Sequence record: NC_047740.1
Direction: 5' to 3' (one strand)
DNA from: Enterobacteria phage phiJLA23
Length of the DNA stretch: 43,017 nt
A model generated the notes under the pieces. That model did not search any database. It saw only the letters and a program-made list of their open reading frames with translations, and was not told the DNA's origin. Positions within the stretch are counted from its first letter, which is position 1; each line of letters begins with the position of its first letter. The position numbers and the translations under genes are program-made. Positions 1 through 43,017 of the stretch are shown here, one piece after another.

Positions 1-41
1 AGAGACGCCGACCNNNCCNNTNTNNNNNATANTGCTTTTTC

Positions 42-470
42 TCCTTAACANGAAATCAAACATAGTATTTTAATAAAACACAACAACATAGCTATAGAGA
101 GTAGTTACAAGATATACATAGTAATATATATAATAATAATAATACTCTAAACCCTTNTTATATAAGGATTTATAAATGTAACTAATGCGTATCTTCGCGT
201 AAAAAGCGTATACAATTTTCAGCGGATGAGATTGTATACATCGAGTTACATCGGTTACGCGTATATAAAATAGCACGATTTGCTAAAGACTACAGCAGAA
301 GCCTTTGCTATAGTTACTCCATCGAAACGAAACATACTGACTAAGGAATACAAAATGACTAACTTCATCAAATCAGCAATCATCGCAGCAGCAGCAATCA
401 TGACGGTAGGTTGTTCTTCTGGTCCGCGCCCTGACGGATGGTGTGCGACTCAGGCGGGTGATGTTTGCGT
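42..470. repeat. Contig wrap-around overlap, copy 1 (matches ~42305-42720)
   Basis: Near-identical ~430 bp at both contig ends; second copy is N-rich. Circular or permuted genome assembled with overlap, or a terminal repeat. Confidence 0.8.
268..332 (+). promoter_or_regulatory. Composite early promoter: palindrome TAGCA-N5-TGCTA (271-285), hairpin, -10-like TATAGT (309-314), leader CATCGAAACGAAA (320-332)
   Basis: Same ordered module recurs at 13 or more other intergenic sites; palindrome centre about 43 bp upstream of predicted start; RBS aagga and ATG at 355 follow. Confidence 0.5.
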
Positions 471-600
471 AGCTAAGTGGAAAGGTGGTGTTATTGTTGC
501 AGCTGGAGAGGTTGATATTCGTTATGCTGGCATTGAGTCAAAGGTTGGTGGAGGCTACGGCGGCTCAGTTGCAGATCACGGCTCAAAGGAGTGGAAATAA
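355..600 (+). CDS. Small lipoprotein, candidate Cor/Llp-like superinfection-exclusion protein
   Basis: RBS aagga 7 nt before ATG 355; signal peptide [20 protein letters not shown] with lipobox-like TVGC; stop overlaps next start (TAATG). Longest ORF begins at 280. Confidence 0.6.
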
Positions 601-1562
601 TGCCTCAAGGTATCTTGATAGATTTGAATGACGGAAGGCCAGCAATGGAAATTACAGCTGGCTTGAGAGTTCCAGCCGTGACTGGTTCAATAAACACTAG
701 CGGGTTAAGCTCACCAGCATCATCATGGGATTTCGGTCTGACTATGACTCCTGGCTCAACAGCATTCTGCCTGCCAACTCAGGCTGTTTATGTTGATGCA
801 TATGATGTTATACCAGAAGTTTATTACATGAATGGGTTCTCGAAGGTTAATGATGGGGTTGGAAGGATTACATTAAGTAACTTTAACGGCGCTAATGGTC
901 GCATATTGCAGTTTGGCGGTCAGTGCTTTGAGATTTTACCAGCATCATCACAATCAAGCCCCGGTGTCCTTGTTGAGAACTCGACTGACTTTACAGCGAT
1001 ATCAAGTAATTCCAGATTAATGACTGCTGCTTGGGTTGGTGGCATCCAGGTTAATGGCTCTGCATCATTGCCAGTTGGCGGCATTCCTTTTGGTAAATGG
1101 GATAACCAAAACGTATCACTTGAAAGTGATGGTAGTACGATATGGTGTAGGGATATAACGTACAATGGGATTGATGATGTTGCTGCAAGTACTTACGTTC
1201 AGTTAGTTATTTTCAATAATACACCTCCAGTAGCTGGTCCGGGTTTAACGATATCAAACAGCGCTGGGCAGATAGTTTTCTCTAGCGTCAGGAGGCCATT
1301 TGTTCTAAGTGGATTTATGCAGATTAATAATGGTTACCAGTCGGTGAATGGTGGGTTCTTCCCAATACTTAGATGCGGAGCGACAACTAGAGTCACTGGT
1401 GGATATAATAACTTACGATACAAGGGTGTTTGCATGTCTGGAGGTTCAGTTAGAGCCGTCCCAGGCACTGTTATAGGTAACTATTCAACTCAAACTGGCG
1501 CGCAATTCCCATTTGATACAAACATATCAATGGCACTTCCATTTATTCCCAACTTCTACTAA
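600..1562 (+). CDS. Hypothetical Gly/Ser/Asn/Thr-rich protein; candidate receptor-binding protein
   Basis: RBS aaggag 8 nt before ATG 600; translationally coupled to the lipoprotein; convergent with J-like gene; composition typical of beta-rich adhesins. Function is inference. Confidence 0.45.
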   Translation: MPQGILIDLNDGRPAMEITAGLRVPAVTGSINTSGLSSPASSWDFGLTMTPGSTAFCLPTQAVYVDAYDVIPEVYYMNGFSKVNDGVGRITLSNFNGANGRILQFGGQCFEILPASSQSSPGVLVENSTDFTAISSNSRLMTAAWVGGIQVNGSASLPVGGIPFGKWDNQNVSLESDGSTIWCRDITYNGIDDVAASTYVQLVIFNNTPPVAGPGLTISNSAGQIVFSSVRRPFVLSGFMQINNGYQSVNGGFFPILRCGATTRVTGGYNNLRYKGVCMSGGSVRAVPGTVIGNYSTQTGAQFPFDTNISMALPFIPNFY

Positions 1563-1592
1563 AAGAAAAAGCCCCGAAAGGGGCTTAATCAT
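1561..1592. terminator. Bidirectional rho-independent terminator (hairpin gccccgaaaggggc 1571-1584)
   Basis: GC stem with GAAA loop flanked by A-run and T-rich tract, between convergent genes; identical hairpin recurs at 39227-39240. Confidence 0.7.
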
Positions 1593-4500
1593 TTACCATA
1601 CTCCAACCACTACCCTACCTCCATTTGGTAAATTAACAGTTATGCCGTTATTGTTTATTACGACAGTATTGTTGGTTCCGTTAAACGCGAAGTTACCATT
1701 GTTAGCGTACAAACTACCGCGAACGGTAGCGTTACTTAACTCAGCAAAACCAGATTTATCAATTGCCCAACCAGCACTACCAGCAACATAGTTGTTTGAT
1801 TGAATCCTGTTACCAATCTTCGCGTTAGTAATTGAACCATCCTGAATCACCGCGCTCTGAATGAACACCTGGTTATTCTCCACAACGAAAGGTAGCGACC
1901 ACTGACCGGAACCAGAACTAATGCCGTTACTGATTGCGAACCTGTTAGCATCAAAAATAAACTGACTACGAACATTTCCACCACTACCAGTTAACTCCAT
2001 GCTCATTCCAGCGCCGTACTCAACCCCATTGTACTTCAGGCCGAGCTTAACGCCGTACTGAACACCAACACCTTCGACCGTGGCATAAGAGTCAAGCTTC
2101 TGATTCAAAGCCGCCTCGTTATCACCAAGCCTTGAGCTTAATTGAGTATCAGCTGTAGCCCTGGCTTCGGTCTCCGTAGCAAGTGCGGTTTCAATTGTCG
2201 TAATCTGACCAACAATCTCATCATCAATCTGCGCTTTAAGCTGCGTGAGAGCGTCCACACGGGCCTGAGTTTCATCAGCAATCAAACTTACTGCCTGGCG
2301 ATATTCCGCCTTCCTGTTAAGATTCTCCTTTGTCATAACGCGTACGTCAGTATCATTTGCCAGGGCGTTCTCGATTATAGCTTCGGCCTGATTCTGGATG
2401 TCAGTATTTGCATCAATGGCGTTCTGGAGAAGATACTTGTAACCATCAGAGTTTTCGATATCAACCTTGATGTCACCAATGATCGCACTTACATCATCGG
2501 ATGCCATACCTCTGACAAAATCAGTCCACGGAGATACGTTACCTATCCTGTCAATAATCCTGGCCCTGTACCACCTCACGTTACCTGCTGGTAGAGTGGT
2601 GTGCCAATATTCGTATTGAGGATACGGAACCAGCGTAAGCAGTGACGCGTTCTCCGGTGTATATGTTCCGTCACCATTATCAGGAACCTGCTGAAGCTCG
2701 GTGTAAGCGGTATCAGCTGAGTCAGTAGGGAAGCCCCACTTAACCCTAATCCCGAAAACCTCATCATCAGAAGCCGTAATTACAGGCGGCTCCGAAGGTT
2801 CCCCAATCTTGCCAGTCAGGCTAACTGTCGTGATATCTGACCATGCCGACACTGATTTCTGGTCAGTTACGGCGCGAACCCTGACGTCGTAGATGCCAGC
2901 GTAAATGCCTTCAATATCAACCTCGGTATTAGCTGTCTCAGGTACGTTAATCCAGTTGCCGTTATTCTTGCGCCACTGTACGTTGTATGTTTTCGCATAC
3001 TGCACCTTGTCGTAACCAATAACCATCGTCTCAACGCTTAAGCCCTGAACTACCTTGCTGTAACTAGTAACGGTGATATTTTCAGGTGGTAAAATCCTGT
3101 CAGGGTCAACGATACTTGTTGGCCTGTCGTCAATATTCACACCATAGTCAATCTCGTCATACTTGTTCGGGTCATACTGCACCGCAGTGATGCTGTACTG
3201 GAATGAATCCTCGCCGTCCGTGTTTGCTTTTTGAATTCCTGTCACAACGTATTGCTGCAACGCCAGATTCTGCTTGTCGATTGCAAATACCGTATCCGGC
3301 TGAGGTGTGAAGCTGAATGCTGTATTCAGTTCAAGCGTCAACTTATCGGCAGATACTGAAGCGATAGTCCTGTACTCTGGGCTCCCATCTGGCTTGTTGA
3401 TTAAAATCCTGTCGCCAGGGTCAGCATCAATAGCGAATGGCACGAACACCTGCAAACCTGTAGCTTCAACAATTCGACCCGAAAGGTTTAATGTGTAGTT
3501 GCTTGACCAAGCCTGGTCATTAACGGCAATTACATCACCAATCATAGGAATCATGCCTTCGAGGCCAGTTGTGAACGTTACCGTTTCACTGCGAAGGTTT
3601 GTTTTCAGCAACCAACGCCCGCGACGGTTAGCCTCGCTTCGCCTTACGCAGCCAATTGCAGTCAAGTCTACAGGGTTGTAACCAAATCGGCGTGTTGCTT
3701 CTAAGTCGAATACTGGCTCGACATCCTGCTGGTAGTTGTTCTGCTCGTCATCAAACTGAACGTTGGCTGTCGTGTAAAGGCTCTTGTCGCTAGAGAATGT
3801 CCTGTTAAACAATCCATCAACAACGTTATCATTAGTGAACACATAGCTTGGCTGGCGCGGCCTGTCTACAACAATCCCGATTTGCTCACCATCATAGAAG
3901 GTTAAACCGCGGAAGATAGAACAGATGTCACGAATAAGCTGATACGCTTCCACTTTCTGCTGAATGACAACGTTACAAGTATATCGCGGCTCCATTCCAC
4001 CCTTACCATCAGGAACCATCTGGTCGCAGAATTGCGCTGCTTCATACAGACCCCACTTATCAATCTCTACACCAAGCTCTCGCTGATCCAATCCGTAGCG
4101 CTGACTAACCACCAGATCATATAAAACCCAGGCCGGGTTGTCAGACCATGCCATTTTAAAAGTTCCATTCCATGTGCCGCTATAAGCCCTTGTCTCTGGA
4201 TTGTAGTTTGTCGGTACGCGGATAAGTTTCCACTTTTTCTTAATGGCTATAGTTGGGATCCCGTTAGGGAACAGGTCAGAACTGAACTCCACGTAAACAA
4301 GTGCCGTAAGAGGGTAGCGGAATTTAGCATCGATTACTTCCTGATAGGTTGTGATCTGCATCCCGTTAACCAGGGTGCTATTTGTTGAGTCTGGCGTTAA
4401 CTTCCTAATACGAACAAGAGCGCTGCTAAACTCGGCTGGTAAGTTAACCCTGATACTGCGGTCGTAACCTGTTGTAGTTTTACCGTTAGCCACGCCTCTG

Positions 4501-5018
4501 ATATACTCAGTGTACGCTGAGCCATTAACTGATAAATCGATTGCATATTCACATGTTGTGCCATTTAAATCTCCATTCTCTTCTTGCTTAACGAGTCGAG
4601 GCCAGAACAGCTTGACTCGAATTGCTGATAGCTGACTGTTGTTGACTGCGATGATATAAGGTGTGTCATTATTGATTTCACGACTAACCTGAATCTCTGA
4701 AGCTGCGCCATCTAGTCCTGCGATGTAATCCTGCGACTGAGTACCAGACCTAAACTCTGCCGTAACACCTTCATAGTTGAATGAGTTATCCTGGTTTTGC
4801 ACCGGAACGTCAGCAAGGTAAACATCCTTGAGCGAGAAACTAGAATCAACCTCTCCATCAGCTACAGCCAGTAGCACCTTAATCTTGTTTAGTGAAATCA
4901 GGTTATCTTCTTGCTCTACAGGTGTGTGCGGCTTCTTGCTACCACCCTTGCTTCCATAAATCTTTGGCAAATCGGCCATATCATATAACCTCGTTGTTTG
5001 TTTAACCATTTGTGCCAT
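1593..5018 (-). CDS. Central tail fibre / host-specificity protein (lambda J-like)
   Basis: 1141 aa ORF as last gene of the tail module after I-like gene; size and position as for lambda J (established gene order). Confidence 0.8.
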   Translation of the reverse strand: MAQMVKQTTRLYDMADLPKIYGSKGGSKKPHTPVEQEDNLISLNKIKVLLAVADGEVDSSFSLKDVYLADVPVQNQDNSFNYEGVTAEFRSGTQSQDYIAGLDGAASEIQVSREINNDTPYIIAVNNSQLSAIRVKLFWPRLVKQEENGDLNGTTCEYAIDLSVNGSAYTEYIRGVANGKTTTGYDRSIRVNLPAEFSSALVRIRKLTPDSTNSTLVNGMQITTYQEVIDAKFRYPLTALVYVEFSSDLFPNGIPTIAIKKKWKLIRVPTNYNPETRAYSGTWNGTFKMAWSDNPAWVLYDLVVSQRYGLDQRELGVEIDKWGLYEAAQFCDQMVPDGKGGMEPRYTCNVVIQQKVEAYQLIRDICSIFRGLTFYDGEQIGIVVDRPRQPSYVFTNDNVVDGLFNRTFSSDKSLYTTANVQFDDEQNNYQQDVEPVFDLEATRRFGYNPVDLTAIGCVRRSEANRRGRWLLKTNLRSETVTFTTGLEGMIPMIGDVIAVNDQAWSSNYTLNLSGRIVEATGLQVFVPFAIDADPGDRILINKPDGSPEYRTIASVSADKLTLELNTAFSFTPQPDTVFAIDKQNLALQQYVVTGIQKANTDGEDSFQYSITAVQYDPNKYDEIDYGVNIDDRPTSIVDPDRILPPENITVTSYSKVVQGLSVETMVIGYDKVQYAKTYNVQWRKNNGNWINVPETANTEVDIEGIYAGIYDVRVRAVTDQKSVSAWSDITTVSLTGKIGEPSEPPVITASDDEVFGIRVKWGFPTDSADTAYTELQQVPDNGDGTYTPENASLLTLVPYPQYEYWHTTLPAGNVRWYRARIIDRIGNVSPWTDFVRGMASDDVSAIIGDIKVDIENSDGYKYLLQNAIDANTDIQNQAEAIIENALANDTDVRVMTKENLNRKAEYRQAVSLIADETQARVDALTQLKAQIDDEIVGQITTIETALATETEARATADTQLSSRLGDNEAALNQKLDSYATVEGVGVQYGVKLGLKYNGVEYGAGMSMELTGSGGNVRSQFIFDANRFAISNGISSGSGQWSLPFVVENNQVFIQSAVIQDGSITNAKIGNRIQSNNYVAGSAGWAIDKSGFAELSNATVRGSLYANNGNFAFNGTNNTVVINNNGITVNLPNGGRVVVGVW

Positions 5019-5023
5019 TCTAC

Positions 5024-5046
5024 ACTAAATAAAAAACCCGCACTAG
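5024..5046 (-). terminator. Intergenic hairpin + T-run between I-like and J-like genes (possible attenuator)
   Basis: Minus strand reads cccgcctagtgcggg then tttttt; a TAGAAT -10-like box and the J start follow. Confidence 0.4.
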
Positions 5047-5059
5047 GCGGGTTGTGATT

Positions 5060-5626
5060 TTAACTAATGTCTTCTGCATACGAGCCTGCACTAAATACAG
5101 CACCACCAACAGTTCGATATCCATAAGGTAAGCAAACGGGGTTGCCTGCCGCAATTGTATTTACTGCTGAGCCGAATGCGTATGATGCTCGGTTGCTTGT
5201 TTGTGATGCCTGGTCATTCAATCCTGTAGCTTGTGGCGCCAATAACTGAGCCACTCCACCAGCAAGGAGGCCTACAGCCACTGGCAAAAGAACAGGAAAG
5301 AAGTATGATGCCACCAAAAGTACACCTCCAAGGATGGTCTGGAATAAGCCGCCAGATTTTCGACCTTGCGGGATTGGCATAATCCTAATTTCACGCACAG
5401 TCTCAAGGTCATTAATCTTGTGCTCGTTAACATTCTTACCGTCAACGAATACAGCAAACCTTGTGTTCTGGCCCACATGGCTACGCATGAAATCTTTAAA
5501 CTCAGGGATGTTTACAGACAGCGCCCGCATTGCCTCTGGAACCGTTTTAACGCAAAGCTTATGTAGCTTTCCAAACCTCCTGCCCAAACCTAATCCCAAC
5601 TTAACATCAATCACGTTCTGGGTCAT
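5060..5626 (-). CDS. Tail assembly protein (lambda I-like)
   Basis: RBS ggagg 9 nt before ATG 5626 (longest ORF starts 5635); hydrophobic Gly/Ala-rich C-terminus; follows K-like gene with short overlap. Confidence 0.6.
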   Translation of the reverse strand: MTQNVIDVKLGLGLGRRFGKLHKLCVKTVPEAMRALSVNIPEFKDFMRSHVGQNTRFAVFVDGKNVNEHKINDLETVREIRIMPIPQGRKSGGLFQTILGGVLLVASYFFPVLLPVAVGLLAGGVAQLLAPQATGLNDQASQTSNRASYAFGSAVNTIAAGNPVCLPYGYRTVGGAVFSAGSYAEDIS

Positions 5627-6353
5627 AACCAGCATCCTCCGGTAAATCTTTATGCCTTACGATTCGTACAGTCCGCTCACGATAGTAATCGCCGTACAAA
5701 TCAACCTTACTCATCTTACCATATAAATGGTGTAGGATTTTATTGTCACCAATGTATATGGCGGCGTGGTTGGTCTTCTCGCTCTGAATCTGCATCATAA
5801 CCATTGAGCCAATTGGAATATCATTGCTTCTGACTAATTCGAACCCTTCTAACTCCCAATTATCATCGTAGATATTGTCAGGGTATTCATTGGTCCACCA
5901 CTGATAATCTACGCGATAATCGTTAAGCTTAACACCGTGTAGCTTGTGAAATTCCATAACCAAACCCCAGCAGTCGAAGCTGCCAAGACCCCATGGGCGA
6001 CCAGCAAGCGGCATCTTTTCTGGCTGAATAATCCGCAAGTCCCCTTCAGGTATAGAAACAATAACATAAGGCAGATCGCACTCATTGCAGCTGCAAATAT
6101 CAGCTGCGCTTGGCCTAGTAGTAGCGCCATCACCAGTATGTGAATGTACAACATAAACAACGCTTTCATTGTCCGAAATCTCCATGAATTCCATTGGGTC
6201 GAGAATGAATGATTGCTCTGGTGTTTTGGATACGTTGGTAATCCTGTGATACTTCTGCGCCATCCCCTTCTGAGTTACAACCCCGCAAGATTCTTGCGGG
6301 TAAACCTCGTTGGCGTGGCGAAATATTTCGATCTTAACTTTAGGCGTTAACAT
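5607..6353 (-). CDS. Tail assembly protein (lambda K-like): JAB/MPN metalloprotease + NlpC/P60 domains
   Basis: JAMM-like motif HSHTGDGATTRPSAAD; C-terminal Cys/His region (FDCWGLV ... HHLYG) consistent with NlpC/P60; RBS aaggag; between L-like and I-like genes. Confidence 0.75.
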   Translation of the reverse strand: MLTPKVKIEIFRHANEVYPQESCGVVTQKGMAQKYHRITNVSKTPEQSFILDPMEFMEISDNESVVYVVHSHTGDGATTRPSAADICSCNECDLPYVIVSIPEGDLRIIQPEKMPLAGRPWGLGSFDCWGLVMEFHKLHGVKLNDYRVDYQWWTNEYPDNIYDDNWELEGFELVRSNDIPIGSMVMMQIQSEKTNHAAIYIGDNKILHHLYGKMSKVDLYGDYYRERTVRIVRHKDLPEDAGYDPERD

Positions 6354-6362
6354 TACCTCTCC

Positions 6363-7127
6363 TTAGTTTTGGTTGGCTTTAGCTTGCAGGCTTGCAGCAG
6401 CGCAACCACCAAAGTCTAACTGATTATTTTCTCCGAACCTTAGCTTGCACGCACGAACCGTTCCGGCACAGAAGTCTTGCGATGGGTCAGTCACAGGCGC
6501 GTTGTCCTTATCGAAATATCGAGTACCCATGTAGTTACATCCATTACCTGATCGGTAAAGCCCTCGCTGTGCCCAATAACAAACAGACTGAACAAGTCGC
6601 GCTGGAATGTAAATACCATCCATATCCATTGGGCTAGTTAGTTCAAATGAGGCTGTATTGTAATCAACCTGCTTAGGTCGCTCAATGAAGTAAACCAGCT
6701 TGCGGTAATCCCCATCAGCAATGGTGCCATCTTCGTTAATATTCTCGCGGAGGGTGATCCAGATAGTAACTTTGGCCTGAACAAGTCCATTGTAAGTGCG
6801 GATAAGCGCAGATATATTCTGGTCTACGTTGGATACGACTAGAGTCACCTTATTTGCCTTGCCATCAGAGGTCATATTGATCCCCTGAATACCGAAAGGC
6901 CTTGCTCCGTACTCTTGCCCACGGAAGGTAATTGTCTTTGCTGGTAGTGGCTGGCCTGTTGATTGCGCCATCATGATTTCTTCTGGGGTATAGCTGATAT
7001 TCTCCCCATGAAATCGGTAAACTGGTGCACCAAACTTTCCTCCGTCAACCTCAATCAACGTGACAACCTCACCAGGGAACAAGCTTTGTAATTGATTCTC
7101 AAACTTAGTGCTCAATGGCGTAGCCAT
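6363..7127 (-). CDS. Minor tail protein (lambda L-like)
   Basis: 254 aa between M-like and K-like genes; C-terminal cysteine cluster as in the Fe-S-binding C-terminus of lambda gpL. Confidence 0.7.
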   Translation of the reverse strand: MATPLSTKFENQLQSLFPGEVVTLIEVDGGKFGAPVYRFHGENISYTPEEIMMAQSTGQPLPAKTITFRGQEYGARPFGIQGINMTSDGKANKVTLVVSNVDQNISALIRTYNGLVQAKVTIWITLRENINEDGTIADGDYRKLVYFIERPKQVDYNTASFELTSPMDMDGIYIPARLVQSVCYWAQRGLYRSGNGCNYMGTRYFDKDNAPVTDPSQDFCAGTVRACKLRFGENNQLDFGGCAAASLQAKANQN

Positions 7128-7150
7128 AATATTTCTCCAGTAANTCTGTT

Positions 7151-7165
7151 TAGCAATTAGTGCTA
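7151..7165 (-). promoter_or_regulatory. Isolated copy of palindrome TAGCA-N5-TGCTA at the M/L junction
   Basis: ttagcaattagtgctattt; overlaps M-like stop codon and lies about 23 nt before L start; no -10/leader module. Possible operator. Confidence 0.4.
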
Positions 7166-7166
7166 T

Positions 7167-7517
7167 TTACTGCATAGATGTGAAAACTTCTACAAACTGC
7201 ATTGATACAGTCTGCACGTCCTTGGTGTTTGGTGTGACGCTGATACTGTCCTGAGCTACAACAAACAGCTTAAGCTCACCCTGCGGAGTTGTCCATGCGA
7301 ACGGGGTGATGATGTGAGCAAAGCAGAAGTCCAACACTTCCTTCCAGCTGGTGTTGGTGTAGGTCATGTTGTAGGTGCGCTTATTGGTCCTGTAACCTCC
7401 GGTTCCGCGCTGCTCGTAGCCATTGCCAAAGCTAACAACCCTAACGTTATTCGCGTTAGTAAAGTTTGCTGATCCACCTTGAATTTGGGTACACCATGTA
7501 AAAGTATCTAATGCCAT
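7167..7517 (-). CDS. Minor tail protein (lambda M-like)
   Basis: 116 aa directly after tape measure gene; RBS aagga 6 nt before ATG. Confidence 0.6.
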   Translation of the reverse strand: MALDTFTWCTQIQGGSANFTNANNVRVVSFGNGYEQRGTGGYRTNKRTYNMTYTNTSWKEVLDFCFAHIITPFAWTTPQGELKLFVVAQDSISVTPNTKDVQTVSMQFVEVFTSMQ

Positions 7518-7527
7518 TTAAAATCCT

Positions 7528-7546
7528 TAGGGGCCGAAGCCCCATT
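7528..7546 (-). terminator. Intergenic hairpin ggggccgaagcccc between tape measure and M-like genes
   Basis: Perfect 5-bp GC stem, 4-nt loop; identical hairpin recurs at 39701-39714. Weak T-tract, so attenuator or RNA-stability element rather than strong terminator. Confidence 0.35.
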
Positions 7547-7548
7547 TA

Positions 7549-10500
7549 TTAACTATAACCTCGCAAGAACTGGTAAGCCGTTCCGCCCTGCTGGAAGGAC
7601 TGAGTAATCTCTTCCGCGATGATAACCCTGATACCAGATTCTAACTGTTTAGCGTCATTACCGCCACCACCGCCAAGACCTGTCTGAACGGTAACATTCA
7701 CTCCACCAACATTAACGTTACTTCCACCAACAAGCCCGCCAGTCGCATAGCCAGGACCAGCACCAACCACTCCACCATTTGCGTATCCGCGCATTAACTT
7801 ATAAAGGTTATCAACGCCAATCCTTGAGGTTGCCTCCTTCGTAAAGACGAATTCACCTTTATGCACCGTGCCAGCTGGCTCGTACTTACCACCGTTTCCA
7901 GTATAACCGCCAGAAGCGAAACCAAATGCGCTACCAATAGAGCCAATTGCACCACCACTACCGCCAAAACTGGAGATGGTTGATTCAATCGCCTTAATTA
8001 AAAGTAGCTGCGTTGCAATGCGTGCAATCTGCTTCAGAATCGATGCGGTAAACTCACGGAAGCTAGCTTCTCCAGTAGTTACCAGGTTTGTTATCTGGTC
8101 AGTCAATCCGTTAAAGGCACTCATGGCTAGCTCGGAACCAATCTGATTAAAGTTTGCCAATTCATCAGCCGTCTCAGCAAACGCAGATTTAACGCCAGCC
8201 AGCCAGTTACCACGTAATGCATCTTCCTGATTGTAGAAATTCTGACGAGCCTGAAGTAAAGCCTGGAAGTCAGTGTCATCTACGGAGCCACCTTTAGAAA
8301 TTTGCTGGGCTTCTAGCGCCGCCAACTCACGCCGCCTTTCCGCTTCGCGCTGAGATAATCCTGCTCCAACACTAATTGATGCCGCTTCAGCGTTAATCTG
8401 CCGAGTCTTCTTGATGTTGTCATCAAGAAGTTTATTGGCCCTTTCTTGCAGCACAATCTGGTCGCCAATCTCAGCCTTCTCGCGAGCAAGTCCTAAGATT
8501 TTATCCTGCTGCAACAGTAATGATCGCTGTTGCTTTGTGATGGTTCCGTCTGCAAGCCTTTCATTAAGGATTGCAAACTTAGCTTCCTCCGCAAAAAGCT
8601 GCTTGCGTTCGTTACTGATAACATCACTAATCTGGCGGTGCTCCTGAAGAACCTTAAGCTGAGCCTGAAGAGCTAGAACGCCAGACTCATAACTTATAGT
8701 CAAATCCCTCTCTTCTTTTGCTCCAGATTTTGTCTTTTTACTTCTCTCCTCAATTGCTTTAATCTCATCGGCCAAAGCCTTTCTTCTTGATTCTGAATCT
8801 CTATCAGAAGTTCCAGTTTGACTTTCTGAACCCTCTCCAACACTCAAGTAACCAGTCTCGCCCCTGCGAACCCTTGCATCCCTATCAGCGATAGATTTAG
8901 CTAGCCTTATGTTTTCCTTTTCTATTGCGTCATTATCCTTCCTTAGTTGTTCGGCTATTCCATTACCAACGCCAGATGCTCCTGGTATCTTTTGTAACGC
9001 CTCTATTCCGCGTATTACGAAATCATTTATTAGCTTGTCGCCAGTGCCAATTATCAGTCTTATTTGCTCAATAGTCGCAGCTATAACGTCAGTAAATAGG
9101 TTTAGAGCTCCTATAGTCCTGTCACCTATAGCATCCCATGTGTCTGAAACGAACTTACGGAAATCGCCCCAAGCCAATTCAAGAGGTGTAAGCGAGCCTT
9201 CAATCTGCTTTGTAACTGACTCATTTCTAGCTGCAAATATTTCTAAAGCTGCTGTTACTGCTGCTGTTTGCCCTTCCGTTTCTTTTAGGTTGTTAACTAG
9301 GGTCAACTGCCCTTCGCTAAGAAAGTTAAATTGCTTATCTAACTCTATCAGCCCCTTAACTGGATCTTTTGCTATCTTATCAAAGTCAGATATTATTGAT
9401 TCCGCAGACCTTGAACTAACAGCTGAAAGGTTAGCAACAGACTTAGCGATTAAGTTAATCTGACTAACAGTAAGCCTTCCGTTTGATACTAGCGACTGGT
9501 AAATGTCACCAATAGAACCTTTTGTTGCCCTTGATGTTTCATTTAGCTGATCAGCGTAATCCTTGATAGCGGCAACTGATAAAGTCGACGACCTTCCAGT
9601 TTCAATTATTGCGTTATTAAGTTGCCTAACCTCAATAAATGAGTCGTAAGCGGCTTTACCAAGAACAGCTAATGAAGCAACTATCGCGCCACCAAATATA
9701 GTTGCAGCACGACCAAACCTTAAGATAGCCTCATCACCAAGAGTCTTAACATCAGCAAATAAACTTCTCAGCTCTCCTATTGATGATACATAATCTATAA
9801 CTGCACCTTGCGCAGCTGATAATGTATTTGAAAATCCACCAAATGAATCTGTAATCTGCGGTATTTGCTGGGTAAGCACCATAAATAAAGGCATACCGTT
9901 AGCAATCGAGCTGGTGATATCATTGATCTGTACAGGAAGGAACCTTAAGGCCTGATTGTACTGACCTGCCGATATCCCAGCCGCCTGAAACGCCCTACTT
10001 TGATTTGCTATAGCGTTAGTATTGTTACTTGATGCCTGTGTTATTCTATCTATTATTGGTGCTGCCTGATCGCTAACTCCAAGCTGTGCCGCCCTTAACT
10101 TTAAGAACTCATCCCTACTTAATGTCGCTGCATCAGCCTGCGCTTGAAGCGACCTAATAAATGATTGCGCTTGCCTCTCAGCGGACTCTTTATTTTTTGC
10201 AGCTTCTATAGCCGCCCTACCCTCCTCAGTTAATGCTGACCTAGACCTTATTAACCTATTTGTTTGCGTTTCTAATGCTTCACCAAGCCTGTAAAACTCA
10301 GCCTCTGGAACAACCCCTGCGGAGAAGGCCTTATCAAGAGAACTTGCTGCATCTTGAAGTTTTCGCAATTTTGAAGCTGTTGGATCAATTGCAGACTGAA
10401 GCGACTGAAAAGCACTTCTCTGCTCAGAAAGATACCTTGCAGTGTCGCGAGCCTGATTCTTCGCAACCAGCTCAGCATTAACGAACTCGCTAACTCCAGC

Positions 10501-10602
10501 TGCCGCCTGTTCATTGGCACGTTTAAATTCTTGCAGGGACTTTGTGCCCTGGTCAACCTGGCGAACGTCAACGCCAAGTGTGATACCTGCAAATTCTGCC
10601 AT
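7549..10602 (-). CDS. Tail tape measure protein
   Basis: About 1017 aa, Ala/Gln/Glu-rich helical body with Gly-rich C-terminal region; RBS ggagg 4 nt before ATG 10602 (ORF track starts at 10629 on a non-ATG codon). Confidence 0.85.
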   Translation of the reverse strand: MAEFAGITLGVDVRQVDQGTKSLQEFKRANEQAAAGVSEFVNAELVAKNQARDTARYLSEQRSAFQSLQSAIDPTASKLRKLQDAASSLDKAFSAGVVPEAEFYRLGEALETQTNRLIRSRSALTEEGRAAIEAAKNKESAERQAQSFIRSLQAQADAATLSRDEFLKLRAAQLGVSDQAAPIIDRITQASSNNTNAIANQSRAFQAAGISAGQYNQALRFLPVQINDITSSIANGMPLFMVLTQQIPQITDSFGGFSNTLSAAQGAVIDYVSSIGELRSLFADVKTLGDEAILRFGRAATIFGGAIVASLAVLGKAAYDSFIEVRQLNNAIIETGRSSTLSVAAIKDYADQLNETSRATKGSIGDIYQSLVSNGRLTVSQINLIAKSVANLSAVSSRSAESIISDFDKIAKDPVKGLIELDKQFNFLSEGQLTLVNNLKETEGQTAAVTAALEIFAARNESVTKQIEGSLTPLELAWGDFRKFVSDTWDAIGDRTIGALNLFTDVIAATIEQIRLIIGTGDKLINDFVIRGIEALQKIPGASGVGNGIAEQLRKDNDAIEKENIRLAKSIADRDARVRRGETGYLSVGEGSESQTGTSDRDSESRRKALADEIKAIEERSKKTKSGAKEERDLTISYESGVLALQAQLKVLQEHRQISDVISNERKQLFAEEAKFAILNERLADGTITKQQRSLLLQQDKILGLAREKAEIGDQIVLQERANKLLDDNIKKTRQINAEAASISVGAGLSQREAERRRELAALEAQQISKGGSVDDTDFQALLQARQNFYNQEDALRGNWLAGVKSAFAETADELANFNQIGSELAMSAFNGLTDQITNLVTTGEASFREFTASILKQIARIATQLLLIKAIESTISSFGGSGGAIGSIGSAFGFASGGYTGNGGKYEPAGTVHKGEFVFTKEATSRIGVDNLYKLMRGYANGGVVGAGPGYATGGLVGGSNVNVGGVNVTVQTGLGGGGGNDAKQLESGIRVIIAEEITQSFQQGGTAYQFLRGYS

Positions 10603-10616
10603 GTAACCTCCATAAA

Positions 10617-10640
10617 AAAACCTCCACAAAGGGAGGTTAT
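10617..10640 (-). terminator. Hairpin + U-run between chaperone GT and tape measure genes
   Basis: Minus strand reads cctccctttgtggagg then ttttttt, immediately before the tape measure RBS. Confidence 0.4.
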
Positions 10641-10996
10641 TTTTGCCTTACTTGCATCATCTCAAGTGCTTTGCACTCCAGTATTCGCAAGTCATTTAAA
10701 GTCATCTCTTTGTCCTTGACATTATACACATCAAAGAGGAAAGGGAGTACTGAATAATCTATTCCGGTAGCGCCGTTCATACCTACACGCCATTGAGTTG
10801 AAGCTGCCTGATAAACAGTCCATGCCAGCATCATGTCATCATCGAAGTGTAACTCCTCTGGCTCCTCATCTTCGTAATCGGAACGCCGCATTCCAATGGC
10901 TTCAAGTTCGGCGTCCGTTGGCTCTCTTTGATACTGTAGATATACTGCGCGCTTTAGACCTTTGCGCGCTGGCCCGCCAGAGCTTGCATGTAAGCA
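10637..10996 (-). CDS. Tail assembly chaperone T portion (-1 frame extension of G; G-T fusion by programmed frameshift)
   Basis: The -1 frame is open from 10996, overlapping the last 14 codons of G, to stop at 10637; conserved G/GT arrangement before the tape measure gene; candidate slip site GCA AAG G. Confidence 0.55.
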   Translation of the reverse strand, partial: CLHASSGGPARKGLKRAVYLQYQREPTDAELEAIGMRRSDYEDEEPEELHFDDDMMLAWTVYQAASTQWRVGMNGATGIDYSVLPFLFDVYNVKDKEMTLNDLRILECKALEMMQVRQK

Positions 10997-11268
10997 TTAG
11001 TCAGTGCCAGAACGGATGCGGGGAACAGAGATACCAGCTCTTCGATGTTCTCGTCGTTAAATTCTTCTTCAAGGTTCCAGCCGCTGCAAATCTCTTTAAC
11101 AAAGTCAAAATCCTTAAGGCCTTCGGTCTGGAATACTTCCTGAATCTCCTTAGCCTTACGGTGCTTGGCATTGAAGATAACCTCAGCTTCCTCGCCGTTG
11201 ATCATCTGGAACTTAACCGGAAGCTTGAAATCAGGGAGCGCGCCTAATTTTAATTTGAATTTCGCCAT
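10954..11268 (-). CDS. Tail assembly chaperone (lambda G-like)
   Basis: 104 aa acidic protein between major tail and tape measure genes; RBS gagagga; downstream -1 frame open. Confidence 0.65.
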   Translation of the reverse strand: MAKFKLKLGALPDFKLPVKFQMINGEEAEVIFNAKHRKAKEIQEVFQTEGLKDFDFVKEICSGWNLEEEFNDENIEELVSLFPASVLALTNAYMQALAGQRAKV

Positions 11269-11301
11269 TTAAATAATCCTCTCGTGTTTGTTTGAGTTGA
11301 A

Positions 11302-11336
11302 ATTATAACATAAAAAAAGCCCCTGTGAAGGGGCTT
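11302..11336 (-). terminator. Terminator after major tail gene (hairpin gcccctgtgaaggggc, T7) followed by TATAAT -10-like box
   Basis: Minus strand: gccccttcacaggggc ttttttt atgt TATAAT, then RBS and G start. Confidence 0.6.
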
Positions 11337-11341
11337 GATTG

Positions 11342-11992
11342 TTATGCAGCCAGGAAGCTATAGCGTCCACGTACCGTAATTGCTACGGATACAGTTTCGA
11401 TCTCGTTAACGGAAACGTTTGGAGTTTCGTTAAACGCGATAGTGCCAGTCCAAAGTCGAACTTCGCCAGCTTTAGGAACGTATGCACGAATCGCAATCAG
11501 CGCGCCAGACTCGTCGTAGTTACGGAGTACCGGGTAGATCGGGTTGGTGAACTCGTGAGCAAACGTATAGGTCGTGTTTACCGCTGACTTATAAGTTGGA
11601 ATCTGCTGCTCACGGTCATCAGCCAGGCACTGATAAGTAACGAACTGCTGCTCTCCGCCATCAGTTGAAACGTCTTGAACACAAGGCATTTCATACCAGG
11701 TAAGAACCTTGTAGATCGATGCCGTTCCGCCAGCTGGGAACTGAAGCGGGTCAGTAGTGTCAATGCCTTCAACGGTAATTGTTGTATCCGTTGATGTAAC
11801 TACTCGCAACTGTTTCTCTGAAAGTTTAGACCATGAAGATGACTCAACAACAATGAAGTCACCAGCTGCGAAAGTTGAAGCGTCAGCTACCGTCATAACT
11901 GGCTGAGCTGCGTTAGTGATAGCCGTTACGGCTACCGATTCAGATTTAGAGCCTTGCAAAAAAATTTGTGTGCCATTGCTGAGATGGGCCAT
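11342..11992 (-). CDS. Major tail protein
   Basis: 216 aa immediately upstream of G/GT; strong RBS aaggag 6 nt before ATG; positional call. Confidence 0.65.
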   Translation of the reverse strand: MAHLSNGTQIFLQGSKSESVAVTAITNAAQPVMTVADASTFAAGDFIVVESSSWSKLSEKQLRVVTSTDTTITVEGIDTTDPLQFPAGGTASIYKVLTWYEMPCVQDVSTDGGEQQFVTYQCLADDREQQIPTYKSAVNTTYTFAHEFTNPIYPVLRNYDESGALIAIRAYVPKAGEVRLWTGTIAFNETPNVSVNEIETVSVAITVRGRYSFLAA

Positions 11993-12006
11993 GTAAATCT
12001 CCTTAA

Positions 12007-12405
12007 TTAATCCATACGTACGTAGAATCGGACAGGAATGAACCAGCCGGATTGCGATTTCACTGGAGGAAATACGGATCCGCCTTCATAAATGTATCCG
12101 CTGTCAAGCATTGTACCATCGGCGAAAGCTTCTGACAATCGCCCAGCCAATTGGCGAGGTCTATCAGTCCCCTCACCTGGTGAAAAGAATATAGAGACCT
12201 GAACCATGCCTACGTAATACCTGCATGTTCGCTGCAATCCCCATGTCACACTATCAACCTCCGTGTAATCAAACTTCAACCATGAACTTCCGTTTTTGGG
12301 TGGCGTGAATCCGCAGTTCTCGTAAGCAACTGGTAGACTGCCAGCAATATCAACTGCCGCATCACTAACCAGTTTCCTTGCTGCAACCATCATTTCATAG
12401 TGCAC
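12007..12405 (-). CDS. Putative tail terminator / completion protein
   Basis: In-frame GTG 12405 with strong SD aggagg 6 nt upstream (ORF track start 12522 overlaps previous gene by 128 nt); sits between connector genes and major tail gene. Confidence 0.4.
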   Translation of the reverse strand: MHYEMMVAARKLVSDAAVDIAGSLPVAYENCGFTPPKNGSSWLKFDYTEVDSVTWGLQRTCRYYVGMVQVSIFFSPGEGTDRPRQLAGRLSEAFADGTMLDSGYIYEGGSVFPPVKSQSGWFIPVRFYVRMD

Positions 12406-12823
12406 GTTTAGCCTCCTGTACCGCCTCAGCAAAGTAACGGCCAAGCCTCTTTTGGACAACTCCAAGAACACCAGAAGGTGCCTGATTGGATGAACCAAAC
12501 TCAAGACCTTGCGCATAATCAAGGCGGTTGGTAATGTAAATTACGTTCGTATTGTTATCACTGGCGAGTGCGTAGATCTGCCTACGAAGAGAGTTTCGAG
12601 TCTCATTTCCGTCAGGGTCGTAATTATTCAGTGACTGCGCAGCTGGTGAGTTGCCAGTAGCCTGCCAGTTACCTCTAAATCGACCAGTATCAACGGGAGA
12701 TAGCTTAACGATGTCGTTGGCAGCCTTGGTTAATGTGCCTTCCACAATCAATTCTACACCCTCCGTGACTCCATCAATCCATGCGTTAATTGAGTTCCTG
12801 AAACTAACAACGTCATTAGCCAT
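12395..12823 (-). CDS. Head-tail joining protein (HK97 gp10-like, tentative)
   Basis: 142 aa with VDTGRFRGNW-type motif reminiscent of the HK97 gp10 family; RBS ggaggg. Confidence 0.45.
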   Translation of the reverse strand: MANDVVSFRNSINAWIDGVTEGVELIVEGTLTKAANDIVKLSPVDTGRFRGNWQATGNSPAAQSLNNYDPDGNETRNSLRRQIYALASDNNTNVIYITNRLDYAQGLEFGSSNQAPSGVLGVVQKRLGRYFAEAVQEAKRAL

Positions 12824-13184
12824 AAGTTGCAGCCCTCCGCAATACTGGCCTGTAGGCGATTACCGTGCCAGTTGGCTTCACTGGTCGAGGGTCAATTACT
12901 GTGTATGCTTCCTGGTCAATGTAGATGCGGTCTCCTTCCGATACAACTGAATCAGCAGTAAAAATTCCGCGACGGTCACCGAATTTGATGATGTCACCAT
13001 CAATGTCTCTCGCTTTGAATTCACGGATAACACCCCGCACAGTGTAGGAAGTGCCTGGTGTGCGCACTTCATAGCCATTAACGATAGAGATGGCTGGCTG
13101 TGTCGTAGCTTCGAAAACTCCATCACCATCTGACAGGAGATTAATACCAGCCTTAATTTGCTGCTGCAAAAGTGCATGATTCAT
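12816..13184 (-). CDS. Putative head-closure / head-tail adaptor protein
   Basis: ATG 13184 overlaps upstream stop (ATGA); position in connector module; no diagnostic motif. Confidence 0.4.
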   Translation of the reverse strand: MNHALLQQQIKAGINLLSDGDGVFEATTQPAISIVNGYEVRTPGTSYTVRGVIREFKARDIDGDIIKFGDRRGIFTADSVVSEGDRIYIDQEAYTVIDPRPVKPTGTVIAYRPVLRRAATYG

Positions 13185-13582
13185 CGGCAGCACCTCGACC
13201 CACCAGAGGTAATCAAGCCCCAGCGGCCAACCTTGCGACGCATCAAATCAATGTAAAGCTTACCCCATGAGGATTCCTCAAGGTTTGATGAGCTAGCTGC
13301 GGCAGTGCTTGTATCGTAGCTAATCGTGTACTCGCCTGAAAGTGAGTAGGACTTAACCCGCTCAGATGATGTCTGGCTTGAATCATTCTCAGTCTTAAGT
13401 GCAATATCCTGGCTAAGCAAGTGAAGAGTGTAGAATGCCAGTGCCTGAACCTGCTTGTCACCAAACTTGTCTAAGCAGATGAATAGCTTGGCTACCTCAA
13501 TCCATGCGTTAAGAACATCATCAGGCTGACTCTTAAGAGGCGGGTAAAGCGTGCGCATGTACGCAATTACTTCTTCATTCAT
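13181..13582 (-). CDS. Putative head-tail connector protein
   Basis: 133 aa; RBS ggaga 6 nt before ATG; position between capsid and tail genes. Confidence 0.4.
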   Translation of the reverse strand: MNEEVIAYMRTLYPPLKSQPDDVLNAWIEVAKLFICLDKFGDKQVQALAFYTLHLLSQDIALKTENDSSQTSSERVKSYSLSGEYTISYDTSTAAASSSNLEESSWGKLYIDLMRRKVGRWGLITSGGSRCCR

Positions 13583-13626
13583 GTGATATCTCCATACAAT
13601 AAAGGACGCCGAAGCGCCCTTTTGGT

Positions 13627-13872
13627 TTATTTGTAGTCGCCGCCATTCTCAGCTTCATCAATAGTCTTTGGTTGCTTCTTGGGCTTAGCCTTGGCTTTAA
13701 CTTCCTGCTCGATTTCTTTAGTTGCCTTGTGGTCATCCTCAACCTCAAGCTTACCTTCAGCTACCAGAATCTTTAATCCAACTGATAACTCTTCAACCTC
13801 GATAGTGTCGCCTGGAAGATAATCTTTTGCGCCAAGACGGATAACACAAGCACCTTTATGTAACAGTTTCAT
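13627..13872 (-). CDS. Hypothetical protein (81 aa, Lys/Glu-rich C-terminus)
   Basis: Strong RBS ggagga; preceded by TATAAT box (13900-13905) and conserved leader CAATCGAAACAAA. Confidence 0.5.
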   Translation of the reverse strand: MKLLHKGACVIRLGAKDYLPGDTIEVEELSVGLKILVAEGKLEVEDDHKATKEIEQEVKAKAKPKKQPKTIDEAENGGDYK

Positions 13873-13883
13873 TTATTCCTCCT

Positions 13884-13968
13884 TTGTTTCGATTGTTTGA
13901 TTATATCTCAATAGCTACCAAAATAGCACCCCGANGGGTGCTTCTTCCTTGTCAAAAAGTGCTATTAA
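13884..13968 (-). promoter_or_regulatory. Terminator (13917-13945) plus TATAAT -10 and conserved leader; degenerate palindrome over capsid stop
   Basis: Hairpin gcaccc-loop-gggtgc then T-run on minus strand after capsid stop; TATAAT; leader as in other composite promoters. Confidence 0.5.
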
Positions 13969-14912
13969 GCAAAAGTAATGCCCTTCATGACAGCCATAGT
14001 TAAAGGCCTAAACACGATCAAACCGGTTGCTTTAGAAGTTACCGGAACACGGAAGTGCAAGTCGCGCGGCTGAGCCGGCAGTGCGTTAGTCGCTTCCGGA
14101 ATCTCGATTGCCATGTTGTTAGGGTCTTTCTCGTAAGCGATAGCTGCAGAGGTACCAGTGCCATTGTAATCATTCAGGTACTGAACGAACTCAACGGTTA
14201 CGCCGCTATTGTTCTGACGGAAGAACTCACCGTAGCTAACAGAAGTGCCAGGCACCAGGTTCTGCATAATACGACGGGCGGTAGTAGGCAGAAGCAGGTG
14301 AGTTGCACGGTGCTGACCATTAGTTGAAGTCTCAATGATATCCAGCAGGCTTGTAATATCGCTTACTGCTGTAGTTGGTTGAGACCATGAACCACCGCTA
14401 ACAACGTTGTTGATGTTCGGGTAGTCGAACACACTCGGGATGCCGTGAGCAGTAGAGCCGGACCACACCAGTTTATCAAGCAGCTTGTCATGAGCTTCGA
14501 AAGCAAGAGACTGCTTGCGAGTAGACAGAGACTGACCGGTAGCCTGACCAACTTTAATTTCATCAATGGAAATCAGGAACGCGTTACCGAAACGGAAAAC
14601 TTTACCCTGACGTTCAGTTGCCAAAGCATCAACCAGCGGCAGGTCATCAGTGTAGTCAGCCACGATCTGAGCAATACCAACGCCATCAAATACCGGATAC
14701 TCAAAGTACTTAGCGTAGCCAGGAATTTCATTGCTTACAGGGAACAGGTTTACCACGGAGTTCTGGTCGTACTCGGTTTCGTAAGCTTTATTCAGGCTTG
14801 CGGTGAGCTGCTTCACGGTCCAGATACCAGCTGCATCAGCCTTATCAACGCCCATGGCTCGCAGGTGGTTAGTGATCTTTTCTTGCTCGAAAGCGTCAAG
14901 TTTGATAGTCAT
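13965..14912 (-). CDS. Major capsid protein
   Basis: About 315 aa after scaffold/decoration genes and before connector genes; consensus TATAAT (14951-14956) just upstream; start at ATG 14912 chosen by RBS aagga (ORF track starts 14951 on non-ATG). Confidence 0.7.
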   Translation of the reverse strand: MTIKLDAFEQEKITNHLRAMGVDKADAAGIWTVKQLTASLNKAYETEYDQNSVVNLFPVSNEIPGYAKYFEYPVFDGVGIAQIVADYTDDLPLVDALATERQGKVFRFGNAFLISIDEIKVGQATGQSLSTRKQSLAFEAHDKLLDKLVWSGSTAHGIPSVFDYPNINNVVSGGSWSQPTTAVSDITSLLDIIETSTNGQHRATHLLLPTTARRIMQNLVPGTSVSYGEFFRQNNSGVTVEFVQYLNDYNGTGTSAAIAYEKDPNNMAIEIPEATNALPAQPRDLHFRVPVTSKATGLIVFRPLTMAVMKGITFA

Positions 14913-14950
14913 ATTAAGATGCATCCTTTTGTTTATGAGTTTACGTGTCA

Positions 14951-15000
14951 ATTATACACGAGATTTTAATTGGAACAATAGAGTAATCATTTCTCTATTG
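14951..15000 (-). promoter_or_regulatory. Late promoter candidate: 8-bp inverted repeat caatagag/ctctattg (14976-15000) upstream of consensus TATAAT (14951-14956)
   Basis: Perfect TATAAT hexamer about 30 nt before capsid start; no recognisable -35, IR occupies that position. Confidence 0.4.
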
Positions 15001-15003
15001 ATT

Positions 15004-15823
15004 TTATGCATCAAGCCTTACAACTTCTATACACAGGTCTTGATTGTCGCTCACAACATAACCGACTGTAAATAGATTTATTGTTACTCTCCACGCCGTT
15101 CCTGTTGTGGTTTCATAAAAGCTAAAAACATATGGCCTTATTCTTTGAAATTCACCAATGCCAGTAACCAATGCTGTTCCAGTTACGGAAGATGAAGATA
15201 TTGCTGTCCTTACTGTTGTATTGAAGTAGTTATCTGTATTATTGAAGCCCTCAATATTACCTCTTATGTTCCTGGCAGTGCTTCCCTCATCAATCCAGGC
15301 TCTAATGCTAAAAGCANTTGGNGAATCAAGCCTTATACCACCGAGNNCNCNCCNNTCNTCGCCTTGAGGACCTNGCGGCCCCGCAGGGCCTGCCGGACCA
15401 GTGTCGACCTTGNGGCCNTGCNGCACCAGCTNCGCCTGCGGGACCTGCTGGACCNTGCGGACCAACCGGACCTTGTGGACCTGCTTCACCTGAACCCCCT
15501 CCTTCATCACTTGCAAAATCACCTTTAGCCAGAGCTGAAATATAAGCGCCATCCTCGAAGTGAGCATTGCCAAACCTTTTCCAGCCCTGCGCTAGATATC
15601 GGTTAACCCTGTTAACTAGCCCCTGAATTGTGGTGTCGGATGTAACCATGAAGTCTTCAACGTTGTTTGTTGTTCCTTTCGCCATCTTCATGCCAAAGAG
15701 GGTGCCGCTTAGCATCTGCACATCACCATATGGCTGAAAGCCTGATGACATCATCACTTTTACGTTCCTGGCTAAGATTTCAGGTGAATTCCCTACTGCC
15801 ATAGCAATTTCTGTGTAAGCCAT
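15004..15823 (-). CDS. Structural protein with collagen-like Gly-X-Y repeats (ORF disrupted by N-run 15300-15500)
   Basis: RBS aggaga 5 nt before ATG 15823; translation contains GEAGPQGPVGPxGPAGPAG; two overlapping ORFs (15326-15823, 15004-15573) rejoin if the N-rich tract is corrected. Confidence 0.5.
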
Positions 15824-15874
15824 TTCTATCTCCTGATTGGTTAATGATCATTGACAGTCTAACAGAAAACAGGC

Positions 15875-15900
15875 AATAAAAAACCTCCCGAAGGAGGTTT
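15875..15900 (-). terminator. Rho-independent terminator (hairpin aacctcccgaaggaggtt + T-run)
   Basis: Minus strand: aacctccttcgggaggtt then tttttatt, after the 155-aa gene. Confidence 0.6.
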
Positions 15901-15916
15901 GATTTGGAGGTGATAA

Positions 15917-16384
15917 TTACTTCTGAATGACCTGGACTTCAACGAGCGCTGGTTCTCCAGATGCGGCATCAGCTGCCTGGAATCCACCTGCGAATGTCCA
16001 GTTAGTACCTAAGGCATCACCGCTTGTTGCTAACCCATTGGCATCAACGGTAACGGCGCTACCAAATGCAGGCGCTTCTGAAAGGCTAGTTGCCATCCAG
16101 ATTCGACCGTGAGTCATTACGTTAGCCACGGAGAAGTTGTCGACATTGCCAACAGCGCCACCGTAAGAACCGCGAGGGCTTTCATAGTGTGACTTAACCA
16201 GGACGCCGTAAACGTTACCAGATGCCGGGGCTACCAGCACCTTGTGACCATCAACAACTGAACCAACTCCAACAGCAGTGCCAACATTGCGCACGAGAGC
16301 CGAAGATGTTACACAGGCACCATCAATATTGTACAGAGAGGTATCTGCAACCATACCAGCAGTAGCTTGACGACGAATTGCCAT
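15917..16384 (-). CDS. Hypothetical structural protein (possible capsid decoration protein)
   Basis: 155 aa Gly/Ala/Val-rich; strong RBS aaggag 7 nt before ATG; between protease/scaffold and capsid genes. Confidence 0.45.
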   Translation of the reverse strand: MAIRRQATAGMVADTSLYNIDGACVTSSALVRNVGTAVGVGSVVDGHKVLVAPASGNVYGVLVKSHYESPRGSYGGAVGNVDNFSVANVMTHGRIWMATSLSEAPAFGSAVTVDANGLATSGDALGTNWTFAGGFQAADAASGEPALVEVQVIQK

Positions 16385-16395
16385 ATTAAGACTCC

Positions 16396-17505
16396 TTATT
16401 TTTTCAATTTAGCGAGGCGAGCGCGCGGGTCTAATTTCTTAGGCGCGTCGGCTGCGTCAGATTTATCCGCAGCAGCAACTGCTTTGCGGGCTTCGGCCAT
16501 TTTATCACTATCTTTAGCGATATCAAAGGCTGCATCGATGTATGCGTCAGATTTCTCAGCAACTTCAATACCAGACACTTCTTTAACGTAAGCAACTTTG
16601 ATTGCTTTAGCATCCAGGCCATCACATTTAACGCCAGCTTCTGCGGCAACTGCGACCAGGGCAGCCATTTCGTCAGCATCAGTCTTAGCTTTGGCTAAAG
16701 CAGCTTCTATTTCAGCGGGGATGCCATCAACTTTAGCTTTCAGTGCGTCGCGCTCAGCTTCCAGAGTGTCAGCTTTAGCTTTAGCCTGCTCCGCATCAGC
16801 CTTAACAGCTTCGATATGCTTAGCAACTTCCGGGGCGATTTCGAACTCCTGTTCGCCATCGAGTTTAATCTTAATCATCAATTTATCCTCTTTATTTGAT
16901 TGAACGGTATCAGTATACGGGTTTTCCTGTTCCGCGTCCAGATTGAGTTTAGCAATACCTGCGCGACCTTTATATACGAGTGCGATATGATTAACAACGA
17001 TATTCGTCTGTAGCGCATCAAAGCGTACCCAATCAGCAGGAATCTCATCCTGGCTTGCGTACTCTCCATCAAGCTTGTACTCACCCGTTTCATTACTACC
17101 CCAGCCAGGAGACTCAATGTCAACAGTGTTGTAGCCAACAGAGAGCTCACCAGCAACGCCAGACTTGGCCTTCTCAATTGCTTCCTTGTCGTAAACGGTA
17201 AGAGGAACAATCACTGCCGAGTCCTGACGCATTGCTGACCCAGATACAGAACCAACAACCACCTCTTTAGCATTTTCAGAGTTTACAACCACGTGACCAA
17301 GAGTAAGCGGCTTACCCTGGTAACTTTGCAGCGAATCGGCTTTAAAAACCTCTGAAGCCGGACGGAACTCTCGGCGCTCTGAACCATCTGGCATATAGTA
17401 GGTTTGTACACCTACGCGAGCAACCACTGGGGTGTCCACGAGAAAACCGTTCTCATCGAAACGGGCTTTTACCTTGGCGCTATCATAACGCATTTTACTC
17501 TTCAT
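16396..17505 (-). CDS. Prohead protease / scaffolding protein
   Basis: Globular N-terminal domain then long Ala/Lys/Glu-rich coiled-coil-like C-terminus; between head morphogenesis and capsid genes. Confidence 0.55.
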   Translation of the reverse strand: MKSKMRYDSAKVKARFDENGFLVDTPVVARVGVQTYYMPDGSERREFRPASEVFKADSLQSYQGKPLTLGHVVVNSENAKEVVVGSVSGSAMRQDSAVIVPLTVYDKEAIEKAKSGVAGELSVGYNTVDIESPGWGSNETGEYKLDGEYASQDEIPADWVRFDALQTNIVVNHIALVYKGRAGIAKLNLDAEQENPYTDTVQSNKEDKLMIKIKLDGEQEFEIAPEVAKHIEAVKADAEQAKAKADTLEAERDALKAKVDGIPAEIEAALAKAKTDADEMAALVAVAAEAGVKCDGLDAKAIKVAYVKEVSGIEVAEKSDAYIDAAFDIAKDSDKMAEARKAVAAADKSDAADAPKKLDPRARLAKLKK

Positions 17506-18259
17506 TAATTAAATTCTCCCATTTAGGAACAGCCCAGCAACGACACCCGTATTGCTGACCGGGGAATATCGCAAGGCCGTCAAGTTTTCCAGCGTCCGAA
17601 CCATCTGATTTAAAGCTAACCCCCTCACGCAAAACGTGAGATGGTCGCTCTTTGTCGTCAAGTCTACCACGCCAAACATACTGAGATACACCGGCATCTT
17701 CAAGCCTTCTCCGCATAAGGTTTGAGTTTAGAGACCCTGTAATTCCAGCAGCGATATTTGCTGTTCTCTTTCTGTAGATTCGGTATCTATCATCAAGGTC
17801 AACAGTGTTACCAGCCTGCGCAGTAATGGCGTTGTTTATGAAATCATCCTTGATGTTGTTTAGCAGCTTTGATGCACTTAACTGCGTGCCAACAATCCAT
17901 GAGTTCCTGGTGTCGAGCCACCATGGTTCATCCGCGTTAATACCATACAATCCTAGCGCAAGAACTACAGGATTATCCTTACCTCCGGAGTTGTTGGCCA
18001 CCTTAAGGAATTGCGCCGAGTTATAACGATATATTGCTAGTGCCAGCGCAGGCAGAGTGGAAACAAAACCAGATAGCAGCGCTGAGATTACATCTGAAAG
18101 GTCTGAATCTTCCTCTTCAATCTCCTGCGCTGTGTCAATTTTTAGCCTCTTTGCAGATAACTTCATTTGCTCAATAAGTTCAGATACCGCAACCAAAAGG
18201 CTGCGATTAATCTGGCTCTCAATTATTTGCGGATACATCCAGCGGGTCTTCTGATTCAT
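17495..18259 (-). CDS. Head morphogenesis protein (Mu gpF / SPP1 gp7-like)
   Basis: C-terminal motif GQQYGCRCWAVP typical of this family; directly after portal gene. Confidence 0.65.
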   Translation of the reverse strand: MNQKTRWMYPQIIESQINRSLLVAVSELIEQMKLSAKRLKIDTAQEIEEEDSDLSDVISALLSGFVSTLPALALAIYRYNSAQFLKVANNSGGKDNPVVLALGLYGINADEPWWLDTRNSWIVGTQLSASKLLNNIKDDFINNAITAQAGNTVDLDDRYRIYRKRTANIAAGITGSLNSNLMRRRLEDAGVSQYVWRGRLDDKERPSHVLREGVSFKSDGSDAGKLDGLAIFPGQQYGCRCWAVPKWENLINEE

Positions 18260-19493
18260 TAATTACAACCTCCGTTTGAATTGAGCCTTCGCCAATCTTA
18301 ACCTCAGTTGAAATTGCGCGCAACGTATCTCTTGCTTCGTCTGCGTCAATGATTCCAGCTGCAATCAATGCGGCAACTGAATTGACGTTCTTCTCAAGAA
18401 TCTCAGATTTATCCTTGTCGCTAATCTGCGATAGAGGGTTAAATTCTACTGACCATTCCTGCTCACTTACAATGAATGAAATCAGGAACTCAAGAAGGGG
18501 CAGTAATTCAGCCTTGCGCTTGCGGTCAACGTAACCATAGAAAGTTTCCAGAGCCGTATTTTGGCTGGCTGATACACCGCCAGTATTCTTGGCTTTGAGA
18601 ATAATTTCATGGATGCCGCTCAGGGCAACGATTCGATCGAACTTCTGACTCAGAAATGTATCAATACCGCCAATATCTGAGTTGAGAACGTTGTACTCTT
18701 CACTCTCCGCGTCAATCCCGATAGCCTGACCAACGCCACTGTTATTATCTACCTGAGCCAGACGTAAACGAGCCGCGCCAAATCCATCCGAATCATCGCA
18801 CAAGTCAGCAAGGCCTTTAGCTTTCCATACAGCCTGCTGCTTACGACGCAGTAACTGAGTAGCCAGTCTCTCGCAGTTCTGATAGTCGTCAATCGCGTCG
18901 ATTAAGTCACTAGTTAGCACGCTTGCGCCCCAACCATCGTTATTACGACGTAAATTGTTAGGCACTCGCTCGCCATCAATGATATGGCAACGTGTGTAGT
19001 GTACATCATAGAACGTAGCTGAACCATTTGGCGTGATGCGGTAAGTTAATGGCTTACCAAATCGAGCGTTTCGTGGATTCTCCTCGCGAGTCTGCACTTT
19101 TACTTGCTGCCGGTCGTATACGCGAACGGTTTCGAGCTCCGCACCTTCACGAGCTGGGCTAGTTAGCGCCCTACCATCCTTAACTATTGCTACTACAGCT
19201 GCGCCACCGTATAACCTTGCCCACGCCAGGGCGTCAATTACGCTATCTGAAAGGTCTAAATCATCCCATCGAGACCAGAAAGCACCTTCATCGCTGATGC
19301 CTTCGATGTTAAAGCCAGCACCAAGTGCAACCTCCGGCACGATATCAATGATTCGGCGAACCAGTGCGCTGTTGACGTAAAGCTGCTCAAGCTGCGCTGG
19401 AGCTGTTAGGCCAAGGCCGCCAAGCTTTCCGTAAATCTCGCTACCATCACTCCCGTTGAGAAAGATGTTTGCGTAGCTGTCTGCTTTTACCAT
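18219..19493 (-). CDS. Portal protein
   Basis: 424 aa immediately after large terminase; RBS ggaga 6 nt before ATG 19493. Confidence 0.8.
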   Translation of the reverse strand: MVKADSYANIFLNGSDGSEIYGKLGGLGLTAPAQLEQLYVNSALVRRIIDIVPEVALGAGFNIEGISDEGAFWSRWDDLDLSDSVIDALAWARLYGGAAVVAIVKDGRALTSPAREGAELETVRVYDRQQVKVQTREENPRNARFGKPLTYRITPNGSATFYDVHYTRCHIIDGERVPNNLRRNNDGWGASVLTSDLIDAIDDYQNCERLATQLLRRKQQAVWKAKGLADLCDDSDGFGAARLRLAQVDNNSGVGQAIGIDAESEEYNVLNSDIGGIDTFLSQKFDRIVALSGIHEIILKAKNTGGVSASQNTALETFYGYVDRKRKAELLPLLEFLISFIVSEQEWSVEFNPLSQISDKDKSEILEKNVNSVAALIAAGIIDADEARDTLRAISTEVKIGEGSIQTEVVINESEDPLDVSANN

Positions 19494-19494
19494 G

Positions 19495-19700
19495 TAATTT
19501 CTCCAATAAAAACGCCCCTGGTAAGGGGCAGTTTATCATGATTACTTAACTCCAGCTAGCCTCATTAACCTAGNTCTTGGGTCGNNCNNNNNNNNNANNC
19601 CGTCTGNNTNNNCTTTNNANNTTTTNTANTCNATAAAAAAGCCCCTGAGTAAGGGGCAGTTTATCATGATTACTTAACTCCAGCTAGCCTCATTAACCTA
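19495..19700. repeat. Tandem duplicated segment (~19507-19575 and ~19631-19700) around an N-run: probable assembly artifact containing the terminase terminator
   Basis: Two near-identical copies of the large terminase 3' end plus terminator hairpin, separated by Ns 19575-19635. Confidence 0.7.
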
Positions 19701-21238
19701 GCTCTTGGGTCGTCACTCAAGTTCAATTCACAGTTTATTGCCATCGTTGTTGTATCTACAATGTCATCATGGGGGTGTGAATCGTCCGCAGTGAACGCCG
19801 AGAACTCAGTTAGCAGAGATGTAAGCCATGGCGCTGAGTCTGGCAGAACTACGTTACCAGCCTTAATCTGTGGTAATGCGCTCATCACCCTGGTTAACTT
19901 ATCTGTATCGGGAACGAAAGGCTCAATAGGAGTCCGCATCGTTCGACCTGCTGACTGGATAAGCCCTATGCCAGATGCTTTCTTCTCGATAATAACCTTA
20001 CGTAAGATACCATCTGTTTTACTAGCTGCTCGGTGCTTACTCTCAAAGTTCAGAAGAGTTTGCTCAAGCTCTGGAGCCTCCCATTTACCCCTAACCATAT
20101 CCAGAAGATAAATCTTGTTATCCTTTCTACCCCAAAGCTGGAACACAGAATAATCGCTGTAACTCTTCGTAGTCATGGCAGTATCAGCTGTAATGAAGCG
20201 GTAGTCATACTTGACTGGCGGCCTGTTGTTCTCGTCAAGCCTCACGAACCAATCTACGTTAATCAGGTTTCCACCTAAGGCTACTGGAGATTGTTGGTAC
20301 TGGCTTAGGAACGTGTACGGATCTGAGTCCCACATTGCCATCAAGTCATGCGCAGATTCCTTCTGCGGGAAGTAGCTGTAATACTTAACACCATCTCGCT
20401 CGACGTACTCGGATGAAAGCACGTCCTTCTCGAACTGCTCACGAATCCAGTCAGGAAGTTCATTCACATATTCTTCAGTGACCAGCGCCGGTATCTTCAA
20501 TACATCAAAGTCGATACCCATACCACCAGAAGTCATGAACCACGTCGAATCCTGCGTATGAAGCCTTTGCTGGATGGACAAAATCGGCGTAGCTTTACCT
20601 TTAACGCTACTCGCCCTACGTGAGCGAATGGTATTTTTAAGTAAAACGTGGACAGCTTCTCGCCTTACCTTGCTGAGCATATCGTCTGGCTTGTCTGGGT
20701 CATCAAGCATCAAGCAACCGCTATAGGTTTCAGTAATATAACCGCCACGAGCGCCGGTAATCTGACCGCCAATTGCCTTAGATATCGCTTCGAACCTAAC
20801 CTTTCCACTCTCGTCAAGAACCTGAATCTCGTCATCCTTGCACGTGCCGAACTTACAGGGCCATAGTTCCTGAAACTCAGCTGACTTTATAAGGTCGCGA
20901 ACACGCTTAGAGTTGCGCTTCACCAGACTGTCAGAGAATGAGAGGCTCAGATTTCGCACCTTCTTTAGCTTAAGCATTGAGTATACAGGGAAGTGTATTG
21001 AAGTAATCTCGGTCTTCCCGGCCCCGGGAGCCACGTTAATGATGGTATCCCTACGCTCGCCACTAATAACCTCGTCAATTATTCGGCAAAGGTACTTGTG
21101 ATGCCAGTTAGGGATGTATCGCTCTCCCTGGCTTAGCTGAAACCACACGCGAAGGAATGCCTCGAAGCTGTGAGTGGACAGCACTTTAACTGCCAGCTTT
21201 TCGGCTGGCGTCATTTCTTCCCAAACCAATGTCTTCAT
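19670..21238 (-). CDS. Terminase large subunit
   Basis: 522 aa; Walker A NVAPGAGKT near N-terminus; start overlaps small terminase stop (ATGA). Confidence 0.9.
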   Translation of the reverse strand: MKTLVWEEMTPAEKLAVKVLSTHSFEAFLRVWFQLSQGERYIPNWHHKYLCRIIDEVISGERRDTIINVAPGAGKTEITSIHFPVYSMLKLKKVRNLSLSFSDSLVKRNSKRVRDLIKSAEFQELWPCKFGTCKDDEIQVLDESGKVRFEAISKAIGGQITGARGGYITETYSGCLMLDDPDKPDDMLSKVRREAVHVLLKNTIRSRRASSVKGKATPILSIQQRLHTQDSTWFMTSGGMGIDFDVLKIPALVTEEYVNELPDWIREQFEKDVLSSEYVERDGVKYYSYFPQKESAHDLMAMWDSDPYTFLSQYQQSPVALGGNLINVDWFVRLDENNRPPVKYDYRFITADTAMTTKSYSDYSVFQLWGRKDNKIYLLDMVRGKWEAPELEQTLLNFESKHRAASKTDGILRKVIIEKKASGIGLIQSAGRTMRTPIEPFVPDTDKLTRVMSALPQIKAGNVVLPDSAPWLTSLLTEFSAFTADDSHPHDDIVDTTTMAINCELNLSDDPRARLMRLAGVK

Positions 21239-21750
21239 AGTTTATCCATTACAGAAGCCAGAGCAGACTTCATTGCTTCCTCGTCGTTTACTACAGCATT
21301 AGAAGCGTTGTTGATGTTAACCTCTTGCGGCTTATCGATGCCAAGGTCTTTGCTAATAAGTCCAGGGTTGACGATGTTGTTAACACCCAACTGGTACTTC
21401 TGTTCAAAGATAACTGAGTCGACGAACTCCATAACTTCATCGAATCCTGGTGATGAGCGCCATTTGCTAATAGCATTATGACCAACGCCGCAGAAAAGCT
21501 GGAATCCAGTTATCGTAAATACCCTCGGCTTGTGAACAAGGTTTTCCGTTACGACACCCTGAAAGCTTGCTGTCTCGATAGCTTTAATTGCCTGCTCTTC
21601 AGCCCAGCTGAAATACCTTACAGCCATGTCGAATACCTGCTCGGGAGTGTATCTGTGGTTAATCTTAAGATTGGCAATGTCGCCATACTTCTTATTGTAA
21701 AGCTCCTTGAAGTTACCAATCTTCTGGTGAATTTTTTTCTCTTCTGACAT
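21235..21750 (-). CDS. Terminase small subunit (putative)
   Basis: 171 aa immediately upstream of and coupled to large terminase; strong RBS aggagg. Confidence 0.6.
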   Translation of the reverse strand: MSEEKKIHQKIGNFKELYNKKYGDIANLKINHRYTPEQVFDMAVRYFSWAEEQAIKAIETASFQGVVTENLVHKPRVFTITGFQLFCGVGHNAISKWRSSPGFDEVMEFVDSVIFEQKYQLGVNNIVNPGLISKDLGIDKPQEVNINNASNAVVNDEEAMKSALASVMDKL

Positions 21751-21776
21751 TTGATATTCCTCCTGTTTTAAAAGTC

Positions 21777-21821
21777 ATTGTACCATGACTATGGACGAAA
21801 AAAAGCCCTCACAAGGAGGGC
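21777..21821 (-). promoter_or_regulatory. Terminator hairpin (21805-21821, T7) followed by TACAAT -10-like box (21777-21782) upstream of small terminase
   Basis: gccctccttgtgagggc ttttttt, about 15 nt, TACAAT, about 12 nt, aggagg, ATG. Confidence 0.5.
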
Positions 21822-21849
21822 AAAGTACTGCATTGCGAGATGACCAATC

Positions 21850-22035
21850 TCAAACGAGGGATACTTTATCAACGCTGACTTTGTGGACTGTCAGGTCAAT
21901 CTTAAATGCTGCCTTTGCGGCTGCAACTGCTTCTTCAGGGCTTTTAGCAATGAACCTACCTTCGTAGGATTGCTGGCAAGATTTGCATTGCCGACCCATT
22001 AGGCGGGAAGTTAAACGGACTTCGTAGTTATTCAC
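21850..22035 (-). CDS. Hypothetical protein (61 aa, CxxC)
   Basis: ORF between tRNA and terminase terminator; weak RBS. Confidence 0.4.
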   Translation of the reverse strand: MNNYEVRLTSRLMGRQCKSCQQSYEGRFIAKSPEEAVAAAKAAFKIDLTVHKVSVDKVSLV

Positions 22036-22051
22036 TAGGATGCTCCATGTT

Positions 22052-22127
22052 TGGTGTTCCGCACTGGACTCGAACCAGTAACTGAGACTTAGGAGGTCTC
22101 TGCGTTATCCTGTTACGCCAGCAGAAC
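22052..22127 (-). tRNA. tRNA-Arg (anticodon CCU), CCA encoded
   Basis: Manual cloverleaf: acceptor GTTCTGC/GCGGAAC (one G-U), U8, D-stem GCGT/ACGC with A14 G18 G19, anticodon stem GAGAC/GTCTC, loop CTCCTAA, T-arm ACTGG-TTCGAGT-CCAGT, discriminator A, CCA. Confidence 0.7.
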
Positions 22128-22402
22128 TAGAATGAGTCCCGCTTACCGAATGCGGGGAGGTTTCACAATCCTCGGAATGTCAAGCCCGACTTACTGCATT
22201 TATTGGTTCGCTTCAAGGAGTANNTGCGGTTTTATTTGCCTCGTATCTTTATCCAGCCCGGCTATCGGCTTGCATCTCCGCGATGCGCGTTACGGTCATT
22301 GCCGTCTACGTGGTTAATACTAACCACTTTTAACATTTTCGTCAAGCCATGACGACGAAATAAATCCACGTCAACATGCCAGCCAGGAACCAGATTGATA
22401 GC

Positions 22403-22597
22403 TCAGTCATAAAATACCTCAAAGTAACCAAACTCAATGTCAATGCCATCTTTAACCATCTCTATACACCCATCTTCTGACTCACATTTAACCCAACCAT
22501 ATGCGGGTGATGACAAAATGCTGTAAGATTTACCAGTTTTGAACTTCTTATCATTGTAAGACACAATACATCTGACTTTCCCTAGTGATTTAGTCAT
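22403..22597 (-). CDS. Hypothetical protein
   Basis: RBS gggag 7 nt before ATG 22597; overlaps upstream gene end by 8 nt. Confidence 0.5.
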   Translation of the reverse strand: MTKSLGKVRCIVSYNDKKFKTGKSYSILSSPAYGWVKCESEDGCIEMVKDGIDIEFGYFEVFYD

Positions 22598-22829
22598 AAA
22601 TCTGCTCCCCATCTTCACGCTTACCTACGCGACCAGCAAGATAGCCTGCAACCCAAACAAACTTCATCTTCTCGATGATTGTACTGACTGGGCTATGAAA
22701 CTCACAGATAATCGCCTTCATGATGTCATTATCCTGCTTCTGCTTGCTTGTCAGCTTATCCACCGCCTCGTTAAGTTTCTTAGCTTGGGCGCGAACTGCA
22801 TTAAATTGTGGTTGAGTAAGTCCGAACAT
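22590..22829 (-). CDS. Hypothetical protein (79 aa)
   Basis: ORF in early small-gene cluster. Confidence 0.5.
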   Translation of the reverse strand: MFGLTQPQFNAVRAQAKKLNEAVDKLTSKQKQDNDIMKAIICEFHSPVSTIIEKMKFVWVAGYLAGRVGKREDGEQIYD

Positions 22830-22831
22830 GA

Positions 22832-22966
22832 TTAAGCCTTCTTGTAAGATTGAATATCGCCACCCAGGACTGCCTGCTGTGCCTTTGCCGCTTCATAGCT
22901 GTCATACACTCGTTTGTGCATTACGCTATTGAACTTGCCAGTGTAGTACGTGTGAATCCATATCAT
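22832..22966 (-). CDS. Hypothetical small protein (44 aa)
   Basis: ATG 22966 and stop 22832 fill the gap between flanking genes with tight coupling; below ORF-track size cut-off. Confidence 0.3.
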   Translation of the reverse strand: MIWIHTYYTGKFNSVMHKRVYDSYEAAKAQQAVLGGDIQSYKKA

Positions 22967-22969
22967 GGG

Positions 22970-23263
22970 TTATTCTCCAGCGATGTAAAATTCAGCGTCG
23001 AGATAAAATGCAGGCTGAAACAATTCTCTCTCATCGTCATATTCATCATATCCAGTATATACGTAACCATTCCTAACCTGTTCCGCTTGAAGCTCACCAT
23101 CACATACCCACAAGCAAACGAAGCTACCAATTTTAATTGCCTCATCAATAGATATGCGCCTCATTGTTTGTTTCTTACTCCACATATGAATTGCTCGCTT
23201 GCCGTCTCCACCCTCAGAATCGTTGGCTGCCAATAAGTTGCCAGTGAATACGTTAATTTTCAT
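22970..23263 (-). CDS. Hypothetical acidic protein (97 aa)
   Basis: RBS ggaga; start overlaps upstream small ORF stop (ATGA). Confidence 0.5.
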   Translation of the reverse strand: MKINVFTGNLLAANDSEGGDGKRAIHMWSKKQTMRRISIDEAIKIGSFVCLWVCDGELQAEQVRNGYVYTGYDEYDDERELFQPAFYLDAEFYIAGE

Positions 23264-23265
23264 TT

Positions 23266-23388
23266 CTTCTCCTCACGTTCGCGCCACATGTTCATCAACT
23301 CAAAGTACGCCATTACTTCATCCCCATCTTTAGCCTCATCCATCATTTTTTTACACCATTCACTTGGCAACTCATCATATCCACACAT
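23266..23388 (-). CDS. Hypothetical small protein (40 aa)
   Basis: First ORF after composite promoter 23396-23466; RBS gaggaaag. Confidence 0.4.
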
Positions 23389-23395
23389 TTAATCT

Positions 23396-23466
23396 TTCCT
23401 CGTCTAATTTCGATAAAGTAATGGTAACGCATCCTTGCGATGGATGTTTAGCAATTTGTGCTATTT
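23396..23466 (-). promoter_or_regulatory. Composite early promoter (palindrome 23449-23463, hairpin, -10-like box, leader ATCGAAATTAGAC)
   Basis: Same ordered module as 268-332. Confidence 0.45.
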
Positions 23467-23700
23467 ACTGAAATAAATATCACGNTNCTCACCACGCTNC
23501 TTTCGAAGTTCATAAGCCTTATTAAGCGACTCAATAGCTTCATCAAGGTCTGTTAANANGTCCTTGTGCCCACGCANNCCNCNNANGCGNGNNAACNCAN
23601 CNCGCTCAACAATAAGTACCATACCCTCATCAGCAAGGCATTCGGTGTCGAATCCGTGATTTTCGTGAAAGTAAACTGCCTCATCAACTTCAATTATGCN
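23467..23700 (-). CDS. Probable gene obscured by N-run (hypothetical protein)
   Basis: Long open frame on minus strand through 23485-23700; stop codon lies inside the palindrome copy; start unresolved. Confidence 0.25.
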
Positions 23701-23841
23701 GTTTTAAAAAAATTCAAGCTCATATCTCAATCCTCGTTATTGTGCCGCCATGCGTCTTCTGCATTAACATGGCGTATCTCTCGTCTACGTAATGCAGGAG
23801 CATATCGATACCCCTGCTGCTGAATTTGTGTTCGTAGATTG

Positions 23842-24075
23842 TCACTTGTATTGGCTAGCCAGTTGGCAGCCTGATAGTGCCGTGCAAATCTGCTCGTACT
23901 CAAGCCAGGCCAAGTCCTCTTCCCACGGCAGTATATCTTCAAACTCCTGATTTCGAATCTGATTTACAACCTCTGTAAGCGATTCTGACGCGCTAAACAT
24001 CTTGCGGCTAAGGCAATGCATTAGTATAGCCCTAATCTCGGCAGCATGCTCTTCTGAAAGGTTAATGGTAATCAT
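23842..24075 (-). CDS. Hypothetical acidic protein (77 aa)
   Basis: ORF with helical acidic composition in early cluster. Confidence 0.5.
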   Translation of the reverse strand: MITINLSEEHAAEIRAILMHCLSRKMFSASESLTEVVNQIRNQEFEDILPWEEDLAWLEYEQICTALSGCQLASQYK

Positions 24076-24125
24076 GTTAGCTTCCTATCGTTTAGTTGTC
24101 ATTTGCTTCAATTATGATACTGAAT

Positions 24126-24356
24126 TTACTCGCTTCTACGCCGACCAGTGTAACCCTTACCATTCTCAATCCCCTCAGCCGCCTGAATAAGCGCCGCCGC
24201 CAGTTTGCGCGCTTGGTAGGCAGTATAGTGAGCAAGCGCACATCCGTCGCCATGGTTACCGAAGTTGATATCAATACTCACGATGCCTTCGTAATGTACT
24301 GAGGTTGACACCTCTGTGCGAGCGCCTGCGAAACCTTCAATAATTACAGCTTTCAT
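24126..24356 (-). CDS. Hypothetical protein (76 aa)
   Basis: Preceded by composite promoter 24370-24432 and RBS gagga. Confidence 0.5.
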   Translation of the reverse strand: MKAVIIEGFAGARTEVSTSVHYEGIVSIDINFGNHGDGCALAHYTAYQARKLAAALIQAAEGIENGKGYTGRRRSE

Positions 24357-24369
24357 GGTTATTTCCTCT

Positions 24370-24432
24370 TTGTTGTTGATAGGGTAATCATAGCTGACTA
24401 CCCAATTTATTGTTTAGCAATTTGTGCTATAT
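24370..24432 (-). promoter_or_regulatory. Composite early promoter (palindrome 24415-24429, TATGATTAC, leader TATCAACAACAAA)
   Basis: Palindrome also encodes the last residues and stop of the upstream gene. Confidence 0.45.
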
Positions 24433-24974
24433 TCACCATTCGGGAGAGCTTTCGCTTTCCGGTAGAACTGTATGGCCTTCTCCACCTCATCGGCATTATA
24501 GCCATGGATTGTTGTTTGCGGTGGCACGTAGTTTGAGCGTGGCACGTCGGATCGGCACTGACTGCACCAGTTTTGCACGTCGTCCTTATCCATCTCAACC
24601 AGGGCCGGATGAACATAAATCTTATCGCCAATGAGGCAAACAATTCCCGCCTCTTGTAGTTCTGGGATGATGTTATTTGTCAGGTCATGCATAATCCCTT
24701 CGCGCCCGACGAATGGCTGGACATTTCGTATTGCCTCGTATAGAGATCGAATGCCAACCACTCCATTCCAGCCATGGCGGCTAATCCTGCTAACTACGAC
24801 ACCGTATTTGTAGCTCAACTTGACGCACAGCATCTCTTCGGCGCTGGGCCAGAAATTGAATGATTGGCGGTATCCATTAGTACTGATTGCCACACGAAGT
24901 GGCGGCAGGTTATCTTGCCTGGCGACTTCCATCACCTGGTCATCAGTTAACTTATCCTCGTTGAAATCAAACAT
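24414..24974 (-). CDS. Hypothetical protein; truncated paralog of the P-loop ATPase 26758-28341 (shares its N- and C-terminal segments, lacks the ATPase core)
   Basis: N-terminus MFDFNEDKLTDDQVMEVARQDNLPPLRVAISTNGYRQS and segment VVGIRSLYEA...CLIGDKIYVHP align with both ends of the 527-aa protein; strong RBS aaggag. Confidence 0.6.
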   Translation of the reverse strand: MFDFNEDKLTDDQVMEVARQDNLPPLRVAISTNGYRQSFNFWPSAEEMLCVKLSYKYGVVVSRISRHGWNGVVGIRSLYEAIRNVQPFVGREGIMHDLTNNIIPELQEAGIVCLIGDKIYVHPALVEMDKDDVQNWCSQCRSDVPRSNYVPPQTTIHGYNADEVEKAIQFYRKAKALPNGEYSTNC

Positions 24975-25237
24975 TATTTAGTCTCCTTAATCATTTCCTG
25001 ATATGCGTTAATCATAGCTACCGCACCCTTCAGTTCATCTCCACTCATTCCTGCTACGCTGGGGAAAGCTTAAGTAGCCTAGCTTTAAACTCGCTTACCG
25101 CTTTCTCCCTTATTGGACTGTTTGTCTTAGCTCGNGGTTNCNTNNNNACNACGCNGAANTNCATNCAGAAGANNATTTTCTGTGCTGCGATGGACTTGGC
25201 TGCGTCGAATGTTTACCATTTATTTGAGGATTGAGAT

Positions 25238-25477
25238 ATGAAAATTCGCTGCACCAATTGCATTACAAGTACCGACAAGAAAATACTAACACCATTCGTA
25301 AAAGGCTCTTTATACGACGCTGAGCGTCTAATCATTAACGGCAAGGCAATCCCGAACGAATGGGTTATTAATGGCGCTGAGCGACCACACAAGCACGATT
25401 CTGGATGGATTGCCATTACAGGCTGGAAGGTTGGAGTGTTTATTCCTGGTATTGCAACTTTTGATGAGGTTAAGTAA
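25238..25477 (+). CDS. Hypothetical protein (79 aa)
   Basis: RBS gagga 7 nt before ATG; first plus-strand gene after divergent intergenic region 24975-25237. Confidence 0.55.
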   Translation: MKIRCTNCITSTDKKILTPFVKGSLYDAERLIINGKAIPNEWVINGAERPHKHDSGWIAITGWKVGVFIPGIATFDEVK

Positions 25478-25630
25478 ATGCTAAAGCCATCTGACTTGAA
25501 CTATTACGATCTAGAAACCATAGCCAAGTACAGCGGTAAGGGTTGGCCTGTTGGTGACTACTTCAAAGAAGATTTGATTGAGAGCTTCAACATCGTCCAG
25601 AAGGCAATTGCAAAAGCAGCAAAGAAATAG
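25478..25630 (+). CDS. Hypothetical small protein (50 aa)
   Basis: ATG overlaps upstream stop (TAAATG); stop TAG lies in palindrome copy 25628-25642. Confidence 0.35.
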   Translation: MLKPSDLNYYDLETIAKYSGKGWPVGDYFKEDLIESFNIVQKAIAKAAKK

Positions 25631-25688
25631 CACGAATTGCTAAAGCCCTTCGGGGCTTTTATTGTATATTCATCTCATCGAAACGAAA
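25626..25688 (+). promoter_or_regulatory. Composite early promoter (palindrome 25628-25642, terminator hairpin gcccttcggggc + T-run, TATATT, leader CATCGAAACGAAA)
   Basis: Palindrome centre about 42 bp upstream of predicted start. Confidence 0.5.
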
Positions 25689-25702
25689 AAAACAAAAGGA
25701 AA

Positions 25703-26062
25703 ATGATTATGATTAACATGATCACTAAAAANGGCATCANCTCAGATAACAATCTGTTTAAAGCTCGCGTTAAAGATGGTATTGAGCAAATCAAGATTCA
25801 TGGTAAATGGCAAAATCTCACTGAGCGGGGGCGTTACATCAAGACTAAGACTCTTTATGTCACATTTGTTAACCATAAATCAGGAGTATCAAAGTCATTC
25901 AAGCAAGGTCGTCGCTATCAGGTAGAAATGACCGCATCTCTTGGACAGAACGCTGGTAAAATATTTGATGAAGATGGTGACTCATGGACGCTGATTCGCT
26001 CTGAAGATGTTGGATTTACAACTGTTTGCGGAACTTATAAATTCGAGAGCCAATACAAATGA
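25703..26062 (+). CDS. Hypothetical protein (119 aa)
   Basis: ATG 25703 after RBS aaagga (ORF track starts at a non-ATG codon, 25637, inside the palindrome). Confidence 0.55.
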   Translation: MIMINMITKXGIXSDNNLFKARVKDGIEQIKIHGKWQNLTERGRYIKTKTLYVTFVNHKSGVSKSFKQGRRYQVEMTASLGQNAGKIFDEDGDSWTLIRSEDVGFTTVCGTYKFESQYK

Positions 26063-26253
26063 ATGAGACAGTAAGAATTTACATAACAAAAGATTCAATT
26101 TATTGCAAGTCTATACAACACGGCACTAAGTACAGATACTGCAAAGATAGAGGCTATTTTTGCGTGGTTGATTTCATTACTAGAAAATGGTTGCTTGAAA
26201 CTTTCATAGATAAAATGCCTAGTAATAAGCTATCATCTGGCGAAAGGTTTTAA
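26059..26253 (+). CDS. Hypothetical Cys-containing protein (64 aa)
   Basis: ATGA overlap with upstream gene. Confidence 0.5.
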   Translation: MNETVRIYITKDSIYCKSIQHGTKYRYCKDRGYFCVVDFITRKWLLETFIDKMPSNKLSSGERF

Positions 26254-26255
26254 TT

Positions 26256-26312
26256 AATAGCACTTTTTGCTAATGACACTACCCGCTTCGGCGGGTATAT
26301 TTGTTTCCATCA
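26256..26312 (+). promoter_or_regulatory. Composite early promoter (palindrome 26258-26272, hairpin acccgcttcggcgggt, TATATT, leader CCATCAAGAAGACAAAC)
   Basis: Same module; starts 2 nt after upstream stop. Confidence 0.45.
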
Positions 26313-26338
26313 AGAAGACAAACACTAAGGTGAACAAA

Positions 26339-26455
26339 ATGAAAAACATCTCTAAAGCAGTTGATGCGGTAATGGAACAAGTAATTAAGTTTGGTTTCTT
26401 TGGCTTCATGGGCGCAATCGCTGTTGTAGTTGGCAAATGTCTGGTTGGTCTTTAA
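26339..26455 (+). CDS. Small hydrophobic membrane peptide (38 aa)
   Basis: RBS aaggtg before ATG 26339; C-terminal FGFFGFMGAIAVVVGKCLVGL. Confidence 0.4.
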   Translation: MKNISKAVDAVMEQVIKFGFFGFMGAIAVVVGKCLVGL

Positions 26456-26517
26456 TGGCACTTTTTGCTAAAGACCTTAACAACAAAAATTGATATATTC
26501 TCTTCATCGAAACGAAA
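26454..26517 (+). promoter_or_regulatory. Composite early promoter (variant palindrome TGGCA-N5-TGCTA 26456-26470, TATATT 26494-26499, leader CATCGAAACGAAA 26505-26517)
   Basis: Same module, left arm one mismatch. Confidence 0.45.
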
Positions 26518-26537
26518 TACATTAAAAGGGCTAAAAA

Positions 26538-26717
26538 ATGGATATCATGACTACTATCGAAAACATCAAACCTGGCATGATGGTAAAAATGGGGCCACTG
26601 TTCCGCAAAGTACTTCACGTTGACCTTAAGGAGAATATCATCACCGTAATGATTAGAGGTCGCGCAAAGCTGTATCTTCCTCATAAAGGTCAGATGATTG
26701 AAGTTCGTATCAAGTAA
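26538..26717 (+). CDS. Hypothetical small protein (59 aa)
   Basis: RBS aaaaggg before ATG 26538; terminator-like hairpin gccccttcgggggc 26724-26737 follows. Confidence 0.45.
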   Translation: MDIMTTIENIKPGMMVKMGPLFRKVLHVDLKENIITVMIRGRAKLYLPHKGQMIEVRIK

Positions 26718-26757
26718 ATAATCAAGCCCCTTCGGGGGCATTTAGAGAGAGATGATA

Positions 26758-28341
26758 ATGTTTGATTTTAATGATGACAAATTGACTGTTGAACAAGTAA
26801 TGGCTGTTGCCGCTCAGGATGGATTACCTCCTTTACGTGTTGCTATTAATGCGAACGGTTATCGCCAGAGCGCATCATTCTGGAAAGCTCCGGTTGAGAT
26901 TGATTCTACTGGCGACAAGTATCCTGTTATCTCGCTTGGTAACGACTATGATGTAGTTGGCAAACTATCAAGCAACATTGCTCGTTCTGTTCAGTTTCCT
27001 GAATCATCTGCTTATATGCACTTCCTTGGTTGCATCTCGGCAGCTATGTTAGGTCGCTTTACGGTTGAGTATCACGGAACTCAACAACCAACATCACTGT
27101 ATGTAGTGACCAGCCAGCCTCCATCAACTGGTAAATCCGCCATTAACTCGCTGTCTCTGGCTCCAATGATTGCAGAGACTGAGCGACTAAACGATCTGCG
27201 TAAGCGTGACCGTAAAAAGATTATGGCCAAGCTGTCGGCTCTGGCTAAAGAAATGAAGCAGGAGAAGTCGCCTTCTGAGATGGCTGGTTTGTTTGAGGAG
27301 AAGGAGGAGCTGGAAGATAAGCTCGAGAAACTTTGCGACATCGTATTCCCTGTATCTGATACTACTCCTGAAGGTCTGGCACGCATTAACCATCGTCAGG
27401 GTAGCTTCGCTGTCATCTCGGATGAGGCGACGAGCGTCAACTCACTGCTTGGCATGACCTATGGTGATGGAACAAAGAAAACAAACAGCGAACTGGTACT
27501 TAAGGCCTGGGATGCTGGTAACGTATCTATCGCGCGTGCGAACGCAGAGAACAACATGAGCTTTATTGCTATGGGGTGTATTTCTGTAATTGCGCAGGAT
27601 GAAACAATAGTCGCAATCATGAATGCTGGTGCTCGCGGTATTGGTGTATCCGAACGTTTCTTGCTTGTGCGTGAAAAGTCATTCCTTGGTGAGCGTGTTT
27701 TCGTCGATGATAATGGCGAGTCAACATATGAGCCGATTGACGGAGCGTTGAAGGCTGATTACTTCCGTCTTGTTCATGAAATTATGAGTGAGCAAGATGT
27801 GAAGTTGACTATTAGTAACTCAGCAATGAAGCACCTTAACCGTGCTCGACAGGAAATGGAGCCACACCTTGCGGATGGCGGCAAGTATTCACACACAATG
27901 CTCCGTGGCGCACTAGGTAAAATGGATAAGCAGGTTATTCGCCTTGCTGCCGTTCTTCACACCATACGTAACTGGTTTAATCCAAATGGCGGTAGTCCGC
28001 AGAAGTCCAGGGAGATTGGACTGGAAACGATGCAGGAGGCTTTATTGATGTTTGAAGAACTTAGCAAGACTTACTTATCTTCTGCTAACGCAGCTGGTCA
28101 TGCTGGCGATAACGCTGAGATGAACAAGTTAATTGATATCCTTATCAAGCAAGGCAAGAACAGTAAAGGAGTTGTGGGTTTGCGCTCACTTTATGAAGCT
28201 GCGCGTAAGGTTCGACCTTTCGAGTCACAGGCTGGTGTTATGGCTAAAATTAAAGACCACTTACTCCCGATGCTTGATGATAAAAACTATACCTGCCTGA
28301 TTGGTGACAAGGTATATATCAATCCACGGCTGCTGGGGTAA
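26758..28341 (+). CDS. Replication-associated P-loop ATPase (putative initiator or helicase-loader type)
   Basis: Walker A SQPPSTGKSA and Walker B-like FAVISDEATS; N- and C-termini homologous to the 186-aa protein at 24414-24974; start at second ATG (MFDFNDDK) by paralog alignment. Confidence 0.65.
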   Translation: MFDFNDDKLTVEQVMAVAAQDGLPPLRVAINANGYRQSASFWKAPVEIDSTGDKYPVISLGNDYDVVGKLSSNIARSVQFPESSAYMHFLGCISAAMLGRFTVEYHGTQQPTSLYVVTSQPPSTGKSAINSLSLAPMIAETERLNDLRKRDRKKIMAKLSALAKEMKQEKSPSEMAGLFEEKEELEDKLEKLCDIVFPVSDTTPEGLARINHRQGSFAVISDEATSVNSLLGMTYGDGTKKTNSELVLKAWDAGNVSIARANAENNMSFIAMGCISVIAQDETIVAIMNAGARGIGVSERFLLVREKSFLGERVFVDDNGESTYEPIDGALKADYFRLVHEIMSEQDVKLTISNSAMKHLNRARQEMEPHLADGGKYSHTMLRGALGKMDKQVIRLAAVLHTIRNWFNPNGGSPQKSREIGLETMQEALLMFEELSKTYLSSANAAGHAGDNAEMNKLIDILIKQGKNSKGVVGLRSLYEAARKVRPFESQAGVMAKIKDHLLPMLDDKNYTCLIGDKVYINPRLLG

Positions 28342-28345
28342 TTAA

Positions 28346-28681
28346 ATGTTCATCCTTGATGTGTTCAAGTTCTGCGAGAGCTACGAAAAGTTTAACAGGC
28401 AGCACCTGGCGGTATTCATTTACCGCCACAAAGAATGTGAAAGAATGGCTAAGGCAGCTGGAGTTAATGCGCGTTACTTTGCATCATCTGCGTCAAAGGA
28501 GTTTCTGGCAAGATGCATGACTGAAGGTTACATCGATGGAGTTAATGGCAGTTACTGGAGCAAAGGAAGCACGAAGCGACCATTCGGTTTTAGCTTTAGG
28601 TGCCTCGGAGGTGAGAGTGATAAGTACACCAATGAGATGATGACCATAAAAGAAATGACAGACGACCAACTGTTCGCGTAA
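28346..28681 (+). CDS. Hypothetical protein (111 aa)
   Basis: ORF 5 nt after ATPase stop; ends at bidirectional terminator. Confidence 0.5.
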   Translation: MFILDVFKFCESYEKFNRQHLAVFIYRHKECERMAKAAGVNARYFASSASKEFLARCMTEGYIDGVNGSYWSKGSTKRPFGFSFRCLGGESDKYTNEMMTIKEMTDDQLFA

Positions 28682-28685
28682 AATA

Positions 28686-28710
28686 AAGGAGCCATTAGGC
28701 TCCTTTTTTG
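28686..28710. terminator. Bidirectional terminator (hairpin ggagccattaggctcc, T6)
   Basis: Between convergent genes ending at 28681 and 28695. Confidence 0.7.
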
Positions 28711-29099
28711 TTTCCTGCGAATCTTAAAGCGAAGTAAGTTAGCAAACCTGAAACTAATCCAGCCAGAATACCCCAGACTAAAGAGTCAACCCCAGAGTTT
28801 TCAGTGCTATGAATTTCAATCTTTTCAGCTGTTATTGTGTTAGCTGAGAGACCCGTAGCAGCAGTCTTTTTATGGCTTGATGAATCTACATCTCTGTTAG
28901 TTGAGTTGCGCATATCGCTCTCTGTTGAGCTAGATTTGTCTGTCTGGCTGGATAATCCAACGCCAGTTTTCTGGTTTGACTCGCCAACCTGCGCCGTTGC
29001 CTCGACGCCATCCTTTGCTGGTAAGAAATCAGAAATGGCTGACATAGCAGAGCAGCCAGTCAGTGATGCAATTACCAGAACTACAATTCCGAGACGCAT
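28695..29099 (-). CDS. Unimolecular spanin (u-spanin, T1 gp11-type)
   Basis: N-terminal lipoprotein signal with lipobox LTGC plus C-terminal transmembrane helix LVWGILAGLVSGLLTYFAL in one polypeptide; directly after endolysin. Confidence 0.75.
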   Translation of the reverse strand: MRLGIVVLVIASLTGCSAMSAISDFLPAKDGVEATAQVGESNQKTGVGLSSQTDKSSSTESDMRNSTNRDVDSSSHKKTAATGLSANTITAEKIEIHSTENSGVDSLVWGILAGLVSGLLTYFALRFAGNKKGA

Positions 29100-29564
29100 A
29101 GCTTAATCTCCGCGTTACGCCTGTTAACCAGGCCTTTGCTAACAACTTTNTTACCACCAACGCTGATTTTATTCCATAGATAACGCCTCGCATCCTCCCC
29201 TGATATCACCACGATTTATGCGCCTTATAGCAGTTGAATTGCGCATTGCACTGGTTCCAACATTGAATGAAAAACTGTACAGCGCCGCCCTGGTGCTAAC
29301 TGGAACATTAACCTTCAGCGCTTTATCTACAGCAGCTCTATGAATTGAAAGGTGCTTCATCAGGAGTGCATCGCATTCTCTCTGGGTGTACTTTTTACCG
29401 AGAATAACATCAGGACCAGTGATTCCCTGGCAAACAGTCCACACTCCAGCAATATCTCTGTAAGGCCTGTACTTAACTCCTTCATGCTCATTCAGGAACG
29501 GAATAGCTAATGCCATGGCTCCAGCCACAGCCGAACCAATGACCTTATTCTTGAAGCTCATCAT
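29081..29564 (-). CDS. SAR endolysin (T4-lysozyme-like), frameshifted in this assembly
   Basis: N-terminal signal-anchor-release segment; catalytic spacing E..D(+9)..T(+6); annotated frame stops at 29169 but +1 frame continues to 29081 with lysozyme-like C-terminus (GLVNRRNAEIKL). Confidence 0.7.
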
Positions 29565-29776
29565 TTACTCCTGATTCTCATTGCCTCTCGAATGTCACCA
29601 TCCTCAAGTGCTTTATGGAGCGCCTTACTGTCACGCCATCGCAGCCATGCGCCAAAAATACCAAAGCATACGGCGATAACTAAGCCGATAATGCCGATGA
29701 TTGTGTTGTCAGATAAACCGCCGCCCATAGCTACTCCGCTACCGGATAAGGCGGCTGCGTCATAGAAATGCTTCAT
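29561..29776 (-). CDS. Holin (putative)
   Basis: 71 aa with hydrophobic helix and charged C-terminus; ATGA-coupled upstream of endolysin; RBS aagagg. Confidence 0.6.
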   Translation of the reverse strand: MKHFYDAAALSGSGVAMGGGLSDNTIIGIIGLVIAVCFGIFGAWLRWRDSKALHKALEDGDIREAMRIRSK

Positions 29777-29806
29777 GTTGCGGCCTCTTTAAGTTGATTT
29801 GATTAA

Positions 29807-29866
29807 ATAATACCAGATATTAAACTTTGACATAAACGAAAAAAGGCAGCCTTAAAGGCCGCCTGT
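29807..29866 (-). promoter_or_regulatory. Terminator hairpin (29845-29865, T6) followed by TATTAT -10-like box (29807-29812) upstream of lysis cassette
   Basis: aggcggcc-ttta-aggctgcc then tttttt; -10-like hexamer; RBS; holin ATG. Confidence 0.45.
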
Positions 29867-29884
29867 TTTCAAGTTGATGTTTCT

Positions 29885-30064
29885 TATAAGTTAGTCTGCG
29901 ATAATGAATTCCACCAATTCTCCATCAATCGGGGTGAAGATCCAAGTCATGTCATCTCCATAAATCTTGTAATTACCATCCCCCTGGTACTCACCACTGT
30001 AAGGGTTGTTTACAGTGAAAGGCAGTGATTTTGATTTGTTGCTAACGCAGAATAATTTAGTCAT
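29885..30064 (-). CDS. Hypothetical small protein (59 aa)
   Basis: ORF filling the gap between 30077 and the terminator; below ORF-track cut-off. Confidence 0.35.
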
Positions 30065-30076
30065 TTTGATAATCTC

Positions 30077-30265
30077 TTAACGGTTTACGCAAATAAGTGT
30101 GTTTACATTAATTGGGAAGCAGTTACCGCCCATGGTCTTAATCATTACGAACGTACAGCTAGGGTAATACTCAAGGCTTGTGGCCTTAACTTTTTGCCGT
30201 TGGCAATTTGAGAACAAAACCTCATCACCCACCTTTACCATATCAGCTTTAATTGTTTGCAACAT
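30077..30265 (-). CDS. Hypothetical protein (62 aa)
   Basis: ORF coupled to upstream gene. Confidence 0.5.
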   Translation of the reverse strand: MLQTIKADMVKVGDEVLFSNCQRQKVKATSLEYYPSCTFVMIKTMGGNCFPINVNTLICVNR

Positions 30266-30450
30266 TAACGCTCTCCAAGTGCCGCAAGGATTGCATAAGC
30301 GATCTCACGTGCATTCTTAGCAGTAAGGTTAATAGTGTCAACCTTTACATCTTCTTCGCTAGTTCCGTAAGCCTGTGCAATCCGAAATGTCTTACCAAAA
30401 CCAACATCTTTAACTTCAATCTGTGCATCTGATTGTGTGAACTTAGCCAT
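30265..30450 (-). CDS. Hypothetical protein (61 aa)
   Basis: Preceded by composite promoter with leader CATCAAAACAAAAC and RBS gagagga. Confidence 0.5.
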   Translation of the reverse strand: MAKFTQSDAQIEVKDVGFGKTFRIAQAYGTSEEDVKVDTINLTAKNAREIAYAILAALGER

Positions 30451-30451
30451 C

Positions 30452-30520
30452 TTTGTATCCTCTCGTTTTGTTTTGATGGAGTAAATATACCCCCTCTTTT
30501 NATTTGTNTTTTANTTNGTG
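30452..30520 (-). promoter_or_regulatory. Composite early promoter (TATATTTAC, leader CATCAAAACAAAAC; palindrome degraded by Ns)
   Basis: Module order conserved; upstream half-site region contains Ns. Confidence 0.35.
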
Positions 30521-30843
30521 CTAGTTCNTGTNTNCNTTNTNNNTNNNNTTTCTAGCGTATTCATCATCTCCTCAAGCTTCTCTGCATCAATAGAGGACTT
30601 AACCCATTGCAACTTCACATTGCCATCATTATCAACAAGGCTAGATACACCTTTAACCATGTAGCCCTGAGGAATTAGGTTACTCACATCGCGACCGTGA
30701 CCATCCCCAGCCTTAGCCAACTTGCTGCGACGCAGCTCTACGTTACGAATATTCATACCGTACTTCTCTGCGATTGCCTTGTTAGTCATACCGTTAGCCA
30801 GTTCTTGCTTTAACTCTTCGTTGGTGATTTTAGCTATAGACAT
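30511..30843 (-). CDS. Putative HTH DNA-binding protein (3' end uncertain, runs into N-run)
   Basis: N-terminal helix-turn-helix-like segment TNKAIAEKYGMNIRNVELRRSKL; ORF passes through Ns 30490-30550. Confidence 0.45.
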   Translation of the reverse strand: MSIAKITNEELKQELANGMTNKAIAEKYGMNIRNVELRRSKLAKAGDGHGRDVSNLIPQGYMVKGVSSLVDNDGNVKLQWVKSSIDAEKLEEMMNTLEXXXXXXTXTSXX

Positions 30844-30931
30844 TATTTAATTTCCTGTTAGCAGATTATGAAGTACATGATTATAAAGGTTAATGGCATA
30901 GCCATCAACGGTAGTAATGTTTTCATCTGAA

Positions 30932-31000
30932 TCGTCTCTCGTTTCGATGAACACACTATACGCCATCCATGGCGATGTGTTTTAACAAAAAGTGCTATTT
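30932..31000 (-). promoter_or_regulatory. Composite early promoter (variant palindrome TAACA-N5-TGCTA 30983-30997, hairpin cgccatccatggcg, TATAGTGTG, leader CATCGAAACGAGAGACG)
   Basis: Same module; about 100-nt leader before the HTH gene. Confidence 0.45.
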
Positions 31001-31252
31001 AACTTCTTTTAGCCAGTAATCAAGAAACTCAGTTTCAAGCGCAGCAATTGCTGGAGAATACTCACTAGGCATCATCATATTGCAGCCAGGTGAGTAGTAC
31101 ATCAACTCAGCCTTACCAATCTCAATTTGCACCAGTACATCGAGGTAGTCCGGAGGAATCCACTCAGAGAAAGGAATCTTCCGATAAGGCTTCTCACCAA
31201 AAAACACAACCTGATACTTACTCTCATCAAAATCCAGACCAGGTAAATTCAT
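30995..31252 (-). CDS. Hypothetical protein (85 aa)
   Basis: ORF; stop TAG inside the palindrome copy. Confidence 0.5.
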   Translation of the reverse strand: MNLPGLDFDESKYQVVFFGEKPYRKIPFSEWIPPDYLDVLVQIEIGKAELMYYSPGCNMMMPSEYSPAIAALETEFLDYWLKEVK

Positions 31253-31488
31253 TTCTTCGCACCTTTCTTAAATATCTTCTTACCTTCCTCACGATACATT
31301 GCGAGGCTAGGCGTTGCTGGAACTCTTACATACTTGCGTGGCCGCTGGTTCATATAACTAAACTTCCCATTGAAAACTACAGATATGTCATCAATATCAA
31401 AGTATTTACCTATCATCTTGATGTCATCCTGCAATCCCGCCTCTCCACAATGCGCCCATACAGCGGCGCGTCCGGTTTCAACTATCAT
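31249..31488 (-). CDS. Hypothetical protein (79 aa)
   Basis: ATG 31488 overlaps upstream small ORF stop (ATGA); ORF track starts at 31533. Confidence 0.45.
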   Translation of the reverse strand: MIVETGRAAVWAHCGEAGLQDDIKMIGKYFDIDDISVVFNGKFSYMNQRPRKYVRVPATPSLAMYREEGKKIFKKGAKK

Positions 31489-31610
31489 AGGCCGTAAGCC
31501 ATTTTTAAAGCTTCTCGAGCGCAAATCCAGCAATATTCAGATCCAGTCTTAACTGCGTCATTTGCGAAAGACTGCGCAATCTCGAACATCTCTTTGTCTA
31601 TAATTTTCAT
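31485..31610 (-). CDS. Hypothetical small protein (41 aa, CxxC)
   Basis: First ORF after composite promoter 31612-31686; RBS gaggg 7 nt before ATG 31610. Confidence 0.35.
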   Translation of the reverse strand: MKIIDKEMFEIAQSFANDAVKTGSEYCWICAREALKMAYGL

Positions 31611-31611
31611 C

Positions 31612-31686
31612 TCTTAACCCTCTCATTTGCTGATGTAATTAATATAATCCATCCTTGTATTTTAGTTTTAACAAAAAGTGCTATTT
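31612..31686 (-). promoter_or_regulatory. Composite early promoter (variant palindrome 31669-31683, TATATTAATTAC, leader CATCAGCAAATGAGAG)
   Basis: Same module; palindrome overlaps upstream stop. Confidence 0.4.
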
Positions 31687-32297
31687 ACTCATAAACAAGA
31701 AAACTTACATGCTTACCTTTCGCATCATTACACCCGTAGTACCCATCAAATTCATTATGTAACTTCCATGCAAATCCGTCATCGCTAACTATTTCAACCT
31801 GGTCATTAATCGGGTCAAGTTTGAATTCATACTCATTGAGCAGGGTGAATGAGCCGTTCGTCATTACGCAAGTCGCAGTAATCATGAAAAAATCCTCCGG
31901 GCAATCTTTCTTCATTTCTTCGATATCAGCAATCATTCGGTCNNNCCATGTTTCGATATCAGTGTTCAGATAACCCNCTTCTNAACTATTTAAACCNGTT
32001 CATTAATCGGGTCAAGTTTGAATTCATACTCATTGAGCAGGGTGAATGAGCCGTTCGTCATTACGCAAGTCGCAGTAATCATGAAAAATCCTCCGGGCAA
32101 TCTTTCTTCATTTCTTCGATATCAGCAATCATTCGGTCGCGCCATGTTTCGATATCAGTGTTCAGATAATCCTCTTCGAAACTATAATCAAGACACCAAG
32201 CTAAATCCCAAACATCATTTTTATATCCAGCTTTACTCAACTCCTGCGCCACCATTGCCTGAAAGAGTTCCCATTGCTTATCAAAGGTTAATTTCAT
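31685..32297 (-). CDS. Hypothetical acidic protein (about 155 aa in the true genome; interrupted by an artifactual ~198-bp tandem duplication)
   Basis: ORFs 32079-32297 and 31685-31936 share ...RMIADIEEMKKDCPEDF; copies differ by homopolymer length and Ns at the junction. Confidence 0.45.
31786..32181. repeat. Tandem ~198-bp duplication with N-rich junction (probable assembly artifact)
   Basis: Unit 31786-31983 repeats at 31984-32181; Ns at 31943-31997; A6 versus A5 run between copies. Confidence 0.7.
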
Positions 32298-32491
32298 TAT
32301 TCTGACACCTCATCAAATTTTTCGCCGAATGCGTTTTTAACAGTCTCTAAATCATCTTTGTATGTTGGGCTAACTTCGAATGAGTAACCGTCTCCATCAT
32401 CAAGAATATAACCCTCAGGGGTGATTGCTAATTCATATTCATAACCAGTTTTGCGTGACTTGTACAGCTTTTCAGTGTAGATAGTAGTCAT
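32297..32491 (-). CDS. Hypothetical acidic protein (64 aa)
   Basis: ATG 32491 after composite promoter and RBS gagagag; ORF track extends to 32611 through the promoter. Confidence 0.45.
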   Translation of the reverse strand: MTTIYTEKLYKSRKTGYEYELAITPEGYILDDGDGYSFEVSPTYKDDLETVKNAFGEKFDEVSE

Positions 32492-32504
32492 TTTGTTTCT
32501 CTCT

Positions 32505-32568
32505 CTTCGTTTCGATGAAGTAACTATATCGCATCCTTGCGAAATCTCTTTAGCAATTCGTGCTATTT
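32505..32568 (-). promoter_or_regulatory. Composite early promoter (palindrome 32551-32565, hairpin atcgcaaggatgcgat, TATAGTTAC, leader CATCGAAACGAAG)
   Basis: Palindrome centre about 42 bp upstream of predicted start; also encodes ...STNC-stop of VRR-NUC gene. Confidence 0.5.
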
Positions 32569-32939
32569 GATAGATAATCTGTAATTGCCAACTTAAACAT
32601 TTCAAACCCATAACAGATTGCTGCGTAACCTCCTGTTTCTGATACCTTTTCCAGGAACTCCTTTTGCTCCTTTGAAACCTTGCTATCTGATTTTATTGCT
32701 CGCTTAAGCTCTATTGCGGCAAAGCCATTTGGTCCAATCAGTAGAATATCTGATACACCCTTAATTACTCCCTCCTGCTTGTCCTTCATTGCTGTGCCGA
32801 TAGACTTGAGACCTTCATTCTTCACGTGAAAAGCAAATATCTCTGGATGGTTGTGGCGAACCCAAGCTATTGAATTTATTTGGTGAACAACCTCTTTAGC
32901 CTTGTCCGTGCTTGTTTTGTCGTGAAAAACCTTAACCAT
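32550..32939 (-). CDS. VRR-NUC domain nuclease
   Basis: 129 aa with VRR-NUC-like motifs (GxPD-type SDILLIGPNG, AIELK); coupled to helicase gene (stop/start overlap at 32939). Confidence 0.65.
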   Translation of the reverse strand: MVKVFHDKTSTDKAKEVVHQINSIAWVRHNHPEIFAFHVKNEGLKSIGTAMKDKQEGVIKGVSDILLIGPNGFAAIELKRAIKSDSKVSKEQKEFLEKVSETGGYAAICYGFEMFKLAITDYLSNSTNC

Positions 32940-34882
32940 TAGAACTCCTTATTAGCAATATTATCGCCACCTTTAGCGGTCTTGCGGTGAGTTACCCTCT
33001 TAGGGGCATGGATGTACTGCGCATACTCCATAATCTTGCGAGCATTGCGATATGCAGCCATATATCGCTTAGCGTTCATGTCGACTACGTGACCTTTAAT
33101 TCCATTGTTCAACCAGAGCGTTTTACATACTCGATGGCCAGACTCTACAAAGAAAACCTCATGAGCTTTGAATGTCCCACCCATGCCATCATCAAGGATG
33201 TAGTTGTAGATGATTCCTGATTGGTTCTTTGTTAGCCCAACCTTAAAGTCAACAACATCAAACCAGTCGTTCTTGCGGTAATGTTTGCCGCTTAAGTTGA
33301 GATTTGGATCAAGCAAAGTGCAATCGCAACCCCTACAAATCTTAGCTGCAACGTCATTCTGAACTCCACAGCCTTTAACGATAACCTTTCCGGTTCGTGG
33401 GTCTTTCTGGTCTTCACATGTGCGACTAACCCAGAAATATTCGCAGCGATTATTATTCTCATCAATATGCATGCAACGTCGAGCAAAGAAGCTGTTCTCT
33501 GTTCCGCATACTGGACACTGCTTAGTCTCCTTGCCATTACTCTTTCGTAGCTGATATTGAGCCTGCTCAAGAATTGGATTGAAGTACAATGATGCCATAG
33601 AGTCCATCGTTCCTGCGAAGTCCAGTACCAAATGGTCATTCTTTACCATTCCTTTATCTTCATGGAGCTTCTTAAGCTTACGCATTCCTCGACCAAGTAG
33701 CTGAACCAGGAGCGTAAGGCTACCGATCTTACGCAGAATAACGCTTGTATCCCATGTAGGCACATTTACGCCAGTGGTTAGCGCCTGAACCTGAAAGCAA
33801 TATTTAATCTCCCCGCTAAAGCACTTATCAAGCAACTCCTTGCGCTGCTTCTCGCCAGTCTTTCCAGTTATAATGCAGAACTTTTCACCTTCAGGAAGGT
33901 AACTTGCGGCTTCGTGGCAATGGCGCTCACCTGCGCATGTTACCAGAACTCCATTCCTGTCTTTCGCGGCAAGCCATACTTTCTTCATTATCTCCGCTGT
34001 CATTGTTCCAGATGCCTGAATCTTTTTATCCATGGCTTCAAGCTGGGCTTTAGTGTAATCCTGAACACCATCTTCAGATGATGCATCAAACTCTGACAGG
34101 TCGTAACCAACGCCATCAGTAGCACCAAAGTTTGTCGGAACCACGGAACCGAACTCTACCAGGTAGTTTGTATCGATATTTGTGACCGTCTCACGCCAAA
34201 ATCCCAACTCCTTTTTGTTTTCAACAACTATTGGCGTAGTTCCACGGAAAGGAGAACCAGTCAGTCCAAAGATACGAAGATTCTTGCCATACTTAGCACG
34301 GCAGCGCTCCATTAAAGTCAGGATGATGACCGTATACTGGCTACGCCCCTTATCTGATGCCTGTTGCGCAGTCTCATTGTTATCAATTGCCTCCGCTATG
34401 TCCTGGTCATCAATATGGTGACACTCATCAATAGCAACTACCGCAGGACAGAAATCGCCAAGTGACTTCTTAAGCCCGCCAACTACTGTGCCCTCAGAGC
34501 CAACCACCACAGGGAAATAAGATGATTTTATTCCAAGCCCAGAGCAATAAATGGAGTTAGGAACCCCGTAATCAGAAATCTCAGAAGCATTCTGGCTAAC
34601 CAGCTCTGCCTGACGAGCAAGAACAAGCATAGGCAAGCCAAGCTCAGAGCAACGCTTAGCAACCATACCAAAAACCAGAGTCTTACCAGCAGAAACTGAA
34701 GCCATTGCGATAAATGGATGCTCATAGCGACTAATGCGCTTTGCAATCTCATTGTACATAACACACTGATAGCTATACGGAACCATACAGTTAGAAGAGG
34801 TGAATTTAGTTTGAATCTCTTTAATCTTATCTTCGCCCAATTCTTCAATCTGTTTTTGTATTGTTTTCAATCGGTTTTCCAT
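32939..34882 (-). CDS. SF2 (DExH-box) DNA helicase with C-terminal zinc ribbon
   Basis: Walker A ASVSAGKT, DExH box VAIDECHH, Cys cluster CPVCG...CMHIDENNNRCEYFW; start at ATG 34882 (MENRLK) by promoter spacing and RBS. Confidence 0.8.
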   Translation of the reverse strand: MENRLKTIQKQIEELGEDKIKEIQTKFTSSNCMVPYSYQCVMYNEIAKRISRYEHPFIAMASVSAGKTLVFGMVAKRCSELGLPMLVLARQAELVSQNASEISDYGVPNSIYCSGLGIKSSYFPVVVGSEGTVVGGLKKSLGDFCPAVVAIDECHHIDDQDIAEAIDNNETAQQASDKGRSQYTVIILTLMERCRAKYGKNLRIFGLTGSPFRGTTPIVVENKKELGFWRETVTNIDTNYLVEFGSVVPTNFGATDGVGYDLSEFDASSEDGVQDYTKAQLEAMDKKIQASGTMTAEIMKKVWLAAKDRNGVLVTCAGERHCHEAASYLPEGEKFCIITGKTGEKQRKELLDKCFSGEIKYCFQVQALTTGVNVPTWDTSVILRKIGSLTLLVQLLGRGMRKLKKLHEDKGMVKNDHLVLDFAGTMDSMASLYFNPILEQAQYQLRKSNGKETKQCPVCGTENSFFARRCMHIDENNNRCEYFWVSRTCEDQKDPRTGKVIVKGCGVQNDVAAKICRGCDCTLLDPNLNLSGKHYRKNDWFDVVDFKVGLTKNQSGIIYNYILDDGMGGTFKAHEVFFVESGHRVCKTLWLNNGIKGHVVDMNAKRYMAAYRNARKIMEYAQYIHAPKRVTHRKTAKGGDNIANKEF

Positions 34883-34896
34883 AATATCAAATGCCT

Positions 34897-34966
34897 TTAA
34901 TGTTCGTTCGATTGACGATATAATAACAGCCATATAAACCAATGTTTAACAAAAAGTGCTATTGAG
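34897..34966 (-). promoter_or_regulatory. Composite early promoter for helicase operon (variant palindrome TAACA-N5-TGCTA 34947-34961, leader CAATCGAACGAAC); in divergent region abutting HTH gene RBS
   Basis: Palindrome ends 6 nt before the RBS gaggtgag of the plus-strand HTH gene while at about -42 of the helicase promoter. Confidence 0.5.
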
Positions 34967-34974
34967 GTGAGAAA

Positions 34975-35448
34975 ATGGATTCAATTGACAAGCGTACTCT
35001 TAATGGTAACAACGGAACAATTCGCACAGAAGACAAGAAGCCGCGTAAGCGTCCATCAGGTTACTATGTACTAAAGGATGAAGTGAGAGCGGGATTAAGG
35101 GCGCGCCTTGAGATTGTATTGGACTTCTACGGCAGCAAGGCCAATCTAGCTAAGCAGCTAAAGGTTACGCGCCAGGCTGTAGAAGAATGGTGTAAGCGGG
35201 GAATGATTTCAGCTCGCGGCGCACAGCTTGCGCATAATCGATATAAGCGAACTGGCGAGGGGTTCAGGGCTACATTCTGCCGACCTGATTTACAGTTCGA
35301 CGGTAACGGCAAGCCTCTAACACTGCGATGCAAGAAGCGTCAGATGCTTCGAGTTGTTACAGAAGCTGAGTTAGCAACCAAGCCGCAGCGTAAATCATGG
35401 CGAAAGGTTAAGAAAGAAAGAGAAGAAGCACGAAAAGCTAAAGAGTAA
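34975..35448 (+). CDS. Putative HTH transcriptional regulator (Cro/YdaS-like)
   Basis: HTH-like segment SKANLAKQLKVTRQAVEEWCKRG; basic C-terminus; RBS gaggtgag; terminator 35454-35485 follows. Confidence 0.6.
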   Translation: MDSIDKRTLNGNNGTIRTEDKKPRKRPSGYYVLKDEVRAGLRARLEIVLDFYGSKANLAKQLKVTRQAVEEWCKRGMISARGAQLAHNRYKRTGEGFRATFCRPDLQFDGNGKPLTLRCKKRQMLRVVTEAELATKPQRKSWRKVKKEREEARKAKE

Positions 35449-35453
35449 AAATT

Positions 35454-35485
35454 AAGGTTGTGCCATAATCGGTACAACCTTTTTA
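35454..35485 (+). terminator. Rho-independent terminator (stem aaggttgt/acaacctt + T-run)
   Basis: 8-bp stem, T5 tract, after HTH gene stop. Confidence 0.6.
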
Positions 35486-35500
35486 TTGGATTAAATAAAA

Positions 35501-36424
35501 ATGAATTACGACAAGAATGAAGTAATACCTAAAATGGCTGGATTGTGGAAATCATTTTATGCAAAGGAGCTTGGTTGGAATGATAGACACCTTAGCAAGA
35601 AGCACGGGCCGTGCCCTTATTGCTTTGGTACTGACAGATTCAGGTTTACAGACGAAATAGGAAGCGAAAAAGGTAATGGGGCCGCAGTTTGCTCTAAGTG
35701 CGGCAGTGACTCAGGAATAGGCTGGGTTATGAAATGTTCCGGCCTTAGATTTGTGGAAGCTATAAATTTACTTGGCGACTGGCTTAATTTGACTCCCGTC
35801 GAAATCATAGTGAAGGCAAACAAAGCAGCGAGCCGAGTTCAGAGATATAACTTTGGCGCTCAGGCATCCATTGAATCAATCGAGAAGGTAATCTCTCGCA
35901 CCAAGTCTGTAGAAATGACACAGCTTACGAGATTTGAAGCAATTATTACTGAACGGGAATACAAAATAGGAATAAAGGGGTCTGGAGAAGAAATTATAGC
36001 CGAGCAATGCTTTATGGTTTACGAGGATGGTTTATCAGATGAGCCTTGTAACGTAAAGTTTATAGATGAAGAGGGTAATGAGTCATATCTCGCAAAAGAC
36101 TACACTCGCGGCTCGGTTGTTCCGGTAAGTAAATGTAGTGATGGCGCTATCTACCTCACTGTTGGCTGGATTAACGCACTACATGTATCGGCATGCACAA
36201 AAAGGACAACTTACGACTGCCTAACTCACCACAACTTAGAAATGGTTGCTTATGAACTCAGGAATAAAGAGTGCAGGATAGCTTGCTTAGCTGATGAAAA
36301 GGAGTCGCTTTATGTTGCTGATGATAGAGGTCTAAAAGTCGTAATACCTAAAGGTGGCAATTTCAAGATGGGGCTTGAAAGAAGGTTATATAACCCGCAA
36401 GATCTGATAGATAAGCATTCATAG
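35501..36424 (+). CDS. Putative DNA primase (zinc-binding N-terminus)
   Basis: Cys motif CPYCFG...CSKCGS typical of primase zinc-binding domains; adjacent to helicase/regulator. Confidence 0.5.
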   Translation: MNYDKNEVIPKMAGLWKSFYAKELGWNDRHLSKKHGPCPYCFGTDRFRFTDEIGSEKGNGAAVCSKCGSDSGIGWVMKCSGLRFVEAINLLGDWLNLTPVEIIVKANKAASRVQRYNFGAQASIESIEKVISRTKSVEMTQLTRFEAIITEREYKIGIKGSGEEIIAEQCFMVYEDGLSDEPCNVKFIDEEGNESYLAKDYTRGSVVPVSKCSDGAIYLTVGWINALHVSACTKRTTYDCLTHHNLEMVAYELRNKECRIACLADEKESLYVADDRGLKVVIPKGGNFKMGLERRLYNPQDLIDKHS

Positions 36425-36429
36425 CAATC

Positions 36430-36473
36430 ACCCTCTTCGGAGGGTTTTTTATTGCATTTAATCTGATACAATA
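36430..36473 (+). promoter_or_regulatory. Terminator hairpin (ccctcttcggaggg 36431-36444, T6) followed by TACAAT -10-like box (36467-36472) upstream of lateral tail fibre gene
   Basis: Same hairpin-then-TACAAT layout as upstream of small terminase. Confidence 0.5.
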
Positions 36474-36502
36474 GGTTTCATCTATCAAATAGGAGAAATA
36501 AC

Positions 36503-39220
36503 ATGGCAATTTATGACGCTGGAACTGCATCGCTTGCAGCTGACGGAACTGTAACTGGTGTTGGCACCACGTGGAGGCAACCACTAACGCTAATCCGAGT
36601 TGGCGCAACAATGATTTTTAACACCACCCCGACAAGCATTGTTACTATCGCTGAGATTTTAAGCGATACAGAGATTCGTGTATTCAATGATAAAGGTTTT
36701 ACTGCGCCAGCTGGGACTCAGTACTCAATCCTTGCTCATGACGGAATTACTGTCCAAGGTCTTGCTCAGGACGTTGCTGAGACACTTCGTTATTATCAGT
36801 CCCGTGAAACAGAGGTTGCAGCGGCAGTTGATGCTTTTAATCAATTTGATTCTGATTCTTTCCAGCAAAGCGTAAATAATGTCAACATGCAATCTCAGCA
36901 AGTTGCTGTTGATGCTGCTCAAGTTTCTTCTGACAAAGATCAGGTATCTTCTGATAGGCAGTTAGCTGAAAGTAGCGCTAACTCGGCTTCCTCTTCAGCT
37001 ACAATAGCAAGCTCTGCTGCGGCTTCTGTGTCATCTGCTCTTGTAGTTGATTTCTCAAATGGTGGAGAAATAAACTCAAGAACTCAGCCTGCAATTTACT
37101 TTAATGACAATCATGTTTCGGTTTATTACTGGTCTGGTAGCGTTCCAAAATCCATACCACAAAACTCATCACCACAGTCTACAGGTGGTATTGGAGTTGG
37201 TTTTTGGATTCAACAGGATTACACAAGAAGGTTTGAATCAGTATCAGCAATGACAAACTCTGCCAGAATTTATGACTTAGAGGTTGTCTATTGTGATTCT
37301 TACATTGGTGGTCTTGGTTATGGTGGTGGGTTCTTTGTTTGTAAGCCGGAGTCATCTTTATCATATGGATTATCTTCAGGATTGGTTTTTGAATCAAGTA
37401 CAGGTTATTACTGGGAAAGAATCTGTAGCGGGGAGCTGTCGCCTTGCGAACTTGGGGCCATTAAGTCATCGACATCAGACTCAACGACACAGATACAGCA
37501 AATCCTAGACTCCGGGCTGGCATTAAAGCTTGATAGCGACTACATGGCATCAAACCTGGTAATGAGAAATAAATCTTGCTCTATAATTGGTTTTGGCAAG
37601 CACAAGTCAAGAATAACTCAGCTTAGTTCATCAATTGGCTCTTTAATTGAGGTTTCTGATTCTTGCTCGCTCATTCATATTGAAGGTATTGCTCTTTACG
37701 GCACTGGAGCCCAGCAAGACACGGCGTTTACTGATGGTACTGCTGGGATTTACATCCCTACGCCGACTGGGTTATCAACCAATTACCCATTCAACACTGG
37801 TGCTGACCCTAGGAGGGACTTAACGATAAGAAACACTCACATTGCTGGGTTTGATGTTTACGGAATTTTCGTTGCTGCTGGTAACTACTCTCCTGTTCTT
37901 GATGATGTTCTTATTCAGCACATAAAAAAAGACGGATTGATTAACGAAACAACAGACTTCACATGGAATAACATACAGGTAAACACCTGTGGAAGAAATT
38001 GTCTAATACTTAGGAATGCCGGAAACTGTAGGATTGTTGGCGGTAAGTTTATTTGGTCGGGTTGGTCGGCTTATAATGAGCTTGATGATGCTTATGGCAT
38101 CCTGATTGATAACTGCCAAAACATCACCATGTCAGCTATAGAGGCGCAGGATTGCGGTGGTGACGGTGTTAGAATTGTAAACTCTAGAAATGTGGTATTT
38201 AATGGATTAAATAGTAACAGGAACAGCATAAACTCAAACTACAGAGATTATAACGTTTCGTTTTCAAATAGCTCTGTAAGAATCTATGGTTTTGTTGGGC
38301 TTAACTATGTATCTAACAATGGCGATGGAAGGCCAACTTCCGCTGGCAACTTCAGATTCCTTGACTCAAGATCTGATGTTGTGATCGATGGGGTTGTTGA
38401 ATCTGGTTACTTTGGCCCAAATTTCTCAGGGGACACTAACTATGTTGCTGAGTATTCAGGAAACCTGAAGATAAACGGACTGATAGACAAAAGGAAGACA
38501 AGAATTAAGCCAGCAAACGACACTTCAGCTTTTGATGGGGTCTCTAATACACCAGTATTCGCCGCAGCGGCATCATCAGTTGGGCAGCAATATTGGCTAA
38601 GGCTTTCACAGGCAAATAAAGATAAGATTATATGCACTGGATTTGACCCGTCACTAGGTTTCACCGCTACATGCAATATATCGCCGACCATAACTGTTGC
38701 TGAAGACTTTAACCTTATAGCTATAGGGACTGGTTTTGGAGTTAATAGTAATGCTCTTTACTTGCAGTATAACGTGATGGCATCAGGAGAACACAGTGTC
38801 TCATTGTTAATATCAGCATCAGGTGAAACAAGAGTTTTATCAGGTGTGTTGCCAGTCTCATCAAGAATGGTCAATGGTGGTACTTACAATATTGCTCTTG
38901 GTTTTGATGTATCTGGTAAGGTTTGGTGGAGCATCTTAAACCTGAATACTGGATTTAGAGTTAGAAGGTCATTTGATTCTCAGTATATAGATATTGATGT
39001 CAGACCTATACTAACAACAGCTGGTAACTATGTAACCATGTATTCAGGTCAAGGCGCTGGTGATGTAGCTTGCTCTGGATATGGCTTTGGTGTTTACGTT
39101 GGCAGCTATTCAGATGAGTCTGATTATTGCGCTTCAAGATACTATTCGCTTAAAGGTGGTGTTGATTTGACAAAACAATCAGTATTTTTGAGTTTGAATG
39201 GTGATGTAACGTCACAATAA
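36503..39220 (+). CDS. Lateral tail fibre / tailspike-like protein (predicted beta-helix, possible glycan-binding or depolymerase domain)
   Basis: 905 aa; conserved-looking N-terminal anchor, Ser/Ala-rich linker, long Asn/Gly/Ser-rich repetitive region typical of beta-helix fibres; RBS aggag. Confidence 0.7.
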   Translation: MAIYDAGTASLAADGTVTGVGTTWRQPLTLIRVGATMIFNTTPTSIVTIAEILSDTEIRVFNDKGFTAPAGTQYSILAHDGITVQGLAQDVAETLRYYQSRETEVAAAVDAFNQFDSDSFQQSVNNVNMQSQQVAVDAAQVSSDKDQVSSDRQLAESSANSASSSATIASSAAASVSSALVVDFSNGGEINSRTQPAIYFNDNHVSVYYWSGSVPKSIPQNSSPQSTGGIGVGFWIQQDYTRRFESVSAMTNSARIYDLEVVYCDSYIGGLGYGGGFFVCKPESSLSYGLSSGLVFESSTGYYWERICSGELSPCELGAIKSSTSDSTTQIQQILDSGLALKLDSDYMASNLVMRNKSCSIIGFGKHKSRITQLSSSIGSLIEVSDSCSLIHIEGIALYGTGAQQDTAFTDGTAGIYIPTPTGLSTNYPFNTGADPRRDLTIRNTHIAGFDVYGIFVAAGNYSPVLDDVLIQHIKKDGLINETTDFTWNNIQVNTCGRNCLILRNAGNCRIVGGKFIWSGWSAYNELDDAYGILIDNCQNITMSAIEAQDCGGDGVRIVNSRNVVFNGLNSNRNSINSNYRDYNVSFSNSSVRIYGFVGLNYVSNNGDGRPTSAGNFRFLDSRSDVVIDGVVESGYFGPNFSGDTNYVAEYSGNLKINGLIDKRKTRIKPANDTSAFDGVSNTPVFAAAASSVGQQYWLRLSQANKDKIICTGFDPSLGFTATCNISPTITVAEDFNLIAIGTGFGVNSNALYLQYNVMASGEHSVSLLISASGETRVLSGVLPVSSRMVNGGTYNIALGFDVSGKVWWSILNLNTGFRVRRSFDSQYIDIDVRPILTTAGNYVTMYSGQGAGDVACSGYGFGVYVGSYSDESDYCASRYYSLKGGVDLTKQSVFLSLNGDVTSQ

Positions 39221-39246
39221 AAAAGCCCCGAAAGGGGCTTTATCTT
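39221..39246. terminator. Bidirectional terminator (hairpin gccccgaaaggggc 39227-39240)
   Basis: Identical hairpin to 1571-1584; A-run upstream, T-rich downstream, between convergent genes. Confidence 0.7.
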
Positions 39247-39251
39247 TTGCA

Positions 39252-39680
39252 TTAAAACGGAATATCATCTTCATCACTAAATCGGCTTTGTTGCTGCGGC
39301 TGCTGTCTCTGTTGCTGTTGAGCTTGTTGTCGCTGCTGCTGCTGTTCTGATTCACCTCCTCGCTGACTAAACATCAATCGAGGATTCTGCAACTCAAGCG
39401 TAATATATGTCTTGCCATTATGTTCGCGCTCATTAACCGCTAATGAATCGCCGCTCACAGAGATAACTTTTCCTTCCTGAAATGCTTCGTCATACCAGCT
39501 AATTTGCGCCTCGCTAGCAAAGAAGGTAGCTCGATAATTACTATACTTACGCTCTCCATCTCGTGTTTTATAAGATTCGCTCATTTCGATAGCGTACATC
39601 TTCCAGTTACCCTTGGCGTTCTGACCATCTTTACTGAACAGCGTCTTACCAACCATATCTAAGAATTTGTCCCAATTCAT
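39252..39680 (-). CDS. Single-stranded DNA-binding protein (SSB)
   Basis: OB-fold-like N-terminus, Gln-rich linker, canonical acidic C-terminal tail ending DEDDIPF. Confidence 0.8.
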   Translation of the reverse strand: MNWDKFLDMVGKTLFSKDGQNAKGNWKMYAIEMSESYKTRDGERKYSNYRATFFASEAQISWYDEAFQEGKVISVSGDSLAVNEREHNGKTYITLELQNPRLMFSQRGGESEQQQQRQQAQQQQRQQPQQQSRFSDEDDIPF

Positions 39681-39721
39681 TTCATATCTCGTTTGATTTT
39701 GGGGCCGAAGCCCCGTTTAGT

Positions 39722-40369
39722 TTAGAACTGCTCGATTGATTGTGATTCTACTACTTCATTCGTTGCGTTTGCAACTTTTTTAGCGACTTCCTTTGGCTTA
39801 GCTGGGTTGAAGCCACTTGCGGAAGCCATTTTGATCTCTGCTTGTTTATCTATTATCGCTTTCTCTACTATACCCCACGTTGCCGTGTCAGCTTGTGATT
39901 TGCATGATTTGTAGATTTCGATAAGCTCTTCTCGAGTTTCTGCCTTCTCAATATCGCGCTTCCAGTCCTTGACGCTCTTAACTGCCATCTGCGCATCATC
40001 GTCAGACTGACTAATTCCCAAAGCCGCCGCTAGTGAGTAACGCCGAGCGTATGTAAATGCAGATCCTACTCCTTGCGGGTCTTTCTTAACTATTGGCATA
40101 ATCATGAAGAAGCTAACCCACTCGCCAGAAACGTGATAGAGAGTCGTCTCTACGTTAAGATTGTCAGTAGTTGATGTTTCTAACATGCTCTGCATAATCA
40201 TTAAGTCGTTATCATCAAGTGCTGGGATTACAGCCTCCAGCATGGAATCAAGTGTTGCGTATCTATTCTTTAGGTGACTGTTCTGCTTGTCTCTTGCCGC
40301 CTTCGCAAATCCTGTGCGAGCTTTAAATAGTGCCTGTAAAACTGTTTTGTTACTCTCTGAAGTCTTCAT
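39722..40369 (-). CDS. Erf-family single-strand annealing protein
   Basis: Motif GVGSAFTYARRYSLAAALGISQSDDD characteristic of the Erf family; adjacent to exonuclease and SSB. Confidence 0.7.
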   Translation of the reverse strand: MKTSESNKTVLQALFKARTGFAKAARDKQNSHLKNRYATLDSMLEAVIPALDDNDLMIMQSMLETSTTDNLNVETTLYHVSGEWVSFFMIMPIVKKDPQGVGSAFTYARRYSLAAALGISQSDDDAQMAVKSVKDWKRDIEKAETREELIEIYKSCKSQADTATWGIVEKAIIDKQAEIKMASASGFNPAKPKEVAKKVANATNEVVESQSIEQF

Positions 40370-40380
40370 TTCTATCTCTC

Positions 40381-40445
40381 TTTGTTGTCGATGAGGTAAC
40401 TATACCCCATCAATTTAATACCGTTTTAGCTATTCGTGCTATCTT
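40381..40445 (-). promoter_or_regulatory. Composite early promoter (variant palindrome TAGCA-N5-AGCTA 40427-40441, TATAGTTAC, leader CATCGACAACAAA)
   Basis: Same module; palindrome encodes ...STNS-stop of exonuclease gene. Confidence 0.45.
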
Positions 40446-41394
40446 CGTACTTCTTCATCTCATACTCAGGAACTTGCAGTTCCATCTCTGTTTCGCCAAA
40501 TCCGTAACCAGGCCAAATATCAAGTTTCTTGCATTGCTTGTATGTGGATAGGGCGCTCATGTATTGCAATCTACCAACCTTTAAGTGCTCTTTTGTTATC
40601 GTGTAGCACATTGGAAGGAATGGGCTTTTCTTTTCCTGGCAAAGAAGCTGAACAACAACTCGACGCTTCTCATTAAAGGCGCGAACAAACAAATCATGCT
40701 GAAGCGCCATTTTTAGCAAGTAACCATGCTTGAAGGCCAATCTCCCAAATCCAGATGGAGATGCGTCGCTAGTCGTCTTGTAGTCACGGATATAAACTAC
40801 ATCATCAACGACATCGACATGGTCAAGACGAACCTTAACGCCGCACTCGTTAATCTCACCGAAGATTGATAACTCTCGCTGAGCGGTTTTACTGTTCACT
40901 ATCGCATTGTATGCAGGAATGCCACACAGCACCTCTCGCATCGCATGTACTGTGTCAAAGTCTTTAGCTGATACAATCTCGCGACCGTTCGCTTTAACCT
41001 CGTTAGAGCGCTGAATATCCCACCATACGTTAAGTGATTCACCGCTCAGCGCCAGAATCTCCATTAATTCTGGATAATCCTTACCAGATGTTCCAGCAAT
41101 ACCCATCGACTTCAACCGAGTTGCCAAAGCAGTCTTGCTAGTAATCAGATCATCAAACTCTTCTTGCGCTGGCTGGCGATAGTAAGTCGCATCGAATACA
41201 GAGTTTTCAAGAATAACCGTGTGGGCTAATGTACCGAACTTTAAAGCCTTATTGCTATCATCATGCTCTGCAAACTTATAAGCAGCGGGGCAAGTTGAGA
41301 AGATGTGAGCCAGACCAGAGCCAGACACATGGTCTGACTCCTTGTGGTAGGCTTCGTTGGTTAACTCGTCGCTAGTGTAAACCTTGAAGCTCAT
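40426..41394 (-). CDS. PD-(D/E)xK-family recombination exonuclease (lambda Exo/YqaJ-like candidate)
   Basis: 322 aa with DxK-containing motif VVYIRDYKTT; adjacent to Erf and SSB. Confidence 0.6.
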   Translation of the reverse strand: MSFKVYTSDELTNEAYHKESDHVSGSGLAHIFSTCPAAYKFAEHDDSNKALKFGTLAHTVILENSVFDATYYRQPAQEEFDDLITSKTALATRLKSMGIAGTSGKDYPELMEILALSGESLNVWWDIQRSNEVKANGREIVSAKDFDTVHAMREVLCGIPAYNAIVNSKTAQRELSIFGEINECGVKVRLDHVDVVDDVVYIRDYKTTSDASPSGFGRLAFKHGYLLKMALQHDLFVRAFNEKRRVVVQLLCQEKKSPFLPMCYTITKEHLKVGRLQYMSALSTYKQCKKLDIWPGYGFGETEMELQVPEYEMKKYEDSTNS

Positions 41395-41397
41395 AAT

Positions 41398-41592
41398 TTA
41401 TTCCTTCACCTTAATAATCTTCATTACTGAACCAAGCTCCTCATCTGTCACGTGGGCGTATTCAATAGCTTCCTGCTTTGTATCAAATCTTGCCGCCTCT
41501 GATTTATTGCTTGTGTAACCTGAGCCATCTACACAGTAGTAACATGTGCCGAAAATAGGATTGTTTCGCTCTTGAATAATGAAGTATGCCAT
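41398..41592 (-). CDS. Hypothetical protein (64 aa, CxxC)
   Basis: ORF coupled to exonuclease gene; leader ACACAAACAAAGAGAGATATAGAA. Confidence 0.5.
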   Translation of the reverse strand: MAYFIIQERNNPIFGTCYYCVDGSGYTSNKSEAARFDTKQEAIEYAHVTDEELGSVMKIIKVKE

Positions 41593-41665
41593 TTCTATAT
41601 CTCTCTTTGTTTGTGTGGTTTAACTATGCCATCCGTGGCTAATTTTATCCAATTGGTTTTGCCTA

Positions 41666-42049
41666 TTATTTCAACTTAAGAATCTCGCTATTCTTATCAA
41701 CTAGATTAGCAATAAGCTCATCTTTAGCCTTTAACTTTTCGCAGGCAACCTCAAGCTGAGCCTGATATTTGTAAACCACCTCTTGAGAGTCATGGTAACG
41801 ATTTGACTCGAACTTAACATCGAAGTATTGCTCATCAAGTTCCGCAGGATTTCCACACTTATCCATGCTCTTAAACATGAACTTCTCAATCGCGTAATAG
41901 TTATCCTCAGCTCTGTGCTGCGCGGCTCTATTTAGCATCTCCCTTATNNCCCTTANTACGTGGTCATGTCGCTTTCCCGTGATCTCGGCAATTTCAAGGC
42001 TACTCATGGTNACGTTTTCATCAATATTAATCAGATTCATATCTATCAT
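41666..42049 (-). CDS. Rha-family phage regulatory protein
   Basis: Motif MSSLEIAEITGKRHDHVxRxIREML typical of Rha N-terminal domain; start taken at ATG 42049 (ORF track starts 42079 on GTG); Ns at 41945-42010. Confidence 0.65.
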   Translation of the reverse strand: MIDMNLINIDENXTMSSLEIAEITGKRHDHVXRXIREMLNRAAQHRAEDNYYAIEKFMFKSMDKCGNPAELDEQYFDVKFESNRYHDSQEVVYKYQAQLEVACEKLKAKDELIANLVDKNSEILKLK

Positions 42050-42079
42050 CTCTAGTTTTTGGGGTTGAATTATTTTCAC

Positions 42080-42185
42080 TCCCGGATTTTGTGGTGCATT
42101 TTTTGCATCAAAAGCAGCACCACTGCTGCCGGTGAGTGCACTATAACCAATCAGGAATCATGCTTTTTGATTATTCGTGCTATTT
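42080..42185 (-). promoter_or_regulatory. Promoter region for Rha gene with half-site copy (ATAGCAC) and TTATAGTGC -10-like box
   Basis: One palindrome arm only; variant of the composite module. Confidence 0.3.
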
Positions 42186-42304
42186 TGTATATAGCTGTAA
42201 AACTCACATAAATACGCTTTGATGCTCTGTACGCCGCATGAATGCTGAATGTAACCCTTGTAACCAATGTATCCACCAAATTTGCACCCTATCTATATAT
42301 ATAT

Positions 42305-42720
42305 GCATTTTCTCCTTAACAGGAAATCAAACATAGTATTTTAGTAAAACACAACAACATAGCTATAGAGAGTAGTTACAAGATATACATAGTAATATAT
42401 ATAATAATAATAATACTCTAAACCCTTATTATATAAGGATTTATAAATGTAACTAATGCGTATCTTCGCGTAAAAAGCGTATACAATTTTCAGCGGATGA
42501 GATTGTATACATCGAGTTACATCGGTTACGCGTATATAAAATAGCNNGTTTTNTAAAAAACANNACAGNAGNCTTTTCCTTTANTACCNCCATCAAAACA
42601 AAANATACTGACTAAGGAATAAAAAATGAANAACTTCATAAAATCAGCAATCATCGCAGCAGCAGAACTNATGACGGTAGNTTGTTTCTGGTGNNCNCCC
42701 CCTTGACGGNTGGTGGGGGC
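42305..42720. repeat. Contig wrap-around overlap, copy 2 (low-quality duplicate of ~42-470)
   Basis: Matches window start including lipoprotein 5' end; many Ns. Confidence 0.8.
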
Positions 42721-43017
42721 TNGTGGGGGGNGGTGNTGNGGTGNTTGNNTGGCGAAGGTGGTNAGGTAGGGTNATGGTGTGNGCTGTNGAGTTTGTTTAN
42801 TTCGTNTTGNGNNNGNTGNTTNNNAGNGTNGGTATGNGNTGGGACGGGTCGNGNNGCANNGTNNNGNGTNGANGNNNNGGNNGNNNGANNNNNNNNGNCN
42901 NNGNNNNNNANNGNNNANANNNTTNNNNNNNNANNNGNNNNCNNNGTANNGTATTTAGAATAGGAACGGAACGGCAGACAAGTAGGAAATTACAGTCGTG
43001 GTCGTTAGAGTTACCGG

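Follow-up and report, generated by a model that had tools for sequence, protein, structure and literature searches.

A coupled lipoprotein and receptor-binding protein gene pair in phage phiJLA23: assignment to the LptD-type module of small T1-like siphophages and a repeated composite promoter upstream

Gene arrangement at the locus

We analysed a window of 43,017 nucleotides, the whole stretch of DNA taken from Enterobacteria phage phiJLA23 (NC_047740.1). The locus described here lies in its first 1.7 kb, which showed DNA identities of 99.6% to phage C119, 99.4% to phiKP26 and 96-97% to both Rogue1 and the AHP24 group. Judged by its sequence, the phage belongs to the T1-like coliphages, genus Rogunavirus. 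The genes and features of the locus are as follows.

342-347, plus strand: Shine-Dalgarno sequence TAAGGA of ORF A, read from the sequence
355-600, plus strand: ORF A, putative lipoprotein gene (ATG at 355, TAA at 598-600; 81 aa)
586-602, plus strand: coupling junction, with the Shine-Dalgarno sequence AAGGAG (586-591) inside ORF A and the TAATG stop/start overlap (598-602)
600-1562, plus strand: ORF B, putative receptor-binding protein (RBP) gene (ATG at 600, TAA at 1560-1562; 320 aa)
1569-1586, both strands: shared hairpin AAGCCCC-GAAA-GGGGCTT, filling the 30-nt gap between ORF B and J
1593-5018, minus strand: J-like central tail fibre gene (1141 aa), convergent with ORF A and ORF B
1692-2108, minus strand: C-terminal Phage_Tail_Tip domain of the J-like protein (aa 971-1109), to which the RBP is presumed to attach

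An initial reading of this DNA, made from its letters and open reading frames (the sequence-only reading), had described a small lipoprotein gene coupled through TAATG to a gene for a 320-aa protein, both on the plus strand and convergent with a J-like gene. The arrangement was confirmed at these coordinates, and 30 nt separate the stop codons of ORF B and J (1562 and 1593). The 1-nt overlap of ORF A and ORF B was also observed in AHP24, SU57, G8, Rtp, Bas01, HK578 and OzMSK, and the location downstream of the gpJ homologue is shared with Rtp, Bas01, SU57, OzMSK and SH6. The J-like protein matched Pfam PF24801, PF13550 and PF09327, PHROG 31, and the PDB chains 9L9P_S, 23GD_D and 8IYK_J (lambda gpJ); its role in docking the RBP is taken from PMC8594841 and a 2026 preprint. 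At the other end of the window (42304 onward), an apparent second copy of the locus was rejected as a degraded, N-rich assembly overlap and no true duplication.

The hairpin at 1569-1586 had energies of -14.7 and -18.0 kcal/mol, with z values of about -4.4 on both strands. A canonical U-tract, TTTTTCTTTT, was observed solely on the minus (J) strand; on the plus strand the hairpin is followed by AATCATTT, without a U-tract, and a consensus terminator scan made its sole call on the minus strand. J has a canonical terminator here, the ORF A/ORF B pair a weaker one. The earlier proposal that the pair and J end at a common terminator is therefore kept for the hairpin in the gap but not for the U-tract, which belongs to the J strand only. 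The same terminator is annotated as bidirectional in AHP24 and SU57.

Homology of the two proteins to an LptD-directed module

ORF B matched the Pfam family PF20051 (DUF6453) with an E-value of 1.3e-138 and 461.7 bits (cut-off 25), and the match spanned residues 4-297 of 320 and profile positions 1-291 of 291. In a PDB sequence search, residues 2-320 of ORF B aligned to residues 2-321 of 9RPT_C, the Oekolampad RBP on LptDE (E 2.7e-67, 42-44% identity), and no protein beyond chain C of 9RPT, 9RPW and 9RQI was found at E up to 1. By this full-length alignment, a double beta-sandwich fold with tip loops is implied for ORF B. Among phage homologues, the identity was 88.1% to OzMSK_038, 99.1% to AHP24, and 41% to Rtp44 and Bas01. 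The preprint 10.64898/2026.04.02.716166 assigns LptD-directed RBPs by an identity above 30%, at a coverage above 99%, to proven LptD-dependent members; by the same measures, ORF B showed 42-44% identity to Oekolampad over residues 2-320 and full-length identities of 41% to Bas01 and 88% to OzMSK. Its gene also lies at the variable locus directly downstream of the gene for the gpJ homologue, where RBPs of this family are encoded.

The composition of ORF B, given as Gly/Ser/Asn-rich in the sequence-only reading, was only mildly so (G 12.2%, S 10.3%, N 7.5%). Its sequence is G/S/N/T-rich with a polar N-terminus, and neither a hydrophobic segment nor a signal peptide was found in it. In a conservation profile of ORF B, conservation was highest in the N-terminal ~20 residues and lowest in the predicted receptor-contact loops. 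In the published view, conserved surfaces serve tail attachment and variable loops contact LptD (PMC13035648); the N-terminal ~20 residues of ORF B probably dock on the J tip. Gln299 of the Oekolampad RBP, a receptor contact residue according to PMC12685063, aligns with a Gln in ORF B.

Experimental data are available for the homologues. Two lptD loop mutants are not infected by OzMSK, and a host engineered to lack lptD loop 11 is resistant to this phage; in the same paper, the Rogue1 homologue was modelled as an LptD RBP (PMC13035648). The "bona fide RBP locus downstream of gpJ" was tied to LptD by Maffei et al. 2021 (PMC8594841). Furthermore, cryo-EM structures show the Oekolampad RBP bound to LptDE from the extracellular side (PMC12685063).

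ORF A matched PF24052 (E 3.6e-38, 129.8 bits against a cut-off of 27) over residues 1-80 and profile positions 1-80 of 80. The PDB sequence search with ORF A gave 9RPS_D, which is Rtp45 on LptDE (E 2.4e-33), and the identities were 72.8% to Rtp45, 76.5% to the Bas01 lipoprotein and 88.9% to OzMSK_039. As read from the sequence, a signal peptide of 19 residues is followed by the lipobox Cys20, with Ser and no Asp at position +2; because of this Ser, sorting to the inner leaflet of the outer membrane is predicted. Both Cys30 and Cys38 are conserved (C30 ATQAG DV C38 in ORF A versus C30 ATQAS GV C38 in Rtp45), as is the strand 30-35 (CATQAx). In Rtp45, the two cysteines form a disulfide pair and the strand pairs with LptD 318-323, according to PMC12685063. 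ORF A is longer than Rtp45 (81 versus 76 aa), with a 5-residue Gly-rich insertion at about residues 61-70, near the C-terminus.

In PMC12685063, Rtp45 is called a "superinfection exclusion" lipoprotein, and its solved structure places it on LptDE at the periplasmic side. The contact with LptD lies between LptE and LptM, a hairpin of Rtp45 is threaded into the lumen, and extracellular loop 4 of LptD is displaced by up to 20 A, preventing RBP binding. As far as the text consulted goes, the exclusion role is based on the structure rather than on an in vivo exclusion assay.

Taken together, these findings indicate, with a probability of about 0.9, that ORF A and ORF B are the module of an LptD-type RBP and an exclusion lipoprotein found in small T1-like siphophages. 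LptD is predicted with high confidence to be the receptor of ORF B. The homology searches bore out the two earlier proposals that the 320-aa protein is an RBP (full-length match to the LptDE-bound Oekolampad protein, 88% identity to the OzMSK RBP) and that the small protein is a receptor-masking lipoprotein (73% identity to Rtp45 solved on LptDE). The sequence-only reading had left the receptor unnamed. The module itself is already known, because the structures of homologues of both proteins and the prediction for the near-identical Rogue1 protein, as an LptD binder, have been published; the receptor is likewise in the literature.

LptD binding and the exclusion mechanism would be carried over from the homologues. 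By this analogy, ORF B would be the terminal RBP, presumably attached to J, and its distal loops would enter the extracellular lumen of LptDE, the lipopolysaccharide translocon, a step that would commit the phage to infection. ORF A would be made in the infected cell and sorted by the Lol pathway as an outer-membrane lipoprotein. Its binding site would be on the periplasmic side of LptD, between LptE and LptM, and its hairpin would be pushed up the barrel lumen, displacing extracellular loop 4; phages that arrive from outside or have just been released would then be unable to bind with their RBP. The outcome would be superinfection exclusion, and progeny would be spared from loss on cell debris. 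Both proteins would be expressed from one translationally coupled transcript, starting near position 321 from the pair's own promoter and ending at the hairpin shared with J.

Two other explanations of the pair were weighed. In one, the module is the same but the specificity of ORF B has been switched, so that the lipoprotein masks another outer-membrane protein. The identity of ORF B to Rtp44, Bas01 and Oekolampad is 41-44% with variable presumed tip loops, and the RBP modules of the family are exchanged horizontally (PMC8594841), both of which would allow such a switch. We nevertheless regard it as very unlikely, given the 88% identity of ORF B to the RBP of OzMSK, whose LptD dependence is experimental (PMC13035648), the 73-77% identity of the lipoprotein to Rtp45 and Bas01 with conservation of the LptD-pairing strand, and the mapping of all tested family members to LptD in two systematic studies (PMC8594841; 2026 preprint). 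The other explanation places ORF B outside the virion, as a membrane or "moron" host-takeover protein co-expressed with the lipoprotein. It would agree with the database labels, with the non-late type of the promoter, and with mass spectrometry of AHP24-type virions, in which seven structural proteins were identified and the ORF B homologue was absent (PMC4070988). A low-copy tip protein would be missed in that analysis, because only gel bands were analysed. Against a non-virion protein stand the binding of a homologue to the extracellular LptDE face by cryo-EM (PMC12685063), the lack of a signal peptide or hydrophobic segment in ORF B, the Klebsiella Webervirus homologue encoded in the late tail operon directly after J, and the Kuravirus homologue following the tail-tip fibre gene; we consider this explanation barely credible. 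The labels in question read [quoted passage not shown] for PHROG 1265 and "membrane protein" in RefSeq. The papers on Rogue1 and AHP24 both covered the major gel bands alone and are uninformative on a tip protein.

The composite promoter and its candidate regulator

Upstream of ORF A, three elements of a composite promoter were recognized, and a candidate regulator is encoded in the same window.

271-285, plus strand: dyad TAGCACGATTTGCTA, the upstream promoter part and putative site of a phage helix-turn-helix (HTH) regulator
306-314, plus strand: extended -10 element TGcTATAGT, read from the sequence, after a 23-nt spacer from the dyad
320-332, plus strand: start-of-transcript/leader motif CATCGAAACGAAA, repeated in the window and conserved across phages
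34975-35448, plus strand: candidate regulator, a 157-aa HTH protein, homologue of Rtp52 and T1 gp23 by synteny

The order of the elements is TAGCAC-N4-TGCTA, 22-23 nt, the -10 hexamer and then CATCGAAACGA. When the whole window was searched for TAGCAC-N4-TGCTA with at most one mismatch, 19 strand-matches at 12 sites were obtained, against 0.94 expected. The leader CATCGAAACGA was present in five exact copies, all of them downstream of dyads and in the correct orientation, and with at most one mismatch there were six matches against 0.52 expected. At most dyad sites, a -10-like hexamer follows at 21-23 nt and a gene starts 57-69 nt downstream of the dyad. The hexamers of the other copies were TATAGT, TATATT or TATTAT, and many copies are without the TGn extension. 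The genes behind the composite element include two helicases, an Erf/SSB operon and several small non-structural ORFs, and no complete copy was found before a capsid or tail gene in the window. Bare dyads occur ~23 nt before the start codons of two structural genes, one of which is the L-like tail gene (23 nt).

Upstream of the lipoprotein gene, the element is conserved in AHP24, SU57, G8, Rtp, Bas01 and OzMSK, even where a methylase or anti-repressor gene is inserted just upstream. It is conserved in Klebsiella FZ10 as well and is absent from this position in Dhillonvirus HK578. These results agree with the earlier view that the pair has its own copy of a repeated composite promoter, with the dyad at 12 sites, five exact leader copies and conservation across Drexlerviridae. 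That the pair is not read through from the late genes also proved correct: such read-through is geometrically impossible, because opposite-strand genes lie on both sides of ORF A and ORF B.

The "early" timing given to this promoter was deduced, and a regulator-dependent, possibly middle, promoter would fit at least as well, because the copy at 306-314 has no -35 hexamer at 16-18 nt from the -10 and the dyad is centred at about -42/-43 from the predicted transcription start. Indeed, a consensus sigma-70 scan of positions 200-354 gave no -35/-10 pair. A dyad near -43 without a -35 hexamer is the geometry of class II activator promoters such as those of Mu Mor and C. The sequence TTGCTA within the dyad was considered as a -35 hexamer and ruled out, since every copy has it 21-23 nt from the -10. 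AHP24 carries an annotated promoter (TTGACA-N19-TATAAT, with 2 mismatches) ~220 nt upstream of the ATG, which was less convincing than the composite element. A literature search on transcription timing in T1-like phages found no published Drexlerviridae transcriptome.

The product of 34975-35448 shares 85% identity with OzMSK_049, a T1 gp23-like protein with the annotation "transcriptional regulator", and showed weak Cro/YdaS HTH matches below the Pfam cut-off. The Rtp genome paper of Wietzorrek and colleagues from 2006 reportedly describes about ten conserved inverted repeats for the regulator Rtp52. This product likely regulates the dyad promoters.

The direction of such regulation can be read in another way, in which the dyad is the operator of a repressor that shuts off early promoters used constitutively by host RNA polymerase, and no activator site for middle transcription. 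The HTH of the candidate regulator is Cro/lambda-repressor-like, several copies including that at 306-314 carry a TGn extended -10 and could work without a -35, and the bare dyads before the two structural-gene starts resemble blocking sites. Against an operator stand the fixed distance of 21-23 nt from dyad to -10, with the centre at about -42/-43 and no -35 hexamer, and the lack of the TGn extension in many copies. We consider the repressor operator a real possibility, though one somewhat short of even odds.

Comparison with related systems and meaning for the family

The module of Rtp44/Rtp45 and Oekolampad (Maffei et al. 2021, PMC8594841; Dunbar et al. 2025, PMC12685063; Black et al. 2025, PMC13035648) likewise consists of a DUF6453 and a PF24052 protein. 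The order from lipoprotein to RBP, the 1-nt overlap and the convergence with the J-like gene are the same, and members of Drexlerviridae carry the same promoter element upstream. Compared with Rtp44, Bas01 and Oekolampad, the ORF B allele is of the Rogue1/OzMSK/SU57 type, with 320 aa and 88-99% identity within the type.

The sequence-only reading had drawn a parallel to T5 pb5/Llp and to Cor. This parallel held as an analogy of logic, but not as family membership, since no sequence similarity was found in Pfam, NCBIfam or PDB. In T5 pb5 (oad)/Llp, too, a monomeric tip RBP acts on an outer-membrane beta-barrel and a small periplasm-facing lipoprotein abolishes its binding from the opposite side of that barrel; the receptor is FhuA there, whereas it would be LptD here. 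T5 Llp acts by long-range allostery and Rtp45 by steric displacement of EL4, according to PMC12685063. PDB searches revealed no homology to T5 pb5 or Llp (E up to 1 for ORF B and up to 10 for ORF A). The T5 genes llp and oad are divergent and have separate early and late promoters, whereas ORF A and ORF B form one operon. Cor of T1, phi80, N15 and HK022, which mediates FhuA exclusion, is likewise a small lipoprotein beside host-specificity genes; its target is FhuA, whereas that of the ORF A homologue is LptD. Membership of ORF A in a Cor/Llp family was rejected, as Pfam gave solely PF24052, NCBIfam gave none, and PDB (E up to 10) gave Rtp45 only. The homologue in phage G8 is labelled "Cor", a name transfer without homology demonstrated.

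Klebsiella Webervirus encodes a DUF6453 homologue (~31% identical) and a PF24052 lipoprotein (~54% identical), and its lipoprotein gene has the same promoter of dyad, -10 and CATCGAAACGAA. There, the DUF6453 gene comes after J in the late operon, in the same orientation and with a gap of 1 nt, and the lipoprotein gene lies ~10 kb away among genes of the replication arm. In the E. coli/Shigella phages, by contrast, the RBP gene has the opposite orientation and follows the lipoprotein gene, to which it is coupled and whose promoter it uses. This use of the lipoprotein's promoter by the RBP was not found discussed in the literature searched.

From this contrast, we tentatively propose that the RBP gene left the late tail operon and is now coupled behind the lipoprotein gene under a dyad-dependent promoter, as part of a regulon of replication genes controlled by the HTH regulator; we hold this to be possible rather than probable. 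What goes beyond the published literature is the transcriptional wiring only, namely the shared regulated promoter and the contrast with Webervirus. The literature searched contained no experimental description of such a regulon or of a re-wiring of RBP timing in Drexlerviridae.

LptD is essential and conserved, and phages that use it therefore matter to therapy and phage steering, and as a cause of outbreaks in laboratories and fermenters with fhuA strains. Assignment to the LptD class predicts the receptor of phiJLA23 and a resistance mutation (deletion of lptD loop 11), as well as cross-protection by the lipoprotein against other LptD phages. If the proposed wiring is true, one phage factor would co-regulate receptor masking and RBP synthesis, and both would start before the late genes.

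Conservation and genomic arrangement of the lipoprotein and the RBP

When window 355-1562 was compared with the corresponding stretches of Rtp and Bas01 (L004/L005), the lipoprotein showed 73-77% identity, whereas its partner RBP showed 41%; the lipoprotein is thus much better conserved. This gap agrees with the idea that the extracellular loops are under looser constraint than the target surface that an essential protein presents in the periplasm, and it also fits an independent exchange of the two genes.

In the Webervirus stretches, from Klebsiella phage Domnhall (L011:1-3457) and Klebsiella phage FZ10 (L007:2507-2734), the DUF6453 gene and the J gene run in the same direction with a gap of 1 nt. 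The Rtp45-like lipoprotein gene is found at a distance of approximately 10 kb, flanked by the VRR-NUC and Dam genes, and retains the promoter consisting of the dyad, the -10 hexamer, and CATCGAAACGAA. Here the DUF6453/lipoprotein module is present in a second architecture.

Bare dyads, the lateral tail fibre gene, and repeated sequences

Features of the window outside the module
7151-7165, minus strand: perfect dyad copy, TAGCACTAATTGCTA
6363-7127, minus strand: L-like tail gene
35501-36424: primase gene, immediately ahead of the lateral tail fibre gene
36503-39220, plus strand: lateral tail fibre gene, 905 aa
19508-19712: repeat pair upstream of the terminase large-subunit region, units of 77 nt at a distance of 128 nt
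31787-32185: interleaved repeat units of ~100 nt, spacing ~197 nt

The dyad at 7151-7165 is separated by only 23 nt from the downstream ATG of the L-like tail gene, and neither a -10 hexamer nor a leader motif was found at this copy. A similar bare dyad is located 24 nt upstream of the tailspike gene of OzMSK (L008 31323). The copy in the window may be a regulatory site within late or structural genes.

A degenerate dyad copy was observed at 35426. The lateral tail fibre gene is placed in the replication arm, immediately 3' of the primase gene; accordingly, this second host-recognition gene likewise does not belong to the late operon.

The two sets of tandem direct repeats in the window are those listed, and each 77-nt unit of the pair at 19508-19712 contains a terminator-like GC hairpin. 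The window ends also overlap: the sequence from 33 to ~415 is repeated at 42304 to ~42686 with 85-96% identity, and beyond ~42686 the match decays into miscalled N-rich sequence (ends 1-60 and 42304-43017). The window contains 230 N, which are clustered. The overlap looks like that of a low-quality circular assembly, and the apparent second copy of the promoter and lipoprotein gene start at the window end was rejected as a spurious product of it.

Homologues in Kuravirus podophages

Remote homologues of both module proteins (DUF6453 and PF24052) were found in Kuravirus podophages (genomes of ~76-77 kb, C3 morphology), namely in phage 172-1 (NC_028903, L010:1914-3918) and Bas91 (PQ850614, L009:3926-4207). 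The DUF6453 protein (344 aa; Pfam E-value 2.3e-24) matches the LptD RBP 9RPT_C with an E-value of 6.4e-9. Its gene immediately follows that of a 322-aa tail-tip fibre, which shares the PF09327 domain with the C-terminus of the window J protein and whose structure is known from SU10 (7Z4B). The PF24052 lipoprotein (93 aa; E-value 2.4e-36) carries an RPDGWCA..GVCV motif, and its gene is located amid small early genes. For these phages, the BASEL-2 paper gives only O-antigen dependence and does not draw the link to LptD. Since both module proteins have remote homologues there, sequence comparison suggests that LptDE may be the terminal receptor of Kuravirus podophages.

Follow-up and report, generated by a model that had tools for sequence, protein, structure and literature searches.

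A duplicated, AT-rich repeat module as a non-coding control element of T1-like coliphages

The AT-rich repeat cluster close to the left end of the analysed DNA of Enterobacteria phage phiJLA23 (NC_047740.1; the whole stretch of 43,017 nucleotides is called the window in the following) is a genuine non-coding control element of T1-like coliphages, which contain two such elements per genome. Its core is a conserved block, designated module A, which was found in 132 phage records, more than 100 of them from other subfamilies, and which is always located at the point of divergence between a leftward operon, consisting of small ORFs, sometimes Rha, and then the genes for exonuclease VIII, Erf and SSB, and a rightward operon coding for a lipoprotein and a DUF6453 protein. 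The block shares 82-84% identity with its counterparts in Rtp, CEB_EC3a, ESCO41 and the more than 100 records of other subfamilies, compared with 70-78% for the flanking genes, and its neighbours are exchanged between phages, as seen for Rha, which can occupy either side, and for a Dcm methylase, an HNH endonuclease and small ORFs. A first-pass annotation, made from the letters of the sequence, had proposed a functional cis-acting cluster rather than a spacer at this place, and this proposal is borne out by the conservation of the block above that of the adjacent genes and by its duplication in the genome. The positions of all features are compiled in Table 1.

The record itself is an N-rich draft with gaps; the phage is a T1-like coliphage of the genus Rogunavirus (Drexlerviridae) and shares about 99.6% identity with Escherichia phage C119 (99.6-100% over the region of interest). 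The ends of the window overlap (29-443 is the same sequence as 42301-42715), and the AT-rich cluster is therefore present twice in the record, with the cleaner copy at 42331-42541 (offset 42271). In comparison to C119, about ten segments are missing from the draft, each at a cluster of Ns, representing collapsed gaps. The stretch 37968-39291 of C119, which is without counterpart in the window, corresponds to the pac-proximal junction with the second module and contains the largest intergenic gap of C119 (38270-38941, 672 bp). The description of the AT-rich cluster as part of the largest non-coding region is thus correct for this draft, but not for the complete genome of C119, and reflects the loss of that segment. 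The Rha gene (41666-42079, minus strand) is also 318 bp (106 codons, in frame) shorter than in C119, beside low-quality bases at 41927-41930, which indicates a genuine deletion or else a join made during assembly. As a side aspect, the record of JK06 (DQ121662) ends at 46072, equivalent to about position 255 of the window, and was thus opened inside module A; the duplication of the module may have led to a break at this point of the assembly. A scan of IMG/VR returned only ten contigs, which correspond in length to isolates already recovered from the phage collection.

All motifs named in the first-pass annotation were found in the sequence, two of them displaced by 2 nt, and they differ in how far they exceed chance expectation. 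The 8-bp palindrome ATAGCTAT is present at 88-95 instead of 90-97, but does not stand out from chance, 8-bp palindromes being common in 43 kb by our own estimate, and it shows no conservation outside of Rogunavirus in an alignment of 18 phages. The 9-bp inverted repeat also exists as described, with its arms GTATACAAT at 208-216 and ATTGTATAC at 231-239, but at chance frequency, since perfect 9-bp inverted repeats with loops of up to 20 nt gave four matches (three distinct loci) in the genome versus 3.4 expected; its left arm is broken in the Braunvirinae without a compensating change. The (TAA)4 repeat, located at 131-142 rather than 133-146, occurs only once in the genome and was recorded in two of 100 shuffled sequences. 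The three GCGTA direct repeats were recovered at 187, 197 and 206, together with an additional fourth copy at 259, and three such repeats within 25 bp form the sole cluster of this kind in the genome and were obtained in none of 100 shuffles. GTTACA/TGTAAC repeats, five copies of which are present at 42250-42516, cluster nowhere else in the genome; at the site equivalent to the copy at 104-109, T1 reads GTTACAC-GATATACA. The AT-richness of the region was confirmed as well, as it is the highest of the window with 80% over 100 bp. In the Braunvirinae, the array of repeats takes the form of GCGTAAC units at an exact 10-bp phase (DTL, JeanPiccard) around the palindrome TCCGCGGA. The phased repeats may resemble OmpR or CpxR sites.

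A related copy of the block, module B, is present at the other large divergent junction, beside pac, in C119, Rtp, T1 and TLS, with T1 and TLS exhibiting the same layout at both junctions. The two longest A/T runs found in each of C119, Rtp and T1 are those of the two module copies, and both module sites also rank among the three most AT-rich 100-bp segments. As read toward the downstream operon, each copy shows in this order GTAAC-type repeats, a CCGCGG-centred core and (T)TACGC repeats about 10 bp apart, then GTTACA and A/T-rich DNA, followed by TTTAG, by a run of (TTA)n-(TA)n and by GTATATC-TGTAAC. Module B shares this orientation and faces the operon of small left-end ORFs that lies downstream of it. 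The sequence of the short repeat depends on the subfamily, reading GTTACA in phiJLA23 and Rtp, TGTTACAC in T1, and TGTTCAC in TLS, and all four copies of TGTTACAC in the T1 genome lie within the two junctions.

Table 1. Positions of the module, its parts and the adjoining features (window coordinates unless another phage is named).
Feature	Position	Strand	Basis or remark
Module A, conserved non-coding block, ~170 bp	92-263 (clean copy 42363-42534)		Cross-subfamily conservation
GTTACA repeat left of the A/T run (AGTTACAAGATATACA)	104-109	+	Invariant in 18-phage alignment
Pure A/T run, 23 nt, containing (TAA)4	122-144		Longest in window; next longest 13 nt
Predicted sigma-70 promoter P_L1	123-151	-	Consensus scan
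P_L1, parts	-35 TTTAGA 151-146; -10 TATATT 128-123; predicted start ~116	-	17-nt spacer; leftward
Repeat array	177-263		Rough two-fold symmetry about 223
Array, left half	TGTAAC 177; GCGTA 187/197/206; GTATAC 208		
Inverted repeat GTATACAAT-N14-ATTGTATAC	208-239		Innermost pair of repeat array
Array, centre (TTTTCAGCGGATGAG)	216-230		
Array, right half	GTATAC 234; GTTACA 245; GTTACG 254; GCGTA 259		
T1-family 21-nt direct repeat copy, marbox match (ATAGCACGATTTGCTAAAGA)	270-289	+	Marbox consensus
Copies of the 21-nt repeat	270-289, 7147-7166, 23445-23464, 24411-24430, 25627-25646, 26257-26276, 26455-26474, 30979-30998, 31665-31684, 32547-32566, 34943-34962, others		
Rightward promoter core of the lipoprotein operon	309-330	+	Geometry recurrent at ~12 other window copies, C119, Rtp, T1
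Lipoprotein promoter, parts	-10 TATAGT 309-314; leader CATCGAAACGA 320-330	+	-10 is 19 bp past the box
Lipoprotein start	Shine-Dalgarno 343-347; ATG 355	+	
Degenerate marbox-type promoter, then terminator-like hairpin ahead of Rha	42114-42183	-	
Rha leader, parts	Box 42183-42164; -10 TATAGT 42145-42140; hairpin 42129-42114	-	
Possible 34-codon ORF (MHIYIDRVQIWWIHWLQGLHSAFMRRTEHQSVFM)	42204-42308	-	Shine-Dalgarno AAGGAG
Module B of C119	38530-38720		Related to module A; junction lost from window
Module copies of Rtp	27995-28195 and 130-330		Close alignment over ~125 bp
N clusters	~7144, 13920-13935, 15340-15397, 19584-19633, 23576-23594, 25139-25166, 25694-25709, 30513-30559, 31984-31989, 39638-39652, 41927-41930		

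At its right edge, module A is abutted by one copy of the 21-nt intergenic direct repeat of the T1-like phages, which was reported for TLS as aaATAGCACnnnTTGnTAAAA with its function listed as unexplained (PMC11447400). The repeat matches the consensus of the E. coli marbox recognised by MarA, SoxS and Rob (GCAHWWWWTGYYAAA / AYNGCACNNWNNRYYAAAYN), and no paper connecting the two was found in the literature searched. Matches with at most one mismatch occur 13 times in the window versus 1.47 expected, seven of the copies showing no mismatch and the copy next to the module showing one. The box points in the direction of transcription both in the window and in C119, Rtp and T1. A -10 hexamer follows at a distance of 18-19 bp from its end, and the box therefore overlaps the -35 position, as known for class II marbox promoters, which are defined by a forward orientation and overlap of the -35 position (PMC6900184). 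The element at 270-314 combines the match to the consensus with exactly this arrangement. A tblastn search of these phages for a MarA-like gene, with a MarA sequence as query, returned none. In view of the marbox match, Rob, MarA or SoxS of the host, or else a phage mimic, may activate these promoters. The repeat is an element separate from the module, being constant across the subfamilies and co-oriented with about 13-22 genes per genome; the copy abutting the module would by this analysis drive the lipoprotein operon. The leader CATCGAAACGA follows most of the marbox-type promoters and marks the point where transcripts of about ten promoters are predicted to begin. In C119 the lipoprotein gene is annotated from a TTG at 280 (280-600 instead of 355-600), and with this start the promoter would fall within the coding sequence. 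The better start is the ATG at 355, as judged from its Shine-Dalgarno sequence, the lipobox and the Pfam match, Phage_lipoprotein covering the full 81-aa product from this codon.

The stretch of about 500 bp that had been regarded as free of ORFs contains, on the left side of the module, a possible ORF of 34 codons with a strong Shine-Dalgarno sequence, and also holds a unit of promoter and hairpin ahead of Rha. Two GTTACA repeats lie inside this ORF, 9 bp apart from start to start (42250 and 42259). Its N-terminus is kept within Rogunavirus and its end is variable; a 48-aa version is annotated in AKS96, and an early stop in AHS24 leaves its coding character possible, yet uncertain. A terminator is annotated in AKS96 at the hairpin of the Rha leader, and promoter and hairpin together may constitute an attenuator.

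The first-pass annotation had further suggested a packaging recognition site, i.e., a pac site at which the terminase would recognise and cut the concatemer, and had named the mapping of read termini as a check. The phased repeats in AT-rich DNA do resemble the pac sites of other phages, and module B lies within about 100-300 bp of the mapped terminus, but the record starts of T1 and Rtp and the read terminus of MSK are all found at the other divergent junction. Position 1 of the T1 record is the start of the terminal repeat (1-2800), the Rtp record starts in the region homologous to the T1 start, and the PhageTerm terminus of MSK, a single forward peak at 36,862 (PMC8421802), falls into the homologous stretch about 60 nt before module B and about 19 kb away from module A, which is located at 17.5 kb in this phage. 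The motifs TGCAATGAT and GATTGTTGC, which are repeated in the pac-proximal stretches of T1 (1-130), Rtp (1-140), C119 (38290-38540) and MSK (36690-36862), are absent from the cluster and from the whole window, but present at 38.3-38.5 kb of C119. The pac regions of T1, TLS and Rtp resemble the site of module A in forming a large non-coding divergent junction with a sister copy of the module, but differ from it in holding the pac-specific motifs and the termini. With the relatives serving as proxy, the termini are placed elsewhere and the AT-rich cluster is refuted as packaging site, leaving a practically negligible probability for such a role. Only a very slight one is assigned to a hairpin of RNA or DNA formed by the inverted repeat, or to a small RNA or small protein encoded by the block. 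On the minus strand, the inverted repeat is followed by GCTTTTTA in Rogunavirus, and an ORF of 68 aa (70-276, minus strand) exists mechanically, with hypothetical proteins annotated here in some records. However, none of the nine pairs of the inverted repeat covaries, the paired fraction is not above that of shuffles, one pair is unpaired in six of ten sequences, and the U-run is absent in the Braunvirinae. An Rfam scan of the region produced noise and no match, and the protein-coding reading of the ORF was discarded because its frame is broken by 1-nt indels between clades. The inverted repeat is best read as a set of DNA motifs rather than a hairpin. Finally, an AT-rich spacer of low complexity, lacking a specific function and with motifs that arose by chance, would be in accordance with the chance-level occurrence of the palindrome and the inverted repeat, but hardly merits any credence in view of a block which is duplicated and conserved above its coding flanks across subfamilies, and whose motif clusters were never reached in the shuffles.

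As to the function of the element, we tentatively prefer an early transcription-control module, composed of a sigma-70 promoter and an array of repeats to which a protein encoded by the phage would bind, and consider this reading of the sequence quite possible, if still short of probable. The predicted promoter P_L1 ranks 36th among about 253,000 positions in a position-weight-matrix scan (top 0.02% of the genome), and its hexamers are near consensus and separated by the 17 +/- 1 bp expected for sigma-70. The spacing remains at 17-18 nt in the relatives checked despite indels, and is kept in AKS96, Sf12 and Phagiculus across one insertion plus one deletion; moreover, a promoter is annotated at the same place and strand in the GenBank records of CEB_EC3a and ETEP102. 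The long A/T run comprises the spacer and the -10 hexamer of this predicted promoter and is at the same time a candidate DNA-unwinding tract. From the placement of the hexamers, the (TAA)4 run represents the promoter spacer, and the GCGTA repeats come to lie at about -70 to -95. We infer from this arrangement the start of transcription at the module, its early timing and the kind of protein bound: host RNA polymerase with sigma-70 would initiate leftward near position 116, using the (TTA)n tract as a 17-bp spacer and further A/T-rich upstream DNA like an UP element, and elongation would proceed in the direction of the small ORF, Rha, exonuclease VIII, Erf and SSB. The array, in which repeats of the type GTA(A/T)(A/C) follow each other at intervals of about 10 bp, is positioned upstream of P_L1 and back to back with the marbox-type promoter of the lipoprotein operon, with additional GTTACA repeats downstream of the predicted start. 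All repeats together may be bound by a DNA-binding protein of the phage, which would adjust how active the two divergent promoters are. Two further candidate promoters were rejected, a second leftward one (TTTACG-N17-TACATT), which scores well in module A and is not kept in the B copies, and a rightward one (GTTACA-N17-TATATA), which is devoid of the key last T of the -10 hexamer; a sigma-54 reading of ATAGCAC-N3-TTGC was dismissed by inspection, its spacing being 2 nt too short. Strong sigma-70 early promoters with A/T-rich upstream elements are known from other virulent coliphages, as exemplified by T7 A1-A3 and the early promoters of T5. The module resembles these in the use of host polymerase (no RNA polymerase is encoded by the T1-like family), in -35 and -10 hexamers at 17-18 bp within A/T-rich surroundings, in its occurrence in several copies per genome, and in heading presumed early operons. 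It differs from them by a weak -35 hexamer, a length of about 170 bp, a start that is predicted, and phased repeats far up- and downstream of the core promoter.

The strongest alternative to this promoter/operator reading, or possibly an additional role of the module, is a replication origin, which appears conceivable from the sequence though less than probable. An initiator encoded by the phage would then be recruited by subfamily-specific iterons in both orientations and by the phased GCGTAA repeats, one example being the DUF3987 helicase with its C-terminal winged-helix domain. Unwinding would take place at the 23-nt A/T run, aided by the negative supercoiling that arises between the two divergent promoters, and the two modules would act as paired origins, or as an origin accompanied by an enhancer. 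We are slightly more doubtful about the specific version in which both modules are the origins of the Drexlerviridae, the iterons of each subfamily recruiting the winged helix of the DUF3987 helicase and the helicase opening the (TTA)n tract between the divergent promoters. Early control is favoured by a non-coding block that is nevertheless conserved above the adjacent genes, by its constant position at the divergence of the operons while neighbouring genes are swapped, and by module B pointing the same way toward its own operon, although the agreement in orientation of two copies amounts to one bit of information only. The short repeat varies by subfamily, which fits a phage-encoded binder, and the marbox-like repeat remains invariant, which fits a host factor. 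A change of repeat sequence with the subfamily is equally typical of iterons, and the layout of an iteron origin is indeed recognised in three GCGTA(A) repeats at a spacing of 9-11 bp and GTTACA-type repeats on both sides of the most AT-rich tract, in addition to the location of the two longest A/T runs at exactly the two modules in C119, Rtp and T1. The Cro-like regulator (34975-35448) is 85% identical to that of Rtp, in step with the module (83%), but the DUF3987 helicase (26752-28341), whose C-terminal winged helix is confidently modelled, co-varies with the module equally well at about 90%. Helicase and regulator together show 85-91% identity to the Rtp proteins versus 43-61% for primase, Erf and exonuclease VIII, indicating that the replication genes are mosaic; their co-conservation fits either of them as a candidate binder and does not separate promoter from origin. 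Evidence against early control comes from the -35 hexamer, which matches at only four of six positions, and from ACG-M12 and TLS, which show no T at the last -10 position at the correct spacing, so that P_L1 is not universal, whereas the A/T tract is. T1 (TTGACT-N16-TATAAT), TLS (P51, P01) and Rtp also possess good canonical promoters that are closer to the first gene than the module is, leaving the operons without an obvious need for a promoter of the module; the dispensability of the latter promoter in turn argues for an origin. In T1, the canonical promoter of exonuclease VIII is followed by CATCGTAAACGA. No transcriptome of any T1-like phage was found in the literature searched. An origin is disfavoured by the lack of DnaA boxes on inspection of the alignments and of any GATC within the 547-bp region 42080-42627, so that the clustered GATC and DnaA boxes of an oriC-like site are not found here; the paper on SU57 likewise noted no oriC-like site. 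In favour of an origin at the module, the papers on SU57 and TLS report that no origin was found for these phages. The winged-helix match is generic (Foldseek E > 0.01), the P4 alpha DNA-binding domain is absent among the fold matches of the helicase, and searches of helicase, primase and regulator sequences against the PDB returned nothing useful. GC skew turns wherever the gene orientation turns and is uninformative on the origin. The A/T run also suits a promoter spacer plus -10 hexamer, and the promoter/operator reading accounts for the origin-like features at least as well. A layout of iterons and an AT tract is also found in oriL/oriR of SPP1, ori/crr of P4 and the SaPI origins, which may serve as leads; like these, the module has short repeats in both orientations around an easily melted tract and two copies per genome, and phiJLA23 encodes a winged-helix helicase and a separate primase. 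The likeness is one of layout, and the TLS repeat TGTTCAC may resemble the P4 iteron TGTTCACC.

T1-like phages are common contaminants of laboratories and fermentations as well as candidates for phage therapy, and the origin of replication, the early regulation and the role of the intergenic repeats were listed in the TLS paper as still open for this group. The analysis defines a discrete, duplicated and family-wide cis-module with clear boundaries and removes it from the candidates for the packaging site. It leaves two competing hypotheses for its function, an early promoter/operator or an origin, for each of which candidate binding proteins can be named, and the marbox match of the adjacent repeat bears on the question of how transcription is driven from the dozen or more promoters in each genome of the T1-like family.

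Follow-up and report, generated by a model that had tools for sequence, protein, structure and literature searches.

Mapping all 75 genes of Escherichia phage C119 onto the window, which is the whole stretch of 43,017 nucleotides of Enterobacteria phage phiJLA23 (NC_047740.1), put terS at 21750 and J at 1593, the two ends of a late block that lies on the minus strand. Bases 5000–12000 were 99.9–100% identical to C119 and phiKP26, and on this sequence comparison the window is a T1-like coliphage of Rogunavirus, Drexlerviridae, ~99.9% identical to C119. Several segments of C119 were absent from the window, and its 230 N were mostly clustered at the missing-segment junctions. No phage RNA polymerase, sigma factor or antiterminator was found in the C119 gene annotation, and a search of the window against Rfam at the gathering threshold returned a tRNA-Arg as the sole match and no other RNA family. 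Transcript data for any T1-like phage were not found in the searchable literature. Gene junctions were compared among C119, AKS96, Sf12, JulesPiccard, EC3a, ACG-M12, T1 and TLS, covering four Drexlerviridae subfamilies.

Hairpins were catalogued as perfect stems of at least 5 bp with at least 4 G-C pairs and a loop of 3–8 nt. The non-coding DNA (4,260 nt) contained 17 such hairpins versus 0.85 ± 0.93 in shuffles, a roughly 20-fold enrichment, whereas the coding DNA contained 22 versus 22.9 ± 4.2. As only the intergenic hairpins were above chance, they were regarded as real features and the intragenic ones as chance occurrences. A C(UUCG)G core was present in nine intergenic hairpins, with UUCG on the sense strand in 9/9 co-directional cases, and this invariable sense-strand placement indicates selection at the RNA level. 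Single-sequence RNA folding placed the hairpins in the minimum-free-energy fold with non-significant shuffle z-scores of merely -0.7 to -1.2, a test that is uninformative here because dinucleotide shuffles preserve G and C runs. Matches in generic terminator scans were enriched (35 vs 16.7 expected and 24 vs 15.3 expected).

Most of the intergenic GC hairpins are predicted to be canonical intrinsic terminators at fixed junctions of the late block, with a GC stem of 5–8 bp followed by a sense-strand U-run. T-tail scores split the hairpins cleanly, with 2.6–5.3 for the canonical terminators, a range that holds for the ten of the late region (all intergenic, dG -9 to -12.4), versus 0.12–1.47 for three hairpins that lack a U-run. 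The combination of a GC stem-loop and a sense-strand U-run downstream of a gene was found at 1569, 5035, 10619, 11317, 13602, 13925, 15881, 19514, 19641 and 21805.

Following the late block in its direction of transcription on the minus strand, the terminator before terS (21805–21821, within an element spanning 21777–21821) is followed by U7, 15 nt and then TGGTACAAT. One terminator lies directly after terL (19641–19657), in a 31–32-nt direct repeat with a second copy directly upstream of portal (19514–19529), which has a Shine-Dalgarno sequence next to it and 20 nt to the start codon; the terL/portal terminator is single-copy in C119, AKS96 and Sf12, versus two copies in the window. The gp02/gp03 terminator (15881–15900, within 15856–15900) is followed by TGtTAGACT (15856–15864), and that between major head and gp06 (13925–13942, within 13900–13942) by a TATAAT box (13900–13905). 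At gp06/gp07 (13602–13621), AAGGGCGCUUCGGCGUCCUU and then UAUUGUAUGGAG are directly followed by a Shine-Dalgarno sequence, and this terminator is annotated in T1, AKS96 and EC3a. The major tail/G terminator (11317–11336, within 11302–11336) overlaps the G promoter, and the AKS96 annotation likewise has an overlapping terminator and promoter at this junction. At T/tape measure (10619–10638) the TAA stop overlaps the 5' arm, and the hairpin is followed by U7 and the Shine-Dalgarno sequence GGAGG; four different stems were found at this junction among the relatives, each beginning at the TAA stop codon. The I/J terminator (5035–5053), AACCCGCCUAGUGCGGGUU followed by U6, is annotated in T1 and AKS96 and keeps its position in 8/8 genomes. 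On the plus strand, a terminator between primase and fibre (36430–36445, within 36430–36472) is followed by TGATACAAT (36464–36472).

At two convergent junctions the hairpin lacks a single orientation. The element at 1569–1586, between J (minus strand) and a membrane-protein gene (plus strand), consists of AAGCCCCGAAAGGGGCTT between an A-tract and a T-tract, and the element at 39222–39241, between fibre gp29 (plus strand) and SSB (minus strand), has the same core. Flanked by an A-tract and a T-tract on opposite sides, each copy of GCCCCGAAAGGGGC reads as a bidirectional terminator. AKS96 has a terminator annotated on both strands at the equivalent of the first, and the second site is so annotated in AKS96, T1 and EC3a. 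The relatives have GCCCC-type stems at both convergent junctions, the two stems being sometimes identical and sometimes different in one pair.

Across the 8 genomes from four subfamilies, a hairpin with a U-run was found at the same junctions with differing stems: before terS, between terL and portal, after gp02, after capsid, at gp06–gp07, major tail–G, T–tape measure, M–L and I–J, and after J. Upstream of terS alone, 35 distinct IMG/VR sequences contained 21 distinct stems. These junction elements are annotated as rho-independent terminators in the GenBank records of T1, AKS96 and EC3a. The initial annotation had placed hairpins with U-runs inside the late operon at GT/tape measure, I/J and tape measure/M; the first two are borne out, with T-tail scores of 4.97 (10619–10638) and 5.11 (5035–5053), and the third, with a score of 1.13, is not.

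This tape measure/M hairpin (7530–7543, minus strand, GGGGCUUCGGCCCC) is a 5-bp all-GC stem with a UUCG loop and a dG of -8.7 kcal/mol. It lies 5 nt past the TAATAA stops and 12 nt before the M start, and abuts the Shine-Dalgarno sequence AAGGA. It thus has the GC stem-loop of a terminator, and its sense strand continues as GGGGCUUCGGCCCC-UAAGGAUUUU without a U-run, for which reason the earlier reading of the element as a terminator or attenuator was abandoned (tail score 1.13 vs 2.6–5.3 in canonical terminators). TransTermHP, WebGeSTer and ARNold gave no terminator call for the tape measure–M hairpin in AKS96 or EC3a. Two further hairpins belong to the same class. The one between Erf and SSB (39701–39714, minus strand) has the 14-mer found at 7530 and a tail score of 0.12; an A-rich leader comes next, and the ssb start codon lies 20 nt away. 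The one between gp50 and the helicase gene (26726–26739, plus strand, GCCCCUUCGGGGGC) has a tail score of 1.47, lies 12 nt before the next start codon and is kept in C119 and AKS96. All three (7530, 26726 and 39701) have a 5-bp all-GC stem and a UUCG loop 12–20 nt before the next start, and all are C-G-closed, on the sense strand and between co-transcribed genes, as in C(UUCG)G intercistronic hairpins.

The Erf–SSB spacer was followed in 62 loci encoding SSB relatives, which gave 48 distinct Drexlerviridae spacers. MAFFT with RNAalifold on 49 Erf–SSB spacers gave zero pairs, with stems and loops of unequal length misaligned, and a per-locus hairpin search with control windows was used instead. 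A hairpin with dG ≤ -8 kcal/mol was present within 62 nt upstream of ssb in 42/48 distinct spacers and in 0/48 for each of two control windows. The 31 distinct hairpin sequences had mostly UUCG or GNRA-type tetraloops and lay 1–9 nt past the erf stop and 11–33 nt ahead of the start codon, and five or more of the following 8 nt were U in just 3/47. Tail scores were low in both orientations (median 0.55, and 1.31 for the antisense strand). On the low family-wide antisense median, a role for the U-less hairpins as antisense back-up terminators was rejected. Judged from this conservation and the missing U-tail, the Erf–SSB element is a family-wide conserved RNA hairpin and not a terminator, which is new here.

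The tape measure–M hairpin has a narrower distribution. Its occurrences are confined to Roguna- and Braunvirinae, in which 11 distinct sequences show both hairpin and UAAGGAUUUU flank unchanged, and for this invariance it offers no covariation. It is absent where the two genes abut or overlap, T1 and TLS being translationally coupled here, and ACG-M12 has an HNH cassette in its place. We infer its function by analogy with the Erf–SSB hairpin.

By this analogy, the cited hairpin is probably an mRNA-stabilising stem-loop. As a best guess, the U-less hairpins would be determinants of intercistronic mRNA stability or processing; they would block 3' exonucleases, or else, once the neighbouring A/U-rich leader had been cleaved, would protect the new 5' end as a hairpin. 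We see some, though limited, likelihood that the hairpins at 7530, 26726 and 39701 act on translation instead, each shielding the ribosome-binding site of the next gene from structure or terminating ribosomes upstream, and at ssb possibly nucleating an autoregulatory operator, as in T4 gene 32. Their placement would suit this, 1–9 nt past the stop and 11–33 nt before the start with a Shine-Dalgarno sequence and an unstructured A-rich leader adjoining, as would the translational coupling of tape measure and M in the hairpin-less T1 and TLS. However, the hairpin never takes in the Shine-Dalgarno sequence or the start codon, and the same kind of hairpin precedes three unrelated genes (M, helicase and SSB), which argues against a gene-specific operator.

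Downstream of the hairpins, -10 boxes had been proposed at small terminase, lateral fibre, capsid, G and J, and all five were present, each with an upstream TG; at capsid the hairpin upstream of the -10 is AT-rich and not GC-rich. The predicted terS late promoter has its -10 at 21777–21785 (minus strand, TGGTACAAT). Among 35 distinct relatives, TGn was found in 30 and a -10 of TATAAT, TAAAAT or TACAAT in 34, and the distance from stem to -10 was 21–23 nt in 28, which places the terminator U-run at the -35 position. The predicted lateral fibre gp29 promoter has its -10 at 36464–36472 (plus strand, TGATACAAT), with TG(A/C)TACAAT conserved in 7/7 genomes. At G (minus strand), the -10 at 11302–11310 (TGTTATAAT, TGtTATAAT) is separated by a 16-nt spacer from a -35 of TTCACA (11324–11329), which lies inside the hairpin loop; the promoter match is 11/12, with TG present.

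The predicted capsid promoter (14951–14979, minus strand) reads TTGTTC, 16 nt, gTGTATAAT, with the -10 box GTGTATAAT at 14951–14959, and CTCGTGTATAAT together with the upstream TTG is conserved in 6 Roguna- and Braunvirinae genomes. A further predicted promoter for the major tail gene (12110–12138, minus strand; TTGTCA, 17 nt, TGGTACAAT) lies within the tail-terminator gene, 123–127 nt upstream of the major tail start codon, with no hairpin; TGGTA(C/A)AAT and TTGnnn were present at this site in 8/8 genomes of 4 subfamilies.

The probable J promoter has its -10 at 5017–5024 (minus strand, TGTAGAAT, gTGTAGAAT), 14 nt past the terminator stem, where the box overlaps the annotated J ATG. Boxes were found at the same distance from the stem in T1 (cTGTATAAT) and TLS (aTGTACAAT), and as the J proteins of these phages start further downstream of the same box, the annotated J start is probably wrong; the real one would be the ATG at 4979–4977, 34 nt downstream, with a Shine-Dalgarno sequence at 4988–4994. 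A rejection of the J promoter, with TAGAAT lying over the annotated start, was overturned by this comparison with T1 and TLS. At J and L of the same two phages, the hairpin loop contributes TTGCGC or TTGTGC, with a spacing of exactly 17 nt to the -10.

A TG at -15/-14, one base before the hexamer, was thus found at terS, fibre, G and the internal major tail promoter, while at J and capsid the TG directly abuts the -10 (TGTAnAAT), one base closer than in the canonical TGnTAnAAT. The boxes at terS, fibre and G are predicted extended -10 sigma-70 promoters (TGn-TAnAAT), in which the -35 would be replaced by the terminator U-run at some sites and embedded in the hairpin loop at others. The claim that these late promoters have no -35 does not stand as a general rule, given the TTCACA in the G loop (11/12), the loop hexamers at J and L of T1 and TLS, and the internal major tail promoter, which has both elements and no hairpin; it is also doubtful at capsid, where a conserved TTGnnn lies 16 nt upstream. 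What remains of -35 independence applies to terS and fibre, with the U-run in place of the -35 and a conserved TGn, and it does not imply special late machinery, because extended -10 promoters are a known sigma-70 class that needs no -35.

T4-type late promoters consist of a lone TATAAATA read by gp55, gp33 and the clamp. This type was rejected here, the boxes being TA(C/T/G)AAT after TG and not TATAAATA, and no sigma-like protein is annotated in C119, T1 or TLS. Generic promoter scans showed no enrichment (24 vs 29.7 expected and 37 vs 39.5 expected), so scanning a single genome for -35/-10 pairs is uninformative. Plain sigma-70 promoters at these sites would leave the delay of late expression unexplained, which counts against this reading.

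The distance from a terminator to the next start codon is 10–20 nt at portal, gp07 and tape measure, and also at L in C119 and AKS96, with a typical arrangement of UUUUUUAUUGGAGAAAU..AUG. As the space between U-run and start is too short for a promoter, portal, gp07, tape measure and L need read-through, which upholds the proposal of attenuation or read-through control for these terminators at most 20 nt upstream of essential-gene starts. The late-block terminators would accordingly be partial (leaky). They may reduce the transcription of genes that follow capsid and tail tube, whose products are needed in abundance, and give the upstream mRNAs a stable 3' end. Most stems begin 0–6 nt past a stop codon, so that a terminating ribosome may hinder hairpin formation and contribute to read-through. 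Each of the two most abundant proteins, capsid and major tail, has a predicted promoter of its own and a terminator immediately behind its gene, an arrangement that fits graded expression. The 5' arm of the T–tape measure stem (AACCUCC) is complementary to GGAGGUU, the Shine-Dalgarno sequence of tape measure, and could pair with it instead; an attenuator switch at this junction was rejected as a conserved mechanism, since the other stems of the relatives are without this complementarity.

We consider it probable, from the arrangement of the sequence elements, that the two hairpin classes and the host-type sigma-70 promoters make up T1-like terminator-bounded 'transcriptons'. The phage would use the host RNA polymerase, and its late block would be a chain of terminator-bounded transcription units. 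With about ten terminators in series, simple leakiness may not suffice. Factors or RNAs that make polymerase resistant to terminators are known from lambda (Q or N) and HK022 (put RNA), and an unrecognised phage factor or RNA of this kind could act in the late block, so that read-through would be regulated and not merely leaky and the hairpins would stop only unmodified (early or host) transcription. We regard this as unlikely. About ten terminator-like elements do lie in series in one co-directional block, several of them directly before essential genes, and many small genes of unknown function lie upstream of terS; but no antiterminator is annotated in C119, AKS96, T1 or TLS, no antitermination RNA was matched in Rfam, and predicted promoters at terS, capsid, gp06, major tail, G and J would re-supply transcription, so that no unit would have to cross more than one or two terminators.

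Terminator and promoter might also form one integrated unit for restarting polymerase, an idea that we hold to be rather improbable. Terminator stem and -10 keep a fixed distance, 21–23 nt at terS and fibre and 14 nt at J and L, and the -35 position is taken by the U-run or the hairpin loop. After intrinsic termination, the RNA polymerase of E. coli often remains on the DNA and can re-initiate nearby (PMC6978380, PMC6978322, PMC11364550), and through such retention the modules could recycle the same polymerase into the next late transcript. If this were true, the extended -10 would permit restart without a -35, and the late block would be a relay of short mRNAs in place of independent recruitment or read-through.

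Identical hairpins had been reported at distant sites, and both 14-mers do occur exactly twice in the window: GCCCCGAAAGGGGC at 1571 and 39225 (not 39227, as given in the initial annotation, which is 2 nt off) and GGGGCCGAAGCCCC at 7530 and 39701. Such repeats of GCCCCGAAAGGGGC and GGGGCCGAAGCCCC were seen in 0 of 100 dinucleotide shuffles. The 'reuse' of hairpins as a phenomenon needs no special explanation, because a null constrained to the shared C(UUCG)G core and GC-only stems already yields one identical UUCG pair (P = 0.49–0.76). The flanks of both identical pairs are unrelated. It is highly improbable that a short mobile or recombinogenic DNA element, for example a module-boundary sequence or the target of a homing-endonuclease cassette, was copied to give the identical hairpins, in place of independent selection as RNA structures. 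In its favour, HNH/moron cassettes have been inserted next to the hairpins of relatives (in ACG-M12 between tape measure and M, in C119 between the Erf hairpin and SSB), and the two convergent-junction terminators match each other in C119, in JulesPiccard and, with a different outer pair, in EC3a, which hints at homogenisation. Against it, in neither pair does identity extend beyond the stem, chance alone predicts one identical UUCG pair, the UUCG and GNRA loops lie invariably on the sense strand, as is not required of a DNA-level element, and the Erf–SSB and tape measure–M hairpins differ within JulesPiccard and EC3a.

The layout of hairpins and promoters is largely known, being already annotated in relatives and described for T1, and represents ordinary architecture; it is extended a little by the U-less hairpin kept family-wide at Erf–SSB, by the conservation of the TG and by the constant spacing of terminator and promoter. 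Separating true terminators from U-less hairpins of the stabiliser type aids the annotation and engineering of Drexlerviridae for phage therapy. Standard -35/-10 scans miss TGnTAcAAT, a conserved signature of the late promoters that in many cases keeps a constant distance to a terminator, and the probable mis-annotation of the J start was brought to light. The map of promoters and terminators makes the timing of late expression with host polymerase alone directly testable in T1-like phages.

Among known systems, phage T7 offers a parallel for read-through, as its native terminator is inefficient (PMC9157156). The comparison takes in T-phi and the intercistronic 3' hairpins of T7: like T7 with T-phi, the T1-like phages would have a leaky terminator after the most-needed structural gene (major capsid), with graded downstream expression. 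T7 differs in having its own RNA polymerase and RNase III sites, in contrast to the host polymerase and short hairpins of T1-like phages.

For the U-less hairpins the comparison is with phage T4, in whose intercistronic regions C(UUCG)G hairpins were reportedly described by Tuerk and colleagues in PNAS in 1988. Shared features are the very stable C-G-closed UUCG tetraloop, the sense-strand position, the short intercistronic spacers and the virulent coliphage setting, some hairpins being without a U-run; T4 belongs to an unrelated phage family. The promoters resemble the extended -10 (TGnTATAAT) sigma-70 promoters of E. coli, e.g. galP1: at terS, fibre gp29 and G a TG stands one base before a good -10, and the -35 is poor or absent. 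They differ in that here an upstream terminator, placed at a fixed distance, has its U-run in the -35 position.

The TLS paper reported no sigma-like protein and found only three promoters by a standard -35/-10 scan. In T1, the late region is described as consisting of terminator-flanked 'transcriptons' (Roberts et al. 2004, summarised in PMC11447400). The summarised T1 accounts do not mention that the TG is conserved, that terminator and -10 keep a fixed spacing or that a -35 lies in the loop, and the tape measure–M and Erf–SSB hairpins are not included in the annotations of T1, AKS96 and EC3a. T1 belongs to the same family as the window and shares its gene order, with rho-independent terminators at matching junctions and sigma-70-type promoters after some of them.

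A promoter-like repeat family of the form ATAGCAC-N3-TTG(C/T)TAAA was identified in the window, where ATAGCACNNNTTG with at most one mismatch was matched 16 times against 3.7 ± 2.1 expected, 11 of these matches being exact. Copies were located on the plus strand at 270, 25627, 26257 and 26455, and on the minus strand at 7166, 13965, 23464, 24430, 30998, 31684, 32566, 34962 and 40442; all 13 (the 11 exact and two with one mismatch) lie on the coding strand. The inverted repeat TAGCA-N5-TGCTA forms the core of the motif, and in the majority of copies a TATAGT, TATATT or TATAAT box is found ~21–23 nt 3' of it; the conserved leader CATCGAAACGAAA follows in most copies. A Shine-Dalgarno sequence and then the start codon come after the leader, with ~75 nt between motif and start in most copies, and several copies have a small hairpin within the 22-nt spacer of the unit.

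Hairpin-bearing spacers were the exact sites of HNH endonuclease cassettes in relatives, namely tape measure to M, Erf to SSB and capsid to gp06 (15346–15914 in L007, the ACG-M12 record; 21396–21955 and 3731–4373 in L001, the C119 record), and at least the ACG-M12 cassette carries an ATAGCAC-type promoter of its own. All three HNH endonuclease genes of C119, together with gp16, are absent from the window, which, at 43,017 bp compared to 47,319 bp for C119, lacks several segments of that genome; fibre gp03, the DNA repair exonuclease, the protease and the anti-repressor are partly absent. Junctions of the missing segments were placed near 7144, 13919/13920, 15340–15397, 17056–17165, 19584–19633, 23576–23594, 25139–25166, 30513–30559 and 39638–39655, and most of the 230 N in the window are grouped near them. 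Several genes are therefore truncated, as in collapsed or consensus-type sequence.

In the terL/portal interval, a direct repeat of 31–32 nt was found at 19514–19545 and 19641–19672, 127 nt apart and separated by an N-rich stretch. Each unit consists of the terL stop codon, 12 nt and a terminator hairpin, and the two copies differ by 1 nt in loop length. C119, AKS96 and Sf12 have a single copy, and Braunvirinae have an additional gene at this site; the repeat may be the scar of a cassette that was lost or collapsed. Upstream of gp70 and terS, a tRNA-Arg gene (22052–22127, minus strand) with anticodon CCT was detected using ARAGORN, and is annotated at the same site in relatives, with anticodon TCT in EC3a and JulesPiccard.

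Within the tail-terminator gene, an internal promoter, TTGTCA-17-TGGTACAAT (12110–12138, minus strand), was located 123–127 nt ahead of the major tail gene. All eight genomes compared have kept this promoter, as TGGTAAAAT in T1 and TLS, even though the proteins are just ~47–55% identical; this looks like combined coding and promoter constraint.

For J, the C119-style start (ATG 5018–5016, minus strand) has no Shine-Dalgarno sequence and is overlapped by a conserved -10 box. ATG 4979–4977 (minus strand) is preceded by a Shine-Dalgarno sequence, ACGAGGT, at 4988–4994 and matches the J N-termini of T1 and TLS (..GSKGGS.KPH). The start as annotated probably lies 13 codons upstream of the true one (region 4971–5024, minus strand).

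Between T and tape measure (10600–10639, minus strand), the 5' terminator arm AACCUCC can pair with the 3' arm or with the identical tape measure Shine-Dalgarno, GGAGGUU, 7 nt further on, as in the minimum-free-energy fold. The latter pairing is probably incidental, because relatives with other stems lack it. A programmed G-T frameshift is expected of tape-measure chaperone genes; in relatives' annotation G and T (10637–11268, minus strand) are separate ORFs with a 62-nt gap.

Returning to the ATAGCAC family, the centre of its palindrome would fall near -42, where a class II activator binds, and the Cro/YdaS-like HTH regulator of the phage (34975–35448) is a candidate binder. The same 21-nt repeat has been reported, with no function assigned, in TLS (PMC11447400).

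Follow-up and report, generated by a model that had tools for sequence, protein, structure and literature searches.

In bacteriophage lambda the tail assembly chaperone gpG and its frameshifted extension gpGT are made in a fusion-to-short ratio of about 1:30 (PMC5009743); a summary of the studies of this frameshift (Levin 1993; Xu, Hendrix & Duda 2004, 2013) is given in PMC5009743. The minimal site for a -1 shift is a Z_ZZN tetramer, and such tetramers, when no stimulator accompanies them, shift at about 0.15%, barely above the background in reporters (PMC4066793). In E. coli the tetramer that shifts most readily is A_AA.G, which reaches 5.6% with the IS3 pseudoknot, and A_AAA is the lowest of the six active tetramers (PMC4066793). 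The efficiency of A_AAG is a consequence of the poor pairing of the single E. coli tRNA-Lys(UUU) with a G in the third position (PMC4066793, PMC5009743). Slip sites that do not conform to XXXYYYZ are common among the annotated frameshifts of phage chaperone genes (PMC10885494). Within the T1-like phages a frameshift has been mentioned for Skenny (PMC6763657), and a G-T-type fusion produced at a locus that lacks a classical site was proposed for Rogue1 by Kropinski et al. 2012 (PMC3496638).

The window analysed here is a 43,017-nucleotide stretch of DNA from Enterobacteria phage phiJLA23 (NC_047740.1), for which a G/GT arrangement with a programmed -1 frameshift had been predicted. Comparison of this locus with those of related phages leads us to consider it likely that a programmed -1 frameshift at the tetramer A_AAG in the tail chaperone gene of Rogunavirus yields a G-T fusion. 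The proposal of a frameshift at this locus is a rediscovery of the idea published for Rogue1. The present analysis locates the slip site by homology and traces it back to A_AAA_AAC, with phage Sd1 as an intermediate. It also provides evidence that 62 nucleotides considered intergenic are coding, and shows that no 3' stimulator is detectable.

Organization of the locus

The segment between positions 10600 and 11400 is 100% identical to the corresponding regions of Escherichia phages vB_EcoS_AKS96, C119 and JK06, and 99.1% identical to that of Rogue1. All four phages belong to the genus Rogunavirus, subfamily Rogunavirinae, family Drexlerviridae (T1-like siphoviruses). The locus is located on the minus strand, and Pfam and PHROG profiles defined the gene order PF08813 -> PF08748 -> PF08809 -> PF06791/PF09718, in which two small ORFs lie between the major tail and tape measure genes, as they do in the lambda paradigm (Table 1). 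The first of these ORFs, named G, was also matched by phrog_569 and phrog_17368. The latter profile has 213 positions, of which the first half matches G and the second half matches the downstream frame, named T. Since phrog_17368 spans both, fused products are already present in the databases. The putative sigma-70 promoter found upstream of G would drive the expression of G and GT.

The original prediction had equated this arrangement to that of lambda G and G-T. The synteny and the frame geometry are indeed those of lambda, but the proteins, with their PF08748 and PF08809 domains, are not lambda homologues by sequence: a Pfam scan of G and T (E <= 0.01) gave only these two families and no match to a lambda G or T family. 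A sequence search of G and the T frame against solved structures gave no matches. The window G and T can therefore be considered analogues of lambda gpG and gpT that share no detectable sequence homology with them. None of the known frameshift elements was matched in an Rfam scan of 10600-11300 (E <= 10), which gave only chance matches, most of them to the terminator.

Table 1. Features of the tail chaperone locus of the window (all on the minus strand).
Feature	Position	Strand	Basis and remarks
Major tail protein gene	11992..11342	-	PF08813
Terminator-like hairpin after the major tail gene	11336-11317	-	Terminator annotated there in the AKS96 record
Putative sigma-70 promoter	11329-11302	-	11/12 match; overlaps the major-tail terminator hairpin; promoter annotated there in the AKS96 record
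G-type tail assembly chaperone ORF, 104 aa	11268..10954	-	ATG 11268 to TAA 10956-10954; Phage_TAC_4 PF08748, E 6e-37
Overlap where the shift must fall, 14 codons	10954..10996	-	Upstream bound TAA 10999-10997, downstream bound the G stop
Weak SD-like UGGCGGG	10973..10979	-	9 nt 5' of the slip site; -5.3 kcal/mol when paired with the 3' end of 16S rRNA
6-bp GCGCGC/GCGCGC hairpin	10947..10969	-	MFE fold of 11000-10870; slip site and G stop lie in the loop
Proposed -1 slip site A_AAG	10960..10963	-	Lys103 AAG 10962-10960 preceded by A10963; re-pairing on AAA 10963-10961
T part of the predicted GT fusion, 107 aa	10637..10960	-	-1 frame, GGU 10960-10958 to TAA 10639-10637; DUF1799 PF08809, E 3e-13
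'Intergenic' spacer, coding in the -1 frame as KRAVYLQYQREPTDAELEAIG	10892..10953	-	No start codon inside; substitution pattern
Hairpin flanking ATG 10891	10917-10879	-	Fold; 43 nt downstream of the slip site
ATG of the separately annotated 84-aa ORF, probably internal Met127 of GT	10889..10891	-	SD energy, alignment
Terminator-like hairpin and T-run	10619..10638	-	Overlaps the T stop, upstream of tape measure ATG 10602; terminators annotated there in the AKS96 record
Tape measure protein gene	from ATG 10602	-	PF06791, PF09718

The overlap and the slip site

The T frame is -1 relative to G and remains open from 10996, immediately after its upstream limit, to its stop codon. The coordinates predicted for this frame, 10996 to 10637 with an overlap of the last 14 codons of G, were confirmed, and in all informative relatives the -1 frame extends 311-329 nt beyond the G stop. 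The first ATG, GTG or TTG in this frame is ATG 10891, so that, as in the lambda paradigm, the conserved N-terminal part of the second ORF has neither a start codon nor an RBS of its own. Chance alone could well produce an open frame of about 35 codons (with a probability roughly estimated at about 0.15-0.2), and therefore the geometry by itself is weak evidence; the significance of the arrangement comes from homology and substitution patterns.

A systematic scan of the overlap, the kind of frameshift-site prediction that had been suggested as a check, found no in-frame X_XXY_YYZ heptamer, as had been claimed, and only two in-frame Z_ZZN tetramers, namely G_GGC (10975-10972) and A_AAG. A slippery sequence that permits re-pairing of tRNA-Lys is thus present as a tetramer and not as a heptamer. 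Because the P-site codon GCA is unable to re-pair on CGC, a shift at this point would not be a tandem slip. The site coincides with the GCA-AAG-G that had been singled out as the only plausible one, and it falls at the exact codon where relatives have A_AAA_AAC. The description of the slip site as atypical is overstated, since A_AAG is the best-characterised E. coli tetramer (PMC4066793, PMC5009743).

Comparison with related phages

The locus was compared with those of 16 annotated Drexlerviridae and with 80 IMG/VR loci, and motifs were counted on 78 informative related loci (L016-L095 minus L051 and L064). The codon located two before the G stop is a Lys codon preceded by A in every informative locus. 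Most of the family, T1 (L053) included, has A_AAA_AAC abutting the stop in the form N NNA AAA AAC TAA/TGA (51 of the 78 loci). A second form, GCA AAA GTY (or GCC) TAA, with A_AAA_G, is found in Webervirus (24/78), and the third, GCA AAG GTC TAA, with A_AAG_G, in Rogunavirus and Eastlansingvirus (3/78, plus the window and L001-L004). The window has GCA AAG GTC TAA where the majority has A_AAA_AAC next to the G stop. Shigella phage Sd1 (L096), another member of the Rogunavirinae with 90% DNA identity, reads GCA AAA AAC TAA at the same place. As the heptamer is kept in Sd1 and is shared by the majority of the family, the window motif must be the derived one, which arose recently from the family heptamer via three substitutions (AAAAAAC -> AAAGGTC). 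Some relatives have runs of 6-8 A, in which transcriptional slippage is conceivable.

The G and T proteins of the window are homologous to those of the other Drexlerviridae, their slip codons correspond in position, and the predicted fusions align gaplessly over the junction, marked here by a slash (window ...AGQRAK/GLKRAVYLQYQ, relatives ...AGQRVKN/LKRAVYL). Residues K103, L105, R107, A108, V109 and L111 show little or no variation in this alignment. Joined CDSs have been annotated in OzMSK, KOX1 and KLPN1, and their lengths equal those of the predicted fusions. Taken together, the sequences document a turnover within the family, from heptamer and hairpin (T1-type) to heptamer alone (Sd1 and its neighbours) to bare tetramer (Rogunavirus). 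Webervirus would represent a parallel change of the motif, the predicted recoded protein being conserved throughout.

The region between the G stop codon and ATG 10891

The 62 nucleotides that separate the G stop codon from ATG 10891 show the substitution pattern of a coding sequence in the -1 frame. Among 47 distinct family sequences, columns at codon positions 1, 2 and 3 of this frame have mean entropies of 0.64, 0.55 and 1.39, respectively. The pN/pS ratio is 0.33 in this frame, and about 1.5 when either of the others is read. Of the 10 columns that vary within the Rogunavirinae (8 sequences), 9 correspond to third positions of the -1 frame, with a pN/pS of 0.08. Although no start codon lies within them, these 21 codons behave as coding sequence when read in the -1 frame. 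In the 119-amino-acid translation of this frame, where Met 10891 is residue 36, the match to phrog_680 begins at residue 22 and that to phrog_17368 at residue 5, and thus both reach into the spacer, upstream of ATG 10891.

Stimulatory elements

In reporters, tetramer sites need a stimulator, either an SD-like element located upstream or a structure located downstream, to rise above background. In relatives of the T1 and Tempevirinae types a strong hairpin, GGGCGGUUU...AAACCGCCC, is found 6-7 nt after the heptamer, with an energy of -15 to -19.6 kcal/mol and z between -3 and -4.8; heptamer and hairpin make up a textbook cassette for frameshifting. Family-wide, 72% of the cells are paired versus 36-49% in slid controls, a figure that was obtained with a structure derived from the same sequences and that lends this hairpin moderate support. 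The 58 nt downstream of the site in the window group have energies of -3.9 to -6.1 kcal/mol and z of +1.0 to +1.9, i.e., they fold more weakly than shuffles, and a hand count on the alignment indicates that about 5 of the 12 pairs of the T1-type hairpin can form in the window register. Three regions of the window were folded (10959-10860, 10956-10900 and 11000-10870); they gave no hairpin at stimulatory spacing, the stable one expected 6-7 nt 3' of the slip site included, and the MFE of the 57-100 nt downstream was weaker than that of shuffles (z +1.1 to +1.9). A crude, home-made search for stems and H-type pseudoknots, with 300 dinucleotide shuffles, found nothing between 3 and 12 nt from the slip site that beats chance, so that the 'downstream pseudoknot' claimed for Rogue1 (PMC3496638) was not reproduced by this search.

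Upstream of the slip site, the SD-like UGGCGGG is a possible stimulator and the only candidate. G-rich Ala-Gly codons of this kind are found family-wide and are inseparable from protein constraint. The GCGCGC/GCGCGC hairpin is absent from T1-type relatives and, as its loop holds the slip site, it cannot exist while the ribosome decodes AAG. Since no 3' stimulator was detected, and since bare tetramers remain near background in reporters, the efficiency of the A_AAG slip is probably low. This expectation is the main weakness of the frameshift model. By analogy with lambda, a low efficiency would be compatible with a chaperone isoform that is needed in small amounts.

Rogunavirus has thus lost the heptamer and the hairpin, and its T-frame spacer is still under strong purifying selection. 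One may speculate, at rather long odds, that the bare A_AAG works with an unrecognised stimulator and supplies enough GT, or else that a shift toward a T initiated independently at the in-frame ATG is under way. The upstream UGGCGGG, a nascent-chain effect and the local context are candidates for such a stimulator.

Possible initiation at ATG 10891 and other alternatives

The anti-SD duplex energy at ATG 10891 is -0.2 kcal/mol, compared with -5.8 for G, -10.0 for the tape measure gene and -9.2 kcal/mol for the major tail gene. This value is weaker than those at 75% of all ATG triplets on the minus strand, and no independent RBS for ATG 10891 was found by anti-SD duplex energy. The ATG is kept in the Rogunavirinae and their nearest relatives (L016-L024, L005, L015), the aligned codon being Leu or Phe in most relatives, and an in-frame ATG is confined to lineages that lack the T1-type hairpin. 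It also adjoins the 3' arm of the sole stable local hairpin. G and T are annotated as separate CDSs in all Rogunavirus GenBank records checked, and in none of them are they joined.

This distribution of the ATG is what would be expected if initiation at this codon partially compensated for a weakened frameshift signal, with GT made at a low level by frameshift and free T made by weak SD-independent initiation. We regard the operation of both routes as unlikely. ATG 10891 is devoid of an RBS, and the co-occurrence of the ATG with the loss of the hairpin apparently took place in a single clade and has no statistical weight. We know of no function for a free T.

It is highly unlikely that there is no frameshift at all, that the 84-amino-acid T is made alone from ATG 10891 and that the open -1 frame upstream is an ancestral relic. 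The conservation of the ATG in the Rogunavirinae and nearest relatives would agree with this explanation, as would the lack of the T1-type hairpin in these lineages and, in Rogunavirus, of the heptamer as well, the start of the Pfam DUF1799 model at about Met 10891, the mention of an 'independent RBS' for the T part by the annotators of OzMSK, and the listing of two CDSs in the GenBank records. A relic, however, would drift and gain stop codons, and the 21 upstream codons are under purifying selection within the Rogunavirinae, as seen in their pN/pS and in the position of their variable columns. The missing SD, the adjoining hairpin arm and the Leu or Phe found at this codon in most of the family also speak against a start at ATG 10891, and in the lambda paradigm T acts while tethered to G (PMC5009743).

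A third explanation, extremely improbable, is a shift elsewhere in the overlap or transcriptional slippage. The latter was rejected for the window, where only three consecutive A are present at the site, too few for the polymerase to slip. With respect to the former, G_GGC is the sole other in-frame Z_ZZN tetramer of the overlap, but it was rejected because G_GG.N tetramers are not shift-prone in E. coli (PMC4066793) and the motif is not conserved: relatives read GCA GGC, GCC GGA or GCT GGT, and the residues conserved between 10975 and 10963 are those of the 0 frame (AGQRxK) rather than those of the -1 frame.

Proposed mechanism

According to the model of a frameshift at A_AAG, most ribosomes would make the 104-amino-acid G and stop at TAA 10956-10954. 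In a minority of them the tRNA-Lys on AAG 10962-10960 would slip back by one base and re-pair on AAA 10963-10961; these ribosomes would then read GGU-CUA-AAG, pass over the G stop and continue as far as TAA 10639-10637. The predicted product is a 210-amino-acid GT fusion that consists of residues 1-103 of G followed by 107 residues with the DUF1799 domain, and MQALAGQRAKGLKRAVY is the chymotryptic peptide predicted to span its junction. If the paradigm of lambda gpG and gpGT (PMC5009743) applies, coating of the tape measure protein would be the role of the G part and recruitment of the major tail protein that of the T part, and GT would be needed in small amounts. Placing the slip at A_AAG within the 14-codon overlap is our own deduction from the relatives, as is the occurrence of the slippage. 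We found no experimental demonstration of the fusion protein in the literature on T1, Rogue1 and AKS96. G and T are not reported in the virion proteomics of AKS96/AHP24, which is expected of a chaperone and hence uninformative.

A G-T fusion made in this way would call for the re-annotation of roughly 25-30 Rogunavirus and Eastlansingvirus genomes, with a joined 210-amino-acid product that has its slip at A_AAG. These records now show two separate CDSs, named 'tape measure chaperone' or 'hypothetical', with the 62 coding bases as intergenic. Sd1, which has the heptamer, and Rogue1/AKS96, which have the tetramer, are about 90% identical and could serve as a natural experiment on the need of a siphovirus tail for GT. 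The locus illustrates how a frameshift signal is turned over among the phages of a single family and leaves the understanding of tail assembly and of frameshifting unchanged; it is an ordinary, expected phage feature with a modest evolutionary twist.

Comparison with known systems

The window locus resembles lambda gpG/gpGT in that two ORFs are located between the major tail and tape measure genes, the second of them in the -1 frame, overlapping the 3' end of the first and lacking its own start. In lambda the slip involves tRNA-Lys on AAG near the G stop, as it would in the window, and neither has a known strong stimulator (PMC5009743). They differ in that lambda has a tandem site, G_GGA_AAG, of which the window has only the A-site half, A_AAG, able to re-pair. 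The lambda fusion was shown experimentally whereas that of the window is predicted, and the Pfam families are different.

IS1222 (G_CGA_AAG), B. subtilis cdd (A_CGA_AAG) and the tetramers of the IS3 family share with the window a slip of a single tRNA-Lys from AAG to AAA, next to a P-site codon that is unable to re-pair (GCA in the window). Unlike the window, where there is only the weak UGGCGGG, they depend on an SD-like element upstream, on a structure downstream, or on both (PMC4066793, PMC5009743).

The cassette of the T1-like phages (T1, TLS-like, Tempevirinae) has homologous G and T, with 46-66% identity over the fusion, a slip codon two before the stop and the junction K-x-LKRAVYL. The window differs from it in having a tetramer, one sense codon between the slip site and the stop, and no hairpin. 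Sd1 (Wilsonroadvirus) has the same spacer protein sequence as the window and also lacks the hairpin, but it retains the canonical GCA AAA AAC TAA. The Webervirus phages (KLPN1/KOX1/KP36-like, GCA AAA GTY TAA) have the tetramer A_AAA instead of A_AAG, and a shorter hairpin, GGGCUG/CAGCCU, is possible downstream of it. As in the window, their tetramer is followed by a Val codon (GTY) and the stop, and the joined product is annotated in KLPN1 and KOX1.

Frameshift signals in related phages

The tail assembly chaperone loci of T1- and Tempevirinae-type relatives include a strong hairpin, GGGCGGUUU..CUG..CAG..AAACCGCCC, which starts 6-7 nt past the sequence A_AAA_AAC-UAA and has a predicted energy of -15 to -19.6 kcal/mol (z -3 to -4.8). 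Together, A_AAA_AAC-UAA and this hairpin make up a textbook -1 frameshift cassette, unannotated in most of the records inspected here. The locations of this and the other features discussed are listed in the table.

Features of the G-T region in the window and in related Drexlerviridae loci
Feature	Location	Strand	Remarks
T1-type hairpin	L053 (phage T1) 1507-1578; also L028-L049, L052-L057		
In-frame ATG at DUF1799 start	window 10889-10891; also L016-L024, L005, L015		
Hairpin CGGACGCCG / CGGCGUUCCG	window 10879-10917	minus	sole stable local hairpin
Terminator-like hairpin + T-run	window 11336-11317	minus	3' of the major tail gene
Terminator-like hairpin + T-run	window 10638-10619	minus	overlaps the T stop
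Sigma-70 promoter (11/12 match)	within window 11302-11336	minus	TTCACA-16-TATAAT plus TG extension; overlaps the first terminator

Three related loci deviate in sequence or in annotation. In the PHB10-like locus L051 (IMGVR_UViG_3300025728_000347, ~1470-1560) the A-run at the slip site consists of 8 A, and therefore G and T form a single continuous 208-amino acid frame; the run is 7 A long in its relatives L065, L095, and L014. The eighth A could be an error in sequencing the homopolymer, or else G and T are naturally fused in frame in this phage, in which case it is the short form that would require slippage. The locus L064 (IMGVR_UViG_2706796530_000001) shows several frame switches in the G/T region and a G truncated to 57 amino acids, irregularities that probably reflect a low-quality assembly rather than biology. 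The G-T region of Klebsiella phage KLB26 (PP556865, 801-1429) was deposited as a misc_feature with the remark that 'intron boundaries' could not be determined; the frameshift site there is a plain A_AAA_AAC-TAA.

The ATG at 10891 and its local hairpin

An in-frame ATG at the point where the DUF1799 domain begins is confined to lineages without the T1-type hairpin; where that hairpin is present, the position is occupied by a Leu or Phe codon. As the ATG-bearing, hairpin-less lineages look like one clade, the correlation between the ATG and the loss of the hairpin carries no statistical weight. The window has a local hairpin of its own, located 43 nt 3' of the slip site, a distance too great for a classical frameshift stimulator. 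The ATG lies within its loop, adjoining the 3' arm, and the structure could impede initiation at this codon.

Transcription signals and tRNA gene

The G-T pair is flanked on both sides by terminator-like hairpins with T-runs, and the same terminator and promoter features are annotated around G-T in the AKS96 record. The bracketing terminators, together with the overlapping promoter, suggest that transcription is attenuated stepwise over the major tail gene, G/GT, and the tape measure gene.

Elsewhere, the window includes one tRNA-Arg gene (anticodon CCU; 22052-22127, minus strand). A single tRNA-Arg has likewise been reported for Rogue1, JK06, and AKS96-type phages (PMC3496638; PMC4070988).

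Replacement of the heptamer

The slip site reads GCA AAA GTY TAA in Webervirus (L067-L094) and GCA AAG GTC TAA in Rogunavirus, so that in both genera the AAC half of the heptamer is replaced by a GTY valine codon. On the sequences compared, the two changes appear to be independent of each other because the nearest relatives, L066 for Webervirus and Sd1 for Rogunavirus, keep AAC. Phage Sd1 (MF158042, ~935-946) belongs to the same subfamily as phiJLA23 and shares 90% DNA identity with it over this locus, yet its site is still the canonical GCA AAA AAC TAA, against GCA AAG GTC TAA in the window. The two phages thus constitute a natural strain pair for the comparison of heptamer and tetramer.

What the first reader, a model, noticed from the sequence alone, without database searches (positions are those of the whole stretch)
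15004..15823. Collagen-like Gly-X-Y repeat protein in the head module, coinciding with an N-rich tract
The gene between the decoration-like protein and the major capsid gene encodes GEAGPQGPVGPxGPAGPAG. The GC-rich triplet repeat coincides with Ns at 15300-15500, which split it into two overlapping ORFs. A collagen-like segment in a head-module protein suggests a capsid fibre or decoration protein.
Basis: seen in the sequence. Interest (0 to 1): 0.55.

Follow-up and report, generated by a model that had tools for sequence, protein, structure and literature searches.

The report
Collagen-like virion fibre gene, mis-assembled
The gene is real and encodes a collagen-like virion protein, probably a fibre anchored on the phage head, but its split into two N-riddled reading frames is an assembly artefact that removed about 630 bases from this genome record.

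Summary
A minus-strand gene at 15004-15823 has Gly-X-Y repeats, 15 scattered Ns (15317-15455) and a frameshift giving two overlapping ORFs.

The split is very probably an artefact. The window appears to be phage phiJLA23 (43,017 bp, 454 reads, Geneious). At 1,804 of 1,850 sites where phages C119 and JK06 differ, it matches C119. Yet it lacks all six C119-specific insertions of 80 nt or more. It is also colinear with the JK06 record. This looks like reads of a C119-like phage mapped onto JK06, which carries a short 278-aa allele. The true gene is probably about 481 aa: tandem DUF1737-like N-terminal domain, 33 GXY triplets, a weak CBM5/12-like match, 29 GXY triplets, then a beta-sandwich tip.

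- The Rogue1 homologue gp21 was found by mass spectrometry in purified virions.
- DUF1737 was reported in 2026 as a hexon-centre capsid-binding domain in phage phi24B.
- The gene always lies between the cement-protein and major-capsid genes.
- SPP1 gp12 is a collagen-like precedent on a capsid.

RefSeq's "tail fiber" label is the main rival, and GenBank's "DNA polymerase I" is wrong. Interest is moderate to low.

The parts
15004..15823 (-). Collapsed, frameshifted copy of the collagen-like virion protein gene. Homologues are C119 gp03, Rogue1 gp21 and JK06 JK_26. An AGGAG ribosome-binding site lies 7 nt upstream of the ATG at 15823.
   Evidence: PHROG 5073 at 3.7e-43 (N-terminal part) and 7.1e-11 (C-terminal part)
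15509..15823 (-). N-terminal domain (aa 1-105): two tandem DUF1737-like beta-alpha-beta-beta units. Putative capsid anchor.
   Evidence: Pfam DUF1737 24.3 bits against a cut-off of 24; AF2 pLDDT 85.2 with strands and helices E5-11 H14-26 E30-39 E42-49 / E54-63 H66-78 E82-90 E93-102; first half against second half by hhalign 97.3%, E 2.6e-11; hhalign to phi24B gp84 N-terminus 96.8%
15419..15499 (-). First Gly-X-Y run (9 triplets, reading frame of the start codon). This is the start of collagen tract 1.
15355..15399 (-). Second Gly-X-Y run (about 5 triplets, shifted frame). Corresponds to C119 residues around 156-170 of collagen tract 1.
15317..15455 (.). Low-quality, mis-assembled stretch: 15 N calls, 2 extra bases, a 45-nt gap and a junction skipping about 594 nt relative to C119. 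The junction lands at ..LSV|GIRLDS in the C-terminal domain.
15007..15339 (-). C-terminal distal domain, lacking about its first 30 residues. Predicted 8-strand beta-sandwich.
15881..15900 (-). Terminator-like hairpin with T-run, between the cement-protein gene and the collagen-like gene.
   Evidence: the same element is annotated in phage MM01
15917..16384 (-). Upstream neighbour: capsid cement/decoration protein.
   Evidence: Pfam Phage_cement PF22758, 80.5 bits
13965..14924 (-). Downstream neighbour: major capsid protein.
   Evidence: Pfam Major_capside on the Logan homologue

Best explanation
The locus holds one real gene for an accessory, collagen-like virion fibre protein found in a subset of T1-like (Drexlerviridae) coliphages.

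In intact form (C119, phiKP26, Rogue1; 481 aa) the protein has five parts:
- an N-terminal module of two tandem DUF1737-like units;
- a 33-triplet collagen tract;
- a short CBM5/12-like stretch (sub-threshold Pfam match);
- a 29-triplet collagen tract;
- a variable C-terminal beta-sandwich.

Proposed mechanism (inferred). Three chains form a collagen triple helix. Their 3 x 2 = 6 DUF1737-like units sit at the centre of a capsid hexon, as the six DUF1737 domains of phi24B gp84 do. This projects a thin fibre, roughly 50 nm long, tipped with a ligand- or glycan-binding domain. The fibre is dispensable for assembly and may aid adsorption or retention on surfaces.

In this window (phiJLA23) the gene is not truly split. 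The record was built by laying C119-type reads on the JK06 reference, whose allele is short. About 630 nt were therefore lost, and the consensus across the junction became a mosaic with Ns and a frameshift.

Shown: the gene family and its architecture, virion association of a homologue, the tandem duplication, homology to the phi24B capsid-binding domain, and the assembly signature. Inferred: head rather than tail attachment, trimer stoichiometry, and function of the tip.
For: Artefact:
- The flanks of the gene are 99-100% identical to C119, but about 626 nt are missing and the junction region carries Ns and indels.
- Genome-wide, at 1,850 sites where JK06 and C119 differ, the window matches C119 at 1,804 and JK06 at 39. 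Yet 6 of 6 C119-specific insertions of 80 nt or more (283, 552, 609, 83, 324, 508 nt) are absent.
- Segments where JK06 and C119 are only 43-81% identical are dropped.
- The window is colinear with the JK06 record and reproduces a JK06-specific duplicated segment with C119-type bases.
- N clusters sit at these junctions.
- The phiJLA23 paper reports 43,017 bp, GS Junior 454, Geneious assembly, and JK06 as the comparison genome. BFVD lists a 158-aa phiJLA23 protein with a 100% identical N-terminus.

Protein:
- Collagen Pfam E 2.7e-27 in C119.
- DUF1737 at or above the Pfam cut-off in the window's N-terminal domain (24.3 bits), JK06 (24.1), three phage homologues (26.7-31.6 bits) and three metagenomic homologues (25.4-29.6 bits).
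- Confident AF2 model of two beta-alpha-beta-beta units and an internal repeat at E 2.6e-11.
- hhalign to phi24B gp84 N-terminus 96.8%, with a shared EGWQPYG motif.
- The phi24B cryo-EM preprint shows DUF1737 hexamers on hexon centres.
- Rogue1 gp21 was detected by mass spectrometry as one of three analysed bands of about six from purified virions.
- The gene lies directly upstream of the major capsid gene, with the cement-protein gene upstream (sometimes with an extra gene between), in all seven phages whose locus was inspected: C119, JK06, Rogue1, AugustePiccard, MM01, Sd1 and e4/1c.
- SPP1 gp12 is a collagen-like trimer on hexon centres, at 180 copies, and non-essential.
- Dispensability: a Logan contig carries the gene with a nonsense codon, a frameshift and an 18-nt deletion.
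Against: - No structure or localisation exists for any member of this family. Head attachment is inferred from a borderline Pfam match, profile homology and synteny.
- The phi24B anchoring loop with Tyr42 is 4 residues shorter and lacks the Tyr here. The capsids also differ (T=9 podovirus against a T1-like siphovirus), so the binding mode may not transfer.
- The phi24B result is an unreviewed preprint.
- Foldseek against PDB found nothing significant for the N-terminal model. BFVD matches to annotated DUF1737 proteins are weak (E 0.17-1.6).
- RefSeq and PHROG 5073 call the protein a tail fibre. The collagen plus CBM-like shaft resembles Stx-phage tail fibres.
- Head fibres were not reported in the Rogue1 electron microscopy.
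- For the artefact claim, reads are not available. HNH-gene absences could be natural on their own.
Confidence: 0.62

Rival explanations
1. The protein is a tail fibre, or a side or whisker fibre attached to the tail or neck, as RefSeq and PHROG annotate it. Its position in the head module would then be incidental.
For: - PHROG 5073 'tail fiber protein' at E 5e-166 for C119. Many collagen-containing tail-fibre PHROGs match the shaft.
- The Rogue1 annotation notes similarity to a Stx2 phage 86 long tail fibre.
- The phi24B lateral tail fibre gp61 also has a long collagen-like shaft.
- A weak CBM5/12-like match (E 0.003) is typical of fibre proteins.
Against: - The tail-fibre label rests on the low-complexity collagen/CBM shaft only.
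- The N-terminal attachment module is DUF1737-like, not a tail-attachment domain.
- In all seven loci inspected the gene is directly upstream of the major capsid gene, with the cement-protein gene upstream of it, far from the tail-tip genes.
- These phages encode separate tail fibre proteins elsewhere, for example C119 gp20 and gp29.
- The protein gave an SDS-PAGE band that was analysed alongside the major capsid and major tail proteins. This fits a high-copy better than a low-copy component, although the gel image was not seen.
Confidence: 0.22
2. The truncation and frameshift are real: phiJLA23 carries a natural deletion or pseudogene of this accessory gene.
For: - The gene is dispensable and length-variable. 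JK06 has a clean 278-aa allele.
- An independent Logan contig has a decayed copy with a nonsense codon and a frameshift.
- Collagen repeats are recombination-prone. Kropinski et al. noted GPVGP repeats at the deletion borders.
Against: - The junction does not lie between homologous repeats. It joins collagen tract 1 to the middle of the C-terminal domain, within a stretch full of Ns and single-base indels.
- Similar collapsed or rearranged junctions recur at other N clusters of the record.
- 6 of 6 C119-type insertions are missing while 97.5% of the discriminating single-base sites are C119-type.
- The local length mimics the JK06 reference to within 17 nt.
Confidence: 0.07
3. The two ORFs are separate genes, or the protein is a DNA polymerase I as in the GenBank annotations of phiJLA23, C119, phiKP26 and JK06.
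For: Only the deposited annotations, together with PHROG 22681 'DNA polymerase', which is built from those same N-terminal fragments.
Against: - No polymerase domain appears in Pfam.
- Kropinski et al. state explicitly that the JK06 label is incorrect.
- Intact single ORFs exist in close relatives.
Confidence: 0.01

Closest known systems
Bacillus phage SPP1 gp12, a collagen-like auxiliary capsid protein
   Same: - Has a collagen-like Gly-X-Y central region.
- Is a non-essential accessory virion protein.
- gp12 trimers bind the centre of each hexon of a T=7 siphovirus capsid, at 180 copies.
- From my own knowledge of the SPP1 gene order (11 scaffold, 12, 13 major capsid protein), its gene also sits in the head module immediately upstream of the major capsid gene. 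This was not checked with a tool.
   Different: - gp12 is only 6.6 kDa, with a short collagen stretch and no globular anchor or tip.
- The protein here is about 47 kDa, with a tandem DUF1737-like anchor, two long collagen tracts, a weak CBM5/12-like match and a beta-sandwich tip.
- Sequence homology to gp12 was not tested.
- Capsid binding has not been shown for this family.
Stx phage phi24B gp84 (vb_24B_21, NanS-p-type esterase) N-terminal DUF1737 capsid-binding domain
   Same: - Profile homology of the N-terminal unit: hhalign 96.8%, E 2.6e-10, with a shared EGWQPYG motif.
- The same helix plus three-strand topology is predicted.
- The domain is N-terminal and carries a different 'cargo' on its C-terminal side.
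   Different: - gp84 has one DUF1737 unit, forms hexamers, carries an esterase that is cleaved off, and is encoded next to stx rather than in the head module.
- Here the unit is duplicated in tandem and the cargo is a collagen fibre.
- The Tyr42 'tooth' loop is shortened and lacks the Tyr.
- The capsids differ (T=9 podovirus against a T1-like siphovirus).
Prophage and Stx-phage collagen-like tail fibres (for example phi24B gp61, E. coli O157 prophage collagen-like proteins)
   Same: - Long Gly-X-Y shafts.
- A small C-terminal globular domain.
   Different: - Those proteins have tail-attachment N-terminal domains and are encoded in tail modules.
- This one has a DUF1737-like N-terminus and a head-module position.
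Hoc (T4) and pb10 (T5) hexon-centre decoration proteins with Ig-like distal domains
   Same: - The general logic is the same: a dispensable protein at hexon centres displaying beta-sandwich adhesion domains.
- The C-terminal domain here is a generic Ig/CBM-like sandwich.
   Different: - Those are monomers without a collagen stalk.
- No sequence relationship was detected or tested.

Membership tests
Collagen triple-helix repeat (Pfam PF01391) | Long uninterrupted Gly-X-Y run scoring above the Pfam gathering cut-off (27.2 bits) | tested here: not met
   The window as deposited has 9 triplets in one frame and about 5 in another, scoring 15.2 bits. The intact homologue in C119, whose flanks are 99-100% identical, has 33 + 29 triplets and scores 94.7 bits. 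The feature is therefore met for the gene family, but not by this damaged copy.
Collagen triple-helix repeat (Pfam PF01391) | Formation of a trimeric triple helix | not testable with these tools
   This needs circular dichroism or melting, collagenase sensitivity, or a structure. Only monomer AF2 jobs were available.
DUF1737 (Pfam PF08410) | Profile score at or above the gathering cut-off (24 bits) | tested here: met
   The match is borderline in the window: 24.3 bits for aa 1-111, but 22.5 bits in the 165-aa ORF. JK06 scores 24.1. It is clearer in homologues: 26.7, 31.1 and 31.6 bits and 28.6, 29.6 and 25.4 bits. Both halves match in different homologues.
DUF1737 (Pfam PF08410) | Fold of one alpha-helix plus three antiparallel strands, homologous to the phi24B gp84 N-terminal domain | tested here: met
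   The AF2 model (pLDDT 85.2) shows two beta-alpha-beta-beta units. hhalign to gp84 residues 1-60 gives 96.8%, E 2.6e-10. Weak Foldseek matches to annotated DUF1737 viral proteins were found (probability 0.72-0.99, E 0.17-1.6).
DUF1737 as capsid-binding decoration (phi24B gp84 type) | Anchoring loop with Tyr42 inserting between capsid-protein helices at the hexon pore | tested here: not met
   In the hhalign alignment the corresponding hairpin loop is 4 residues shorter and has no Tyr.
DUF1737 as capsid-binding decoration (phi24B gp84 type) | Physical binding at hexon centres | not testable with these tools
   This needs cryo-EM or binding assays. The only indirect support is virion presence of Rogue1 gp21 and synteny.
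SPP1 gp12-like collagen-like auxiliary capsid protein | Gene in the head module immediately upstream of the major capsid gene, and non-essential | tested here: met
   The position is conserved in seven phages. A decayed copy in a Logan contig argues for dispensability. So does the Rogue1 annotation, which lists RTP homologues for both neighbours (rtp26, rtp27) but none for gp21.
SPP1 gp12-like collagen-like auxiliary capsid protein | Sequence homology to gp12 | not tested
   The gp12 sequence was not retrieved. Given the low-complexity collagen sequence, a match would be uninformative.
Phage tail fibre (RefSeq / PHROG 5073 label) | Tail-attachment N-terminal domain and a position among tail or baseplate genes | tested here: not met
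   The N-terminus is DUF1737-like. The gene lies between the cement-protein and capsid genes, while tail genes start several genes downstream.
DNA polymerase I (GenBank label) | Polymerase or exonuclease domains | tested here: not met
   No such Pfam match was found. The label is called incorrect in PMC3496638.

The most novel reading that the evidence does not exclude
Rogunavirus gp21-type proteins may be long (about 50 nm) collagen-like head fibres, up to 60 per capsid.

Each fibre would be a trimer whose three chains each contribute two tandem DUF1737 units. This would build a six-domain ring that matches the six-fold hexon centre. It would resolve the three-fold against six-fold symmetry mismatch that SPP1 gp12 tolerates and that phi24B gp84 avoids by being hexameric.

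The swappable beta-sandwich tips would mediate glycan or mucus adherence of gut coliphages.

This architecture has not been described in the papers searched.
Probability: 0.35. Interest if true: 0.6.

Novelty: new variant of a known kind. Interest (0 to 1): 0.36.

Why it matters
For this record, the finding flags phiJLA23 (KC333879) as a reference-biased consensus rather than a complete genome. It is missing about 630 nt of this gene and several other kilobase-scale segments. Its "DNA polymerase I" label has propagated into protein family resources (PHROG 22681).

Biologically, if the head-fibre reading is right, several things follow:
- T1-like coliphages would carry a collagen-stalked capsid adhesin that uses the recently recognised DUF1737 capsid anchor.
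- DUF1737 would then be a portable capsid-display module.
- These phages are notorious for environmental persistence and are used as O157 biocontrol agents.
- A natural, dispensable scaffold for phage display on a siphovirus head would be available.

This extends known themes (SPP1 gp12, Hoc, pb10, phi24B gp84). It is not a new principle.

Tried and rejected
- The search for homologous proteins with the N- and C-terminal domains returned only one fragment each. The exhaustive HMMER search gave 18 hits, of which about 10 are true family members. The rest are multi-stretch spurious matches.
- The PDB sequence search gave only repeated sub-significant matches of a 22-residue segment to designed TPR proteins. 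These were rejected as spurious.
- Foldseek of the N-terminal model against PDB found nothing with E < 0.3. The afdb50 library was unavailable.
- I tested whether the SGNH-esterase 'head decoration' protein encoded next to this gene in Sd1 and AugustePiccard shares the DUF1737-like anchor. It does not (hhalign probability 0.9%).
- Programmed frameshifting or phase variation was considered for the two overlapping ORFs. It was rejected because the frameshift lies inside an N-rich mosaic, intact relatives read straight through, and the whole record shows the same artefact pattern.
- Simple repeat collapse between the two collagen tracts was considered. It was rejected because the junction lands outside collagen tract 2, in the C-terminal domain. 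Mapping to the short JK06 allele explains the local length to within 17 nt.
- An intein in the JK06-missing region was already considered and rejected by Kropinski et al..

Full report
**What is in the sequence**

The feature is on the minus strand. An ATG at 15823, preceded by AGGAG, opens a frame that reads MAYTEIAMAV.... After about 108 residues it enters GGSGEAGPQGPVGPXGPAGPAGXAG. A different frame ends at a stop at 15004-15006 and contains DTGPAGPAGPXGPQG, followed by a non-collagen C-terminal region.
- The two mechanical ORFs are 15326-15823 and 15004-15573, in different frames.
- There are 15 isolated N calls between 15317 and 15455, not a block.
- As deposited, the window has 9 consecutive G-X-Y triplets in one frame and about 5 in the other.
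- It scores only 15.2 bits against Pfam Collagen, below the 27.2 cut-off.

**Identity of the window**

Megablast places the region in the Rogunavirus group of T1-like phages (Drexlerviridae). Identity is 98.5% to Escherichia phage C119 and 98.2% to phiKP26. It is about 86% to Rogue1 and JK06.

The phiJLA23 genome announcement describes a genome of exactly 43,017 bp and 44.2% G+C. It was sequenced on a GS Junior 454, assembled in Geneious, and compared with JK06 (PMC3587941). BFVD holds a 158-aa 'Putative DNA polymerase I [Enterobacteria phage phiJLA23]' whose N-terminus is 100% identical to the window's. On this evidence the window is phiJLA23 (KC333879).

**Why the gene is split**

In C119, phiKP26 and Rogue1 the homologous gene is one 1,446-nt ORF of 481 aa. 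In JK06 it is 837 nt, or 278 aa. Against C119 the window is 99-100% identical on both flanks. It lacks a 45-nt piece and a further stretch of about 594 nt, and it has two extra bases and many Ns in between. The junction joins collagen tract 1 directly to ...GIRLDS, inside the C-terminal domain.

This is not peculiar to this gene. The whole window aligns to C119 in 13 blocks of 94.4-99.97% identity, all but the low-quality last block at 98.2% or more. Most N clusters sit at block junctions where the window lacks or duplicates sequence.

Three-way alignments give a clear signature:
- At 1,850 sites where JK06 and C119 differ, the window carries the C119 base at 1,804, the JK06 base at 39, and neither at 7.
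- All six insertions of 80 nt or more that C119 has relative to JK06 are absent from the window. Their lengths are 283, 552, 609 (this gene), 83, 324 and 508 nt.
- Segments that both phages have, but which are only 43-81% identical between them, are also missing.
- A JK06-specific duplicated segment is reproduced with C119-type bases.

The window is colinear with the JK06 record's coordinates. Across this gene its length differs from JK06 by only 17 nt.

The simplest reading is that reads of a C119-like phage were mapped onto JK06 and a consensus was called. Where the sample had extra or divergent DNA, the reads were forced or dropped. This produced the mosaic, the Ns and the frameshift. I put this at about 0.9. 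A genuine deletion in phiJLA23 cannot be excluded without reads or PCR.

**What the gene encodes**

Pfam and PHROG searches show the following for the intact C119 protein:
- two collagen tracts of 33 and 29 triplets (Collagen 94.7 bits, E 2.7e-27);
- a weak CBM_5_12-like match between them (E 0.003, below threshold);
- a DUF1737 match at the N-terminus;
- membership of PHROG 5073, which is labelled 'tail fiber protein'.

The N-terminal 111 residues of the window score 24.3 bits on DUF1737, against a cut-off of 24. Homologues in MM01, e4/1c and AugustePiccard, and in metagenomes, score 25-32 bits. Either the first or the second half matches, depending on the homologue.

An AlphaFold2 model built on seven sequences is confident (pLDDT 85.2, pTM 0.76). 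It shows two consecutive beta-alpha-beta-beta units. A profile comparison of the two halves gives 97.3% probability, E 2.6e-11, so the domain is a tandem duplication.

**Where the protein is likely to sit**

Four lines of evidence point to the capsid.
1. *Virion presence.* Kropinski et al. resolved about six bands from CsCl-purified Rogue1. By mass spectrometry they identified the 52.7-kDa band as gp21, the 481-aa homologue, with 59.5% coverage. It was analysed alongside the major capsid and major tail proteins (PMC3496638). So it is a virion protein. It was visible enough to be picked with the two most abundant ones, although I could not inspect the gel. That paper did not recognise the collagen character. 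It noted GPVGP repeats at the borders of the JK06-missing region and considered an intein.
2. *The anchor domain.* A 2026 preprint on Stx phage phi24B shows by cryo-EM that the DUF1737 domain of the esterase gp84 forms hexamers on the central pore of hexons. The family profile here aligns to gp84 residues 1-60 with 96.8% probability, E 2.6e-10, and a shared EGWQPYG motif.
3. *Synteny.* The gene was found in 22 phage records. In all seven loci inspected it lies directly upstream of the major capsid gene. A Phage_cement family gene lies upstream of it, sometimes with an extra gene between, and terminator-like hairpins flank it.
4. *Precedent.* SPP1 gp12 is a collagen-like trimer that binds hexon centres at 180 copies and is non-essential.

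The gene here also appears dispensable. RTP has homologues of both neighbours but none is listed for gp21. A Logan assembly also carries a JK06-like short allele with a GGA-to-TGA nonsense codon, a 1-nt deletion and an 18-nt deletion.

**Proposed mechanism and its limits**

I propose that three chains form a collagen helix whose 3 x 2 DUF1737-like units occupy the six-fold hexon centre. The helix would project a flexible fibre. By my own estimate, 62 triplets at about 0.86 nm each gives about 50 nm, plus domains. The fibre would end in a variable beta-sandwich that binds a surface ligand.

None of this has been observed for this family.
- The phi24B 'tooth' loop (Tyr42) is four residues shorter here and has no tyrosine.
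- The capsids are different.
- The DUF1737 score in this window is borderline.
- The phi24B work is a preprint.

The main rival is the database label 'tail fiber', at about 0.2. It rests on the collagen/CBM shaft, which is shared with real tail fibres. It does not explain the N-terminal domain or the gene position.

The GenBank label 'DNA polymerase I' has no support. Kropinski et al. already called it incorrect for the JK06 homologue.

**Novelty and verdict**

The gene family is already in databases, and a homologue is a published virion protein. Collagen-like capsid binders and DUF1737 capsid anchors are each known. What appears undescribed is their combination: a tandem DUF1737 anchor with a long collagen stalk and swappable tip in T1-like coliphages. 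Searches combining Rogue1, Drexlerviridae or T1-like with collagen, decoration or cryo-EM found nothing relevant. I rate it a new variant of a known kind.

The window-specific feature, the N-rich split, is an artefact and of curation interest only. Overall interest is 0.36. If the 3 x 2 head-fibre model were confirmed, it would deserve about 0.6.

Noticed in passing
window 1-43017; N clusters at 14-32, 19574-19632, 23485-23602, 25135-25174, 30501-30548, 42546-42950: The whole record behaves like a consensus of C119-type reads on the JK06 reference. Relative to C119 it lacks about 166 nt at 23.58 kb, about 1,324 nt at 25.15 kb and about 1,419 nt at 30.5 kb. The last gap removes most of the DNA-repair exonuclease gene. 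It also shows duplicated or rearranged sequence at about 19.6 kb and about 31.9 kb. Any gene call next to an N cluster in this window should be distrusted.
   Followed up: yes
window 13919/13920, 39638-39655, 7144: Three C119 insertions are cleanly absent: HNH endonuclease gp05 (552 nt), HNH gp27 (about 510-530 nt) and a 283-nt segment holding the small gp16 ORF. These are also absent from JK06. It cannot be told whether phiJLA23 really lacks them or whether the reference-guided assembly removed them.
   Followed up: partly
window 15917-16384 (-): The 'decoration-like' neighbour is a clear member of Pfam Phage_cement PF22758 (the E217 gp24 / Pam3 gp6 type), at 80.5 bits. These phages would therefore carry a trimeric cement protein as well as the putative hexon-centre fibre.
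   Followed up: partly
L009 1199-2016 (Logan SRR27751963 contig): An independent short-read assembly carries a JK06-like short allele of the gene broken into three ORFs. It has GGA-to-TGA at codon 50, a 1-nt deletion just before the collagen tract and an extra 18-nt deletion. This suggests that the short allele is real and that the gene decays in some lineages.
   Followed up: partly
L006 2127-3419 (Sd1 gp45) and L004 2084-3373 (AugustePiccard bas01_0009): In some Drexlerviridae the same slot between the cement and capsid genes holds an additional protein of about 430 aa. It has a GDSL/SGNH esterase domain and is annotated 'head decoration' or 'head outer capsid protein'. Its N-terminus is unrelated to DUF1737 (hhalign 0.9%). 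The slot looks like a hot-spot for capsid-display cargo, which recalls the esterase displayed on phi24B.
   Followed up: partly
PHROG 22681; GenBank records of phiJLA23, C119, phiKP26, JK06, Sf12 and the Opt-719 group: The erroneous 'DNA polymerase (I)' name of the JK06 fragment has propagated to many records. It has also reached a PHROG family filed under nucleotide metabolism, which is built from the N-terminal DUF1737-like fragment.
   Followed up: partly
L002 2627-3463 (JK06 JK_26) compared with L003 2628-4073 (Rogue1 gp21): The JK06 short allele equals the long allele with an in-frame deletion between two QGPVGP(Q)GP repeats. This removes most of both collagen tracts and the CBM-like stretch, so fibre length varies by recombination within the Gly-X-Y repeats.
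   Followed up: partly
window 14944-14960 and 13925-13942: Short hairpins follow the collagen-like gene (CGTGTATAATTGACACG, without a clear T-run) and the capsid gene (AGCACCC-N-TCGGGGTGCT). MM01 annotates a terminator after almost every head gene. This suggests graded read-through control of head-protein stoichiometry.
   Followed up: no

What the first reader, a model, noticed from the sequence alone, without database searches (positions are those of the whole stretch)
22052..22127. Phage-encoded tRNA-Arg(CCU) between the packaging genes and the early region
A 76-nt sequence on the minus strand folds into a canonical cloverleaf with conserved U8, A14, G18-G19, U33, T-loop TTCGAGT and encoded CCA. 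Anticodon CCU reads AGG, a rare arginine codon in enterobacteria, so the tRNA may support translation of phage genes. It lies next to an N-containing low-quality stretch (22223-22224).
Basis: seen in the sequence. Interest (0 to 1): 0.55.

Follow-up and report, generated by a model that had tools for sequence, protein, structure and literature searches.

The report
Known phage tRNA-Arg reading AGG
The window really does encode an intact arginine tRNA that reads the codon AGG, which is rare in E. coli but is this phage's commonest arginine codon; the same tRNA has been described in closely related T1-like coliphages since 2012, so the finding is correct but ordinary.

Summary
ARAGORN calls tRNA-Arg(CCU) at exactly 22052-22127 (-), and Rfam's tRNA model scores it 57.6 bits against a threshold of 29. 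The cloverleaf, U8, A14, G18-G19, U33, the TTCGAGT loop, the encoded CCA and the NN at 22223-22224 are all present.

The window is a Rogunavirus (T1-like, Drexlerviridae), 99.4% identical to phage C119 around the tRNA. The identical tRNA is annotated in several relatives. It was published for Rogue1 and JK06 as "recognizing the rare codon AGG" (Kropinski 2012). It is therefore already known.

The proposed role is supported by new comparative evidence.
- AGG is the phage's most frequent Arg codon: 13.0 per 1000 codons and 25.5% of Arg, against 2.2 per 1000 in an E. coli sample.
- Sister phages whose tRNA in the same slot has anticodon UCU are enriched in AGA instead.
- T1 and TLS, which lack a tRNA, are depleted in both codons.
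- One CCU phage, BUCT-XGG-1, does not fit this pattern.

Covariation in the cloverleaf shows the gene is under selection.

By-products of the work:
- The CCU and UCU tRNAs share a 3' half but not a 5' half.
- The tRNA sits directly after a conserved, covarying two-hairpin leader. That leader also exists in tRNA-less T1, matches no Rfam family and remains unexplained.

The parts
22052..22127 (-). tRNA-Arg, anticodon CCU (reads AGG), 76 nt, with encoded CCA
   Evidence: ARAGORN. Rfam RF00005 at 57.6 bits, E = 5.4e-10. Cloverleaf as the minimum-free-energy fold. Covariation in 13 of 21 pairs. 100% identical to the tRNA-Arg annotated in phages AKS96, BECP10 and UDF157lw.
22317..22345 (-). Sigma-70-type promoter: -35 TTGACG (22345-22340), 17-nt spacer, -10 TAGTAT (22322-22317), about 190 nt upstream of the tRNA
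   Evidence: Consensus scan. The number of promoter-like sites in the region is not above chance, so this scan alone is weak. The hexamers and spacing are conserved in Rogue1, C119, Sd1, phiEB49 and Opt-719, and also in the divergent BUCT-XGG-1, whose spacer sequence differs. T1 has TTGACC-17-TAGTAT and TLS has TTGACG-17-TAGATT. Function is inferred and not tested.
22128..22177 (-). Conserved leader module abutting the tRNA 5' end. Hairpin 1 at 22173-22157 (GAGG/AUUGUGAAA/CCUC), hairpin 2 at 22156-22138 (CCCGC/AUUCGGUAA/GCGGG), single-stranded tail ACUCAUUCUA at 22137-22128.
   Evidence: Alignments. Covariance model R1 finds it in every Drexlerviridae locus held, including tRNA-less T1 at E = 3e-5 and weakly TLS at E = 0.03. 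On the structural alignment 100% of cells pair and 8 of 9 pairs change on both sides, with 0 of 500 shuffles reaching this. No Rfam match. Function unknown.
22178..22316 (-). Remainder of the predicted 5' leader. The promoter-proximal part is conserved. The variable part contains the NN (22223-22224) and an 11-nt gap relative to C119.
   Evidence: Alignment A2; sequence.
21850..22035 (-). Small ORF (61 aa, GTG start) with Shine-Dalgarno GGAG at 22046-22043, 6 nt after the tRNA 3' end. Homologue of Rogue1 gp14, Rtp17 and T1 gp56.
   Evidence: ORF list, sequence, Rogue1 annotation note. No Pfam domain.
21795..21821 (-). Intrinsic-terminator-like hairpin GCCCUCCUUGUGAGGGC followed by a U run. It closes the short promoter-leader-tRNA-ORF unit just before the small terminase gene.
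   Evidence: Scan. T1 has an annotated rho-independent terminator at the equivalent place, 8322-8344, before its small terminase gene.
1593..21750 (-). Late packaging and morphogenesis gene array immediately downstream on the same strand. These are the main users of AGG.
   Evidence: 99 of 140 AGG codons fall here: 16.4 per 1000 against 8.7 per 1000 elsewhere. Tape measure has 30, the J-like tail tip 24 and the large terminase 11. The major capsid has 1 and the major tail protein 0. The small terminase carries Pfam GP3_package.

Best explanation
This is a functional phage-encoded elongator tRNA-Arg(CCU).

Inferred mechanism:
1. Host RNA polymerase transcribes it from a conserved sigma-70 promoter about 190 nt upstream. 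The unit is short: leader, tRNA, a 61-aa ORF, then a terminator. It sits at the head of the late gene array.
2. Host RNase P and 3'-end enzymes mature it. The CCA is encoded, as in E. coli tRNA genes.
3. Host ArgRS charges it. The E. coli arginine identity elements A20, C35 and U36 are present and invariant in the family.
4. It decodes AGG. The host reads AGG mainly with the scarce argW tRNA.

AGG is this phage's commonest arginine codon and is concentrated in large late proteins (tape measure, tail tip, terminase). The extra tRNA therefore either relieves a translational bottleneck, or has allowed the genome to drift toward AGG, or both.

Shown here: the gene is intact, it is under purifying and compensatory selection, it is phage-specific, and its anticodon matches the phage's codon usage. 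Inferred only: transcription, processing, charging and the fitness benefit.
For: Gene integrity:
- ARAGORN and Rfam both call it, and the fold is a cloverleaf.
- 13 of 21 pairs show compensatory changes and 98.4% of cells pair.
- A20, C35, U36, U8, A14, G18, G19 and the TTC of the T loop are invariant across 12 sequences.
- The tRNA is 100% identical in five other phages whose flanks are 95-99% identical.

Codon match:
- In ORFs of at least 100 aa the window has AGG at 12.97 per 1000 codons, 25.5% of Arg. T1 has 5.2 per 1000 and the E. coli sample 2.2 per 1000.
- Mononucleotide composition predicts about 20% AGG in all these phages. Observed over expected AGG is 1.26 (window) and 1.39 (Sd1) for CCU phages, 0.83-0.89 for UCU phages, and 0.51 (T1) and 0.38 (TLS) for tRNA-less phages.
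- Observed over expected AGA is 0.64-0.65 in CCU phages, 1.00-1.02 in UCU phages and 0.58-0.68 in tRNA-less phages.
- This is what decoding rules predict: CCU reads AGG only, while UCU reads AGA and also AGG.
- In 11 orthologous genes the AGG/AGA/Arg counts are 79/23/282 (window), 42/60/288 (Rtp), 22/28/259 (T1) and 18/29/261 (TLS). In the J-like gene the window has 24 AGG and 2 AGA, and Rtp has 5 and 20.

Placement:
- The tRNA lies on the same strand as the AGG-rich late block and directly upstream of it.

Expression signals:
- The promoter is conserved.

Literature:
- The same reading was published for Rogue1 (AGG) and SU57 (AGA).
Against: - No expression, charging or phenotype data exist here.
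- BUCT-XGG-1 carries a CCU homologue, yet AGG is only 0.59 of expectation. Presence of the tRNA therefore does not always go with AGG enrichment. Its tRNA has a U5-U68 mismatch and the lowest model score, 49.1 bits.
- The comparison rests on a few clades that are not phylogenetically independent.
- The most abundant virion proteins (major capsid, major tail, scaffold) avoid AGG and AGA in all four phages. Real AGG demand may therefore be modest, and the pattern fits relaxed selection as well as adaptive supply.
- The host sample is one 50-kb block rich in ribosomal-protein genes.
- The direction of causality cannot be told.
Confidence: 0.78

Rival explanations
1. Counter-defence tRNA. The phage tRNA replaces or outnumbers host tRNA-Arg that a host tRNA-targeting defence destroys during infection (anticodon nucleases of the PrrC/RloC kind, PARIS, retron effectors, colicin-D-like tRNA-Arg nucleases). 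Translation can then continue.
For: Phage tRNAs are experimentally shown to neutralise such systems: T5 tRNA-Tyr against retron Eco7, and phage tRNA-Lys rescuing T1 and T7 from PrrC170. Relatives T1, TLS and Rtp carry a polynucleotide kinase and an Stp-like gene, so tRNA damage is a theme in this family. The body of the tRNA differs strongly from argW, at 70% identity. The same slot holds a tRNA-Trp in Sd1; Trp has a single codon, so codon rarity cannot explain that one. Promoter-driven expression is plausible.
Against: The anticodon loop is identical to that of host argW, CUCCUAA. This is unlike the loop-mutated evasive tRNAs the eLife 2023 title cited refers to. No defence specific to tRNA-Arg(CCU) turned up in the papers read. 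This model does not predict the genome-wide mirror between anticodon (CCU versus UCU) and AGG versus AGA usage. No Pnk or Stp homologue is detectable in the window; the best tblastn E-value is 0.18.
Confidence: 0.1
2. Compensation for loss of host tRNA supply after host shut-off. Once the host chromosome and its transcription are destroyed, the scarcest tRNA runs out first and the phage carries its own copy. No special codon adaptation is involved.
For: From general knowledge, T1-like phages are virulent and shut down the host, and tRNA-Arg(CCU) is among the least abundant E. coli tRNAs. The tRNA is under a promoter recognised by the host polymerase.
Against: T1 and TLS have the same lifestyle and manage without any tRNA. 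The anticodon tracks the phage's own codon usage, which points to a codon-specific relationship rather than general depletion. In practice this rival overlaps the main explanation.
Confidence: 0.07
3. Neutral passenger or decaying relic. The slot after the leader module is an insertion hot spot, and the tRNA is cargo without function in this phage.
For: The slot holds different extra tRNA-like inserts in different phages: Trp in Sd1, a doubtful Val in phiEB49 that falls below the Rfam threshold, and a 99-nt tRNA-like sequence in Opt-719. T1 and TLS have the slot empty. BUCT-XGG-1 shows no AGG enrichment.
Against: There are compensatory substitutions in all four stems. Tertiary and identity nucleotides are invariant across homologues that are 75-100% identical. 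The sequence is 100% conserved among phages whose flanks have diverged. The score is well above threshold.
Confidence: 0.04
4. Attachment-site remnant: a piece of host tRNA gene picked up by integration and excision.
For: Host argW and argU are prophage integration sites: the annotated CPS-53 feature starts within argW and DLP12 within argU. The 5' half of the UCU-type phage tRNA is 91% identical to argU.
Against: The gene is full length. It is only 60-70% identical to argU and argW and has no BLAST match in E. coli genomes. The phage belongs to a virulent family and the tRNA sits among small ORFs next to the terminase genes, with no integrase nearby.
Confidence: 0.01

Closest known systems
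tRNA-Arg of Escherichia phage vB_EcoS_Rogue1 (F856_gt01, record positions 3387-3462) and of JK06, AKS96, AHP24, AHS24, AHP42, BECP10 and UDF157lw (genus Rogunavirus)
   Same: Same gene in the same place. It is 98.7% identical to the Rogue1 copy and 100% identical to the AKS96, BECP10 and UDF157lw copies. It has the same anticodon CCU and the same flanks: small ORF and small terminase gene downstream, leader module upstream. It was published as 'an arginyl-tRNA ... recognizing the rare codon AGG' and as '1 arginyl-tRNA'.
   Different: Essentially nothing differs. The gene is simply not annotated in the closest records (C119, phiKP26, JK06, e4/1c). It is also not mentioned in the phiJLA23 genome announcement, whose length equals that of the window.
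tRNA-Arg(UCU) of Braunvirinae T1-like phages (Rtp, SU57, MSK, and the BASEL phages JeanPiccard, JulesPiccard and AugustePiccard)
   Same: It occupies the same genomic slot after the same kind of leader module. The 3' half is 88% identical. The proposed role, reading a rare AGR codon, is the same.
   Different: The anticodon is UCU, not CCU. The 5' half is only 66-73% identical to the window's, and in Rtp it is 91% identical to host argU. Genome codon usage is shifted toward AGA rather than AGG.
E. coli argW, the host tRNA-Arg(CCU)
   Same: Same anticodon and an identical anticodon loop CUCCUAA, with A20, C35, U36 and A73.
   Different: Only 70% identical overall, with different acceptor, anticodon and T stems. 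There is no BLAST-level similarity to any E. coli genome.
Anti-defence phage tRNAs (T5 tRNA-Tyr against retron Eco7; phage tRNA-Lys against PrrC170 and PARIS)
   Same: A phage-borne tRNA expressed from a host-type promoter. T1 itself was shown to be rescued from a tRNA nuclease by a supplied phage tRNA.
   Different: No cognate defence is known for tRNA-Arg(CCU). The anticodon loop is not altered relative to the host's. The codon-usage mirror is not expected under that model.
HK022 put antiterminator RNA (an analogue for the leader module only, not for the tRNA)
   Same: Two adjacent stem-loops in the nascent transcript, downstream of a sigma-70 promoter and upstream of terminators that precede long operons.
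   Different: put is about 70 nt with long bulged stems and a triplex. The module here is about 40 nt with 4-5-bp stems. No sequence relationship was shown and no function was tested.

Membership tests
Canonical bacterial-type elongator tRNA (Rfam RF00005) | Covariance-model score at or above the curated threshold, matched over the full length | tested here: met
   57.6 bits against 29, model positions 1-71 of 71, E = 5.4e-10. ARAGORN agrees.
Canonical bacterial-type elongator tRNA (Rfam RF00005) | Cloverleaf with 7/4/5/5-bp stems, a 7-nt anticodon loop and a 7-nt T loop, plus conserved U8, A14, G18-G19, U33, T54-Psi55-C56 (TTC) and A58 | tested here: met
   Minimum-free-energy structure and sequence. 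These positions are invariant in the 12-sequence alignment.
Canonical bacterial-type elongator tRNA (Rfam RF00005) | Base pairs maintained by compensatory substitutions among homologues | tested here: met
   13 of 21 pairs change on both sides and 98.4% of cells pair. No shuffle out of 500 reaches this, and shifted registers give 28-48% paired.
Canonical bacterial-type elongator tRNA (Rfam RF00005) | A mature, processed, aminoacylated molecule exists in infected cells | not testable with these tools
   Needs a northern blot, tRNA-seq or an acid-gel charging assay.
Arginine-accepting tRNA in E. coli (ArgRS identity set) | A20 in the D loop, C35 and U36 or G36 in the anticodon (identity rules recalled from the literature, not re-derived here) | tested here: met
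   A20, C35 and U36 are present and invariant in all phage homologues and in argW.
Phage tRNA that compensates a codon-usage mismatch with the host | The cognate codon is rare in the host and frequent in the phage | tested here: met
   AGG is 12.97 per 1000 in the window and 2.23 per 1000 in an E. coli 50-kb sample. It is the top Arg codon at 25.5%. Composition expectation is 20%.
Phage tRNA that compensates a codon-usage mismatch with the host | Across related phages, presence of the tRNA and its anticodon track usage of the cognate codon | tested here: inconclusive
   This holds for the window and Sd1 (CCU), Rtp and JeanPiccard (UCU), and T1 and TLS (none), genome-wide and in 11 orthologues. 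It fails for BUCT-XGG-1, a CCU phage with AGG at 0.59 of expectation. The seven genomes come from few independent clades.
Phage tRNA that compensates a codon-usage mismatch with the host | The cognate codon is enriched in late or structural genes | tested here: inconclusive
   The late block has 16.4 AGG per 1000 against 8.7 elsewhere. However, the most abundant proteins (major capsid 1, major tail 0, scaffold 0) avoid AGG; the enrichment lies in low-copy large proteins.
Phage tRNA that compensates a codon-usage mismatch with the host | Loss of the tRNA reduces translation of cognate-codon-rich genes or reduces burst size | not testable with these tools
   Needs phage genetics.
Anti-defence (nuclease-evading) phage tRNA | The anticodon loop or stem differs from the host isoacceptor at nuclease-recognition positions | tested here: not met
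   The loop CUCCUAA is identical to argW's. The anticodon stem does differ, GAGAC/GUCUC against AGCCC/GGGCU, so evasion based on the stem is not excluded.
Anti-defence (nuclease-evading) phage tRNA | A host defence system that cleaves the corresponding host tRNA | not tested
   None specific to tRNA-Arg(CCU) turned up in the papers read. Colicin D is known from memory to cleave tRNA-Arg isoacceptors, but it is not a phage defence.
HK022 put-type antiterminator RNA (leader module only) | About 70 nt, with two long stem-loops bearing bulges and a triplex, binding the RNA polymerase beta-prime zinc-binding domain | tested here: not met
   The module is about 40 nt with 4-5-bp stems, against the put description. 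Binding is not testable here. No Rfam family matches.

The most novel reading that the evidence does not exclude
The tRNA occupies a landing pad for tRNA genes immediately 3' of a small structured leader RNA that has not been described. The leader consists of two covarying hairpins; the second has a conserved loop, ANNC(C/G)GUAA, and is followed by an A/U-rich tail. It is conserved across Drexlerviridae whether or not a tRNA is present. Similar elements (GCCGG-A(N)CCGUAA-CCGGC) appear in intergenic leaders of unrelated phage contigs.

On this reading the module is a new cis-acting phage regulatory RNA heading the late operon. It could be an antitermination element, a protein-binding site or a processing element. 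The Arg tRNA behind it would then have been exchanged in halves between phage and host lineages, with the whole genome's AGG/AGA usage re-tuned to whichever anticodon is carried.
Probability: 0.3. Interest if true: 0.5.

Novelty: already known. Interest (0 to 1): 0.2.

Why it matters
The tRNA itself adds nothing new. It is a published feature of Rogue1-like coliphages, and its presumed role, decoding a rare arginine codon, is the textbook explanation for phage tRNAs.

The modest value lies in three things.
- The T1-like family offers an unusually clean natural comparison: the same slot holds a CCU tRNA, a UCU tRNA or nothing. Arginine codon usage mirrors the anticodon even within single orthologous genes. 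This makes the codon-supply hypothesis and the defence-evasion hypothesis directly testable in an easy genetic system.
- Several database records (C119, phiKP26, JK06, e4/1c, Rtp, DTL) lack the tRNA annotation, and one paper states wrongly that Rtp lacks the gene.
- The conserved two-hairpin leader next to the tRNA is a candidate regulatory RNA at the start of the late genes of T1-like phages, whose transcriptional control is poorly known.

Tried and rejected
- IMG/VR scan: I used a wrong spacer (13 N instead of 11). It returned only two unrelated tRNA clusters (L004, L005). I redid it correctly.
- Thermodynamic stability alone: z = -1.78 for the tRNA and -0.97 for the whole leader plus tRNA. 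This is not informative, so I relied on covariance models and covariation.
- Rfam at permissive E-values over 21760-22460: only the tRNA matched. The other hits are the terminator hairpin matching unrelated sRNA models, and I rejected them.
- Pfam on ten neighbouring ORFs: only the small terminase (GP3_package) and one DUF7180 matched. Nothing is tRNA-related.
- tblastn of T1 and TLS Pnk and Stp against the window: no credible hit. A tRNA-repair module next to the tRNA is not supported.
- MAFFT alignment of CCU-type and UCU-type leader modules: stems were not in register. I replaced it with a covariance-model alignment.
- A possible pseudoknot between the 5' flank (CCGA or CGGA) and the loop of hairpin 2 (UCGG or UCCG): it covaries between the two Rogunavirinae variants. 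It is not consistently possible in ETEP102 or in several other contigs, so I left it as unproven.
- Loose pattern scan for hairpin 2 in IMG/VR: the number of hits is about what chance predicts for 15 specified bases. Only 14 of 79 loci pass the model, and several of those score on hairpin 2 alone. The wider distribution is therefore suggestive only.
- preQ1-I riboswitch and small self-cleaving ribozymes as identities for the module: considered because of the hairpin plus A-rich tail before a Shine-Dalgarno sequence. I rejected them for lack of any Rfam match.
- Integration-site remnant: rejected.
- Fetching KC333879 (phiJLA23) to confirm the window's identity: the record is not in the collection.
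- Literature search for T1-like late-gene antitermination: nothing relevant.
Full report
**1. The observation**

ARAGORN reports a single tRNA in the window: tRNA-Arg with anticodon cct at 22052-22127 on the minus strand. These are exactly the coordinates given. Rfam's tRNA model matches 22055-22127 (-) over its full length at 57.6 bits, against a gathering score of 29, with E = 5.4e-10.

The 76-nt RNA is GUUCUGCUGGCGUAACAGGAUAACGCAGAGACCUCCUAAGUCUCAGUUACUGGUUCGAGUCCAGUGCGGAACACCA. Its minimum-free-energy fold is the cloverleaf. U8, A14, G18-G19, U33, the UUCGAGU T loop and the encoded CCA are all present, and the NN is at 22223-22224. Thermodynamic stability alone is not impressive (z = -1.78). 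The case rests on the covariance model and on covariation.

**2. What the window is**

The region 21000-23500 is 99.4% identical to Escherichia phage C119, 99.2% to phiKP26 and 97.3% to Rogue1 and JK06. All are members of Rogunavirus (Drexlerviridae, T1-like siphoviruses). The window length, 43,017 bp, equals the published genome length of phiJLA23. That record is not in the searchable collection, so this identity is an inference.

On the minus strand the order is:
- small ORFs of unknown function
- promoter
- leader
- tRNA
- a 61-aa ORF
- terminator
- small terminase, large terminase, portal, head and tail genes

**3. The tRNA is already known**

The tRNA is annotated in Rogue1 (F856_gt01), Sd1 ("CCT; predicted by tRNAscan-SE"), AKS96, AHP24, AHS24, AHP42, BECP10, UDF157lw and others. 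Kropinski et al. [quoted passage not shown] Niu et al. 2014 list "1 arginyl-tRNA" for four further phages (PMC4070988).

The gene is present but unannotated in C119, phiKP26, JK06, e4/1c and Rtp. The MSK paper states that Rtp and DTL lack it. ARAGORN nevertheless finds it in Rtp at 4893-4969 and in L032, the IMG/VR contig that has DTL's length.

**4. It is a real gene under selection**

A BLAST search of 50,697 phage records finds 113 records with a homologue, with identity down to about 78%. I aligned eleven phage copies with host argW. In that alignment 98.4% of cells form standard pairs and 13 of 21 pairs show changes on both sides. No shuffle out of 500 reaches these values, and sliding the register drops pairing to 28-48%.

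A20, C35 and U36 are invariant. From the literature these are the E. coli ArgRS identity elements.

The tRNA is phage-specific:
- It has no BLAST hit in 5,426 complete E. coli genomes. At this database size that excludes only close copies.
- It is 70% identical to argW and 60% to argU.
- Its anticodon-arm plus T-arm combination is absent from 185,579 representative bacterial genomes.

**5.

I used ATG-initiated, non-overlapping ORFs of at least 100 aa.

| Genome | tRNA anticodon | AGG per 1000 | AGA per 1000 | AGG observed/expected | AGA observed/expected |
|---|---|---|---|---|---|
| Window | CCU | 12.97 | 7.36 | 1.26 | 0.64 |
| Sd1 | CCU | 13.33 | 7.07 | 1.39 | 0.65 |
| BUCT-XGG-1 | CCU | 5.88 | 6.07 | 0.59 | 0.56 |
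| Rtp | UCU | 8.99 | 11.78 | 0.89 | 1.00 |
| JeanPiccard | UCU | 8.32 | 11.53 | 0.83 | 1.02 |
| T1 | none | 5.21 | 7.93 | 0.51 | 0.68 |
| TLS | none | 4.08 | 7.77 | 0.38 | 0.58 |
| E. coli 50-kb sample | host | 2.23 | 2.93 | 0.21 | 0.30 |

 In the window AGG is the commonest of the six Arg codons, at 25.5% of Arg. Mononucleotide composition predicts about 20% AGG and 22-27% AGA in all these phages. T1 and TLS have no tRNA at all.

The pattern is what decoding rules predict. A CCU tRNA lifts the constraint on AGG only. A UCU tRNA lifts it on AGA and partly on AGG.

The effect is visible inside single orthologous genes:

| Genes | Window AGG/AGA/Arg | Rtp | T1 | TLS |
|---|---|---|---|---|
| 11 orthologues summed | 79/23/282 | 42/60/288 | 22/28/259 | 18/29/261 |
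| J-like tail tip | 24/2/54 | 5/20/57 | 7/9/61 | 10/11/61 |

Within the window, AGG is 16.4 per 1000 in the late block downstream of the tRNA and 8.7 per 1000 elsewhere.

There are three caveats.
- BUCT-XGG-1 carries a CCU copy but has AGG at only 0.59 of expectation. Its tRNA has a U5-U68 mismatch, an extra D-arm base and the lowest tRNA score, 49.1 bits, which is still far above threshold.
- The genomes represent few independent clades.
- The most abundant virion proteins avoid AGG and AGA in every phage. The AGG load sits in low-copy large proteins, which fits relaxed selection as well as adaptive supply.

**6. Expression context**

A promoter-like site, TTGACG-17-TAGTAT, lies at 22345-22317 (-). 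Taken alone it is no better than chance in the scan. However, its hexamers and spacing are conserved in all relatives examined. These include BUCT-XGG-1, where the spacer sequence differs, as well as T1 and TLS.

A terminator-like hairpin with a U run at 21821-21805 (-) follows the 61-aa ORF. It matches the terminator annotated before the small terminase gene in T1. T1-like phages are reported to lack their own RNA polymerase, so host polymerase presumably makes the tRNA. All of this is inference.

**7. Origin**

The CCU tRNA of Rogunavirinae and the UCU tRNA of Braunvirinae occupy the same slot. Their 3' halves (variable loop, T arm, 3' acceptor strand) are 88% identical. Their 5' halves are only 66-73% identical. 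The Rtp 5' half is 91% identical to host argU.

The anticodon difference therefore looks like replacement of a half-gene, for example by recombination with an argU-like sequence, rather than a single U34/C34 mutation. With sequences this short the conclusion is tentative.

tRNA-Arg genes that match the pattern I searched (same anticodon arm and T arm) also sit in the tRNA clusters of jumbo phages, among them GAP32 and a 344-kb contig with adjacent CCU and UCU copies. The shared 3' half occurs once in the bacterial collection. That hit is in a nine-tRNA cluster on a 21-kb contig binned as an Odoribacter MAG, and it looks phage-like.

**8. Rival explanations**

- Defence evasion is a live possibility in principle. 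Azam et al. 2024 show that T1 is blocked by PrrC170 and rescued by a supplied phage tRNA-Lys. T1, TLS and Rtp carry Pnk and Stp-like genes. Sd1 has a tRNA-Trp in the slot, which codon rarity cannot explain. Against it, the anticodon loop equals argW's, no tRNA-Arg(CCU)-specific defence turned up, the window has no Pnk or Stp, and the model does not predict the codon mirror.
- A relic or passenger is contradicted by the covariation.
- An att-site remnant is contradicted by the lack of host identity.

**9. The leader module (a by-product)**

Immediately 5' of the tRNA lie two adjacent hairpins and a single-stranded tail (window 22177-22128, minus strand).

Between the two Rogunavirinae variants every substitution is a C/G transversion, and each one is compensated. 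A covariance model built from five sequences finds the element in all UCU-type phages. It also finds it in tRNA-less T1, where it ends 12 nt before the ST57 start codon with the Shine-Dalgarno sequence in between, and weakly in TLS. On the structural alignment 100% of cells pair and 8 of 9 pairs change on both sides, with 0 of 500 shuffles reaching this. That alignment was fitted to the model's structure, so it leans toward it.

The module is therefore independent of the tRNA, and the tRNA is inserted right after it. Other phages have additional inserts at the same place: Trp in Sd1, a doubtful Val in phiEB49, a tRNA-like 99-mer in Opt-719, and a duplicated module in JulesPiccard. No Rfam family matches.

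A loose pattern scan of IMG/VR recovered the core GCCGG-A(N)CCGUAA-CCGGC in other phage contigs. In twelve model-passing cases the element is intergenic, preceded by a variable hairpin, and followed by an A/U-rich tail and a start codon. In two GC-rich contigs an intrinsic terminator and an endolysin gene follow it. The raw hit count is about what chance predicts, so this wider distribution is only suggestive.

The architecture recalls HK022 put RNA, with two stem-loops between a promoter and terminators. However, put is about 70 nt and structurally more elaborate. Function remains unknown. Candidates are an antitermination element, a protein-binding element or an RNA processing or stability element.

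**10. Verdict**

The feature is already known, so interest is low. The added value is a clean comparative demonstration that the anticodon and arginine codon usage co-vary in T1-like phages, plus a flagged conserved leader RNA that remains unexplained.

Noticed in passing
window 22128-22177 (-); also L015 (T1) 7688-7742, L021 (TLS) 7878-7936, L017 (Rtp) 4845-4891: A conserved two-hairpin leader module with a conserved second loop, ANNC(C/G)GUAA, and an A/U-rich tail. It covaries strongly (100% paired, 8 of 9 pairs changed on both sides). It is present in all Drexlerviridae examined, including tRNA-less T1, and matches no Rfam family. Function unknown.
   Followed up: partly
IMG/VR loci L073, L090, L063, L095, L066, L069, L071, L076, L045, L103, L107 (coordinates): A similar element (variable hairpin, then GCCGG-A(N)CCGUAA-CCGGC, then an A/U-rich tail) lies in intergenic leaders of unrelated phage contigs, just before a start codon. 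In L103 and L107 it is followed by an intrinsic terminator and an endolysin gene. The hits were pre-selected by pattern and the total hit count is near chance expectation, so this needs an unbiased search.
   Followed up: partly
L003 (Sd1) 2399-2472; L007 (phiEB49) 678-754; L009 (Opt-719) 682-783; L011 (JulesPiccard) 491-528 and 552-597: The slot after the leader module behaves as an insertion hot spot. Sd1 has an extra tRNA-Trp(CCA). phiEB49 has a 'tRNA-Val(AAC)' that ARAGORN calls but Rfam does not. Opt-719 has a 99-nt tRNA-like sequence scoring 42.7 bits. JulesPiccard has two copies of the module.
   Followed up: partly
L017 (Rtp, NC_007603.1) 4893-4969; L002 (C119) 2553-2628; phiKP26, JK06 and e4/1c: The tRNA is present but not annotated in several public records. 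A 2021 paper states that Rtp and DTL lack the tRNA-Arg gene, but ARAGORN finds it in Rtp and in L032, the contig with DTL's length.
   Followed up: yes
tRNA halves: window 22052-22127 against L013 584-660 and E. coli argU (L039 424-500): The tRNAs are mosaic. The CCU and UCU phage tRNAs share an 88%-identical 3' half. The UCU type's 5' half is 91% identical to host argU and only 66% identical to the window's 5' half.
   Followed up: partly
L019/L008 (BUCT-XGG-1, PP069513.1): This phage carries a CCU homologue but shows no AGG enrichment (0.59 of expectation). Its tRNA has a U5-U68 mismatch, an extra D-arm base and the lowest tRNA score of the family, 49.1 bits. It could be a recent acquisition or a decaying copy.
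   Followed up: partly
window 22342-22410 (-): A 22-codon ORF encodes a hydrophobic peptide, MTELSIWFLAGMLTWIYFVVMA. It is conserved in Rogunavirinae relatives. Its stop codon lies inside the -35 hexamer of the tRNA promoter, and its start overlaps the stop of the preceding ORF (ATGACTGA).
   Followed up: no
window 22200-22240 (NN at 22223-22224): Around the NN the window lacks 11 nt and has several mismatches relative to C119 within an otherwise 99% identical stretch. This looks like a low-quality patch of 454 sequencing in the variable part of the leader. It does not affect the tRNA.
   Followed up: partly
window 13965-14924, 11342-11992 and 16396-17505 (-), with orthologues in T1, Rtp and TLS: The major capsid, major tail and scaffold/protease genes contain almost no AGG or AGA in any of the four phages, whether or not a tRNA is present. 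Selection against AGR codons persists in the most highly expressed genes.
   Followed up: yes
window genes 600-1562 (+), 5060-5635 (-), 12007-12516 (-), 36503-39220 (+): There are four in-frame AGG-AGG tandem pairs and five other AGR-AGR pairs. From the literature, tandem AGG is prone to stalling or frameshifting in E. coli when tRNA-Arg(CCU) is limiting. Some of these may also act as internal Shine-Dalgarno-like sequences.
   Followed up: no
L015 (T1) 4948-5478; L021 (TLS) 1865-1945 and 3132-3695; L017 (Rtp) 1444-1983 and 2432-2524: T1, TLS and Rtp encode a polynucleotide kinase, and TLS and Rtp also encode a T4 Stp-like peptide (an activator of the PrrC anticodon nuclease). No homologue is detectable in the window (best tblastn E = 0.18). 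Any part of the genome outside the window was not examined.
   Followed up: partly
window 21777-21785 (-): Just after the terminator and 27 nt before the small terminase start codon there is an extended -10-like sequence, TGGTACAAT. It is a possible separate promoter for the late genes. It was not picked up by the scan because it has no -35.
   Followed up: no
whole window: The window length, 43,017 bp, equals the published genome size of Escherichia phage phiJLA23 (KC333879), a 454-sequenced relative of JK06 from the same laboratory as C119 and phiKP26. The genome announcement reports no tRNA search.
   Followed up: partly
L159 2940-3016 (-), contig CAKVCR010000010.1: A 21-kb contig binned as an Odoribacter MAG carries nine scattered tRNA genes, including a tRNA-Arg(CCU) with the same T arm and acceptor stem as the phage tRNA. 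It is probably a mis-binned phage contig. It has no megablast match to known phages.
   Followed up: no
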